Shown: positions 1 through 32,000 of the stretch, one piece after another
Layout of the letters: every line of letters starts with the position of its first letter
Position numbering within the stretch: the first letter of the stretch is position 1
Origin: Trichlorobacter lovleyi SZ
Lineage (GTDB): Bacteria; Desulfobacterota; Desulfuromonadia; Geobacterales; Pseudopelobacteraceae
Assembly (NCBI RefSeq): GCF_000020385.1
Contig: NC_010814.1
Coordinates: forward strand, 1,140,001 to 1,172,000
Direction: 5' to 3'
DNA length: 32,000 nucleotides
Notes under the pieces: model-generated
Told to the model about the DNA's origin: nothing
Seen by the model: only the letters and a program-made list of their open reading frames with translations
Database searches by the model: none
Position numbers and translations under genes: made by a program

Positions 1-598
1 GCTTTTTGCGTTTCAGGGCATCGATCTGCTCTTTGATGATCTGTTTTTCCTGCTCAATCTCGCGCTGCTGATCTTCAACCTTGACGGTATTGCTGCCTAC
101 AAAGCCCATGGCCTCATTCAGTTCAGCGCCGGTCGGCTTGCCGATGGCCAGTTGCTGTGAGATCCGCTCACCCCAGGCCACCTTGATTGAATCAACAAAC
201 CCCTTCTGGGCAACCAGTCCGGCCTTTCTGGCATCAAGGCCACCCAGCTTGCGTTCCAGCTGCCTCAGTTCCGCCTCAATCTCCTTGACCCGTTTGTCTG
301 CAGTCTGGCTCAGAAAGCTGCGCTTGACCTCAATACCGGTAATGGTGGCCCGTGCCGTTCCCTTGGCATCGACCCTTACTGAGTCGTCCTGTAACAGCAC
401 CGGCAGCCCCTCAATCGCAATGACCTGACTACCCGGTTTCAATGCGACAGTTACGCTGCGGGTGACCTGGGCCCGGTCCTGATAGACCGTAACCGCACTG
501 ATGGTGGCCTGTGCCGGTATACGTGCCGGCGGTGCTGCAAAGACAGATGCGGGCAGCAGGAGCCCCAGACATACGACCAGCAGGGAAAGTATCTGCAT
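1..598 (-). CDS. DUF4140/DUF4139 (MuiA-like) secreted protein, N-terminal ~199 aa; continues beyond the left window edge
   Basis: Absent from the ORF track because it is open at the window edge. Minus-strand translation from ATG 598..596: MQILSLLVVCLGLLLPASVFAAPPARIPAQATISAVTVYQDRAQVTRSVTVALKPGSQVIAIEGLPVLLQDDSVRVDAKG..., then coiled-coil-like KEIEAELRQLERKL...EQEKQIIKEQIDALKRKK. No stop occurs down to position 1. It has a signal-peptide-like N-terminus and SD AGGAGG (610..605) 6 nt upstream. The VTVY.DRA.VTR...LP..L...S.RV pattern matches my memory of DUF4140/DUF4139. Confidence 0.75.
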   Translation of the reverse strand, partial: MQILSLLVVCLGLLLPASVFAAPPARIPAQATISAVTVYQDRAQVTRSVTVALKPGSQVIAIEGLPVLLQDDSVRVDAKGTARATITGIEVKRSFLSQTADKRVKEIEAELRQLERKLGGLDARKAGLVAQKGFVDSIKVAWGERISQQLAIGKPTGAELNEAMGFVGSNTVKVEDQQREIEQEKQIIKEQIDALKRKK

Positions 599-868
599 GA
601 ACAACCTCCTGAAAGTGAGCTTAACCTGAATAAGTATACCAGAAATATGTGCTGTGTCTTGATCTGGTACTATGCATCGAATGCGTTGCTGTATTGACGT
701 TTTTTGTCAGTTTGCCCGCTGCAGAACAGAGGTGCGGTTTCTGGCCTGTGAGATAACTAGCTGTATTGTATGTCTCGCAGCGCTAATCTGCATCATCATG
801 CAACGATTGCCATGTATCTTGCAAAGGAGATGCAGCAGCAATGAACGTATGTTCTGAGGAGGTTTACC

Positions 869-1045
869 ATGGCTATGATTCGTGTCTCCTGCCCTCACTG
901 CTCCTTCAGTCGTGATGTGCTGGATAGCCAGTTGCCGGATCAGCCGACAAAGGCTACCTGCCCTAAATGCAAGAAAAGTTTTGATTTTTTTAAGGGTGCC
1001 GTTCCTTCTTCACCCTCTTTTGAGGTTGAAGGTATGTCAGCGTAA
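869..1045 (+). CDS. Small (58 aa) MJ0042-type CXXC...CXXC zinc-ribbon protein
   Basis: Below the 60-aa cut-off of the ORF track. Hand translation: MAMIRVSCPHCSFSRDVLDSQLPDQPTKATCPKCKKSFDFFKGAVPSSPSFEVEGMSA*. SD GAGGAGG (856-862) lies 6 nt before ATG 869 and the stop TAA is at 1043-1045. The two CxxC knuckles about 20 aa apart at the extreme N-terminus are typical of the MJ0042 finger-like domain. A hairpin follows the gene. Confidence 0.7.
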   Translation: MAMIRVSCPHCSFSRDVLDSQLPDQPTKATCPKCKKSFDFFKGAVPSSPSFEVEGMSA

Positions 1046-1071
1046 CGCCAGCGTTGTAAGAGGCGCTACGC

Positions 1072-1107
1072 ACAAACAGCATCCAATGTCCTTCGGATGC
1101 TGTTTGT
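1072..1107. terminator. Hairpin between convergent genes; likely a bidirectional intrinsic terminator
   Basis: Perfect 13-bp stem ACAAACAGCATCC (1072-1084) / GGATGCTGTTTGT (1095-1107) with a 10-nt loop. It lies between the zinc-ribbon stop (1045) and the stop of the minus-strand gene (1135). The U-tract is weak on both strands. Confidence 0.55.
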
Positions 1108-1134
1108 TGTGTCAAAAGTTATCAGACAGACACC

Positions 1135-2706
1135 TTAACGTGCTGCAGATGCCTTAACCTGTTGCTCCATCAGACTTGCCATCTGTTCAAGTGGCGCTTT
1201 TTGAACTTCTTTGCCGTTGTGGTAAAACAGCACCAACCGGAAATCACCTGCCAGGGCGCGGTTCGCCACATCATCAGGGGTAAAGGTGGTGCGCCCCAGC
1301 GATTTTTTGGTGGGCCACTCCACCCCACTGTAGGTCAGATAGACCAGCTTTGAGCAGTAGACCCGCTCCTTTGATTCCACATCAAAATTGAAATCATACG
1401 GTTTCCCCACCTGCCGCAATGATTGCAGGATGACTCTGATCCGGTCATCCCTGCTGATGTTCTGTTTGCGTAAGATTCCGATGCTGTCGATATTCATAAA
1501 CTGCTCAAGCGGATTTATCTCCACCCCGGAACGCAACGCCTCAACCACGCCGCGTCCCTGCTGAATCTTGTCATGGTAGCGCTTGACCAGTGGATTGTCC
1601 CAGATACCCAGTTCCCGCAACTCCTTTTCAGTGCCGATCCAGACCGCTGCGTGGCCCCAGTAGCCGGGGATCAGCTTGTCGGTCAGGCGGAAAGGGGTCT
1701 TTTCCAACAGCACATCGCCAGCCTGCAGGGTGCCTGTCAACTGTTCCCTGACCGGCGGTTTGCGATACAGCTTGCCCTTGCGGGTTTCCACCAGCCCGAC
1801 GGCATTGCCGAAGACCATGCTGAACAGGCTGATACCGTGCCGCTCCAGACCGGAAAGGGTGTCTTCCGTCACGCCACCCAGAAAGCCGACCTTGCGGCCC
1901 ACCACGTAAAACGGTGACCAGGTGCGCACCATGGAATAGGAAGGGCTCTGCTTGATCAACAGATTGATGTAGGCGGTTTCCGGGTTGGCATCCACGGTCC
2001 GGCTGAATCGCTTTGCCTCCCGCTCGTAGAATTTGATCGCCTTGCGGGCCCGGCTGCGGTTGTTGATGGAGTTGTAGGAGAGGGTTACCTTGGCCAGGGC
2101 GGCGCTCTGCACCGCATAGCCGGGATCAGCCTCATTCAGCAGGCGCCGCAGCTTGGCATCCCCTTCAAACAGCGAGACCGACAGCAGATAATTGTCATAC
2201 AGCAAAAAGGCGGATGCAAGCGACATCATCACCCCGTTCAACCGTGTCTCCGGCGATACGCCCCGGCTCTGCCACTCCTGTTCGGTCCCATCCAGCCAGC
2301 ATTCGTGGGATTCGGCAACCTCCATCAGCTCCTTGCGCAGCTTCAGGTGCTCGGTAATGCCGATGTTCATGATCTCCAGATCGTCGCCGGAGAGCGGTTT
2401 TTTCTGCTCCAGCTGGTTTTTGATCCGTCTGCCCACCGAGATGGTCTCGGCCCGCAGCATCAAGGCCTGCTCTGCCAGGGTGCGAAAACGGGCCAGCTCC
2501 TGATTCAGTCCTGCATCCACCTGCTGTCTGGCAACACCATGGGCCTTCAGTAGGTGATCCCGGCATTGGGCAGGCAGTGTTGTGGATGCAGAAGACAGCT
2601 GCCCTTGGAGTTCGTCTGTGGAAACAGCCTGCGCCTGTTGCGCAGTGACGAACAGCAGGCCAACCAGTGTTAGGTGCAGGATTTTGGTGAATAATGACGG
2701 TGGCAT
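1135..2706 (-). CDS. Secreted YiiX/YaeF-like permuted papain-fold (NlpC/P60-related, C92-type) hydrolase with a ~300-aa helical N-terminal region
   Basis: 523-aa ORF with signal peptide MPPSLFTKILHLTLVGLLFVTAQQAQA. His precedes Cys (GYWGHAAVWIG ... GKPYDFNFD ... VYCSKLVYLTY), as in the permuted YiiX family. SD GGGAGAAG precedes the ATG. It lies 32 nt downstream of the DUF2339 gene on the same strand. Confidence 0.8.
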   Translation of the reverse strand: MPPSLFTKILHLTLVGLLFVTAQQAQAVSTDELQGQLSSASTTLPAQCRDHLLKAHGVARQQVDAGLNQELARFRTLAEQALMLRAETISVGRRIKNQLEQKKPLSGDDLEIMNIGITEHLKLRKELMEVAESHECWLDGTEQEWQSRGVSPETRLNGVMMSLASAFLLYDNYLLSVSLFEGDAKLRRLLNEADPGYAVQSAALAKVTLSYNSINNRSRARKAIKFYEREAKRFSRTVDANPETAYINLLIKQSPSYSMVRTWSPFYVVGRKVGFLGGVTEDTLSGLERHGISLFSMVFGNAVGLVETRKGKLYRKPPVREQLTGTLQAGDVLLEKTPFRLTDKLIPGYWGHAAVWIGTEKELRELGIWDNPLVKRYHDKIQQGRGVVEALRSGVEINPLEQFMNIDSIGILRKQNISRDDRIRVILQSLRQVGKPYDFNFDVESKERVYCSKLVYLTYSGVEWPTKKSLGRTTFTPDDVANRALAGDFRLVLFYHNGKEVQKAPLEQMASLMEQQVKASAAR

Positions 2707-2738
2707 GATCTTCTCCCTTATACATGGATGATCCGGGG

Positions 2739-5447
2739 CTATTCTTGTTTCGGTGGCACCGGTGCGAACCAGCCGATCACCAGCAGCAACAGTCCTACGG
2801 CAACAAATGATACGATTCTGGCTATGGTGCCGTGACCTGCAAGATCTATCATAAACAGCTTGGCAACCACAACCCCTAGTAGCGTTGCCCCGCAGAGCCA
2901 GATCAGGCGGTTGCTGTGCCGGACCGCATACAGGGTGGCAAGCAGCGCCAACAGGCTCCAGAAGATTGAGAAGGATGCCTGGGCCAAGGGTGAGTGCAGC
3001 ATGCCATGGGCTGTGAACGGTATCTCGCCCCAGTAATGCAGGCTGCGGGCCAGGATGCCGTTCAGCCAGGCAAAGGAAACAGCGCTGAAGACGGCAGTGA
3101 TCGAAAGCTGCAGTTCACGCAGCAGCTCCCGGAATTCATCCATGGTATACAGGCTGCGGAGCCAGATCAGCGGCACGGCAATGGCAGCCAGGATGGTCAG
3201 ATCAAACTGGTTCAGCAGTGGCAGCCAGGGCAGCGGGCCACTGTCGCCAACGCAGGTCAAGGAACTGACCAGGACCCAGCCCAGAGACCAGACCGCAAGG
3301 GGCAGGGCGATGATCCCCTGATAGGTAATCTGTTCCTGGCGGAACGGCCAGATGCTGGTTCGGTTACCGATCACCAGCAGCCCCAGCAGACTGACCGGCA
3401 TCAGCACCTGGCTGATCTCCTGCCAGCTACCCTGCTGCAGCATGGCAAATGATACCTGCCAGCCAAGCTCAAGGGTGCCCAGCAGTGCCAGTAACCATAC
3501 CAGCAGGGCATGGGGATATGGTTTGAACGTGGCAGGCAACTGCTGGTCGTGGGAGTACAGCAGCCACCAGCTTGTGCTAAAGGCGATCGGCCAGGCAAAC
3601 CAGCCGCCATGGGCCAGGGGATGGGCAGGAAACCAGGCCACTGCGGCTGCGGGCATCAGTAGTAGCAGAAGCAGGCTGGTCCAGCCAAAGTTCTGCCACT
3701 GCAGCTTGCGTGCAGATAACCGGATCAGCAGGGCTGAAAGGGCAGCGAACAACAGGATTGCGCCATACAGGAATTCCTTGTCCACGTTTTGTTCCAGCTC
3801 CCGGATGGCGCCACCGGACCACCAGCAGAGTCCCCAGGCGATCAGCAGATACTCAAACGGTTGCTCCCATTCCTGTATCTGGAGCGGATGGCGCTGCAGC
3901 AGAAAGGCGCTGTACAGGCCGGACAGGCTGATCAGCAGGCAGCCCAGATAGAAGCTGTTTAGCAGCGGCACGTTGCTGGTGGTGTGGGCCATAGCGGAGG
4001 CAAAGGCCAGACCGGACAAAAGCTGCAGCAGATAACCGCTGGCCCGCACCAGTCGGCGTTCTGTCCTGAAACCCAGCCAGACCATGGTTGCCCCTTCCAA
4101 TGCCCAGGCAGCGGAGGTCCAGCGGCCGTCAAAGGCCAGCGGTATGCTCAGGCTCAGTAGTATGCCTGCCAGCGCCAGAAATGATGCAGCCAGCGGGCGC
4201 AGCTGGTGGCCCCGGTTCCAGAGCAGACGGCAGCAGGCCAGGTAGCAGAGTCCGGCAGCCAGGGCGCTCCAGGCCATGCCGTAGCGAAAGTCGCTGACCA
4301 GTGCTGATTGCAGGGCAAAGGCTGCCAGTGGTGTACCGAACACCAGGGTTGCATCGGGCATACCACGTAGATCAGGTGGTTGGCGCAGTGAGAACAGCAC
4401 GCTAACCCCCAGGTAGATCAGGAAGAACAGGATCAGGAACGGCTCCACCGAACTGAAATACGCCGGTCTGTAGTAGTTTGCTCCCCAGATGGCGCTCAGC
4501 AGGAAGGTGGCACTAAAGCCGGTCAGGTTGATGGAGCGCCATGAGCGGAACCAGGCGATGCTGATCACAACAATATTCAGCACCGTGTAATAGCCGAACA
4601 GCACTGACGGGTCTCCGATGCCTACTGAAGCCAGAAACGGTGCAGCAAAACCGCCGATTATGCCGAACAGGGCCATGGTGCGTGATTCCTGCAACAGTGC
4701 CAGTGCAGCACACAGGCCAGAGATTACCACCAGCAGCGCAAAGGAAGGAACCGCAGGGATCAGCCCGTATAGCCGGAATGCGGCGTAACTGACTAGATAG
4801 AGAATGCCGATGCCGCCCCCCTGCAGCGCCAGGGCGTATTCGGCCCGCTTGGTGCGCAGCTTCCAGCCGGTTGCCAGCAAAGCCACGCCTCCGGCAGCAG
4901 CGCTCAGCAGGCGTAGTTCCAGCGGAAACATGCCACGTTGGGCTGCATACTTGACCAGAAAGGCGATGCCACAAAACAGGATCAGCACCCCCAGTTTTAC
5001 CAGCAGGTTCTCACCGTTAAAGATGGCCTTCAGAACGTTTTCCAGTGCCGTTGGTTCGGCTGGTGTTGCCGGTGTTGTGGTGTACTGGAAGGTGTAGCTT
5101 GGCTCGCTTTTGTCAATCCTGTCTGCATTGGGTCGTGTTGGTTGCTTCTGCTGCCAGGCGGGGCGGCTGTGCAGTGGACGGTCCAGCGTGGCAGCGGGGG
5201 GACTGACTACGGGCACCGGCTTGGGTGTCTGATCCGGTTCTGGCTTTGCCAGATCCGGATCATCCCGCAGGTGTGCGGATAACCGTGATCTCAACCAGCT
5301 AAGCTCCTGCTGTTGCTTGTCTTGAGCTGTTTTCAGCAACTGCACGCTGCTGTAAAGCCAGCCGATAATCCCGCCTGAAACTGCGCCGGGGAAATGAAAC
5401 AGCATGCCGCCTGCAATGATACCGATACAGATGAACAAGAGTGTCAT
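2739..5447 (-). CDS. DUF2339-type large polytopic membrane protein (902 aa)
   Basis: N-terminal TM helix, then a coiled/Pro-rich linker (QELSWLRSRL...KPEPDQTPKPVPVV), then about 20 or more hydrophobic helices beginning NLLVKLGVLILFCGIAFLVKYAAQRG. This is the architecture I recall for DUF2339. The start ATG lies 3 nt after the stop of the upstream small gene. Confidence 0.8.
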   Translation of the reverse strand: MTLLFICIGIIAGGMLFHFPGAVSGGIIGWLYSSVQLLKTAQDKQQQELSWLRSRLSAHLRDDPDLAKPEPDQTPKPVPVVSPPAATLDRPLHSRPAWQQKQPTRPNADRIDKSEPSYTFQYTTTPATPAEPTALENVLKAIFNGENLLVKLGVLILFCGIAFLVKYAAQRGMFPLELRLLSAAAGGVALLATGWKLRTKRAEYALALQGGGIGILYLVSYAAFRLYGLIPAVPSFALLVVISGLCAALALLQESRTMALFGIIGGFAAPFLASVGIGDPSVLFGYYTVLNIVVISIAWFRSWRSINLTGFSATFLLSAIWGANYYRPAYFSSVEPFLILFFLIYLGVSVLFSLRQPPDLRGMPDATLVFGTPLAAFALQSALVSDFRYGMAWSALAAGLCYLACCRLLWNRGHQLRPLAASFLALAGILLSLSIPLAFDGRWTSAAWALEGATMVWLGFRTERRLVRASGYLLQLLSGLAFASAMAHTTSNVPLLNSFYLGCLLISLSGLYSAFLLQRHPLQIQEWEQPFEYLLIAWGLCWWSGGAIRELEQNVDKEFLYGAILLFAALSALLIRLSARKLQWQNFGWTSLLLLLLMPAAAVAWFPAHPLAHGGWFAWPIAFSTSWWLLYSHDQQLPATFKPYPHALLVWLLALLGTLELGWQVSFAMLQQGSWQEISQVLMPVSLLGLLVIGNRTSIWPFRQEQITYQGIIALPLAVWSLGWVLVSSLTCVGDSGPLPWLPLLNQFDLTILAAIAVPLIWLRSLYTMDEFRELLRELQLSITAVFSAVSFAWLNGILARSLHYWGEIPFTAHGMLHSPLAQASFSIFWSLLALLATLYAVRHSNRLIWLCGATLLGVVVAKLFMIDLAGHGTIARIVSFVAVGLLLLVIGWFAPVPPKQE

Positions 5448-5450
5448 GGC

Positions 5451-5651
5451 CTACCTCGTGGAGCTGGCGTTAAAGGTGTTGATCAGGTTGCTGTAACTGC
5501 CGTTAAGGGTTTCATCAGCAGGCTGAGACTGGTCTGAGGTTGCGGCGCGACGATGTTCAATGGTGCGGGTTATCCCGTTTGAAATGACGATGGTCAGTGC
5601 AAAGGCGATAATCGGGACAATGGCAAAGATCCGTTTGTTGATGGTTTTCAT
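5451..5651 (-). CDS. Small single-TM protein (66 aa), leader gene of the DUF2339/YiiX-like operon
   Basis: MKTINKRIFAIVPIIAFALTIVISNGITRTIEHRRAATSDQ... SD GGAGG (5661..5657) lies 5 nt before ATG 5651. The gene is tightly coupled to the next one (TAG GCC ATG). The first 15 nt upstream of its ATG (GGAGGACGCC-ATG) are identical to those of the small gene at 19611-19781. Confidence 0.65.
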   Translation of the reverse strand: MKTINKRIFAIVPIIAFALTIVISNGITRTIEHRRAATSDQSQPADETLNGSYSNLINTFNASSTR

Positions 5652-5700
5652 GGCGTCCTCCCTGCTGGCTGCGTTTGTTGTTGCTTTACTGAAATGAAAT

Positions 5701-5716
5701 ACAGGGAATGTGCCAA
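5701..5716 (-). promoter_or_regulatory. Sigma-54-like promoter with a degenerate -12 element
   Basis: The minus strand reads TTGGCAC-ATTCC-CTGTA, with the -24 TGGCAC at 5715..5710 and CTGT at 5704..5701. It sits about 50 nt upstream of ATG 5651. The -24 element is perfect, but the -12 is GT rather than the usual GC. The layout parallels the better site at 19816-19832, and a sigma-54 activator gene is divergent and adjacent. Confidence 0.4.
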
Positions 5717-5789
5717 GAACCGTGAAAGGTTATTGGTTAATGATTAAAGGCCTTTAGCTGTGTAGTGGTTGTGTGCGGTAGCAAATCTG

Positions 5790-5819
5790 TTGACATTGAT
5801 TGTACTGGCTCTGTACATT
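5790..5819 (+). promoter_or_regulatory. Sigma-70-like promoter for the EBP gene; possible leaderless transcript
   Basis: TTGACA (5790-5795), an 18-nt spacer, then TACATT (5814-5819). ATG 5826 begins 7 nt after the -10 element and has no SD. The spacer and -10 overlap the TGTAC-N6-TGTACAT box (5801-5818). Confidence 0.35.
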
Positions 5820-5825
5820 TCGTGC

Positions 5826-7325
5826 ATGAATAAGCCCCTGACCTTGACAGCTGTTGACCGTGATTTCTTTCGTGCGGTGGCCCTGGCCGCCTTTGCCAAT
5901 CCGTTCAGCCCGGAACGTGAGGCGCTTGATCGCCGGATTGTTGGTGATGACCTGCGCTGTACAAGGGATGAGCTGATTGATCTGGTGGTGCAGCGGGTCA
6001 CGGCCCGGCTTGATGGCTTGCGGCGCAGCGGCAAGGGTGATCCGGTGCTGTACCGGGGCGAGGACCGCAGCCTGCTGCAGACCGCCTTCCAGTTTGATAT
6101 CTACCATCGCTACCGTGCCCCCTTTGATGCTTTTATCCTTGACCAGCAGCGGGCTGGCGACCGGCCGATCAAGGTGCCGTTTGCCGCTGAAGTGCTGGAA
6201 CAACTGGAACGGCTGGGGTACAGTCGGCCTGATTGTCGCCGTTATCTGGAGATCTTCTACCAGATCCGGCGGGCCTTTTATTTCATCGACACCGCCCTGG
6301 TGGGGCTGTCTCCCTCCATGCATACCCTGCGGCTGCAGCTCTGGAACAACATCTTTACCTGTGACATCAACCTGTATGACCAGCGGCTCTGGGACCGGAT
6401 GGAGGATTTTTCCACCCTGCTGCTGGGTGAGACCGGTACCGGCAAGGGGGCCGCCGCCGCTGCCATCGGACGTTCCGGCTTTATCCCGTTTGATGACAAA
6501 ACCGGCTGTTTCAAAGACAGCTTTACCCGTACCTTTATCAGCCGCAACCTGTCCCAGTACCCGGAATCGCTGCTGGAGTCAGAGCTGTTCGGCCACCGTA
6601 AAGGGGCCTTTACCGGCGCCATTGATAACCATGAAGGGGTGTTTACCCGCTGCTCTGCCCACGGCTCTATTTTTCTGGATGAGATCGGCGATGTCTCAAT
6701 ACCGGTGCAGATCAAACTGTTACAGGTGCTGCAGGAACGGACCTTTGCGCCGGTGGGCAGCCATGACCGGCTGCGTTTCAATGGCCGGGTGATCGCTGCC
6801 ACCAACCGCCCGCTGGATGAGCTGCGGCGGGAAGGACAGTTTCGGGACGACTTTTATTACCGGCTCTGTTCAGATCAGATCATTGTGCCGCCGCTTCGGC
6901 AGCGGGTGCAGGAAGAATCCTCCGAGCTACCGGCCCTGGTCAAAAATATCCTGCAGCGGATGCTGGGACATGAATGCAGCACCATGGCAGCCGAGATCAG
7001 CGAGGGCTTACACAGCTCGCTGGGGCCGCACTATGGATGGCCCGGTAATGTTCGAGAACTTGAGCAGGCGGTGCGTAGGATGCTGCTGACCCGGCGTTAT
7101 GAAGGGGATCGTCTGGTTGTGGGGGGCGGAGGTCTGCAGGATGCGCTGGTGGCCGGTGTCAGTCAGGGCAGTCTGGATGCGCGGGAGCTGCTGGCAGGCT
7201 ACTGTGGCTTACTCTATCAGCGGCTGGGCAGTTATGAAGAGGTGGCGCGGCGGACCGGGCTGGATCGTCGTACCGTCAAGAAGTACGTTATGGCTGAGAC
7301 TCAGGAAGAAACAGAGTCCACCTGA
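5826..7325 (+). CDS. Sigma-54-dependent transcriptional activator (bacterial enhancer-binding protein) with an uncharacterised ~200-aa N-terminal domain and no receiver domain
   Basis: AAA+ sigma-54 interaction motifs are present: Walker A GETGTGKG (nt 6427-6450), ESELFGHRKGAFTGA (the GAFTGA loop), FLDEIGD and GNVRELE. The C-terminal HTH reads YEEVARRTGLDRRTVKKYV. I prefer ATG 5826 (MNKPLTLTAV...) to the track's GTG 5769, whose extra 19 aa are hydrophobic filler overlapping the promoter region. Confidence 0.9.
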   Translation: MNKPLTLTAVDRDFFRAVALAAFANPFSPEREALDRRIVGDDLRCTRDELIDLVVQRVTARLDGLRRSGKGDPVLYRGEDRSLLQTAFQFDIYHRYRAPFDAFILDQQRAGDRPIKVPFAAEVLEQLERLGYSRPDCRRYLEIFYQIRRAFYFIDTALVGLSPSMHTLRLQLWNNIFTCDINLYDQRLWDRMEDFSTLLLGETGTGKGAAAAAIGRSGFIPFDDKTGCFKDSFTRTFISRNLSQYPESLLESELFGHRKGAFTGAIDNHEGVFTRCSAHGSIFLDEIGDVSIPVQIKLLQVLQERTFAPVGSHDRLRFNGRVIAATNRPLDELRREGQFRDDFYYRLCSDQIIVPPLRQRVQEESSELPALVKNILQRMLGHECSTMAAEISEGLHSSLGPHYGWPGNVRELEQAVRRMLLTRRYEGDRLVVGGGGLQDALVAGVSQGSLDARELLAGYCGLLYQRLGSYEEVARRTGLDRRTVKKYVMAETQEETEST

Positions 7326-7939
7326 TCTTCCAGCTGCTGCATGGTTGTAGCCAGTTCGGTCGTAAATTCTCTGGTGTCACCGCTGAAACAGCGTGGTTCA
7401 GCAACCGCTGCCTTACCGCAGAACGGCACCAGCACAAAGCTGCCCCGCGGCAGGCTTCTGCCTAGGTTGCGCATGAAGACCGGCACCACCGGCACTGCAG
7501 GAAAGCGCTTTGCCAGGTGGGCCACCCCCGGCTTGATCTGACCCAACTCCTCCGGCGCTCCCCGCGTCCCCTCGGGAAAGATGATCACAATCTCACCTTG
7601 CTCCAGCGCTGCTGCAGGTCCGGCCAGCGGATCAGCATGGAAGCTGCTCCGTTTTCGTTCCAGGGGAATAATCCCCAGAAAAGTACTGGAAAGCCATGAG
7701 GTACTCGGCGTGCTGCAGAAGTAGTCGGCTGCTGCCACCGGCCGCAGCAGCGCCAGCGCTTTCAGCGGCATCAGGGTAATCAGGTAGAGGATATCCAGGT
7801 GGCTGTTGTGGTTGGCAACAATAATGGCCGGGCCACTGACCGGCAGATGCTCGCGTCCCTTGATGCAGCGTCCCAGCAGCAGCGACACCAGCGGCCGCAC
7901 ACAACAGGCCAGAAAGATGATCCTGATCAGACGTTTCAT
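7301..7939 (-). CDS. PlsC-family lysophospholipid (1-acyl-sn-glycerol-3-phosphate-type) acyltransferase
   Basis: HX4D motif (IIVANHNSHLD) and the FPEGTRG block. ATG 7939..7937 overlaps the upstream stop as ATGA; the track's start at 7945 is a GTG two codons upstream. The 3' end overlaps the convergent EBP gene by 25 nt. Confidence 0.88.
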   Translation of the reverse strand: MKRLIRIIFLACCVRPLVSLLLGRCIKGREHLPVSGPAIIVANHNSHLDILYLITLMPLKALALLRPVAAADYFCSTPSTSWLSSTFLGIIPLERKRSSFHADPLAGPAAALEQGEIVIIFPEGTRGAPEELGQIKPGVAHLAKRFPAVPVVPVFMRNLGRSLPRGSFVLVPFCGKAAVAEPRCFSGDTREFTTELATTMQQLEDQVDSVSS

Positions 7940-8577
7940 TGCCACGGAACCGGAACCGGTGCAGACGGTTCACCAACAGGTGCCGGCGGTGGTTGATGCA
8001 GCTTTGCTTTGGGCAGCCGGGTATAGGGGATAAACTTCAGCACCTTCTTTTTGGGCAGTTTGCGTCCTTCCTGCTTTGCAGCCACTATCTCCTCTACATG
8101 GGCGGTTAAGACCGCTTCCATATCCTTGTCCAGCGGTTGCGGTTCCTTGCCGTTCTTCAGCCGCTCCAGCTTTTCAAAGACCTTTTTGGCATAGATCTCG
8201 CTCTTTTCCGGTGTCTGGCTGTTGTAACAGCCGACCGCCCGCCAGTTGTAGCCGTACTTGCTGATGCAGGCGGCCAGAATCCAGGCCCCGGTTTTGGTGT
8301 TGTAGCAGGCATCCCCCAGATGCTTCCAACGTTCCGGCCCCAGGGTACTCTTCCAGATGGTGTTGATCTGCATCAGGCCCACATCATAACTGCCATTGGT
8401 GTTCTTGCCCACAGCATCAGGTTTGTTGCCTGACTCCACCCCGGCAATGGAGCGCAGCACCAGCGGGTTGATACCGTACAGTTGGCCGGCCTCTTCAAAA
8501 CAGTAGGCATGGGCGTTGTTGCCCTGGGCCATAACGGCAATGGTTAGTACAAAGATAAACGTGCATTTGAAGGTCAT
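7936..8577 (-). CDS. Secreted lytic transglycosylase (SLT domain, IagB/VirB1-like small type) with a Pro/Lys-rich C-terminal tail
   Basis: Signal peptide MTFKCTFIFVLTIAVMAQGNNAHA, catalytic block SIAGVESGNKPDAVGKNTNGSYDVGLMQIN, then AWILAACISKYGYNWRAVGCYN. Start chosen at ATG 8577. The 39 aa upstream in the track ORF are Arg/Leu-rich read-through of an intergenic repeat. Confidence 0.85.
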   Translation of the reverse strand: MTFKCTFIFVLTIAVMAQGNNAHAYCFEEAGQLYGINPLVLRSIAGVESGNKPDAVGKNTNGSYDVGLMQINTIWKSTLGPERWKHLGDACYNTKTGAWILAACISKYGYNWRAVGCYNSQTPEKSEIYAKKVFEKLERLKNGKEPQPLDKDMEAVLTAHVEEIVAAKQEGRKLPKKKVLKFIPYTRLPKAKLHQPPPAPVGEPSAPVPVPWQ

Positions 8578-8602
8578 GCTTTGGGTCTTCACTTTCTCGT
8601 AA

Positions 8603-8723
8603 GTCAGCTTCAAATCAAGGATGAGATCAAGGCGACGAGGAATTCGGCGACGCAGGCGTACACGCAGTACGTCGAGGAGTCGAAGACGAGTCAACGAGGC
8701 TATCGCCTTGAGTTGAAGTTGAC
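8603..8723. repeat. Intra-operonic imperfect palindromic element (~121 bp)
   Basis: The outer arms GTCAGCTTCAAATCAAGG (8603-8620) and CCTTGAGTTGAAGTTGAC (8706-8723) are complementary at 16 of 18 positions. The interior carries repeated GACGAGG / ACGCAG / CGTCGAGG blocks. It fills the 147-nt gap between the CdsA-like stop and the transglycosylase start. Confidence 0.5.
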
Positions 8724-8724
8724 C

Positions 8725-9660
8725 TCAATGAAACAGATACCAGGTCAGATGAAAAAACACCGGCGCAGTGTAGGTCAGGCTGTCCACCCGGTCAAGTATA
8801 CCGCCATGTCCCGGCAGGCTGGTGCCGGAATCCTTGACTCCGATATCCCGCTTGACCGCTGATTCAACCACATCACCGATAAACCCGCAGCAGGCCAGCA
8901 GCGCACCCACCCCGGCTCCGGTCAGATGGTTGTACGGGGTAAGCAGTGGCAGCAGAAAGGCAGCCAGCAGCGCACTGGTGCCAACGCCCCCTGAAAAGCC
9001 GGACCAGGTCTTGCCGGGGCTGACCTTGGGGATGATCTTGGGGCCGCCAAGCAGCTTGCCCCAGATAAACTGGAACACATCATTCAGGGCGGTCATGATC
9101 ACCAGTGACAGCACATAGCCCAGGCCATGGCCCACGCCAACCACCGGCAGCTGCATCAGATAGGCCACATGACTGAGGGAAAAGATGGTCATCATCGCCA
9201 CCCAGTTGATGGTTCCGGCAGAACGGATAAATCCTTCTGTTTCTCCGGCAATTACCAAGCGCAGCGGAATGAACAGGAACAGCCAGACCGGGATAAAGAT
9301 GATGAACATGCCGTACCACTGCATCCCCACCCAGATGTACTGGATGACAATGGCAGGAAACAGCCAGAACAGGGCACCACGGTCTGCCGGACGGGTCTCC
9401 AGCAGGGTAATGAACTCCCGCAGGGCCAGAAAGCTGATAAAGCCGAACAGCCAGGGGGCAAAGCCGGGCCGCCAGGTGCCCAGACTGAACAGGGCGATGA
9501 TTAACAGCCAGGTGCGGGAGCGGATCAGTACTTCGTTGCTCTTCAGCGCCAGGCCAGCCAGCATGCCGGTTACTGCGCCGCCTATCATCAGCCCCATCAC
9601 CAGAAAACCGTGGGGCAGGGTGCTGTAGCTTGAGCCGGTAATCCACTGCTGCAGGTTCAT
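8725..9660 (-). CDS. Phosphatidate cytidylyltransferase family protein (CdsA-like, CDP-diacylglycerol synthase type)
   Basis: Polytopic membrane protein with the C-terminal CTP-transferase signature SAVKRDIGVKDSGTSLPGHGGILDRVDS. Its start overlaps the upstream stop as ATGA (9657-9660). Confidence 0.88.
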   Translation of the reverse strand: MNLQQWITGSSYSTLPHGFLVMGLMIGGAVTGMLAGLALKSNEVLIRSRTWLLIIALFSLGTWRPGFAPWLFGFISFLALREFITLLETRPADRGALFWLFPAIVIQYIWVGMQWYGMFIIFIPVWLFLFIPLRLVIAGETEGFIRSAGTINWVAMMTIFSLSHVAYLMQLPVVGVGHGLGYVLSLVIMTALNDVFQFIWGKLLGGPKIIPKVSPGKTWSGFSGGVGTSALLAAFLLPLLTPYNHLTGAGVGALLACCGFIGDVVESAVKRDIGVKDSGTSLPGHGGILDRVDSLTYTAPVFFHLTWYLFH

Positions 9661-10292
9661 GAGCGTGCCTCCTGAATTCCCCGGCGCACCCGGTTGACGA
9701 TGGTGATCAGTGTCAGCAGGCTGGCGATCAGTATCGCCCAGTTCATGACAATGCCGTGCAGAGCCTGCCTGTTTTCAAAGACCGCCCATGCGGTAAACAG
9801 CCCCAATGCACCAAAGAAGACCGCCCGGTCGCTCTTGCCAAAGGGACCGTCATAGCGCCTGGAAGCGCCAATGCTCTTGCCCTGCAGCCCCACAAACTCG
9901 GTCAGGCAGCAGAGGCCGATCATCAGCACCCAGCCGATACCATGCTCCATCAGATCCAGAAACGGCAGGTAGAGGGCAGCATCGGAAACCACGTCTCCCA
10001 CTTCATTCAGGTAGGCACCGAACAGGCTCTGCTGATTGTGTTCACGGGCCAGCATGCCGTCAATGGCATTCAGCGCCATGCGGATAAACAGGAACAGCCC
10101 CAGAAACAGGAACGGATACGGGTTGGGGCCGTGGGTGGCAAAGGGTTGGTAGATCCAGATACCATAGGCGATGGAGCCCAGCATGGCTGCCAGGGTAACC
10201 ATATTGGCGGTAACGCCGATTCGGGCCAGCAGGTTAACCAGCGGACGGAGCAGGTTCTGGAATTTTGGTTTCAGGTCGTAGACCGAGGGCAT
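9657..10292 (-). CDS. CDP-alcohol phosphatidyltransferase family protein; head-group specificity unknown
   Basis: 211-aa membrane protein carrying NAIDGMLAREHNQQSLFGAYLNEVGDVVSD, which resembles the DG(x)2AR(x)8G(x)3D(x)3D motif but with an Asn where I expect the first of the last two Asp. SD GAAAGGAA precedes the start. Confidence 0.85.
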   Translation of the reverse strand: MPSVYDLKPKFQNLLRPLVNLLARIGVTANMVTLAAMLGSIAYGIWIYQPFATHGPNPYPFLFLGLFLFIRMALNAIDGMLAREHNQQSLFGAYLNEVGDVVSDAALYLPFLDLMEHGIGWVLMIGLCCLTEFVGLQGKSIGASRRYDGPFGKSDRAVFFGALGLFTAWAVFENRQALHGIVMNWAILIASLLTLITIVNRVRRGIQEARS

Positions 10293-10316
10293 GGATTGAT
10301 TCCTTTCAGTACGTCT

Positions 10317-10446
10317 GTTGAAAAACTACTGCGGAGCCCGTCTACTGCGTTGCGCGGTGCTCACTCCTTCGCCTAACTATTAGTTATGTCTCAGTCGCTG
10401 CGCGCCGTGCGCCTTGTAGCCGTGCTTCCTCATAACGTTTTTCAAC
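10317..10446. repeat. 130-bp imperfect palindrome (REP/MITE-like element)
   Basis: Perfect 10-bp termini GTTGAAAAAC (10317-10326) / GTTTTTCAAC (10437-10446) and a perfect centre TAACTA-T-TAGTTA near 10380. The arms are roughly 70-80% complementary by eye, with small indels. Confidence 0.6.
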
Positions 10447-10457
10447 AGTCTGCTTGA

Positions 10458-10552
10458 GGGCACAGAGAGGAACATGACTGTAAAACCAGATGTTTAAAGG
10501 TTTAAAGTCAATTTTATAGCCTTTCTCTGAGACCTCTGTGTGCTCTGTGGCT
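10458..10552. repeat. 'CACAGAG'-type intergenic repeat hairpin
   Basis: CACAGAGAGG (10461-10470) faces CCTCTGTGTG (10533-10542) across an AT-rich ~60-nt loop. The minus strand reads CCACAGAGCACACAGAGGTCTCAGAGAAAGG, a motif style I associate with multicopy Geobacter-type intergenic repeats (from memory). Confidence 0.5.
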
Positions 10553-11540
10553 ATCTGTCTTTTTGGATTTTTAATAACCTTGCCGGGTTGCTGAATACCT
10601 CTTCCGGTACGCCCAGAGCCCGTTTCAGCTCCAGGTCCCGGTCCCACGGGTTTTTAATGGTCATCAACCGCGCCACGGTCCAGGGGGCCAACCGGGTCAG
10701 ATGCCCCAGCGGCGACACCAACGGGGTGTTGGTTAGCGGCATATCAGTGCCGTAATGCAGCCTGCCGTGCAGGTAGTGCTGCTGGATCAGACGATGCAAC
10801 TGGCCGGGCCGGTTGATCTGGGTCAGGGCCGAGATGTCGGCATGCAGGTTTTTGTGCAGGTCGCACAGGCGCAGGAAGCGGCTGAAGTTGTGCTCACCCT
10901 CGTTGCTGCCATTGGCAGCGGCATGGGCGGCAATCACCGTCACCCCCTGTTCCAGTGCCAGGCGCAGTCGATGCGGGTCTCCCAGCTCATTTCTGGCACA
11001 GGTAAAGGATGCCTCATCACCAGTGTGGGTTAGCAGCGGCAGGCCATGCTGCTGCATCCGTTGATAGAACGGCACCAGCCGTTTATCAGCCAGATCAATA
11101 TGCTGGATCGAGGGGAGCCATTTCATCAGCACGGCCCCGGCCTCAACCGCCTTGTCCAGCAGTTCCAGGGCATCCCTGCGGTACGGGTTGATGCTGGCCC
11201 CAAAGCGAAGGTTGGGATGCTGCTTCACCGCCTCTGCCAGAAAGTCATTGGGGATGTACATTTCTGTACAGCTTTGATCCAGCTTACCCTGGCTGTCCAA
11301 AGCCCCATCCATGGCCAGCACCACGGCCATGTCTACCTTACCTGATGCGGTCAGGGAGGCTGACAAACGTTCCAGCACCAGCTTGTCACCATGGTGCAGC
11401 AGTTCATGCTCCTGCACCCCAAAGGAGTTCAGGTAGACCCGATACTTCCAGCTCTTGCGCAGGTCAGGGGAGATAAAACAGCCGGAATTGCCGGAACCGA
11501 TCCCGGCGGTGTGGCAGTGGATGTCAATGATCGGGTGCAT
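10551..11540 (-). CDS. Metal-dependent amidohydrolase-fold (TIM-barrel) hydrolase
   Basis: The N-terminal MHPIIDIHCHTAG is the HxH metal-binding signature. Later His/Asp blocks are HTGDEAS, VIAAHAA and HYGTDMP. 329 aa; SD AGGAGG lies upstream. Confidence 0.8.
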   Translation of the reverse strand: MHPIIDIHCHTAGIGSGNSGCFISPDLRKSWKYRVYLNSFGVQEHELLHHGDKLVLERLSASLTASGKVDMAVVLAMDGALDSQGKLDQSCTEMYIPNDFLAEAVKQHPNLRFGASINPYRRDALELLDKAVEAGAVLMKWLPSIQHIDLADKRLVPFYQRMQQHGLPLLTHTGDEASFTCARNELGDPHRLRLALEQGVTVIAAHAAANGSNEGEHNFSRFLRLCDLHKNLHADISALTQINRPGQLHRLIQQHYLHGRLHYGTDMPLTNTPLVSPLGHLTRLAPWTVARLMTIKNPWDRDLELKRALGVPEEVFSNPARLLKIQKDR

Positions 11541-11644
11541 ACTAACCTCCTGATTTCAGCTCCACACAGTGCCGAGGAAAACAGTGCAACCATCCGGTTG
11601 ATAGGCTACAATAGGGCGAAAATCAACGTAACAGCAGGTGCACT

Positions 11645-12262
11645 ATGAATCGACTGGGTACTATCATGTTTCGGGGACTGGTGGCGATGCTTCCGGCCGT
11701 CCTGACGATCTACATCCTCTTCTGGCTTGTACGCTCTGCAGAAACCGTACTGGGCGGTATGCTCAAGGTGCTGCTGCCGGCTGGCTGGTATATTCCCGGT
11801 ATGGGGCTTTTGGCCGGGGTCGCTGCCACCTTCCTGTTTGGCCTGGGACTGAACGCCTTTATGGTCCGCAGGCTGATCGACCTGGGTGAAAAGATTGCGG
11901 ATCAGATACCGCTGATCAAGACACTCTACGGTTCGCTCAAGGATTTTATCGGTTTCTTTGCCAATCAGCATGATTCGCAGTTCAGCCAGGTGGTCAGCAT
12001 TGAGCTTGAATTTGGCGGCAAACCGATGCGTCTGATCGGCTTTGTCACCCGCAGCGATTTCAGCAGCCTGCCGGACGGGATCGGTGAGGAGGACGAAATC
12101 GCCGTCTACCTGCCGCTCAGCTACCAGATCGGCGGTTACACGATAATCGTGCCACGCTCCTCGGTAAAACCGCTTAATATCTCCACCCACCGTGCCATGG
12201 GGTTTGTGGTTACCGGCGGCATGGCCACCGACAAGGGGCATGCCGACAAGGCAACGCCGTAA
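11645..12262 (+). CDS. DUF502-family membrane protein
   Basis: Two N-terminal TM helices, then IPLIKTLYGSLKDF and a C-terminal beta-rich part (VYLPLSYQIGGYTIIVPRSSV), as I recall for DUF502. It is divergent from the amidohydrolase gene. Confidence 0.8.
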   Translation: MNRLGTIMFRGLVAMLPAVLTIYILFWLVRSAETVLGGMLKVLLPAGWYIPGMGLLAGVAATFLFGLGLNAFMVRRLIDLGEKIADQIPLIKTLYGSLKDFIGFFANQHDSQFSQVVSIELEFGGKPMRLIGFVTRSDFSSLPDGIGEEDEIAVYLPLSYQIGGYTIIVPRSSVKPLNISTHRAMGFVVTGGMATDKGHADKATP

Positions 12263-12317
12263 GTTCAAGCCGATGAAACGTTAAAGGCTTCTCCTCTATC
12301 CAATTGTCTTTGATTCG

Positions 12318-12495
12318 GCAGCTGGCAGCGTCCCAGCTTTGCTCAGATGCCCGAACTCTGCTGCTCTAAGGCTCATTTCGCTACAGCCGATAAACTCAGC
12401 CTTTGGCTTCAAACAGTATCGGCTGTTTACGCTCCATTTTGCCAAGAGCAGCAACGAGTTACGGAAATTCGCTCTGCTGGGACGCTGCCAACTGC
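12318..12495. repeat. 178-bp nested imperfect palindrome between convergent genes
   Basis: The outer arms GCAGCTGGCAGCGTCCCAGC (12318-12337) and GCTGGGACGCTGCCAACTGC (12476-12495) are complementary at 19 of 20 positions. Inner matched blocks are TGCTGCTCT/AGAGCAGCA and a perfect CAGCCGATA (12384-12392) / TATCGGCTG (12417-12425). Confidence 0.65.
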
Positions 12496-12499
12496 TACT

Positions 12500-13726
12500 T
12501 CAGTTTAATGGCTGGGCATGTTCGCTCCCGCAGGCCCAGCAGTGGCGTGATTGGGTGTGTTTCGGCTTACCGCAGGCAGGGCAGGGGCTGAACTGCAGAT
12601 AACCGCAGAACGGGCAGGCCCGCGCCCCATTGGGCAGATGTTTGCCGCACTGTTGGCACTCTCCCTTGGCAATCCTGCGTTCAATCAGCTTTTCCCGCGA
12701 AAACAATTTTTTCTGGAAGATGTAGATCAGGAACAGGGCTGCCACAATGGCCAGCGCAATGATCAGGTAATGCCAGATCGCCACCAGCTTGAGCGCGGTC
12801 AAGAGCGCAATCAGCTTGTGCAGCAACTGCTTGGGGATGATGTCGTAGATCGCCTCGATCAGCTTGCAGAAGATCGGGATAAAGGCAACTCCAAGCAGGT
12901 GGGATGACACCAGGGTCTGCAGTCCGCGGCTGCGCCGGATGCTGGCATTGTTCCAGGCATAGAAGATGGCAAACAGCGGCAGCAGAAACAGCATCTGCAT
13001 GCCGAAGCGCTTGACCGGGTACCAGAAGTTCAGGGTGCGCAGCTCAGCCAGCAAGGCCTGACGGTCACTGGCCTGGGATGCCTGCAGTCTGGCCCAGAGC
13101 GCTGCCACGGTGGGGTTGCTGTTGATCTGCTCATCCAGGGTTGCCAACATGGTTTTCAGGCTGTTCAAGCGGCAGGTCCTCTGCTTGAACTCGGCCTTGG
13201 TGGCATCAATCTCAGTGGCCGGTTCAGGCTGTTGGGCAATGGCCTCCAGCAGGGCCGTGTCATAGCTGCCTTTTAGTTGATCAATCCTGCGCTGTAGTTC
13301 CTGGGTCTCGCGCTCGGCCTTCTGGCGTTCATCAAAGCTGGTGGCCAAGGCCTTGTCGTTCTTGATCCGGTCCAGCAGGTTCAGGTAGGGGGTGCAGACC
13401 GGGTGGCGCTCGTGGGGGCCTTCCTGCGGACGGTGGTAGTAGCTGTTGTTGGTGGTATTCACCAGTTGAGACAGGTTTTCAATCCGGTTGGTGGGGTTCC
13501 AGGTGCGGTCGATCACCATCTCGCGGCAGGCGCTGGGGATAAACTCCTCCGGCGTGCTCAACTGGCGGGTATGGGCAGCCAGGCCGTTGAAGATGGCAGT
13601 CAGGATGAAGATATCCAGAAACAGCAGGATCACCAGGGTGGCCTTGCTTAAGGGCTGATTATCAAGGTTGGTCAGGCTGGCCTTGACCCGCAGCAGTCTG
13701 TCTTTGATCCGTCTGCCTGGACTCAT
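12500..13726 (-). CDS. Membrane protein with a periplasmic/coiled-coil region and a C-terminal double zinc ribbon; function unknown
   Basis: 408 aa. TM1 (ATLVILLFLDIFILTAIFNGL) is followed by about 200 aa including coiled-coil-like QKAERETQELQRRIDQLK, then 3 TM helices. The C-terminus is CQQCGKHLPNGARACPFCGYLQFSPCPACGKPKHTQSRHCWACG (four CxxC pairs). SD AGGAG lies 6 nt upstream. Confidence 0.8.
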   Translation of the reverse strand: MSPGRRIKDRLLRVKASLTNLDNQPLSKATLVILLFLDIFILTAIFNGLAAHTRQLSTPEEFIPSACREMVIDRTWNPTNRIENLSQLVNTTNNSYYHRPQEGPHERHPVCTPYLNLLDRIKNDKALATSFDERQKAERETQELQRRIDQLKGSYDTALLEAIAQQPEPATEIDATKAEFKQRTCRLNSLKTMLATLDEQINSNPTVAALWARLQASQASDRQALLAELRTLNFWYPVKRFGMQMLFLLPLFAIFYAWNNASIRRSRGLQTLVSSHLLGVAFIPIFCKLIEAIYDIIPKQLLHKLIALLTALKLVAIWHYLIIALAIVAALFLIYIFQKKLFSREKLIERRIAKGECQQCGKHLPNGARACPFCGYLQFSPCPACGKPKHTQSRHCWACGSEHAQPLN

Positions 13727-13757
13727 GGTGTGCTCCTAGGGTGTTAGGTTGCTTTGG

Positions 13758-14717
13758 TTATTTGATAAAAATAAAGTTGCGATGCCATTCTAAGTATTTT
13801 TGATGAAGAAAGTGTAAGTTGCTTATTTGTATATATTTATTTATTCCAAGGAGTTCGGCGTCATGTGATAATTTGTTGGATATTAGTATGTTACCGTTTT
13901 TGTCAAAGCTGATATATCCTTTGTCAAAAGCTTTGTCATAGACTGGTGATAAAGCAAGGCCATTAAAAACATCAATTCTTTCCGAATTATCGGAGTCTTT
14001 CCATGGTTTAATGTGTCCTGCTGTTACAAACAAGCTTGAACCAGTGACTGCACATTTGTTGTTCCAATAGGATAGAATGAGTCTCCTAAATTTGTTCTGT
14101 CCTACTCGGATATCGAGCATCTGCTTTTTTGAAGTATTATCCAAATGAGGGTTGTTTAGTGAACCGAGGAAAAAGAACACATCCGCTTCATCCTTAAGAT
14201 CTGAGATGTATTCTAGAATGGAATTTAACTCTTCTATATGATCTGATAGTTTTATTCTATAGGTGTCATCTTGGGTTGTGGGAAGTAGGGACTTTGCATA
14301 ATCACGTCTGAATGTAACAGCCCGGAATAAAGCCTGTTGTTCTCCTAGTTGTCCAACAGAATAACTCTTTTGGCGGTTTTGCCCGAGGCTGTTTTTATAC
14401 CCGGCGCGCCAAGTTATTTCAGGTGACTTCCTGCTGTCCCGTTTCGATATTGAACGACACACTCCTATGATTCCAGACGTGTTGTTAGGACTAAGTTTTA
14501 GGTCAATTTGGATTAGGCGCTTGCTTGTAGCGTTGTGTCTATTGTCATTGCTCTTGTCAAAGACGCCAAGCGATGAGGCTGCCTGAAAAAATTCATTTCG
14601 GTATTTAATTGCGGCATTATACGCCCCATCAGAGCCACCAAACTTACTGTCACTAAAAGTTTTTGTCTCAAAGAAGCCAAGCCGTTCACAAGCAAATTGC
14701 CAGGCTTTATAATTTTT
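13758..14717 (-). pseudogene. AP2-like/HNH (HNH_2-type) nuclease gene, 3' 319 codons, interrupted by an IS
   Basis: AT-rich gene. The HNH block is FRRLILSYWNNKCAVTGSSLFVTAGHIKPWKDSDNSERIDVFNGLALSPVYDKAFDKGYISF. There are two AP2-like DNA-binding repeats (..KAWQFACERLGFFETKTFSDSKFGGSDGAYNAAIKYRNEF.. and SGIIGVCRSISKR...ITWRAGYKNSLGQNRQKSYSVGQLGEQQALFRAVTFRRDY). The track's 370-aa ORF (to 14870) takes its first 51 codons from IS sequence. Confidence 0.8.
14710..14717. repeat. Target-site duplication, left copy (TAATTTTT)
   Basis: Identical 8-mer TAATTTTT immediately outside both IS ends (14710-14717 and 16120-16127). Confidence 0.85.
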
Positions 14718-16119
14718 GGTTCTTCCGCAGAATTTATGGGTAACTGACCTGCCGAAGATGGTCTGAGCAGCTACCTGGTGAACGAAATAGAGCATCCCGC
14801 CTACAAATCTGTCATTGTGTGTTTCGACCAAGAAACCCAATACAGACAAGGAGAGCGGGATGCAGCTCAAGTCTATACTGAATTTCGTTCAACCGCATCA
14901 AGGTTTTGTGTATGGCGCTGTCCACCAGCGAAACAAGGGACAGCGCACGGTCCTTGACATTGAGATCCGCCCCCGCAAGAACAGGCAGCCTGTCTGTTCC
15001 AGATGCGGCAAACCTGGTCCCGGCTATGACACCTTGCCTGTGCGCCGGTTTGAGTTCGTGCCGCTATGGGGCATTGCCGTGTTCTTCCTCTACGCCATGC
15101 GCCGGGTCAGTTGCCCATCCTGCGGTGTGAAGGTGGAACAAGTCCCCTGGGCCACCGGCAAGAACCACCTGACCACCACCTATGCCTGGTTCCTGGCCCG
15201 CTGGGCCAGGCGGTTGTCGTGGAAGGAAGTGGGGCAAGTGTTTCAGACCAGTTGGGACAACGTCTTCCGCTCGGTCAAAATGGCCGTTGCCTGGGGACTG
15301 GCCCACCGCGACCTCGACACCATAACCGCCATCGGCATCGACGAGATTGCCTGGAAAAAGGGGCACAAGTACCTGACCCTGGTTTACCAGATCGATGCCG
15401 GATGCAAACGCCTGCTGTGGGTCGGCAAGGAGCGGACCCAGAAAACGTTGCGGCAGTTCTTCAAGGAGTTTGGCAAAGAGCGAACAGCACACCTTCGGTT
15501 CATCTGCAGCGACATGTGGAAGCCATACCTGCGGATCGTCGCCGAGGTTGCAGGTCAAGCCATGCATATCCTTGACCGGTTCCATGTCATGACCCACTTC
15601 GGCAAAGCTGTCGACAAGGTCCGGGCAACGGAAGCCAGAGAACTGAAAGCCAAGGGCCAGGAACCGGTGCTGACCGGTAGCCGCTGGTGCCTGCTCAAAC
15701 GGCCTGAACACCTGACGGAGAAGCAGAGCATCAAGCTGAATGAACTGCTGGCCATTAACTTGAAAACCGTCCGGGCCTATCTCCTCAAAGAGGAGTTCCA
15801 GTTCTTCTGGCGCTATGCCACTGCGGGCTGGGCTGCCAGATTTCTGGATGCTTGGTGCAAAAGAACCATGAGGTCACGCATCATCCCGATGAAGAAGATT
15901 GCCAAGATGCTGCGCTCGCATCGGGAGCTGTTACTCAACTGGTTTCGGACCAAAGGGCAGGTTGCCTTGGGGGCCGTAGAAGGATTCAACAACAAGGCTA
16001 AAGTGACCTCACGTAAAGCATACGGTTTCAGAAACTTTGAAGTGATGAAAATCGCCTTGTATCATACACTTGGCAACCTGCCAGAACCTGAGGCTACCCA
16101 CAGATTCTGCTGAAGAGCC
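14718..16119 (+). mobile_element. Complete ISL3-family insertion sequence (1402 bp)
   Basis: The left end is GGTTCTTCCGCAGAATTTATGGGTA. The reverse complement of the right end is GGCTCTTCAGCAGAATCTGTGGGTA, matching at 21 of 25 positions. The element carries a single transposase ORF and has an 8-bp direct repeat, as expected for ISL3. Its GC content is close to the host's, unlike the AT-rich gene it interrupts. Confidence 0.9.
14860..16113 (+). CDS. ISL3-family transposase (417 aa)
   Basis: N-terminal zinc finger (CSRCGKPGPGYD...CPSCGV), then a DDE-type body (GIDEIAWKKGHKYLTLVYQID...ICSDMWKPYL...DRFHV...). SD AAGGAGAG precedes ATG 14860; the track's 14815 start adds 15 unlikely residues. The stop lies inside the right IR. 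Confidence 0.9.
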   Translation: MQLKSILNFVQPHQGFVYGAVHQRNKGQRTVLDIEIRPRKNRQPVCSRCGKPGPGYDTLPVRRFEFVPLWGIAVFFLYAMRRVSCPSCGVKVEQVPWATGKNHLTTTYAWFLARWARRLSWKEVGQVFQTSWDNVFRSVKMAVAWGLAHRDLDTITAIGIDEIAWKKGHKYLTLVYQIDAGCKRLLWVGKERTQKTLRQFFKEFGKERTAHLRFICSDMWKPYLRIVAEVAGQAMHILDRFHVMTHFGKAVDKVRATEARELKAKGQEPVLTGSRWCLLKRPEHLTEKQSIKLNELLAINLKTVRAYLLKEEFQFFWRYATAGWAARFLDAWCKRTMRSRIIPMKKIAKMLRSHRELLLNWFRTKGQVALGAVEGFNNKAKVTSRKAYGFRNFEVMKIALYHTLGNLPEPEATHRFC

Positions 16120-16127
16120 TAATTTTT
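16120..16127. repeat. Target-site duplication, right copy (TAATTTTT)
   Basis: See the left copy at 14710-14717. Confidence 0.85.
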
Positions 16128-16184
16128 TTGGCTTATTCGTTTTAGAAATTTTCTGTCGGGATATTTATCGTTTTCAGCACACAT
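16128..16184 (-). pseudogene. Orphaned 5' end (first ~19 codons) of the AP2-like/HNH nuclease gene
   Basis: The minus strand reads GGGAG-N8-ATG (16184..16182) TGT GCT GAA AAC GAT AAA TAT CCC GAC AGA AAA TTT CTA AAA CGA ATA AGC CAA. This runs in frame through one TSD copy into ...KNYKAWQFACERLGFFE at 14709 and below. Confidence 0.75.
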
Positions 16185-16203
16185 TTACTAGTCTCCCACG
16201 CCT

Positions 16204-19200
16204 TTACGCTATCGCCTCCGCTAGCTTCTTCAGCCCCTTCAGATCCAGCTTGCCGCTACCCAGTAGCGGTATCGCTTCAGCTGCCACCAACAACGACGGT
16301 TTCCAAAGGTTGGGCAGTTCTGCCTGTTCAATGGCCTGTTTAACCTTGGCCTCATCAAGTTGGGTCTGATCAAAGACCACGGCGATCCGCTCCCCCTTTT
16401 TCTCATCCGGCACTGCCGTGACAGCCAGCAGCAGGTCAGTGCTGGCCAGGGCTGCCAGCAGCCGTTCCTCCACGGCACCGTGGGGGATCATCTCGCCGCC
16501 GATCTTGCTGAAGCGGGCCAGACGATCGGTGATCACCACAAAGCCCTGCTCATTGATGTAGCCGATATCGCCGGTGTTGTACCAGCCATTGCGGATCACC
16601 TTGGCGGTCTCGTCCGGTTTGCCCAGGTAGCCGGTCATCAGGTTGGGGCCAGATACCTCGATCAGGCCCGGCTGGCCATCAGCCAGCAGTGTGCCGCTGT
16701 CCGGGTCGCTGATCCGTACCGCCACGCCAGGGATCGGCCTGCCCACGCTGCCTGACAGTTGCCCTTTCTGGCGGATGCCGCCGATCTCCACATCCGGGAT
16801 GTTGAGGGAGATAACCGGCGAGAGTTCAGTGGCGCCGTAGCCTTCCAGCGGGCGCAGCTTGAACTTCTCTTCAAAGGCATTGGCCAGTTCGGTCTTGAGC
16901 TTTTCAGCACCGGTGATCACCAGCCGCAGGGATCTGAAATCCTCTGGAGATGCCTTGCGCAGATAGGCTGACAGGAAAGTGGGGGTGGCAATCAGGATGG
17001 TGGCCTTTTCATTGCGCACCAGTTTGACCACCTGGGTCGCCTCCAGCGGGTTGCTGTGGCAGGCCGATGAGAAACCGGACAAGAGCGGCAGCCAGAGCGT
17101 GCCGGTAAAGCCCAGGGAGTGGAACAACGGCAGCACCGCCGCCACCCGGTCGTTCTGGTCCGGCTGGAACACGGCCCGCAGCGCTTCAATATTGGAGAGG
17201 ATGTTGTGGTGCGACAGCATGACCCCTTTGGGGGTTCCGGTGCTGCCGGAGGAAAAGATGATGGTGGCGGTGTCATCCGGGGCCGGGTTGTCGGCCACCA
17301 GGGTTGCCAGCGGTGCCAGTCTGGCAGCAGCCAGCGCCTTCAGTTTTTCCAGTGATCCCAGCCCTTGCATAACCTCTTCCAGCAGGATGATCCGTTCCGG
17401 CATCGGCAGGTCAGGCAGTTTCTCCAAGACCTTTTTAGAGGTGACCACGCAGCTGATCTCTGCCTGTTCCAGGGATGAGGCAAAGGCATCCCGTGAAGCG
17501 GTGTAGTTCAGGTTAACCGGCACCTTAGCCAGCAGGGTCAGGGCGATGTTGGCGGTAAAGCCGGCCACGGAAGGGGGTAGCAGTATCCCCACCTGTTTGC
17601 CGGACAGCAGCGGCTGTAGCCGGTTTTTGACCAGCAGGCTGCCGGTCAGCAACTGGCCGTAGGTCAGGCTTTTCCCGGTGGTGTCGTTGACCGCCGGGTG
17701 AGACCAGTTGCTGCGGGCAGTGCGGACAAAGGCATCAGCCAACGGCAGGCGCTGGTCTTTGCGGGCCTCAAAGTAGCGCACTGACAGCTCCATTACGGCA
17801 GTGCGGGCCTGGGCTGCCTGATCAGCAGCCAGCGGCGTGCCGAACAGGATATGCATGGGATAACGGTTCAGGTAGATATGTCGGTTGCGGGCATAGCTGA
17901 AGATGTTGCCCCAGGCGCCGCCGATGTAGGCCGGAATGATCGGTACACCGGTTGCCTGGGCGATCTTGGCAAAGCCGGGCCGGAAGGCGTTCAGGCTGCC
18001 GTGGCGGGTGATCTCCCCCTCGGCAAAGATGCAGACCAGATAGCCTTCATCCAGCACCTGTTTGGTGGCGCGCAGGAACTCCTTGAACCCGGCAATGCCA
18101 TCTTTGGCAGAGACTGGAATTACCCCCATCAGTTTGAAGAGTGGGTTCAGGGCCGGGGTCTCGTAGATGCTGCGGTCCATCACAAAGCGGATGCGGCGGG
18201 TCTGGGTGGCCACCAGCAGCAGGGCATCAATCCAGGAGACATGGTTGGCCACCAGCAGGGCCGGGCCATCCAGCGGTACATTGTCCCTGCCATCCACCCG
18301 GATCTTGTACAGCAGGTGCATCACCACCAGGGCCACAAAGCGCAGCAGGAAATCCGGCAGGTAACGGATGGTGACCAGGGTCAGCAGCAGGGTCATGACC
18401 CCCATCACACTGAACCCCTGGGCAGCGGTCATCTGCAGCGGCCCGCTGAACAGAAAGGTCAGGGCAGAAGCGATCAGGATGCCGACCCAGTTGATAAAGC
18501 TGGAAGCGGCCAGTACCTCACCCCTGATCTCGGCCTCGGCCCGCATCTGAATAAAGGTCTGCAGCGGCAGGGAGAACAGACCGGCGCTGATGCCGAACAA
18601 CAGGATGATGGCCAGTACGGTGGGCAGATGGGCAGGCGCATTGTGCAGCAGTACCGGCGCAATGGTCAGGCCGATGGCCCCCAGCGGCACGATGCCGAAC
18701 TCCACATCCTTGCCGGACAGCTTGGCTGCCAGCAATGAGCCGCCGGCAATGCCGAAGGCAGAAGCCAGAAAGAGGTAGCCGCTTTTGGCTTCATCAAGCC
18801 CCAGTTGCTGGATGCCGTAGCCGATCAGGTTAAGCTGGGTAAAGGCCCCCACCAGCATGAACCAGGCCAGGCCGGTAATGGCCAGCATCAGCCAGTGGTC
18901 ATGCTTGATATGCTGCAGGGTACGCAGGATTTCGGCCGGGAAGAGACGGATCGGGCGATTAGGCGCGACAGCCGCAACCTTTGGCAGGCGCAGGGCAGAG
19001 ATCAGGCCGATGATGGCAACCGCCAGGCAGAAGCAGGCAGCCAGCCAGAAACGGCCGCCCACTGCCTGGGTCAGGGCCGAGGCCAGGGTGGTGCCGAAGA
19101 TGATTGCCAGAAAGGTGAAGGATTCGATCAGGCCATTGGCCCGGGATAGCTCATCGCGGGGGGCCAGTTCAGGGATGATGCCATATTTGGCCGGGGCAAA

Positions 19201-19548
19201 AAAGGCGCTGTGGGTGGCCATCAAAAACAGTACCCCGTACAACCCCCATTCAAGCCTCAGGGCAAAGGTTAGTACAGCCAGGGCGGTAACGATCACCTCC
19301 AGCAGCTTGACCGCTACGCTGACCCGTGCCTTGCTGAAACGGTCGGACAGGCAGCCGGCCGGAGCTGAAAAGAGCAGAAACGGTAGCACAAAGGCCACGC
19401 CGGCACAGGCGGTGATGATGCCGGCCCTGTTGGCCCCCTGATGGTGGATCAGGAAGAAGATGATCAGCAGCTTCAGGATGTTGTCATTCATCGCCCCCAG
19501 AAACTGGGTCAGGTTCAGGGCCGGCAGGCCGGCAGGCAGTTTGGACAT
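16204..19548 (-). CDS. aas: Triple-domain LplT(MFS)-PlsC acyltransferase-acyl-ACP synthetase fusion (lysophospholipid transporter / 2-acyl-GPE acyltransferase / Aas type)
   Basis: 1114 aa. The N-terminal ~400 aa form a 12-TM MFS domain. The central part has the HX4D acyltransferase block (LVANHVSWIDALLL ... FAEGEITRHG). The C-terminal part is an AMP-binding domain (IIFSSGSTGTPKGVMLSHHN ... GWYNTGDIG ... GKLDLKGLKKLA). Confidence 0.9.
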   Translation of the reverse strand: MSKLPAGLPALNLTQFLGAMNDNILKLLIIFFLIHHQGANRAGIITACAGVAFVLPFLLFSAPAGCLSDRFSKARVSVAVKLLEVIVTALAVLTFALRLEWGLYGVLFLMATHSAFFAPAKYGIIPELAPRDELSRANGLIESFTFLAIIFGTTLASALTQAVGGRFWLAACFCLAVAIIGLISALRLPKVAAVAPNRPIRLFPAEILRTLQHIKHDHWLMLAITGLAWFMLVGAFTQLNLIGYGIQQLGLDEAKSGYLFLASAFGIAGGSLLAAKLSGKDVEFGIVPLGAIGLTIAPVLLHNAPAHLPTVLAIILLFGISAGLFSLPLQTFIQMRAEAEIRGEVLAASSFINWVGILIASALTFLFSGPLQMTAAQGFSVMGVMTLLLTLVTIRYLPDFLLRFVALVVMHLLYKIRVDGRDNVPLDGPALLVANHVSWIDALLLVATQTRRIRFVMDRSIYETPALNPLFKLMGVIPVSAKDGIAGFKEFLRATKQVLDEGYLVCIFAEGEITRHGSLNAFRPGFAKIAQATGVPIIPAYIGGAWGNIFSYARNRHIYLNRYPMHILFGTPLAADQAAQARTAVMELSVRYFEARKDQRLPLADAFVRTARSNWSHPAVNDTTGKSLTYGQLLTGSLLVKNRLQPLLSGKQVGILLPPSVAGFTANIALTLLAKVPVNLNYTASRDAFASSLEQAEISCVVTSKKVLEKLPDLPMPERIILLEEVMQGLGSLEKLKALAAARLAPLATLVADNPAPDDTATIIFSSGSTGTPKGVMLSHHNILSNIEALRAVFQPDQNDRVAAVLPLFHSLGFTGTLWLPLLSGFSSACHSNPLEATQVVKLVRNEKATILIATPTFLSAYLRKASPEDFRSLRLVITGAEKLKTELANAFEEKFKLRPLEGYGATELSPVISLNIPDVEIGGIRQKGQLSGSVGRPIPGVAVRISDPDSGTLLADGQPGLIEVSGPNLMTGYLGKPDETAKVIRNGWYNTGDIGYINEQGFVVITDRLARFSKIGGEMIPHGAVEERLLAALASTDLLLAVTAVPDEKKGERIAVVFDQTQLDEAKVKQAIEQAELPNLWKPSLLVAAEAIPLLGSGKLDLKGLKKLAEAIA

Positions 19549-19610
19549 GGTCGTTCCCCGTGGTGAAGTTGAAACAATCTATATACCAGATTAGTTGCAA
19601 ATAGCGAATG

Positions 19611-19781
19611 CTAGCCCCGCATCAGGGGGCCCTGGGCCAGCCCCTTCAACGCCCCGGAGGCGATTCTCTTTACAGTGCGCCTGCTGTGGTGCCTTTTAAT
19701 GGTCTCGGAGAGGATGGCGATGGTCATCAGCAGGATCAGTGGGGTTGTTGCTACCAGTACTCGTAAGGTCAGTGTTTGCAT
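19611..19781 (-). CDS. Small single-TM protein (56 aa), leader gene upstream of aas
   Basis: MQTLTLRVLVATTPLILLMTIAILSETIKRHHSRRTVKRIASGALKGLAQGPLMRG. SD AAGGAGG lies 5 nt before ATG 19781. I reject the track's upstream start at 19850 because it would lie upstream of the sigma-54 promoter. It shares its layout (N-terminal TM, then a basic T-I-E/K-H/R-H/R-R segment) and its SD context with the 5451-5651 gene. Confidence 0.6.
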   Translation of the reverse strand: MQTLTLRVLVATTPLILLMTIAILSETIKRHHSRRTVKRIASGALKGLAQGPLMRG

Positions 19782-19815
19782 GGCGTCCTCCTTAGCTGTT
19801 CTTGCTGTTGTGATT

Positions 19816-19832
19816 AGCAGGGAGGGTGCCAA
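19816..19832 (-). promoter_or_regulatory. Sigma-54 (-24/-12) promoter
   Basis: The minus strand reads TTGGCAC-CCTCC-CTGCT, with TGGCAC at 19831..19826 and CTGCT at 19820..19816. The GG and GC dinucleotides have the correct spacing. The site lies about 35 nt upstream of ATG 19781. Confidence 0.6.
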
Positions 19833-19967
19833 GTCGTGCATCTGTTGCAACTGGCTTTATTTGTTGTTCTATTTTCATGCGTTGCTGAAATGTTGTGATG
19901 GTAGTTGTGGTACGCGCTGTACATAATATGTCGTTGGCTTGTTCAATCTATGTCGTGTATGGCGTGC

Positions 19968-19996
19968 TTGCCAATGTTCTGCAGTGGCGCTATGCT
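19968..19996 (+). promoter_or_regulatory. Sigma-70-like promoter for the 20004 gene; possible leaderless transcript
   Basis: TTGCCA (19968-19973), a 17-nt spacer, TATGCT (19991-19996), then 7 nt to ATG 20004, which has no SD. Confidence 0.3.
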
Positions 19997-20003
19997 ATGC
20001 GGC

Positions 20004-20462
20004 ATGGAAACCAAGGGACCGGCAGCATTCAAATACAAGCAGGAAGGCGGCAGCAACGTGCTGGTATGGGTGGTGTTGATCACCAGCCTGATTGTCTCGT
20101 TCATTGCCACTGCCAACCTTGGTCCCTGGTGGCTGCTGGGGTTGCTGCTGCCGCTGGGGATTGCCATCTACCTGATTCGCGAAGGGATGCGTAAAACCCT
20201 GATCATCGCCCCGCGCTACCTGATTGTGGGGGATGGGATCATCTACTACAGTACCGTTGCCAAGGCCCAGTTGGATCGCCGGAAACAGGTCCTGACCCTG
20301 GTTTCAGAACGGGGCAAGCGGCTGGCCATCGAGGCGGAAAAGTTTCCCACCAACGCCCGCAAGGATTTCAAGATCAAGGCCAACAAGACCGCCAAATTTG
20401 ACAAGGTTTGCGAAAAGGTCCTGGCACGGCTTTCAGGAGTAACCCCTGATATCATCGGCTGA
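20004..20462 (+). CDS. Two-TM membrane protein with a ~90-aa cytoplasmic beta-rich (possibly bacterial PH-like) C-terminal domain
   Basis: METKGPAAFKYKQEGGSNVLVWVVLITSLIVSFIATANLGPWWLLGLLLPLGIAIYLIREG..., then RYLIVGDGIIYYSTVAKAQLDRRKQVLTLVSERGKRLAIEAEKF. The start is uncertain: 20004 is preferred, 19992 is possible, and the track's 19905 start gives a Cys/Met-rich extension over the divergent promoter region. Confidence 0.65.
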   Translation: METKGPAAFKYKQEGGSNVLVWVVLITSLIVSFIATANLGPWWLLGLLLPLGIAIYLIREGMRKTLIIAPRYLIVGDGIIYYSTVAKAQLDRRKQVLTLVSERGKRLAIEAEKFPTNARKDFKIKANKTAKFDKVCEKVLARLSGVTPDIIG

Positions 20463-20496
20463 CAATAGCCTTGTCATCCGGCAGTTTTCCCGGCAT

Positions 20497-22320
20497 GTGC
20501 ACTTGCTGTATGTGCCCACCCTCTGCTGCAACCTTTCCTGCCGTTATTGTTATCTTGGCAGCCAGACCGATCCAACCACCCTGAAGCTGGATGCAGGCAG
20601 GGCAGTGGCTACCTTGCAGCAGGCACTGCAGAGGCTTCTGGATACCGGTGTTCTGCCGTTTAATGTCTCACTGCATGGTGGTGAGGTGACCACCCTGCCT
20701 GTAAAGGTACTGGATCAGCTGTTCAGCACCATCAATCGCCACTATCTGGATCACTTTGATCAACTGAACGCCCTGGGGTATCGCAAGTCAGCCCCCCATC
20801 TCAAGACTAACCTGTTTAACTTCCATAAGCTGTATGACCTGTTTGACCAGCACCGGGTCTCCATCAGCGCCAGCATTGATCTGCCGTTGTCCCTGCATGC
20901 CAAATACCGCACTGATCACCGGGGGCGATCCTGGTTGAACCGCACCATTGAAAACCTGCGCCTGCTGGCCCGTTATCCCCACAACAAAAAGATCTCTGCT
21001 ACGCTCTACCATGAGCATCTGCAGGATATCCCGGCCTTGATCGATGCTATCTGGACCATTCACCGTGAGCTGGGCTTTGACATGAATAATTTCAATATCA
21101 TGTTCGGGTTCGGGTCAGAGCTGAACTGCCGGAAATTCAGTGGGCAGCCTGAACTTGGGCTACAGCAGGCCTCTGAAGCTGAACAGCTGGCCCTGTACCA
21201 TGCCCTGCAGGATGCCTTTAGTGGTACGGAACTTGAGGAAGGGTTGCGGCGGAACTGGTTTGATGAGTTCAAGCCCAGCTACTGCACCAATGCCTTTAAC
21301 TGTGGTGAGCGGTTTTATCTGCTGCAGTCCGATGGTACGGTCTGGTCCTGTGTGCGGGGGCAGGGGGTGGAGCAACTGCAGTACGGCAACATCTTTACTG
21401 ACCGGGTGCAGGATATCCTGGCTGAAGGCAGCCGCCGGGTCCGGCTGCTGCACCAGCAACAGGGGCTTGATCCTGACTGCCGGGCCTGCGAGTATCTGCA
21501 GATCTGCCATACCGGCTGCCCGGCAGTCAAGCTGCAGAACCGCTCCGGCAAATCCTACACCTGTGCCCTGCAAAAGGCGATCTATCGGGATAATCCTGCC
21601 TCGTACCCGCCGCTCGGGCCGCTGGAGCAAGCGGCAGCAGCGCGGGAGTATCTGCTGGGGATGCACCCGGCCCTGCTGCAGGATGCGTTGACGCAGGAGC
21701 AGCCGAAGAACCCGGCGGTGTTGATCCCGGTAGAGCTGTACGAAGAATGGAACAGCCTGCAGGCCTTGATTGCGGCTGATCCGTTGCTGCTGCAGCTGTA
21801 CAGCCCGGATGCTATTGTGCTGGAGCTGAATGGCGAGCTGCTGCCACTGCAATCCCAGATTCTTGCTCCTCAGCGCAGTCTCTACAGTGTTGGGGCGGAT
21901 GATCGCCTGGTACTGCATGTCCGGCGCTCTCTGTTTGAGGCCAACTGCACGGAGCTGATCCGCAATACCCTGTATATCCAGCTCTTGCGGGATACCACGG
22001 TGGTCTATGGTGATGAACAGCGCAGCAAGCAGGAACATCTGATCACCCACCAGATCTTTCACAACCTGCTGCAGCCTGATCTGCTGCTGGGGGACGGGTG
22101 GCTGACCGCAGACCTGGCAGGGTTGCTGCAGTTAACCAGTCGGTATTTCATCAAAAATGTGCTTAATAATTTGTTCGTGACCACCGGCCAGCTTCGGGAG
22201 TATCATTATCAGAAGCAGAAAAACAACGCCTTCTATCATATTCAGGCCATCAATCTGCCGTTTCAAAACTTTGAATTTTACTGGGACAGCGAGACAGAAT
22301 ATGTCATCAAAAGATCTTGA
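20497..22320 (+). CDS. Radical SAM / SPASM-domain enzyme with an additional ~215-aa C-terminal region of unknown function
   Basis: CX3CX2C sits at residues 11-18 (CNLSCRYC, nt 20527-20550), followed by HGGEVT. The SPASM cysteines are CTNAFNCGERFYLLQSDGTVWSC ... CRACEYLQICHTGC (nt 21478-21519, CX2CX5CX3C) ... YTC. It starts at GTG 20497 with no clear SD, 34 nt after the previous stop. Confidence 0.88.
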   Translation: MHLLYVPTLCCNLSCRYCYLGSQTDPTTLKLDAGRAVATLQQALQRLLDTGVLPFNVSLHGGEVTTLPVKVLDQLFSTINRHYLDHFDQLNALGYRKSAPHLKTNLFNFHKLYDLFDQHRVSISASIDLPLSLHAKYRTDHRGRSWLNRTIENLRLLARYPHNKKISATLYHEHLQDIPALIDAIWTIHRELGFDMNNFNIMFGFGSELNCRKFSGQPELGLQQASEAEQLALYHALQDAFSGTELEEGLRRNWFDEFKPSYCTNAFNCGERFYLLQSDGTVWSCVRGQGVEQLQYGNIFTDRVQDILAEGSRRVRLLHQQQGLDPDCRACEYLQICHTGCPAVKLQNRSGKSYTCALQKAIYRDNPASYPPLGPLEQAAAAREYLLGMHPALLQDALTQEQPKNPAVLIPVELYEEWNSLQALIAADPLLLQLYSPDAIVLELNGELLPLQSQILAPQRSLYSVGADDRLVLHVRRSLFEANCTELIRNTLYIQLLRDTTVVYGDEQRSKQEHLITHQIFHNLLQPDLLLGDGWLTADLAGLLQLTSRYFIKNVLNNLFVTTGQLREYHYQKQKNNAFYHIQAINLPFQNFEFYWDSETEYVIKRS

Positions 22321-22753
22321 AAAAATTGCGGCAAATGTGGAGCGTTTCATGAATCTGGTGGGGATGCCGGATGATAAGAAACGGGTGCAGATAGAGGAGG
22401 AACTGGTGGGGCGGATGGCTGCCAGCGCGGATAAGAAACCATCGCTGGTCTATGCCCAGGATCATCTCTATCTCTATAACGGCAAAACCCTGGTCAAGGA
22501 CTATCCGGGCCTTGGGGCAAGCGGTGACCGGGTGCTGCAGTGCGATGCAAAGAAGATCTCAATCCTGGATCGTCAGGCCTTCCTGAATAACAAGACCATC
22601 CTGATTACCGGTGCCGTGGCAGCCACAGCCCTGGCAGGCGCGGCCCTGGCCGATGCAGAACAGCGTAAACGCCAGAGCAGCGGTGAAGTCTCCTACAGTA
22701 ACAACAATAATAACAATAACAACAACAATAATAATAACAACAATAACGGTTGA
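22301..22753 (+). CDS. Membrane-anchored protein (150 aa) ending in an Asn16-Gly tail
   Basis: MSSKDLEKIAANVERFMNLVG... forms a soluble N-domain of about 105 aa. It is followed by a TM helix ILITGAVAATALAGAALA, then DAEQRKRQSSGEVSYS-N16-G*. ATG 22301 overlaps the rSAM gene by 20 nt. The track's 22271 start lies deeper inside the rSAM gene. Confidence 0.65.
   Translation: MSSKDLEKIAANVERFMNLVGMPDDKKRVQIEEELVGRMAASADKKPSLVYAQDHLYLYNGKTLVKDYPGLGASGDRVLQCDAKKISILDRQAFLNNKTILITGAVAATALAGAALADAEQRKRQSSGEVSYSNNNNNNNNNNNNNNNNG
22700..22747 (+). repeat. 48-nt cryptic AAC/AAT codon repeat encoding 16 consecutive Asn
   Basis: aac aac aat aat aac aat aac aac aac aat aat aat aac aac aat aac, then ggt tga. 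This is a very AT-rich island inside GC-rich sequence, and the codon mix is irregular (not a perfect SSR). Confidence 0.95.
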
Positions 22754-23656
22754 TTAAGTTGTTGCAGGTCCTTCCAGATTGGTCAGTAGATCCAGCAGTT
22801 CTTTTTCATCTATCCCGCAGCGTTCAATGATCAGTTCACGCAGCGCGGTTGGCAGCGGCGCGCAGAGCGTCAGCCGTGTCTCAGGGGTGGGATGCTGCAG
22901 TCTGGTGCGGAAGGAGTGCAGGGCAATGCCCGGCAAGGTGGCCAGCGGTTGTGCATCATAGCGCTTGTCTCCCAGCACTGGATGGCCGATTGCGGAGAGG
23001 TGGCGCCGGATCTGGTGGGTCCGGCCGGTAACCGGTTCAACCAGAAGAAACGAGCAGCTCTCTCCAACAGACAGGCTGCGGTAGCGGCTGATGGATTCCT
23101 TGCCATCCAGCGGCTGGCTGATCTCGCCGATGCCTTCCAACATCCCTTCCACTACGGTCAGGTAGATTTTGTCCAGCCCTTCTTCCTTGACCTGCCTGCC
23201 CAGGATACCGGCGTTGGATGAACTGGTAGCCAGCAGCACCACGCCGGAGGTGCCGCGATCAAGCCGGTTGACCGGATAGGCCCGTACCGGGTAGTTGGCC
23301 TTCTTTTCCAGCCAGGCGGAGGCGATGTCGGCCAGATTCTCATCCACCTCGGCAGCGGGGTGCATGGCCAGTCCGGCCGGTTTGTTGATGGCCAGCAGGC
23401 GATCATCCTGCCAAAGTAAGTCAATCGGTGGTAGCGGTCTGTTCAGGAGTTCCAGCACTTGGCCGCTTTCCTTCAGGCTGATGATAGCGCCAGCCGAAAG
23501 CAGGGTGTCAGGTGATGATTTGGTGCCGTTCAGGGTGCAGGCGCCGGACTTGATCAGTTTGCGGCAGTAGGCAGGCAAGGCGGTGGGCAGGAGGCGTTGC
23601 AGCCAGCTTTCCAGCCGGCGGCAGTGGTCATCAGCAGTAATGGTGTAGGTGAGCAT
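22754..23656 (-). CDS. RluA-family pseudouridine synthase (S4-like N-terminal domain plus catalytic domain)
   Basis: LLAINKPAGLAMHP, catalytic NRLDRGTSGVVLLA, and GRTHQIRRHLSAIGHPVLGDKRY. Its stop codon directly abuts the stop of the convergent Asn-tail gene. Confidence 0.9.
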   Translation of the reverse strand: MLTYTITADDHCRRLESWLQRLLPTALPAYCRKLIKSGACTLNGTKSSPDTLLSAGAIISLKESGQVLELLNRPLPPIDLLWQDDRLLAINKPAGLAMHPAAEVDENLADIASAWLEKKANYPVRAYPVNRLDRGTSGVVLLATSSSNAGILGRQVKEEGLDKIYLTVVEGMLEGIGEISQPLDGKESISRYRSLSVGESCSFLLVEPVTGRTHQIRRHLSAIGHPVLGDKRYDAQPLATLPGIALHSFRTRLQHPTPETRLTLCAPLPTALRELIIERCGIDEKELLDLLTNLEGPATT

Positions 23657-23727
23657 GGGTCAGTACCTTCTTGATTTCGGTTGGGCAGGGGATGCGTGTC
23701 GCCCGGTGGGATGAGCCGGGATCGGTG

Positions 23728-24546
23728 CTATGCCGGTCGGGCGGTCCTGGATTGCCATGAGCGCTTTGGTGTGCCTTCGTACACGATGTGGGCGCAGGAC
23801 AAGGGTAAAAAAGCGCCTTCGGTTTCCTGCGAACTTTCGAGGAAGCAGGGGGGCATGCCGGCAAACGTCATGGGGAATCTGAACAGGTGAAACTCCCTGG
23901 CCGAAAACCCCAGGTCAAGTGACAACGCCGCTACCAAGCCTGCATAATTCATCCGCAGTAGCGGGTTGTCCTTCAGCAACACGCGTTCTACATCAAAGGC
24001 AAGCCGCAGATAGGGCCCCTGGTCCAGGCATAGTTCGCGGGCGCAGTCAAGAAGCCAGGGAAGACGTTCGTCTGCTGACGTAATCGGACGTCCATAGCCG
24101 TATATGCGCCGTGTCTGCCGCTCACTATGAATAATCTCCTCTACGTGCTCGCCTTGTGCAATCTTCTTTCTGGTCCGCATAAAAAAATCAAAGGCGCTGA
24201 TAGAAGGATATCCGCCATAAACCGTGGCTTCGGATACGGCAAGTGAGGCAGCAAGCGCAAGTGTTGGCGTGCTGCGGGAGCTGCCTGCCAGTGCCGCAAC
24301 CCGGTTGTTCCAGATACGGGCGTCCGGGTAGCTGGTATAGACCCAGATAGCGTGCAGCAGGCGTAACTGCTGAGGGGTGAAGCGACGGCCGGTGATGCCG
24401 AAGACAAAGAGCTCAACCCAATCCATGTCTCTCAGTTCGGCATGGAGGTCGTGGCCGCGGAACACGGCACGTTCACCGGGGAAGCAGGCTCCCATACGGC
24501 TTTTCAGGCGGTCGGTATGCTGTTGTAAAAAGTCGGGACCGTTCAT
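23728..24546 (-). CDS. Citrate-synthase-fold / citryl-CoA-lyase-like protein (272 aa), divergent
   Basis: Its length and blocks resemble the citrate synthase C-terminal core: SEATVYGGYPS (compare LHGGA), RRIYGYGRPITSADERL (compare GFGHRVY..DPR) and LRMNYAGLVAALSLDLGF (compare NVDFYSG). Its start overlaps the upstream stop as ATGA. Confidence 0.65.
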   Translation of the reverse strand: MNGPDFLQQHTDRLKSRMGACFPGERAVFRGHDLHAELRDMDWVELFVFGITGRRFTPQQLRLLHAIWVYTSYPDARIWNNRVAALAGSSRSTPTLALAASLAVSEATVYGGYPSISAFDFFMRTRKKIAQGEHVEEIIHSERQTRRIYGYGRPITSADERLPWLLDCARELCLDQGPYLRLAFDVERVLLKDNPLLRMNYAGLVAALSLDLGFSAREFHLFRFPMTFAGMPPCFLESSQETEGAFLPLSCAHIVYEGTPKRSWQSRTARPA

Positions 24547-25349
24547 GGGCTGCCTCCGGCCGGGTCATTCTCCAGCTCAATGGAAAAGAACGGAAATTTT
24601 TTGTAGCCAAGCTGTTTTTGTTCCAGTGCATGGACCGCTGCCCCGGGCAGACGTAGCAGCAGGTAGAGCATCTCCCCCTGCTCAGGGGTAAAACCAAGGT
24701 CAACCAAGGCAGCGGCAGCCACACCGCTCAGGGCCAAGGGGAGGCCTGCTGCCGTCTCAAGGTCTGAGAGATGTGCCTGTAACCAGGGGAGCAGTGGTGC
24801 GTCACTAATTTCTGCCAGGCAGGTGAGCGTCTGTAGTACCGGTGTGGCGGTGCTGACGCCATGGGGGTCAAATCCGGGGGGATGAGCAGGCGCCGGCCAG
24901 AGAGAGACCGTTGTATCAGCGGGCATGGCAAATCTGGTGTACCAGGAAGCAAGGTCTGTACCGCAGGCGTTCCATAGTTCCATAGATAGAAACAGTTCGC
25001 GCCCTCCGGAAAGCTGCCCCGCGCCCACGGCCAGGGCGGCAATCAGGCATGAGGCCGCAGTGGAGCCACCCACACCGCCGCACATGGCAGCGTGTACCGA
25101 TTGGTCACGGGGGCCGGGGTTGGCCAGTGCCAGTGCAAGGGTATCCAACAGCCTTGTTTGGGTGTCTGTGGGGGCCTCGCCCCTGAAAAGCAGATAGAGC
25201 ATTTCAGTCCAACGGGCCTGGCCAAGCAGTTCTCCGTAGACGTCATAGCCGTGACAGTAGGCCGTCTTTGCGGCGAACGGATTGTCCGGCTCCTGCTCTT
25301 CCAACCAGATGCGGGTGTGGATCTGTTCCGGCTTTTTTGGGGTGCTCAA
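24543..25349 (-). CDS. Second citrate-synthase-fold / citryl-CoA-lyase-like protein (268 aa), divergent
   Basis: YCHGYDVYGELLGQARWTEMLYLLFRGEAPTDTQTRLLDTLALALANPGPRDQSVHAAMCGGVGGSTAAS resembles the 'LLL.GELP....l....l.l.adH' region of citrate-synthase-like proteins. It is a paralogue-like partner of the downstream gene. Confidence 0.6.
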   Translation of the reverse strand: MSTPKKPEQIHTRIWLEEQEPDNPFAAKTAYCHGYDVYGELLGQARWTEMLYLLFRGEAPTDTQTRLLDTLALALANPGPRDQSVHAAMCGGVGGSTAASCLIAALAVGAGQLSGGRELFLSMELWNACGTDLASWYTRFAMPADTTVSLWPAPAHPPGFDPHGVSTATPVLQTLTCLAEISDAPLLPWLQAHLSDLETAAGLPLALSGVAAAALVDLGFTPEQGEMLYLLLRLPGAAVHALEQKQLGYKKFPFFSIELENDPAGGSP

Positions 25350-25512
25350 TGTGCGTACCTGTGGATGGAGTGGTGGTTGCGTGCCGAGCTGCTGCTTGCA
25401 TATTTCGATAATAGCGTTAGAAATGCCATAGCTCGTTTTGTTTGTAAATTAGATAAAAAATGTTGGAGAACCCGGCAAACGGGCATGCACTGAAATTTGA
25501 AGCTAAGGGGAA

Positions 25513-27207
25513 ATGGTGATGAATGCTGCGGAAGTGATCGTCAGGTCTTTGGAAAAACATGGTGTTACCTGTGTGTTTGGTGTCCCTGGCGGTGCTATTG
25601 AGTCACTTAATACGGCCCTGTACAAGAGCTCGATCTCGGTGATTGTGGCAAAGCATGAGGAAGGGGCCGCTTTTATGGCTGATGGGTATGCCCGGGTGAG
25701 CGGCGTTATTGCGGTTTGTTGCAGTACTGCCGGTCCAGGGGCAACCAATATGATTACCGGCATAGCCTCAGCTTTTGGAGACTCCATTCCGGTCATTGCG
25801 TTAACCGGTCAGGTCTCTACCTCATTGTTCGGCAAGGGGGCCATTCAGGAATTTTCAGTTCAGAGCTTCGGCATTGTCAGCATTTTCCGGCAGATCACCA
25901 AATACAGCGACATCATTATAAATGAGAACAAAGCGGGCGAGATGATCTCCAGGGCACGCCGGTTGGCCTTAACCGGCAGAAAGGGACCTGTCCATCTTAA
26001 TCTTCCTGCCGATATCATGAAGCGCAAGGTGACCGATGACAGTCATGAACGTTGCAGCACTACGCAGGTGTTGGGGTTTGACAGGGAGGCCGTTAAAAAG
26101 GCTGCGCAACTTCTTCTTGGTGCCAAGCGGCCGGTGATAGTTGCCGGCTGGGGGACTGTCCTTTCACGGGCTGACAAAGAACTGTTGGAACTTGCCGAGC
26201 TGCTGGATATCCCTGTGGCTACATCGCCAAAAGCAAAGGGGATACTGAGTGAGGTGCATCCGCTCTCACTGGGGGTGCTTGGATTTGCGGGATCGCCGGT
26301 TGCGAAGGAATATATCCTCAAAAGGGATGTTGATGTGCTGCTTGCGGTGGGCACCAGTTTCAATGAATTTGTGACCTCGGGCTGGGATAAACGGCTGCTG
26401 CCGATGAAGTCCTTGATCCATGTGGATATTGACTGCAATGAGATCGGCAAAAACTACTATGTGCATGTCGGCATTGCAGGCGATGCTGCCACTGTTCTGC
26501 GTGAGCTTGTTTTTGAGATAGGCAGAATCAGGAAAGGCAGGCGTATAGAAAACACCAGGCGTAAAGAGGTTGAACAGGTCAGGGCCGCTTTGCTGGTAAA
26601 AACGAGAAAGCAAAATAAAGCATTGTACAGTCCGCACCGCCTGATTATGGACCTGAACGAGGCCTTGCCAAAAAATACGCTCTATTTTGCGGATAACGGC
26701 AACAGTATGGCCTGGGCAATTCGCTATTTGACGATAACTGAACCCTATTCATTTTATGTCGGCCTCGGTTTCGCCTCGATGGGGTTTGCTGTCGCGGCGC
26801 CGATCGGGGCCAAGCTTGCAGCAGGAGACAGGCCGGTTGTCGCCCTGGTGGGTGATGGTTCTTTCCTGATGAACGGCATGGAGGTCGCCACGGCAGTTAA
26901 TTACAATATTCCGGTTATCTGGGTGATCATGAATAACGCCATGCTGGGAATGGTGTACCACGGCAGAAAGCTTGCCGGGATTCCGGAGGGGATTCCGTCA
27001 GGGTTTAAGCCGGTTGACCATGTCAAACTGGCAGAGGCATTAGGCGCCCGGGGGATCAGAATTACGACGCCGGGGGAAATAAACCGGGAATTGATGGATG
27101 ACATACTTGCAGCCGGGGTTCCGACCGTACTGGATGTCATTATCGATCCGGAAGAGGTTCCACCCATACATTCCCGCATTTCTTCACTGGAAAAACTTTA
27201 CACATGA
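25513..27207 (+). CDS. Thiamine-diphosphate-dependent enzyme of the acetolactate synthase large subunit (IlvB/POX) superfamily
   Basis: The N-terminal Pyr domain reads GVTCVFGVPGGAIESL...HEEGAAFMADGYARVSG...GPGATNMITGIASAFGDSIPVIALTGQV. The ThDP motif reads GDGSFLMNGMEVATAVNYNIPVIWVIMNN. The start may be ATG 25519, which is better spaced from AAGGGG. Confidence 0.88.
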   Translation: MVMNAAEVIVRSLEKHGVTCVFGVPGGAIESLNTALYKSSISVIVAKHEEGAAFMADGYARVSGVIAVCCSTAGPGATNMITGIASAFGDSIPVIALTGQVSTSLFGKGAIQEFSVQSFGIVSIFRQITKYSDIIINENKAGEMISRARRLALTGRKGPVHLNLPADIMKRKVTDDSHERCSTTQVLGFDREAVKKAAQLLLGAKRPVIVAGWGTVLSRADKELLELAELLDIPVATSPKAKGILSEVHPLSLGVLGFAGSPVAKEYILKRDVDVLLAVGTSFNEFVTSGWDKRLLPMKSLIHVDIDCNEIGKNYYVHVGIAGDAATVLRELVFEIGRIRKGRRIENTRRKEVEQVRAALLVKTRKQNKALYSPHRLIMDLNEALPKNTLYFADNGNSMAWAIRYLTITEPYSFYVGLGFASMGFAVAAPIGAKLAAGDRPVVALVGDGSFLMNGMEVATAVNYNIPVIWVIMNNAMLGMVYHGRKLAGIPEGIPSGFKPVDHVKLAEALGARGIRITTPGEINRELMDDILAAGVPTVLDVIIDPEEVPPIHSRISSLEKLYT

Positions 27208-27276
27208 AGATTTGATGGTATAAAAAATTAACGTTGTAACAGTGGGTAACCACAATCACCACAGAGGGATAGCCCC

Positions 27277-29394
27277 ATGAAAAAGAGGACGTCGGTTCTA
27301 TGCGTATCTTTTATGTTGTGCCTGGGGGCTGGCACAGTGGTTCAGGGGGCTGATGCCCCTCTGGCCCAGCCGGATACGGTTGTAGCCCTCAATAATCCGT
27401 CTGAGAGCAAAGAGCTGCTCATGTTTTTTGAGGAGCAAGACCTGGTTACCGCCACCAAACGTCCCACCTCATTACGCAAAGCCCCTGCTATCGCTACGAT
27501 CATAACCGCCGACGAGATCAGAAACATGGGAGCCCGCAATCTGCTGGATGTACTGAAGATGGTGCCTGGCTTCGGTGTTTCCATCACCGAGTTTGGCGGG
27601 AATATGGTCGAGGTACGTGGCATCAGATCTTCGCTCAGTGAAAAAATTCTGGTCATGATCGACGGTCATTCTCTGAATAGAAATTTTACCGGAAGCGCCT
27701 TGTACCGTGTGGCAGGTATGCTCCCGATGGAGAACATCAAGCAGGTGGAGGTGGTACGCGGGCCGGGCTCTGCTCTCTACGGTACCAGCGCCTTTGTGGC
27801 AACCATCAATATCATTACCCGCACTGCCGAGGAAATAGACGGCTTTGAGGCCAAGGCCGGCGGAGGGAGTTTTGACAGCTTCAAGGGTAACCTGCTTGGC
27901 GGTAAGACGATTGGTGATAATCTTACCGTTGTGGGCAGTCTGGATCATTATCAGTCGCAAGGCGCAAAGCTGAGCGTTGGCGCTGATACGCTGACCGGCA
28001 CACCGTTTTCAAAAGCCCCCGGTACACCTGATCTTTACTTTAAGCAGACAGATGCCTTCCTGAAGGTCGGCTATGGTGATCTCTCCTTTCGAGGCCACTA
28101 TCTTACCAAACAGGAGGGGATGTATGTAGGTATTGTATCCGCCCTCACGGACGATTCCAGTAAAGCCCAGGTTGATAACTATTGGGGTGAGCTGGCTTAC
28201 AACCTGAAGCTGACAGATGATTTTTCAGCGAACCTGAAGCTTTATTACGATTATTTTGAGCAGGACCCCACCATGAAGATCTACCCGAACGGATTTATGG
28301 GCCTCTTTCCGAACGGGATGATCGGCAAACCGCTGGTAAAGAATCGTACCATTGGCGGGGAGTTACAGACGGATTGGGATCTGTTCTCGGGAAACCATCT
28401 GATTGCCGGGGTTTCCTTTGAGGAAATGCGTCAGTATGATGTTCAGCAACTGGCCAACTTCAATCCGTTGACCGGTGCGCCGCTTGCTTCTGTTCAGGAG
28501 GTGGCTAACTGGAACAAGAATGTGACCCGCCAGGTCTTTGCCGCCTATCTTCAGGATGAATGGCAGCTGCCGGCTCAAATCAACCTGACTGCCGGTCTGC
28601 GTTATGACCACTACAGTGATTTTGGAGATACCATAAATCCGAGAGTAGGGCTGGTTTGGAGCTTTCTGGAGGATGCCGATCTGAAACTGCTGTATGGTCA
28701 GGCGTTCCGAGCCCCAAACTTTCAAGAACTGTACAATATCAACAATGCAACGGTGATCGGCAACCCAAACCTCAAACCTGAACGGATTCAGACCTACGAG
28801 GCTGGCGTGGCCTGGCGTTTAAACCGCTACTTTGCAGCGAACCTGAACTACTTTATCAGCACTATCGATGATCAGATCGGTTGGGTCCCTTCAACCACAG
28901 CAGGCCAGCCTGCGCTCAATGCCAATATCGGTAAAACCGAGACACAAGGGGTTGAGCTGGGATGTAACGGATCACTGGGGACCGACCTGTATTGGAAGCT
29001 GAACTATACCTATCAGGACCCGCGTGATATCAGCAATAATAAACGACTGCCCTATGTGCCGTCGCAGCGTGTCTCCGGCAGTATCAACTACGCCTTGACC
29101 AAATACCTGAACCTGCATACCGACCTGCTCTGGACCGGAGTGCGTCCACGGGATACAGGCGACACCAGGCCGCAGATGCCCTCCTATACGACGGTTGATC
29201 TGGCCGCGACACTTAAAAACTTCTATAAAACCTTGGAAATACAAGCAACGATCCGGAATCTCTTTGACCAGCGCTACAAAGATCCTGATACCTCCGGGGG
29301 AGCGGTAAACCTTACAAAGACGGCACCGAAGGTTCCCGGAGATTTTCCCCGTGAAGGGATATCCGGGTTTGTGACTGTGTCATACCGGTTTTAG
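27277..29394 (+). CDS. TonB-dependent outer-membrane receptor
   Basis: Signal peptide, then a plug domain (VTATKRPTSLRKAPAIATIITADEIRNMGARNLLDVLKMVPGF ... VEVVRGPGSALYGTSA). A long beta-barrel follows, ending in the typical aromatic terminus ...FVTVSYRF*. Confidence 0.9.
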   Translation: MKKRTSVLCVSFMLCLGAGTVVQGADAPLAQPDTVVALNNPSESKELLMFFEEQDLVTATKRPTSLRKAPAIATIITADEIRNMGARNLLDVLKMVPGFGVSITEFGGNMVEVRGIRSSLSEKILVMIDGHSLNRNFTGSALYRVAGMLPMENIKQVEVVRGPGSALYGTSAFVATINIITRTAEEIDGFEAKAGGGSFDSFKGNLLGGKTIGDNLTVVGSLDHYQSQGAKLSVGADTLTGTPFSKAPGTPDLYFKQTDAFLKVGYGDLSFRGHYLTKQEGMYVGIVSALTDDSSKAQVDNYWGELAYNLKLTDDFSANLKLYYDYFEQDPTMKIYPNGFMGLFPNGMIGKPLVKNRTIGGELQTDWDLFSGNHLIAGVSFEEMRQYDVQQLANFNPLTGAPLASVQEVANWNKNVTRQVFAAYLQDEWQLPAQINLTAGLRYDHYSDFGDTINPRVGLVWSFLEDADLKLLYGQAFRAPNFQELYNINNATVIGNPNLKPERIQTYEAGVAWRLNRYFAANLNYFISTIDDQIGWVPSTTAGQPALNANIGKTETQGVELGCNGSLGTDLYWKLNYTYQDPRDISNNKRLPYVPSQRVSGSINYALTKYLNLHTDLLWTGVRPRDTGDTRPQMPSYTTVDLAATLKNFYKTLEIQATIRNLFDQRYKDPDTSGGAVNLTKTAPKVPGDFPREGISGFVTVSYRF

Positions 29395-29442
29395 CAGGGG
29401 AACGACTGTTTGAAGGTTCTTTTTTTATATCTCTCTGTAGCC

Positions 29443-30324
29443 GTGAAACATTGCCGCCATTCTGTCATCGCACTGTTGTTTCTTTGCGTGCTGCAATTCT
29501 CCTCCACTGCTGCTGAAGCTGCAAAAGTTCTTGTCGTTGGCGATATCAAGTATGCTTTTGTGGCCGGTGTCGCGGCAGACATTCAGCTGGCGGTAAGGTC
29601 ACAGGTTAAGGAATATGCGGTCTCGGAGACCAGGGGGCGGCTTGCTGTAATCGTCGAGCGGGAAGGTGCTGAAGTTGTCGTTGCGCTGGGTGCTGATGCC
29701 GTTGCCGAAGCGTTGCGGCTGCCGCCCTCAATTGCCGTTGTCTATGGCCTTGTTGTTGTCCCGCCCAGGTCCGGCAGGTCAAATGTTACCGGGGTCTACA
29801 TGTCCCCTCCGGTAAGTGAATATGTTACGACGGTCCGGCGGTATTTCCCCTCGCTCGCCCGGATGTCGGTCGTGGGCAGTCAGTCCATGTTGCGGAGCCT
29901 GCTTGGTAACGATCATGCCCAGGTAGCGGTGCATAGTGTCAGCAGCTCATCCGAGCTTGTTACTACCGTCAACCGGCTTGCTGATGCCAAGTCGCTGCTG
30001 CTGCTGCCCGATTCCAATCTGCTGACCGCTCCGGTCATGTCAAGTGTGTACCTGTTTTCCTTCAGAAACAATATCCCTGTGCTTGGTATTTCAGAAGCCA
30101 ATGTGAAGCAGGGCTCGCTGTTTGCCCTGGTTTTTGACCCCAAGGCCGTCAGCCGTCAGATCGGCGAAAAGGTGCAAACCATCTTGAACGGTGGTGATGC
30201 CGGAGAGCTGCCTGCTTCCGCACCCAGACGGTATAACCTCTATGTGAATAGCAATACCGCCCAGAAAATGGGGGTTGAAATACCCGATGAGGTGCTGAAG
30301 AAGGCGAAGAAGGTCTATCAATGA
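29443..30324 (+). CDS. Periplasmic 'ABC transporter substrate-binding'-like protein (ABC_sub_bind type) not linked to any ABC transporter
   Basis: With GTG 29443 the N-terminus is a canonical signal peptide (KHCRHSVIALLFLCVLQFSSTAAEA|AK). The C-terminal YNLYVNSNTAQKMGVEIPDEVLKKAKKVY matches the family's '..iN...A..lGi.iP..ll..A' ending. The alternative TTG 29410 is the track's start. Confidence 0.7.
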   Translation: MKHCRHSVIALLFLCVLQFSSTAAEAAKVLVVGDIKYAFVAGVAADIQLAVRSQVKEYAVSETRGRLAVIVEREGAEVVVALGADAVAEALRLPPSIAVVYGLVVVPPRSGRSNVTGVYMSPPVSEYVTTVRRYFPSLARMSVVGSQSMLRSLLGNDHAQVAVHSVSSSSELVTTVNRLADAKSLLLLPDSNLLTAPVMSSVYLFSFRNNIPVLGISEANVKQGSLFALVFDPKAVSRQIGEKVQTILNGGDAGELPASAPRRYNLYVNSNTAQKMGVEIPDEVLKKAKKVYQ

Positions 30325-30337
30325 GATCATTCCGGTT

Positions 30338-32000
30338 ATGAAAAATACTGATATGCATAGCAACCAGTTGGTGCCGGAGGAACAGCAGCAAGGATTGTCC
30401 GGACGATTGGCGGCGTTGGTACCCCTGACCTTCAGGGGGCGTGCGATGCTGTTTCTGTTCCCAATGATTGTTATTATTTCAATGGTTTATACCTTTGAGT
30501 CGATTTCAACCGAGAGGAAGATTCTCAAGAGCGAAATCATCAAAAAAGGGGAGACCATTGCTGCAATTGCTGCACGGAATGCCGAGCTGTCGTTGCTCTC
30601 TGAAAATTTTGAACAGCTGAAAATTTCTGCCCAGCCGTTGATGGAGATCAAGGATGTTGCCTTTGTTTCATTCCTCAACAAGCGTTCTGAGATCCTGCTT
30701 CATGAAGGGAAGCAGTACCCGTTGACGTCACCCCTGACACTGGGAAGTGACCGCTTGATCAGCTTTTCCGAACATGATGACGTCTTTGAATTTATTGTGC
30801 CGGTGATAACGATTAAGGCTGCAGAGGGATTCTTCCTGTTGGAAGGGAATGGTGCTGATGCAACGGTCAGGGAACAGATCGGCTGGGTCAGGATCGGCCT
30901 TTCCAAGGAGGTTATGAGCCGCTCCGAGCATCGTATTATCATTCGGGGCAGTATGCTGGCAGTCGCTTTTTCTATTGTTGGCGCCCTGTTGCTGTACCTG
31001 TTTGTCTCCCTGGCAACCAGACCGCTGTATGCGCTCATCGATGCGGTCAAAGAGGTCCGGGAGGGTGAGCACCCGGAGGTTCCCGTTTTGTCGCCCAAGA
31101 GCGAAATAGGCCGCCTTACCGCAGAATTCAACCGGATGAGCCGTGCCATAAAGGAGCGGGAAGATGAGCTGAAGCGGCATCGCGATCATCTTGAAGAGCT
31201 GGTTGCTGAACGCACAGCTGAGTTGACCATTGCAAAGGAACAGGCCGAGTCAGCCAATCGGGCTAAAAGTGATTTTCTCTCAAGTATGAGTCATGAACTG
31301 CGCACACCGCTGAATGCCATCCTGGGCTATGCCCAGATACTCCGGCTGCATAACAATCTGTCGGATATACAGCGGCAACAGCTGGATATTATGCGGAACA
31401 GTGGTGAACATCTGCTGACATTGATCAATGATATCCTTGATGTGGGCAAAATTGAAGCCAACAAGATGGATGTTGAAGATGCCGTGTTCGATCTGCCGGC
31501 CCTGATTGCCCAGGTCTTTAATCTTACCAAACTGCAGGCGGAAGAGAAGGAGCTGCAGTTTCACTACGAACCGGAAACCCCGTTACCGGCGTATGTGCAC
31601 GGGGATGAGCGCAAGTTGCGCCAGATTTTACTGAACCTGCTTTCAAATGCGGTTAAATATACCCGCCGGGGCAGTGTTACCATGCGGGTGAGCTATGGCC
31701 GTGCCGGAGACGGCCTGTTTCGCTGTGAGGTGGCGGATACCGGCATTGGTATTCCTGCTGATAAACTGGGTGTCATCTTTGAACCGTTTACCCAGCTCAC
31801 CAATGACCGGCAGGGCCGCGAAGGGACCGGACTCGGGCTTAATATCACAAAGCGCCTGCTGACACTCATACAGGGTACCATGGGGGTGGAGAGCATACCC
31901 GGTAAAGGCAGCACATTCTGGTTGGAGGTGCCACTGGCGTCATTGCTGGACGACGAAATTTCCCAGGAAATGAATGAATGCCATATTGTCGGTTACCGGG
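30338..32000 (+). CDS. Sensor histidine kinase (2 TM with an extracytoplasmic loop, HAMP, HisKA, HATPase_c); continues beyond the right window edge
   Basis: Absent from the track because it is open at the edge. I translated it by hand with no stop from ATG 30338 to 32000. The H-box is SDFLSSMSHELRTPLNAILGYAQIL, the N-box LRQILLNLLSNAVKYT, and the G-boxes DTGIGIP and GTGLGLNITKRL. The HAMP-like part is RPLYALIDAVKEV...IGRLTAEFNRM. Confidence 0.88.
   Translation, partial: MKNTDMHSNQLVPEEQQQGLSGRLAALVPLTFRGRAMLFLFPMIVIISMVYTFESISTERKILKSEIIKKGETIAAIAARNAELSLLSENFEQLKISAQPLMEIKDVAFVSFLNKRSEILLHEGKQYPLTSPLTLGSDRLISFSEHDDVFEFIVPVITIKAAEGFFLLEGNGADATVREQIGWVRIGLSKEVMSRSEHRIIIRGSMLAVAFSIVGALLLYLFVSLATRPLYALIDAVKEVREGEHPEVPVLSPKSEIGRLTAEFNRMSRAIKEREDELKRHRDHLEELVAERTAELTIAKEQAESANRAKSDFLSSMSHELRTPLNAILGYAQILRLHNNLSDIQRQQLDIMRNSGEHLLTLINDILDVGKIEANKMDVEDAVFDLPALIAQVFNLTKLQAEEKELQFHYEPETPLPAYVHGDERKLRQILLNLLSNAVKYTRRGSVTMRVSYGRAGDGLFRCEVADTGIGIPADKLGVIFEPFTQLTNDRQGREGTGLGLNITKRLLTLIQGTMGVESIPGKGSTFWLEVPLASLLDDEISQEMNECHIVGYR

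Follow-up and report, generated by a model that had tools for sequence, protein, structure and literature searches.

A conserved putative sigma-54 promoter with paired upstream sites precedes a small membrane protein gene and an LplT-PlsC-Aas fusion gene in Trichlorobacter lovleyi

The window analyzed here is a stretch of 32 kb (32,000 nucleotides) of the genome of T. lovleyi SZ, a member of the Geobacteraceae in the phylum Thermodesulfobacteriota, and the locus of interest lies on its minus strand. The largest gene of the locus (16204..19548, minus strand, ATG at 19548) codes for an LplT-PlsC-Aas fusion of 1114 aa with Pfam matches to MFS_1, Acyltransferase, and AMP-binding, which scores 1484 bits against the NCBIfam model NF006386 ("acyl-[ACP]--phospholipid O-acyltransferase"; cutoff, 1221 bits). 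As it also contains the HX4D motif (HVSWID) at residue 436 and the adenylation motif SSGSTGTPK at residue 766, we can predict that the ORF is a fused LplT-Aas lysophospholipid remodeling protein. This gene (here, aas) is preceded by a small gene, sORF1 (19781..19611, minus strand), which starts at ATG 19781 behind a strong Shine-Dalgarno sequence (AAGGAGGA, 19793..19786, minus strand), codes for 56 aa, and has a stop codon that ends at 19611, 62 nt before the aas start codon. Upstream of sORF1 lies the putative sigma-54 −24/−12 promoter element TTGGCACCCTCCCTGCT (19816..19832, minus strand), identified by its motif match and its conservation in 16 loci and separated by 34 nt from the sORF1 ATG. 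From the usual distance between the −12 GC and +1, transcription is predicted to start at 19805 (±2 nt, minus strand). An earlier note on this DNA had described the same arrangement: its coordinates for TTGGCAC-CCTCC-CTGCT, with the invariant GG and GC correctly spaced, are exact, the distance of about 35 nt that it gave to the ATG comes to 34 nt by count, and the 56-aa single-transmembrane (TM) ORF and the 1114-aa fusion 62 nt after it agree with the ORF coordinates and the Pfam and NF006386 matches.

The sORF1 protein has one hydrophobic N-terminal helix (residues 6 to 24) followed by a basic tail (net charge, +8). All 16 loci preserve the reading frame, with a conserved length of 55 to 58 aa in Trichlorobacter, and the nucleotide differences among them are distributed over the three codon positions as 1410/854/2295, mostly in the third. 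In the databases, its family has 34 members, which are 38 to 76 aa long (most of them 55 to 58) and all unnamed or annotated as hypothetical, and no Pfam or NCBIfam model matched sORF1, in line with the statement of the earlier note that the small leader protein belongs to no recognized family. Judging by this pattern of conservation, sORF1 is a real, fast-evolving gene for a predicted small membrane protein.

In TTGGCAC-CCTCC-CTGCT, the GG occupies positions 19830-19829 and the GC positions 19818-19817, which gives the canonical GG-N10-GC spacing of one helical turn. TGGCAC-CCTCC-CTGCT has one mismatch to the 16-mer consensus TGGCAC-N5-TTGCW and is the sole one-mismatch site in the 32-kb window, which contains no rpoN gene. 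The element TTGGCACCCTCCCTGCT also agrees at 12 of 17 positions with the RpoN consensus of Geobacter sulfurreducens, TTGGCACGGTTTTTGCT, an organism in which RpoN is essential (PMC2725144). By itself, a single match of this kind in 32 kb is no better than chance and not significant: on average, 0.8 copies of the pattern TGGCAC-N6-TGC are expected in a shuffled window, and 52 of 100 shuffles had one or more, while sites with up to two mismatches to the 16-mer consensus showed no enrichment (22 observed versus 29.6 expected in the window). The motif stands above chance because of its conservation in 16 orthologous loci and the conserved dyads upstream of it.

The footprint sample consisted of 16 non-identical, diverged Trichlorobacter loci, each with sORF1; the closest aas orthologs belong to Trichlorobacter and to "Geobacter" genomes of the lovleyi clade, with 83 to 91% identity. 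TTGGCA[CT]-N6-TGCT was present in all 16 loci, 30 to 46 nt 5' of the sORF1 ATG. When the loci were aligned without gaps around the motif, TTGGCA and TGCT(A) showed no variation, unlike the flanks, which were poorly conserved in the 18 nt immediately 5' of the motif and in most of the 5' untranslated region (UTR). The C-rich spacer CCTCCC within the motif is likewise conserved. Invariant motif positions between variable flanks form the pattern expected for putative sigma-54 contact positions. The pairing of sORF1 with aas is kept in 15 of the 16 loci, with the motif upstream of the orthologous aas genes, as the claim of the earlier note required; in the remaining locus (L092), a different lipid-gene operon follows this promoter and sORF1, with a Hydrolase_4-Methyltransf_20 fusion and a PAP2-like gene.

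Further upstream, we found two candidate activator sites of the form ACA-N5-TG(T/C)AC, 22 bp apart and with half-sites T[GA]CA-N5-TGT[AC]. Dyad A (CGACATAGATTGAAC, consensus ATACATAAATTGCAC; 19941..19955, minus strand) has, in nearly all loci, a fixed position of −123/−122 from the first T of TTGGCA, and dyad B (CGACATATTATGTAC; 19919..19933, minus strand) lies at −101/−100, which places both, at −123 and −101, within the ~80 to 150 bp from the promoter considered for upstream activator sites. Dyad A is degenerate in the T. lovleyi window, with TGAAC for TGCAC, and dyad B matches ACA-N5-TG(T/C)AC at −101/−100 in 12 of the 16 loci. A two-dyad position weight matrix (PWM), trained solely on EBP-proximal blocks of non-Trichlorobacter genomes (EBP, the enhancer-binding protein described below), was applied to the 300 nt preceding the sORF1 promoter and had its best match at the −123/−128 position in 15 of 16 loci, with modest scores. 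The dyads are retained in loci where the upstream neighbor gene changes (L001/L093, L003, L004, L008, and L090 to L092) and therefore belong to the sORF1 promoter and not to the divergent gene. The activator site proposed in the earlier note, GGTAC-GCGC-TGTACAT (GGTACGCGCTGTACAT, 19909-19924, plus strand), was partly correct, as sites do exist upstream and TGTACAT (19918-19924) overlaps half of dyad B; its GGTAC-GCGC portion is not conserved, and the true sites appear to be the two dyads at 19955..19941 and 19933..19919. A further candidate, TTGGCAAGC near 19974, was rejected as a second −24 element, since on the plus strand it is the −35 of the divergent gene (TTGCCA-17-TATGCT) and loci without that gene lack it.

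Between the dyads and the promoter, the anchored alignment has another conservation peak at −30 to −16, which corresponds to an A/T-rich third block (AAATAAAGCCAGTTG, consensus AAATCAAGCCAGTTA; 19848..19862, minus strand), represented by AATACAAGCAAGTTAC in the outgroup modules. Compared with the IHF consensus, WATCARNNNNTTR (PMC7962754), this block fits only with a spacer of 5 nt and not of 4 nt, which rules it out as a canonical IHF site; the match is imperfect, and an IHF-like role of the block would be tentative.

Neither a terminator-like site nor a significant RNA structure was found in the sORF1-aas spacer, and in one locus (L003) the sORF1 stop codon overlaps the aas start codon, which makes it likely that transcription from the putative sigma-54 promoter reads through sORF1 into aas. 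The spacer also holds a candidate proximal sigma-70-type promoter for aas, TTCGCT-N17-TGgTATATA (19580..19608, minus strand), recognized by consensus match only. The element, TTCGCW followed by TCTGGTATA (TTCGCW-N17/18-TGnTATAnn), is conserved in the spacer and also occurs in genomes that have no sORF1 module, directly 5' of a stand-alone lplT; its −10 frequently lacks the final T. Thus, aas probably has its own basal sigma-70-type promoter and could be expressed independently of the sigma-54 promoter, and sigma-54 control of aas at this locus is likely to be additive and not exclusive. Within the same spacer, CTGGTATATAGATTGTT at 19589 conforms to a very loose sigma-54 pattern, but its GG/GC spacing is lost in orthologs and it is better read as an extended −10 (TGnTATATA).

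The same window codes for a sigma-54 enhancer-binding protein (EBP; 5826..7325, plus strand), whose gene is ~12.5 kb from the sORF1 promoter. The protein has a Sigma54_activat domain (PF00158, 3e-43) followed by AAA_lid_14, with Walker A (GETGTGK) at residue 201 and GAFTGA at residue 260, while its C-terminal helix-turn-helix was recognized by a weak Sigma70_r4_2 match and by eye only. Residues 1 to 190 have no Pfam match, and their homologs, which carry generic names, come from Geobacteraceae, Planctomycetes, Kiritimatiellae, Pontiella, and Desulfococcaceae. An AlphaFold2 model from 43 sequences predicts an all-helical N-terminal domain (mean pLDDT of 85.5, exceeding 90 for most of residues 1 to 170), for which a Foldseek search against the PDB returned no relative (best E value of 0.5, TM score of about 0.2).

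At the 5' end of the EBP gene there is a second control region on the minus strand (5700..5826) with the same layout, consisting of two dyads 22 bp apart, TGCACGAAATGTA (5826..5814) and TACAATCAATGTC (5804..5792), and then TTGGCACATTCCCTGTA (5716..5700). It is followed by a Shine-Dalgarno sequence, GGGAGGACGCC, and the ATG of sORF2 (66 aa, single TM; 5651..5451, minus strand), after which comes a DUF2339 membrane protein of 902 aa (5447..2739, minus strand). This sORF2-DUF2339 module is divergent from the EBP gene and conserved in Trichlorobacter orthologs. The −12 of the sORF2 promoter is TGTA and not TGC, and EBP-adjacent sister promoters have TGTA or TGA, without the canonical GC. Paired dyads occur at two places only in the window (5826..5792 and 19955..19919), against 0.15 expected, and both places have equal half-sites and the same 22-bp spacing, the distance from the dyads to the −24 differing by about one helical turn. 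The control regions of sORF1 and sORF2 have local DNA similarity, and we treat the proteins as separate families, as homology between them was too weak to accept (BLASTP E value of 0.013, hhalign probability of 9%, HMM cross-hit E value of 52).

Linkage between this EBP and aas extends to other lineages. Among other Geobacteraceae/Desulfuromonadales, 12 genome loci have an EBP ortholog (63 to 68% identity) transcribed divergently from amidohydrolase and aas; in these loci aas is 58 to 61% identical, and some of them have DUF2339 or a C92 amidase downstream. Searching via the EBP revealed the same arrangement in 13 metagenome loci. The intergenic regions of these loci all hold two dyads, e.g., ATGCACAAAATGTACATCACGCCGGCATCCAGTGTCAAT, with YTGGCAYGTTCCCTG[A/T]A ~85 to 110 nt beyond them. 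A different candidate, TGGCACGCCTACCGCA, which in distant Geobacteraceae recurs 190 to 360 nt 5' of aas, was discarded as a promoter since it lies within the amidohydrolase coding sequence (W-H-A-Y-R). EBP and aas are directly divergent in five loci, L010, L155, L033 (Kiritimatiellales), L034 (Chitinispirillaceae), and L036 (Pontiella), with a sigma-54-like motif ~120 nt before the aas ATG in L155 and ~80 nt before it in the other four. Because EBP orthologs are divergent from aas or amidohydrolase-aas and each case has a sigma-54-like motif, we infer sigma-54/EBP control of the LplT-PlsC-Aas fusion across several phyla.

In three outgroup Geobacteraceae loci (L013 to L015), the dyads, AATACAAGCAAGTTAC, CTGGCACGTTCCCTGTA, a Shine-Dalgarno sequence, and a sORF1 homolog (E value of about 1e-4 against the sORF1 HMM) lie downstream of aas and are followed by a sORF2 homolog and DUF2339. 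The module of upstream activator sites (UAS), sigma-54 promoter, and sORF1 is therefore old. In Trichlorobacter, this predicted module is placed before aas, and the aas genes of the relatives appear to be served by an EBP-proximal sigma-54-like promoter. Taken together, EBP, amidohydrolase, Aas, sORF1, sORF2, DUF2339, and the C92 amidase behave as one conserved, putative sigma-54 regulon of membrane-lipid genes.

We consider that the conserved element at 19832..19816 (minus strand) is probably, with a probability of roughly 0.8, a functional RpoN (sigma-54) promoter that operates by the following mechanism. The EBP at 5826..7325, which faces the sister module of sigma-54-like promoter, sORF2, and DUF2339, would bind the two dyads, whose centers lie ~95 bp (19933..19919) and ~117 bp (19955..19941) upstream of the −24 element. 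The A/T-rich block at 19862..19848 may assist through DNA bending, and the EBP would open the promoter using ATP. The transcript would start near 19805, cover the 56-aa sORF1, and, with no terminator in between, continue into the LplT-PlsC-Aas gene. Basal expression of aas would come from the sigma-70-type promoter at 19608..19580, with inducible expression added by the sigma-54 promoter. The proposal of the earlier note that a sigma-54 promoter with an upstream site drives sORF1 and, through it, aas is thus supported by the footprint, the lack of a terminator, and the EBP linkage, all of them read from sequence. As for sigma-54 control of aas itself, read-through is likely, but the promoter is probably tied first to sORF1, and inducible aas transcription would come on top of a promoter that aas probably keeps for itself.

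The identity of the activator is one point at which a different explanation has to be weighed. The promoter could be sigma-54 dependent and respond to an EBP other than the one at 5826..7325, in which case the dyads would represent a common site family or the sites of a different regulator. Geobacteraceae encode many EBPs, and the T. lovleyi genome probably encodes many others; besides, 12.5 kb separate the EBP gene from the promoter, the sORF1 sites have modest PWM scores, and the copy of dyad A in the window is degenerate. Even so, half-sites, 22-bp spacing, and −24 distance (within about one helical turn) match at the sORF1 and sORF2 control regions, paired dyads at just these two places exceed the 0.15 expected in 32 kb, and the linkage of EBP with aas is deep, all of which makes another activator unlikely. 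Because of the shared two-dyad layout and the conserved gene linkage, the EBP at 5826..7325 is most likely the activator of the sORF1 promoter.

Another explanation accepts the sigma-54 promoter as real and confines it to sORF1, with the sigma-70-type promoter in the spacer accounting for essentially all transcription of aas. The conservation of TTCGCW-N17/18-TGnTATAnn both there and 5' of stand-alone lplT would fit this arrangement, as would the locus in which the promoter and sORF1 precede the hydrolase-methyltransferase and PAP2-like genes in place of aas (L092) and the outgroup module located downstream, not upstream, of aas. However, no terminator or stable structure was found between sORF1 and aas, the gene overlap in L003 leaves no space for a spacer promoter, and the pairing of both genes persists in 15 of 16 Trichlorobacter loci; the sigma-70 element, for its part, is a consensus match only, with a −10 that often lacks the final T. 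In other lineages, aas is directly behind an EBP-linked sigma-54-like promoter, and therefore the same regulon membership would be expected in T. lovleyi. We regard exclusive transcription of aas from the spacer as quite improbable, and read-through from the sigma-54 promoter as the better account.

That the conserved block is the site of another factor, part of a sigma-70 promoter, or a 5' UTR element with a coincidental −24/−12 likeness is very improbable: a single match is within chance expectation, the CCTCCC spacer is conserved though sigma-54 recognition does not need it, and the sister promoters lack the −12 GC, but the invariant TTGGCA and TGCT are the expected sigma-54 contacts at the correct spacing in 16 loci, the element is at the right distance from both the paired dyads and the start codon, the motif is accompanied in several phyla by a gene for an EBP with GAFTGA, a sigma-70-like hexamer pair was absent from the position of the element, and Rfam gave no match in the region.

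A predicted RpoN promoter of this type has several known counterparts. In the Psp response, inner-membrane integrity is served by a PspF/sigma-54 circuit whose regulon contains very small single-TM proteins. The locus of T. lovleyi resembles it in these small proteins and in the inferred sigma-54/EBP circuit, but there is no homology to PspA, PspB, or PspC, the targets are lipid-metabolism genes, and PspF lacks an N-terminal domain, whereas the EBP of T. lovleyi has a helical one of ~190 residues. The UAS of NtrC and NifA are dyads about two helical turns apart, ~100 to 140 bp ahead of the start, and the intervening DNA may have a bending site, a layout similar to the paired dyads and intervening block of the sORF1 promoter. 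The half-sites differ, being T[GA]CA-N5-TGT[AC] here, TGCACC-N5-GGTGCA for NtrC, and TGT-N10-ACA for NifA, and so does the block, with its fit to the IHF consensus at the 5-nt spacer only.

The promoter itself is an ordinary element in a sigma-54-rich family. It shares with the RpoN promoters of G. sulfurreducens the organism family, the −24 GG, the −12 GC, and, as predicted, EBP dependence, although their spacer is T rich and that of the sORF1 promoter is C rich; the EBP-adjacent sister promoters, with TGTA or TGA at −12, differ from those of G. sulfurreducens (PMC2725144). The RpoN study of that species, including its supplementary tables, has no acyltransferase, amidohydrolase, phospholipid, or MFS target (PMC2725144). 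In E. coli, lplT-aas is an operon for which no sigma-54 control was reported in the literature searched. Some bacteria fuse both genes into one ORF, and the fused homologs are uncharacterized (PMC11416262); the genes of T. lovleyi are fused in this way (MFS, PlsC-type acyltransferase, and acyl-ACP synthetase), and, in contrast to E. coli, the fusion lies behind a small TM ORF and a putative sigma-54 promoter with what we take to be a dedicated EBP. Sigma-54 has been proposed as a general controller of the bacterial exterior, with regulons centered on the building blocks of envelope and membrane, phospholipid precursors among them, in a paper that does not mention lysophospholipid, acyltransferase, Aas/LplT, or an EBP-aas regulon (Francke et al. 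2011, PMC3162934). Nothing relevant was found in the literature searched for links of lysophospholipid, Aas, LplT, or acyl-ACP synthetase to sigma-54, RpoN, or EBP, in agreement with the earlier claim that sigma-54 control of lysophospholipid reacylation is undescribed, and the putative EBP-Aas-sORF1-sORF2-DUF2339 regulon conserved across phyla likewise appears to be undescribed.

Phospholipases, lipoprotein acylation, and outer-membrane remodeling give rise to lysophospholipids, which damage membranes, and the regulation of lysophospholipid recycling by LplT/Aas in bacteria was not addressed in the literature searched. The locus offers a concrete candidate circuit, made up of a sigma-54 promoter, a pair of activator sites, and a candidate activator with a putative sensor domain that matches no known fold, and it points to an undescribed control of membrane-lipid repair. 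The conserved regulon (amidohydrolase, Aas fusion, two tiny membrane proteins, DUF2339, and C92 amidase) recurs in Geobacteraceae, Kiritimatiellota, and one Chitinispirillaceae genome and provides a first functional context for the two small-protein families and for DUF2339. A signaling role of sORF1 and sORF2 is speculation. It would form part of a tentative idea, to which we give rather low odds, that the N-terminal domain of the EBP senses membrane-lipid damage, e.g., the accumulation of lysophospholipids or free acyl chains, and induces recycling in several phyla, with sORF1 and sORF2 relaying the signal or feeding it back to the EBP. If true, this would be a Psp-like circuit made of unrelated parts.

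Last, the genes beyond aas also differ among loci. Downstream of aas, L002 and L003 have genes for a 408-aa zinc-ribbon protein, an amidohydrolase, a CDP-alcohol transferase, and CdsA, a series that in the T. lovleyi window is broken up by an ISL3 transposase and an HNH gene.

The control region is present a second time on the minus strand at 5700-5826, as two dyads (paired putative activator sites) plus TTGGCACATTCCCTGTA, divergent from the gene for the sigma-54 enhancer-binding protein (EBP; 5826-7325, +). This copy is predicted to drive a 66-aa single-TM ORF located downstream (5451-5651, -) as well as a 902-aa DUF2339 protein (2739-5447, -), and its -12 element reads TGTA, not TGC. In the EBP-amidohydrolase intergenic regions of the compared loci (L009-L015, L022-L024, L030, L035, L064, L100-L110, L126, L131, and L136), the -12 element of the EBP-proximal sigma-54-like promoters is TGA or TGT, with a few cases of CTGCG, in contrast to the near-universal TGC, and this deviation is conserved. 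The EBP-proximal promoters may constitute a non-canonical -12 class.

The N-terminal domain of the EBP (residues 1-190) gives a confident all-helical prediction (pLDDT, 85.5), for which we found neither a Pfam family nor a PDB fold match, and homologues of this domain are present in several phyla. Sigma-54-like motifs divergent from the EBP gene were also seen at farther orthologues (51 to 63% identity; L111, L114, L124, L151, L156, and L169), where the ORFs behind these motifs encode other small proteins (45 to 132 aa), either TM or secreted. Operons headed by tiny membrane proteins may be a trait of this EBP family.

Between the EBP gene and aas, which codes for the LplT-PlsC-Aas fusion, the aas strand carries a series of lipid and envelope genes (7301-11540, -), coding for an amidohydrolase, a CDP-alcohol phosphatidyltransferase, CdsA, an SLT transglycosylase, and a PlsC-type acyltransferase. 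A search for a sigma-54-like motif belonging to this series found none. Two genes, one for an ISL3-family transposase (14815-16113, +) and one with an HNH domain (13758-14870, -), separate aas from a 408-aa zinc-ribbon gene. As the latter directly adjoins aas in L003, these two genes (13758-16113) resemble an insertion, which may cut an ancestral long operon.

The 56-aa single-TM ORF preceding aas (sORF1) is found with its sigma-54 promoter in one metagenome contig (L092:640-3307), but there, in place of aas, the downstream genes code for a 584-aa Hydrolase_4-Methyltransf_20 fusion and for a PAP2-like membrane protein. Related Geobacter genomes (L067, L070, L060, L066, and L071-L075) code for a stand-alone LplT of 402 to 416 aa that shares ca. 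70% identity with the fusion's N-terminal third. Two of them, L067 and L070, match the window in synteny with the 152-aa gene and retain the promoter-like element TCTGGTATA, and both lack sORF1 and the sigma-54 motif.

The sigma-54-promoter-like sequence TGGCACGCCTACCGCA recurs 190 to 360 nt upstream of aas in L011, L014, L022, L024, L035, and L064. We rejected it as a promoter, since it is located within the amidohydrolase gene and codes for W-H-A-Y-R; it is a pitfall when scanning for motifs.

Last, the divergent 152-aa membrane-protein gene upstream of sORF1 (ATG at 20004, +), followed by a 607-aa radical SAM/SPASM gene (20497-22320), is preceded by a promoter-like TTGCCA-17-TATGCT (region 19968-20006) that ends ca. 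8 nt before the start codon, pointing to an mRNA with no leader or a very short one.

Follow-up and report, generated by a model that had tools for sequence, protein, structure and literature searches.

A radical SAM/SPASM enzyme paired with a poly-asparagine-tailed protein: a putative maturation cassette in Trichlorobacter lovleyi and its phage relatives

The question raised by this locus, which lies within a 32,000-nt window of the Trichlorobacter lovleyi genome, is what is acted upon by a radical SAM/SPASM enzyme (gene 2) that is encoded between a protein with two transmembrane helices (2-TM; gene 1) and a protein ending in a run of asparagines (gene 3; Table 1). Genes 1 and 2 are separated by a gap of 34 nt, genes 2 and 3 overlap by 20 nt, and the coordinates of this layout and of all sequence features listed in the initial annotation were confirmed. 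The operon promoter probably lies in the divergent intergenic region upstream, where sigma-70-like matches (19968-19996, plus strand) are weak and no commoner than in shuffled sequence, and where an Rfam search found no element. In public gene calls, gene 3 begins at an internal Met and is 134 aa long; since residues 1-16 are conserved, with orthologue alignments beginning at residue 1, the ATG at 22301 is to be preferred. Apart from gene 3, no ORF in the window contains four or more consecutive Asn.

Table 1. Positions of the cassette and its component features within the window.
Feature	Position (nt)	Strand	Details
Divergent intergenic region	19549..20003	.	455 nt, from minus-strand 1114-aa gene (start 19548) to gene 1
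Gene 1, 2-TM accessory protein	20004-20462	+	152 aa
2-TM hairpin of gene 1	20040-20189	+	~residues 13-62; Kyte-Doolittle, 19-residue window, peak 2.55
Gene 2, radical SAM/SPASM enzyme with family-specific C-terminal domain	20497-22320	+	GTG start, 607 aa
Radical SAM motif C11-x3-C15-x2-C18	20527..20550	+	extreme N-terminus of gene 2; invariant
SPASM region, eight invariant Cys	21283..21564	+	C263, C269, C285, C328, C331, C337, C341, C356
Family-specific C-terminal domain of gene 2	21589..22287	+	residues 365-597, ~235 residues
Gene 3, poly-Asn-tailed protein, putative substrate	22301-22753	+	150 aa, ends SYS-N16-G
N-terminal folded domain of gene 3	22301..22597	+	residues 1-99, AlphaFold pLDDT 80-90
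Gly/Ala-rich hydrophobic segment and RKR cluster of gene 3	22592..22669	+	~residues 98-120; RKR 122-124
C-terminal tail Ser133-(Asn)16-Gly150	22697..22750	+	Asn/Gly codons 22700-22750, stop 22751-22753

The gene 2 product is 99% identical to a Trichlorobacter lovleyi 'SPASM domain-containing protein' (P0001) and ca. 60% identical across phyla. The CX3CX2C and SPASM CX2CX5CX3C clusters originally read in this 607-aa protein are present, and all of its radical SAM and SPASM cysteines are invariant in an alignment of 20 diverse homologues; the complete SPASM motif is C269-x10-G280-x4-C285 ... C328-x2-C331-x5-C337-x3-C341 ... C356, plus C263, and the TIGR04085 SPASM domain is matched with 45.4 bits (cut-off 27). 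Eight invariant cysteines are sufficient for full ligation of two auxiliary [4Fe-4S] clusters, which appear to be fully Cys-ligated, as in anSME. Because the radical SAM motif sits at the extreme N-terminus, an RRE domain could not be accommodated ahead of it, and NCBIfam alignments of the enzyme begin at profile positions 69-103 of RRE-bearing families, CbpB, HxsB and QhpD among them. No NCBIfam equivalog attains its cut-off, the top scores being those of anSME (76 bits, cut-off 349) and DynA (75 bits, cut-off 450); with scores so far under the cut-offs, no characterised subfamily with an unrelated substrate, which would have spoken against the initial proposal, was found for the enzyme.

Beyond the SPASM region the initial annotation had counted about 215 further residues; the extension exists, but its length is ca. 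250 residues after the last SPASM Cys. Its family-specific domain consists of a helical linker followed by a beta-sandwich in the AlphaFold model (pLDDT 77.5, pTM 0.72) and carries the near-invariant motifs RNTLxxQxLRDTxVVYGDEQRxKQEH and LREYHYxKQKxNAFYHIQAxNLPFQNxEF, of which NAFYHIQ, the most invariant element, has low confidence in a model of the isolated domain. A separate search of this region gave no match to PDB sequences and no Foldseek relative in the PDB at E <1e-3 (TM-scores <=0.42), and the domain is family-restricted: a profile search of 1.84 billion representatives found it in 101 clusters, all of them rSAM proteins of ca. 580-616 aa or fragments.

The gene 1 product, as first described a 2-TM protein, has an N-terminal F-K-Y motif, the hydrophobic hairpin and, on the cytoplasmic side, a basic domain of 85 aa that contains the motif FPTNARK..KI..NK..KF; Y11, A118 and K123 are invariant in its alignment, and searches of Pfam, NCBIfam, PADLOC, PHROG and PDB sequences gave no match. 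In gene 3, the soluble domain, the RKR cluster and the N16-G tail (S133-N134..N149-G150) were likewise recovered. Residues 1-99 are modelled as two helices followed by a five-stranded sheet, for which a Foldseek search of the PDB gave nothing better than E 0.33, and comparison of the protein with Pfam, NCBIfam and the PDB gave no relative beyond poly-N artefacts. The claim that one TM helix anchors this protein in the membrane fared less well, and such an anchor is doubtful, because the hydropathy is marginal (peak 1.9; orthologue median peak 1.54, with at least 1.6 in 37 of 78) and the segment is missing altogether in four orthologues (L044, L061, L062 and L064); its AlphaFold pLDDT is <50.

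The association of the three genes was surveyed in 80 species genomes from ca. 10 phyla, covering Desulfuromonadota, Betaproteobacteria, Myxococcota, Leptospirales, Bacteroidota, Deinococcota, Cyanobacteriota and relatives, Methylococcales and Acidobacteriota. The rSAM gene directly follows a homologue of the 2-TM gene in 77 of these genomes and directly precedes a homologue of the tail gene in 79, so that the synteny on which the initial proposal depended is retained. From rSAM stop to tail-gene start the median distance is 8 nt, with at most 30 nt in 71 of 78 pairs and an overlap in 27; the overlap is lineage-specific and the close spacing general. In an independent metagenome sample, the adjoining gene ends in an Asn run at all 44 loci with enough flanking sequence. 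The neighbourhoods of the surveyed loci hold no other conserved gene family and no conserved peptidase, exporter or RRE gene, which, with the lack of an N-terminal RRE in the enzyme, agrees with the original observation that the usual RiPP parts are missing.

An Asn tract is found in essentially every assessable orthologue of gene 3, and its absence from orthologues, likewise named at the outset as an argument against the proposal, was not observed. The tails have the form S/x-(N)6-27-G (median 14 Asn), and Ser immediately precedes the run in ca. 85% of the bacterial orthologues. One might suppose that the tail has nothing to do with the enzyme and is a trinucleotide repeat liable to slippage, a product of faulty assembly, a disordered spacer or an A-rich RNA element, for example an Hfq/Crc (ARN)n site: run length differs between species, the assemblies of L035, L046, L057 and P0125 are broken or frameshifted within the tract, and the (AAY)n tract weakly matches a CrcZ-like Rfam model (26 bits against a cut-off of 95). 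However, almost all loci combine AAC with AAT codons (in total 662 AAC and 428 AAT), interspersed even at >=65% GC, and the Lys codons AAA and AAG are almost never seen, a pattern which shows that selection acts on the tail peptide rather than on a DNA repeat. Orthologues from different phyla also keep the same reading frame, the Ser before the run and the Gly-stop after it. As the run also recurs on unrelated proteins beside distant homologues of the enzyme, and as tail and enzyme have been lost together in a single lineage (both described below), this explanation is extremely improbable, and the comparative data have largely refuted it already.

The distant homologues are found in phages. 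The family phrog_1802, named only 'radical SAM domain-containing protein' and bearing no assigned function or substrate, matches gene 2 over its full length (residues 6-598, E 4.9e-44) and shares its architecture, including the C-terminal domain, whose core motifs the phage homologues keep at an overall identity of 35-38%. In Campylobacter phage CAM-P21, the enzyme (hypothetical protein WKW83149.1; E 6e-142 to phrog_1802) is preceded by a tail fibre (phrog_1162) ending in ...SGSTNNNNY and by a helical protein; the bacterial enzyme is paired instead with a 2-TM protein and a protein with a long run. Other viral or metagenomic partners end in HGNNNS, FSNNNNNNLAGNV, RNNNGNNNNSCSGGW, SSNNNNNNRG, GGGSGPNNNF, HSGNNNSKCSG and GYNNNNNGNNH. 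At eight non-redundant viral or metagenomic loci, NNN falls within the last 16 residues of 7 of 76 ORFs, and all seven lie, singly or several together, immediately before the genes for the helical protein and the enzyme. The phage partners are structural tail fibres of 170-1000 aa with 2-6 Asn each, in which Ser, Thr or Gly is common ahead of the run and the residue after it, Gly in bacteria, is Tyr, Phe, Ser, His or Gly, or is replaced by longer endings. A third, bacterial arrangement has a precursor of only 68-93 aa ending in N11-15-G. The partner proteins of the different arrangements are mutually non-homologous (hhalign probability ca. 0.1-1%), and all three have nothing in common but the enzyme and an Asn run at the C-terminus of its partner. 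In a single lineage (L103-105), the 2-TM homologue (E 8e-38) directly adjoins a 123-aa homologue of gene 3, and both the rSAM gene and the Asn tail are absent. The link between enzyme and Asn run is strengthened by these cases, since the phage and third arrangements keep only these two and the enzyme-less lineage is also tail-less.

The phage branch within tail-fibre modules also invites the idea that the cassette arose from a tail-fibre maturase and serves in anti-phage defence or abortive infection, with the tailed protein as decoy or sensor and the 2-TM protein as membrane effector. Three genes packed closely together, one of them for a small TM protein, with a patchy phylogenetic spread and non-conserved surroundings, would suit this. 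This is highly improbable, given that PADLOC returns just a trivial viperin match (E 0.007), that the neighbours are ordinary housekeeping genes rather than defence islands, that the canonical three-gene cassette was not found in IMG/VR, and that the identity across phyla is unlike that of fast-evolving defence genes.

Compared with known systems, the enzyme is closest to anSME/AtsB (PDB 4K36-4K39; TIGR03942), its best NCBIfam match and only PDB sequence match, which has the same radical SAM and SPASM domains with two fully Cys-ligated auxiliary clusters and, as here, has a full-length protein, not a short leader-core peptide, for its substrate and lacks an RRE. The match is nevertheless far under the cut-off, the PDB alignment covers only residues 8-94, and anSME stops at the SPASM domain, lacking the conserved C-terminal addition. 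Gene 3, as first remarked, is also unlike sulfatase-type substrates, having neither a sulfatase fold nor the C/S-x-P-x-R motif. Maturases that form cyclophanes or other cross-links (DynA, DarE, YhhB, AmcB, GrrM/OscB, XyeB and FxsB) share the radical SAM/SPASM core, an adjoining substrate gene and often repetitive substrates, but their HMM matches to gene 2 reach only 36-75 bits against cut-offs of 310-650; they join aromatic rings to neighbouring side chains, whereas the Asn tail has no aromatic residue, and the cassette lacks their leader/RRE logic, peptidase and exporter. The maturation of proteusins combines a PoyD-type radical SAM epimerase with iterative N-methylation of Asn side chains. 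The closest functional analogy on an Asn-rich peptide is found here: one radical SAM enzyme acts repeatedly along the peptide, a large N-terminal leader or carrier of ca. 100 aa is present, and many Asn are modified iteratively, as is proposed for the cassette. Yet no NHLP or Nif11 leader family was detected in gene 3 (Pfam, NCBIfam), the SPASM-type enzyme has no match to epimerase families in NCBIfam, and the cassette, with a pure homopolymer as its core, has no methyltransferase such as would serve the D-Asn side-chain methylation step of polytheonamide and aeronamide (PMC9060474).

In the MftC/MftA and PqqE/PqqA pairs, a SPASM enzyme works on the last residues, or close to them, of a small precursor encoded by an adjoining gene; however, MftC and PqqE require a PqqD-type RRE chaperone, which the cassette lacks, their families are not among the 25 NCBIfam matches listed for gene 2, and the substrates have a terminal Val-Tyr or a Glu...Tyr where gene 3 has its Asn run. 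By the logic of PQQ, mycofactocin or pearlin, the tail could be a multi-copy core for an Asn-derived metabolite or cofactor, with the 100-aa domain as scaffold, each Asn being converted by the radical SAM enzyme and later freed by housekeeping peptidases. A homopolymer of variable length suits many copies of one product, as do the short precursor form and a self-contained cassette in varied chromosomal contexts; but the loci share no peptidase, ligase or exporter, the production of a metabolite would be hard to understand beside structural phage tail fibres with so few Asn, and the invariant terminal Gly is left without explanation, so that this role of the tail is improbable.

The Asn tail is thus most likely the target of the enzyme itself, and we favour, with a probability of about 0.6, a self-contained protein-maturation system in which the radical SAM/SPASM enzyme acts on its neighbour's C-terminal Asn run. 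The beta-sandwich, which has many invariant Asn, Gln, His, Tyr and Arg residues, would replace the missing N-terminal RRE in capturing the substrate and would bind the Asn tail. The tail would then enter the radical SAM active site, where, to judge from the enzyme class, the 5'-deoxyadenosyl radical would take a hydrogen from Asn (C-alpha or C-beta) or from the residue beside the run. In what is the least certain step, the two auxiliary clusters would, as in anSME, take away an electron, with a net oxidative modification, a cross-link or dehydrogenation, that is possibly repeated along the run. The known SPASM cross-links are Cys thioethers and aromatic C-C bonds, for which homopolymeric Asn offers no obvious partner, so that the chemistry proposed would be without precedent. 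Run lengths from 2-6 Asn in phages up to 27 in bacteria are hard to reconcile with one defined product, and the differing residue after the run counts against the Asn run as target.

The variable run length suits a C-terminal docking tag, or 'follower' peptide, better than a defined core, and co-occurrence fits a modified tail and a docking tag alike and cannot separate them. In such a scheme, which we regard as unlikely, the extra domain would bind the run while chemistry takes place nearby, either at the Ser/Thr before it (by anSME-like oxidation or an ether link) or at Cys81 of the carrier, which with Trp80 is nearly invariant in most of the gene 3 family. The frequency of Ser before the bacterial runs, and of Ser, Thr or Gly in phage tails, is consistent with this, as are the apparently full ligation of the auxiliary clusters and the standing of anSME, which oxidises Ser or Cys, as closest solved structure and best NCBIfam match. 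On the other hand, a run of 9-27 residues is more than a tag would require, the residue before it varies, with Cys, Phe, Pro, Gly and Tyr among the alternatives, the phage partners and short precursors share only the run and miss the Cys81 context, and the 150-aa sequence is devoid of the sulfatase motif.

The initial annotation's proposal, that the enzyme modifies the tail or that the trio forms a new system, is therefore supported by synteny, tail conservation and the phage pairing, with its membrane-anchored element weak. Its further statement that no rSAM system with a poly-Asn partner had been described agrees with a literature search, which found no paper linking radical SAM enzymes to poly-Asn or describing the pairing of enzyme and Asn tail, and no Pfam, NCBIfam or PADLOC family describes it. 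In Trichlorobacter-type cassettes, the product of Asn-tail maturation would stay on its ca. 100-aa carrier domain, and the strict co-occurrence with the 2-TM protein suggests that the modified protein probably acts with it at the cytoplasmic face of the membrane. That phage tail fibres, too, end in short Asn runs beside this enzyme points to an undescribed modification aimed at Asn tails.

The three co-directional genes that had been picked out by eye lie precisely where they were placed, with a 34-nt gap between genes 1 and 2 and a 20-nt overlap between genes 2 and 3. The gene 2 product is 99% identical to a protein of T. lovleyi that is listed by NCBI as 'SPASM domain-containing protein'. 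The cassette is preceded by a divergent intergenic region of 455 nt on the 5' side of gene 1, and at its other end the stop codon of the RluA-type gene directly abuts that of gene 3, which leaves no space for a terminator between the two convergent genes. A search for riboswitches and terminators gave no signal above chance level. Both neighbours, the 1114-aa fusion and the RluA-type synthase, are housekeeping genes unrelated to the cassette.

Coordinates of the cassette, its neighbours and the loci compared with it (positions in the window unless another locus is named).
Feature	Position	Strand	Remarks
Gene 1, 2-TM protein	20004-20462	+	152 aa
Gene 2, rSAM/SPASM enzyme	20497-22320	+	607 aa, GTG start
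Gene 3, Asn-tailed protein	22301-22753	+	150 aa
RluA-family pseudouridine synthase	22754-23656	-	Convergent with gene 3; neighbour on the gene 3 side
Fusion of MFS transporter, acyltransferase and AMP-binding domains	16204-19548	-	1114 aa; other neighbour
Insertion at Desulfuromonadales locus L016	L016 1854-2837		327-aa ORF
Insertion at Desulfuromonadales locus L011	L011 3828-5946 and 7899-8186 (regions noted)		Two inserted ORFs
Module of Campylobacter phage CAM-P21 (L092, MW462221.2)	3235-6743		Contains the enzyme homologue
Third arrangement, locus L108	L108 730-2827		Contigs of this arrangement 54-68% GC
Third arrangement, locus L109
Third arrangement, locus L110	L110 1634-4468
Remnant locus (also L104, L105; proteins P0194, P0195)	L103 4534-5372		Gene-1 homologue directly abuts gene-3 homologue

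With one genome scanned for each GTDB species, 124 relatives were found, and 80 loci were compared, with the start codons of orthologues set by alignment to the window proteins. The taxa represented are Desulfuromonadota, many Betaproteobacteria, Archangium, Leptospirales, Rapidithrix and a Deinococcus MAG, together with Cyanobacteriota and Sericytochromatia, Methylococcales and Solibacteraceae. The grouping of the three genes proposed in the initial annotation is borne out across this range, as a gene-1 homologue lies immediately upstream of the enzyme gene in 77 of the 80 loci and a gene-3 homologue immediately downstream of it in 79. The enzyme and tail genes are separated by a median of 8 nt and overlap in 27 of 78 pairs. 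When all ORFs within 6 kb on either side were clustered across the 80 loci, no fourth conserved gene emerged, and the outer neighbours of the cassette are conserved among close relatives only. Two Desulfuromonadales loci, L016 and L011, carry insertions that separate gene 1 from the enzyme gene; L011 is also alone among the genome loci in lacking the tail gene, its enzyme being followed instead by a 95-aa protein whose N-terminus is hydrophobic. The canonical cassette was not found in IMG/VR, and a search of plasmids returned only the Campylobacter phage-type homologue.

Gene 3 has the C-terminus ...AEQRKRQSSGEVSYS-N16-G, and no other ORF in the 32 kb of the window has four or more consecutive Asn residues. 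The tract is kept throughout the family: every assessable gene-3 orthologue ends with an Asn run, a Gly and then the stop codon, the run being 6-27 residues long (median 14) and directly preceded by Ser in about 85% of orthologues. An Asn-tailed gene is adjacent to the enzyme gene at 79 of 80 genome loci, at all 44 of the assessable loci with sufficient flanks that were added by a metagenome scan, and at 11 of 12 phage-type loci, a count that includes the near-duplicates L092-L095 separately and to which the most divergent group, L085-L087, is the one exception. Within the runs, AAC and AAT codons are interspersed (662 versus 428 overall), in high-GC genomes as elsewhere, and Lys codons are essentially absent. 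This mixed codon usage and the near-absence of Lys codons indicate that the tract is maintained as a peptide, with repetition of the underlying DNA probably being avoided. Codon mixing and the conservation of frame also led us to reject the alternative that the tract is a DNA microsatellite or an RNA element. The (AAY)16 tract also gives a weak Rfam match to CrcZ at 22701-22772 (26 bits, gathering score 95), which reflects the A-rich, ARN-like repeat and was rejected as a real sRNA; on the mRNA, the tract would nonetheless make a textbook (ARN)n site of the Hfq/Crc type.

The association between enzyme and Asn run extends to two further gene arrangements. In one of these, which occurs among the 44 metagenome loci, a TM protein of 236-270 aa, unrelated to gene 1 of the window, is followed by a RiPP-like precursor of 68-93 aa and then by the enzyme, and the precursors have a PFSESxxFxxGW motif in common and end in N11-G or N15-G. 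The other arrangement is that of phages. One enzyme homologue was found inside a Mu-like phage module, and tblastn located the same enzyme in Campylobacter phage CAM-P21, where baseplate genes and the tail fibre come first, then a helical protein of 211 aa, the rSAM enzyme, one further ORF and the tail sheath. The ORF that follows the enzyme matches a DUF1353 gene annotated next to the homologue in Campylobacter coli, and the tail fibre (phrog_1162) has the C-terminus ...SYAPSGSTNNNNY, with the short Asn run STNNNNY. The succession of tail fibre, helical protein (140-211 aa) and rSAM enzyme is shared by the phage-branch loci L088, L089, L090, L092, L093-L098 and L102; phage-type loci are few and partly redundant. 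In the IMG/VR and metagenome loci, the partner encoded just 5' of the helical-protein and enzyme pair may be a 1000-aa fibre-like protein ending in HGNNNS, a small protein ending in FSNNNNNNLAGNV, RNNNGNNNNSCSGGW, SSNNNNNNRG or HSGNNNSKCSG, a 173-aa tail-fibre-like protein ending in GGGGGGSGPNNNF, or a collagen-like fibre ending in GYNNNNNGNNH. Across eight non-redundant loci, NNN occurs within the last 16 residues of 7 of 76 ORFs, and all seven of these are genes just upstream of the helical-protein and enzyme pair. The arrangement suggests that, in the phage branch, the tips of tail fibres may be finished enzymatically.

Compared across the three arrangements, the partner and accessory proteins show no detectable homology. 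The enzyme, which keeps its C-domain motifs throughout, and a C-terminal Asn run are the only elements common to all three. Furthermore, at the remnant loci L103-L105, where a gene-1 homologue (E 8e-38, with its basic motif also degraded) abuts a gene-3 homologue of 123 aa, neither the enzyme gene nor the Asn tail is present, a co-loss that is known from one lineage. The most divergent enzyme homologue (P0296, at L085-L087) matches the C-domain profile with an E-value of 7.6e-8 and belongs to a low-GC cluster that also encodes a candidate Hint (intein-like) protein, identified by eye, a 2OG-Fe(II) oxygenase, a 259-aa protein and a second rSAM enzyme; no Asn-tailed neighbour was seen at these loci, and the enzyme may have a different substrate.

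The enzyme itself belongs to the radical SAM superfamily, its motif C11-x3-C15-x2-C18, of the CX3CX2C type by which the SAM-binding [4Fe-4S] cluster is ligated, lying at the extreme N-terminus with all three cysteines invariant in both enzyme alignments, even though the Pfam Radical_SAM profile scores the window enzyme at 17.6 bits, below the cut-off of 29.5 (PF04055 is present in homologues). SPASM membership, for which TIGR04085 and PF13186 describe a seven-cysteine motif (CX9-15GX4C ... CX2CX5CX3C ... C) with two auxiliary clusters, is indicated by 45.4 bits to TIGR04085 against a cut-off of 27, while Pfam SPASM gives 21.1 bits against 21.5. The SPASM cysteines are complete (C269-x10-G280-x4-C285, C328-x2-C331-x5-C337-x3-C341 and C356, plus C263) and, like those of the radical SAM motif, are invariant among diverse homologues; these eight cysteines would be enough for full ligation of both auxiliary clusters, as in anSME.

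Beyond these general features, the enzyme stands outside the named subfamilies: scans of all three proteins against NCBIfam, Pfam, PADLOC and PHROGs gave generic rSAM/SPASM matches and phrog_1802 only, the latter over the full length (enzyme residues 6-598 to profile positions 49-553 of 556, E 4.9e-44), and searches of PADLOC-DB v2 with all three proteins returned a single match, to viperin, at E 0.007 over the cluster-binding motif. An assignment as anSME, the sole PDB sequence match of the enzyme (residues 8-94), was rejected, since the score to TIGR03942 is 76.2 bits against an equivalog cut-off of 349.45; in addition, anSME acts on sulfatases with a C/S-x-P-x-R motif, whereas gene 3 has no such motif in its 150 aa and no Pfam or NCBIfam match. 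DynA (75 bits versus 450), YhhB (65 versus 445) and QhpD (36 versus 453) were rejected likewise. More generally, RRE-dependent rSAM/SPASM maturases of RiPPs (PqqE, MftC, sactisynthases, QhpD, CbpB and HxsB) score at most 75 bits against cut-offs of 300-650, and alignments to RRE-bearing families begin at profile positions 69-103, which, together with the radical SAM motif at residue 11, indicates an enzyme without an N-terminal RRE. A PqqD-like RRE is not supplied separately, as judged from the lack of a Pfam PqqD match, of a PqqD-like gene nearby and of any conserved extra gene.

The initial annotation had remarked on the missing RiPP parts, and across the 80 loci no conserved peptidase, transporter or RRE gene was in fact found. 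A classical RiPP cluster combines a short leader-core precursor with a leader peptidase and/or an exporter, whereas the partner in the window is a 150-aa protein with a folded domain of 99 aa. Proteusin systems differ in having an NHLP or Nif11-type leader, to which the absence of any NCBIfam or Pfam match for gene 3 stands in contrast. A PoyD-type epimerase is a further mark of these systems, and among the 25 of 47 NCBIfam matches listed there is no epimerase family. In proteusin biosynthesis, D-Asn residues undergo iterative methylation after epimerisation (PMC9060474), and epimerisation of this kind is, by analogy, a possible reaction here too.

What sets the family apart is the region that follows the SPASM module. 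Residues 365-597 are among the most conserved stretches of the enzyme, with near-invariant motifs across phyla (RNTLxxQxLRDTxVVYGDEQRxKQEH and LREYHYxKQKxNAFYHIQAxNLPFQNxEF), and the window enzyme carries the signature YGDE(Q)RxK..H plus REYHYxK..NAFYHIQ..N.PF of the proposed Asn-tail-associated rSAM/SPASM family. The domain profile matches nothing among PDB sequences or in Pfam. In the AlphaFold prediction for the domain alone (pLDDT 77.5, pTM 0.72), a helical linker leads into a beta-sandwich, and the most invariant motif is modelled with low confidence. A Foldseek search of this model against the PDB gave no match with E < 1e-3, the best matches being generic beta-sandwiches (the arrestin-like VDUP1, and Spo0M) with TM-scores of at most 0.42; thus neither the PDB profile search nor Foldseek supports an RRE, a peptidase or a known catalytic fold. 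In a HMMER scan of 1.84 billion representative proteins, the domain was found in only 101 clusters, all of them rSAM enzymes of about 580-616 aa or fragments, and it is confined to this enzyme family. The profile additionally picked up divergent full-length enzymes in gene contexts unlike that of the window.

For the flanking proteins, no model in Pfam, NCBIfam, PADLOC or PHROGs gave a match. The gene 1 family has a conserved N-terminus, F-K-Y-x-H, a 2-TM hairpin and an 85-aa basic domain with the motif FPTNARK..KI..NK..KF, and by the positive-inside rule both ends of the protein would be cytoplasmic. Residues 1-99 of gene 3 are modelled by AlphaFold as a small alpha/beta domain (pLDDT 80-90) for which no fold relative was found in the PDB (best Foldseek E-value 0.33). 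The TM helix that had been assigned to gene 3 was not upheld: the segment is Gly/Ala-rich, of marginal hydropathy, absent from four orthologues and modelled with low confidence. Furthermore, a TM orientation would misplace either the basic cluster or the tail for a cytoplasmic enzyme, and the description of this protein as membrane-anchored is consequently unproven.

Apart from poly-N artefacts, member-wise Pfam scans and PDB profile searches with 75-78 orthologues per flanking protein returned no match. The gene-3 profile matched the engineered Asn10 (N10) linker in dozens of crystallised MBP fusions, as well as a poly-N insertion in Chaetomium EED, and these proteins were rejected as relatives; poly-N profiles evidently yield spurious 'homologues'. 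Gene 3 used alone as a protein-database query returned only four relatives, and an alignment query was used subsequently; the database yielded 86 clusters of the gene-3 family versus at least 749 enzyme matches, the latter from no more than 8,000 scored candidates. The tail gene is systematically under-annotated. Public gene calls start gene 3 from an internal Met at 22349 rather than 22301, giving 134 aa, and assemblies at L035, L046, L057 and P0125 break, gap or frameshift within the Asn tract. That the gene is so often mis-started, missed or broken may be why its pairing with the enzyme stayed unnoticed, and the partner proteins are annotated as 'hypothetical' in the database.

Taken as a pattern of sequences, these observations make a functional coupling of enzyme and tail likely, and we put the probability of the mechanism outlined next at roughly 0.6. 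On the simplest reading, the Asn run would be the recognition element of the enzyme and, most probably, what is modified, with the family-specific C-domain standing in for the missing RRE. The apparently full ligation of the auxiliary clusters, along with a distant resemblance to anSME, would favour a net oxidative reaction, with dehydrogenation, cross-linking, or oxidative processing at or next to the Asn run as candidates; confidence in any specific chemistry is low. The phage context makes a structural change at the end of a protein more plausible than the production of a small molecule, and the strict co-occurrence with the 2-TM protein suggests that the Trichlorobacter-type product acts at the membrane. 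A broader and decidedly more tentative proposal is that of an unrecognised class of post-translational modification, in which a dedicated rSAM/SPASM family with its own beta-sandwich recognition domain might repeatedly modify or cross-link homo-Asn C-terminal tails, on carrier proteins and short RiPP-like precursors in bacteria and on distal tail-fibre tips in phages; the poly-Asn structure that results could be of a new kind, either covalently stapled or inverted in its stereochemistry.

Radical SAM/SPASM enzymes are a major source of novel peptide chemistry, and, to our knowledge, all those characterised target Cys, aromatic, Ser/Thr or similar side chains in defined motifs. The present family, with about 60% identity across roughly ten phyla, is annotated merely as 'radical SAM' or 'SPASM domain-containing' ('radical SAM domain-containing protein' in PHROGs), and no curated family in Pfam, NCBIfam, PADLOC or PHROGs covers the C-domain or either partner. 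In the full-text literature, with most subscription journals outside this scope, we found no description of an rSAM system with a poly-Asn partner, in line with the initial annotation, nor of tail-fibre maturation by an rSAM enzyme; two Campylobacter papers on rSAM genes were set aside as prior descriptions, since the genes there are unrelated. The cassette is regarded as a putative rSAM/SPASM maturase encoded next to its proposed substrate, where both the class of substrate and the recognition domain would be new. The system is easily tested, as it comprises at most three genes and offers a single C-terminal reporter peptide that is released by trypsin. An Asn homopolymer as the apparent target, along with a family-restricted domain in place of the RRE, would add a further class of substrate to those known and, probably, a new reaction, and in the phage branch some tail fibres are perhaps enzymatically finished at their receptor-binding end, which would bear on host range and on phage engineering.
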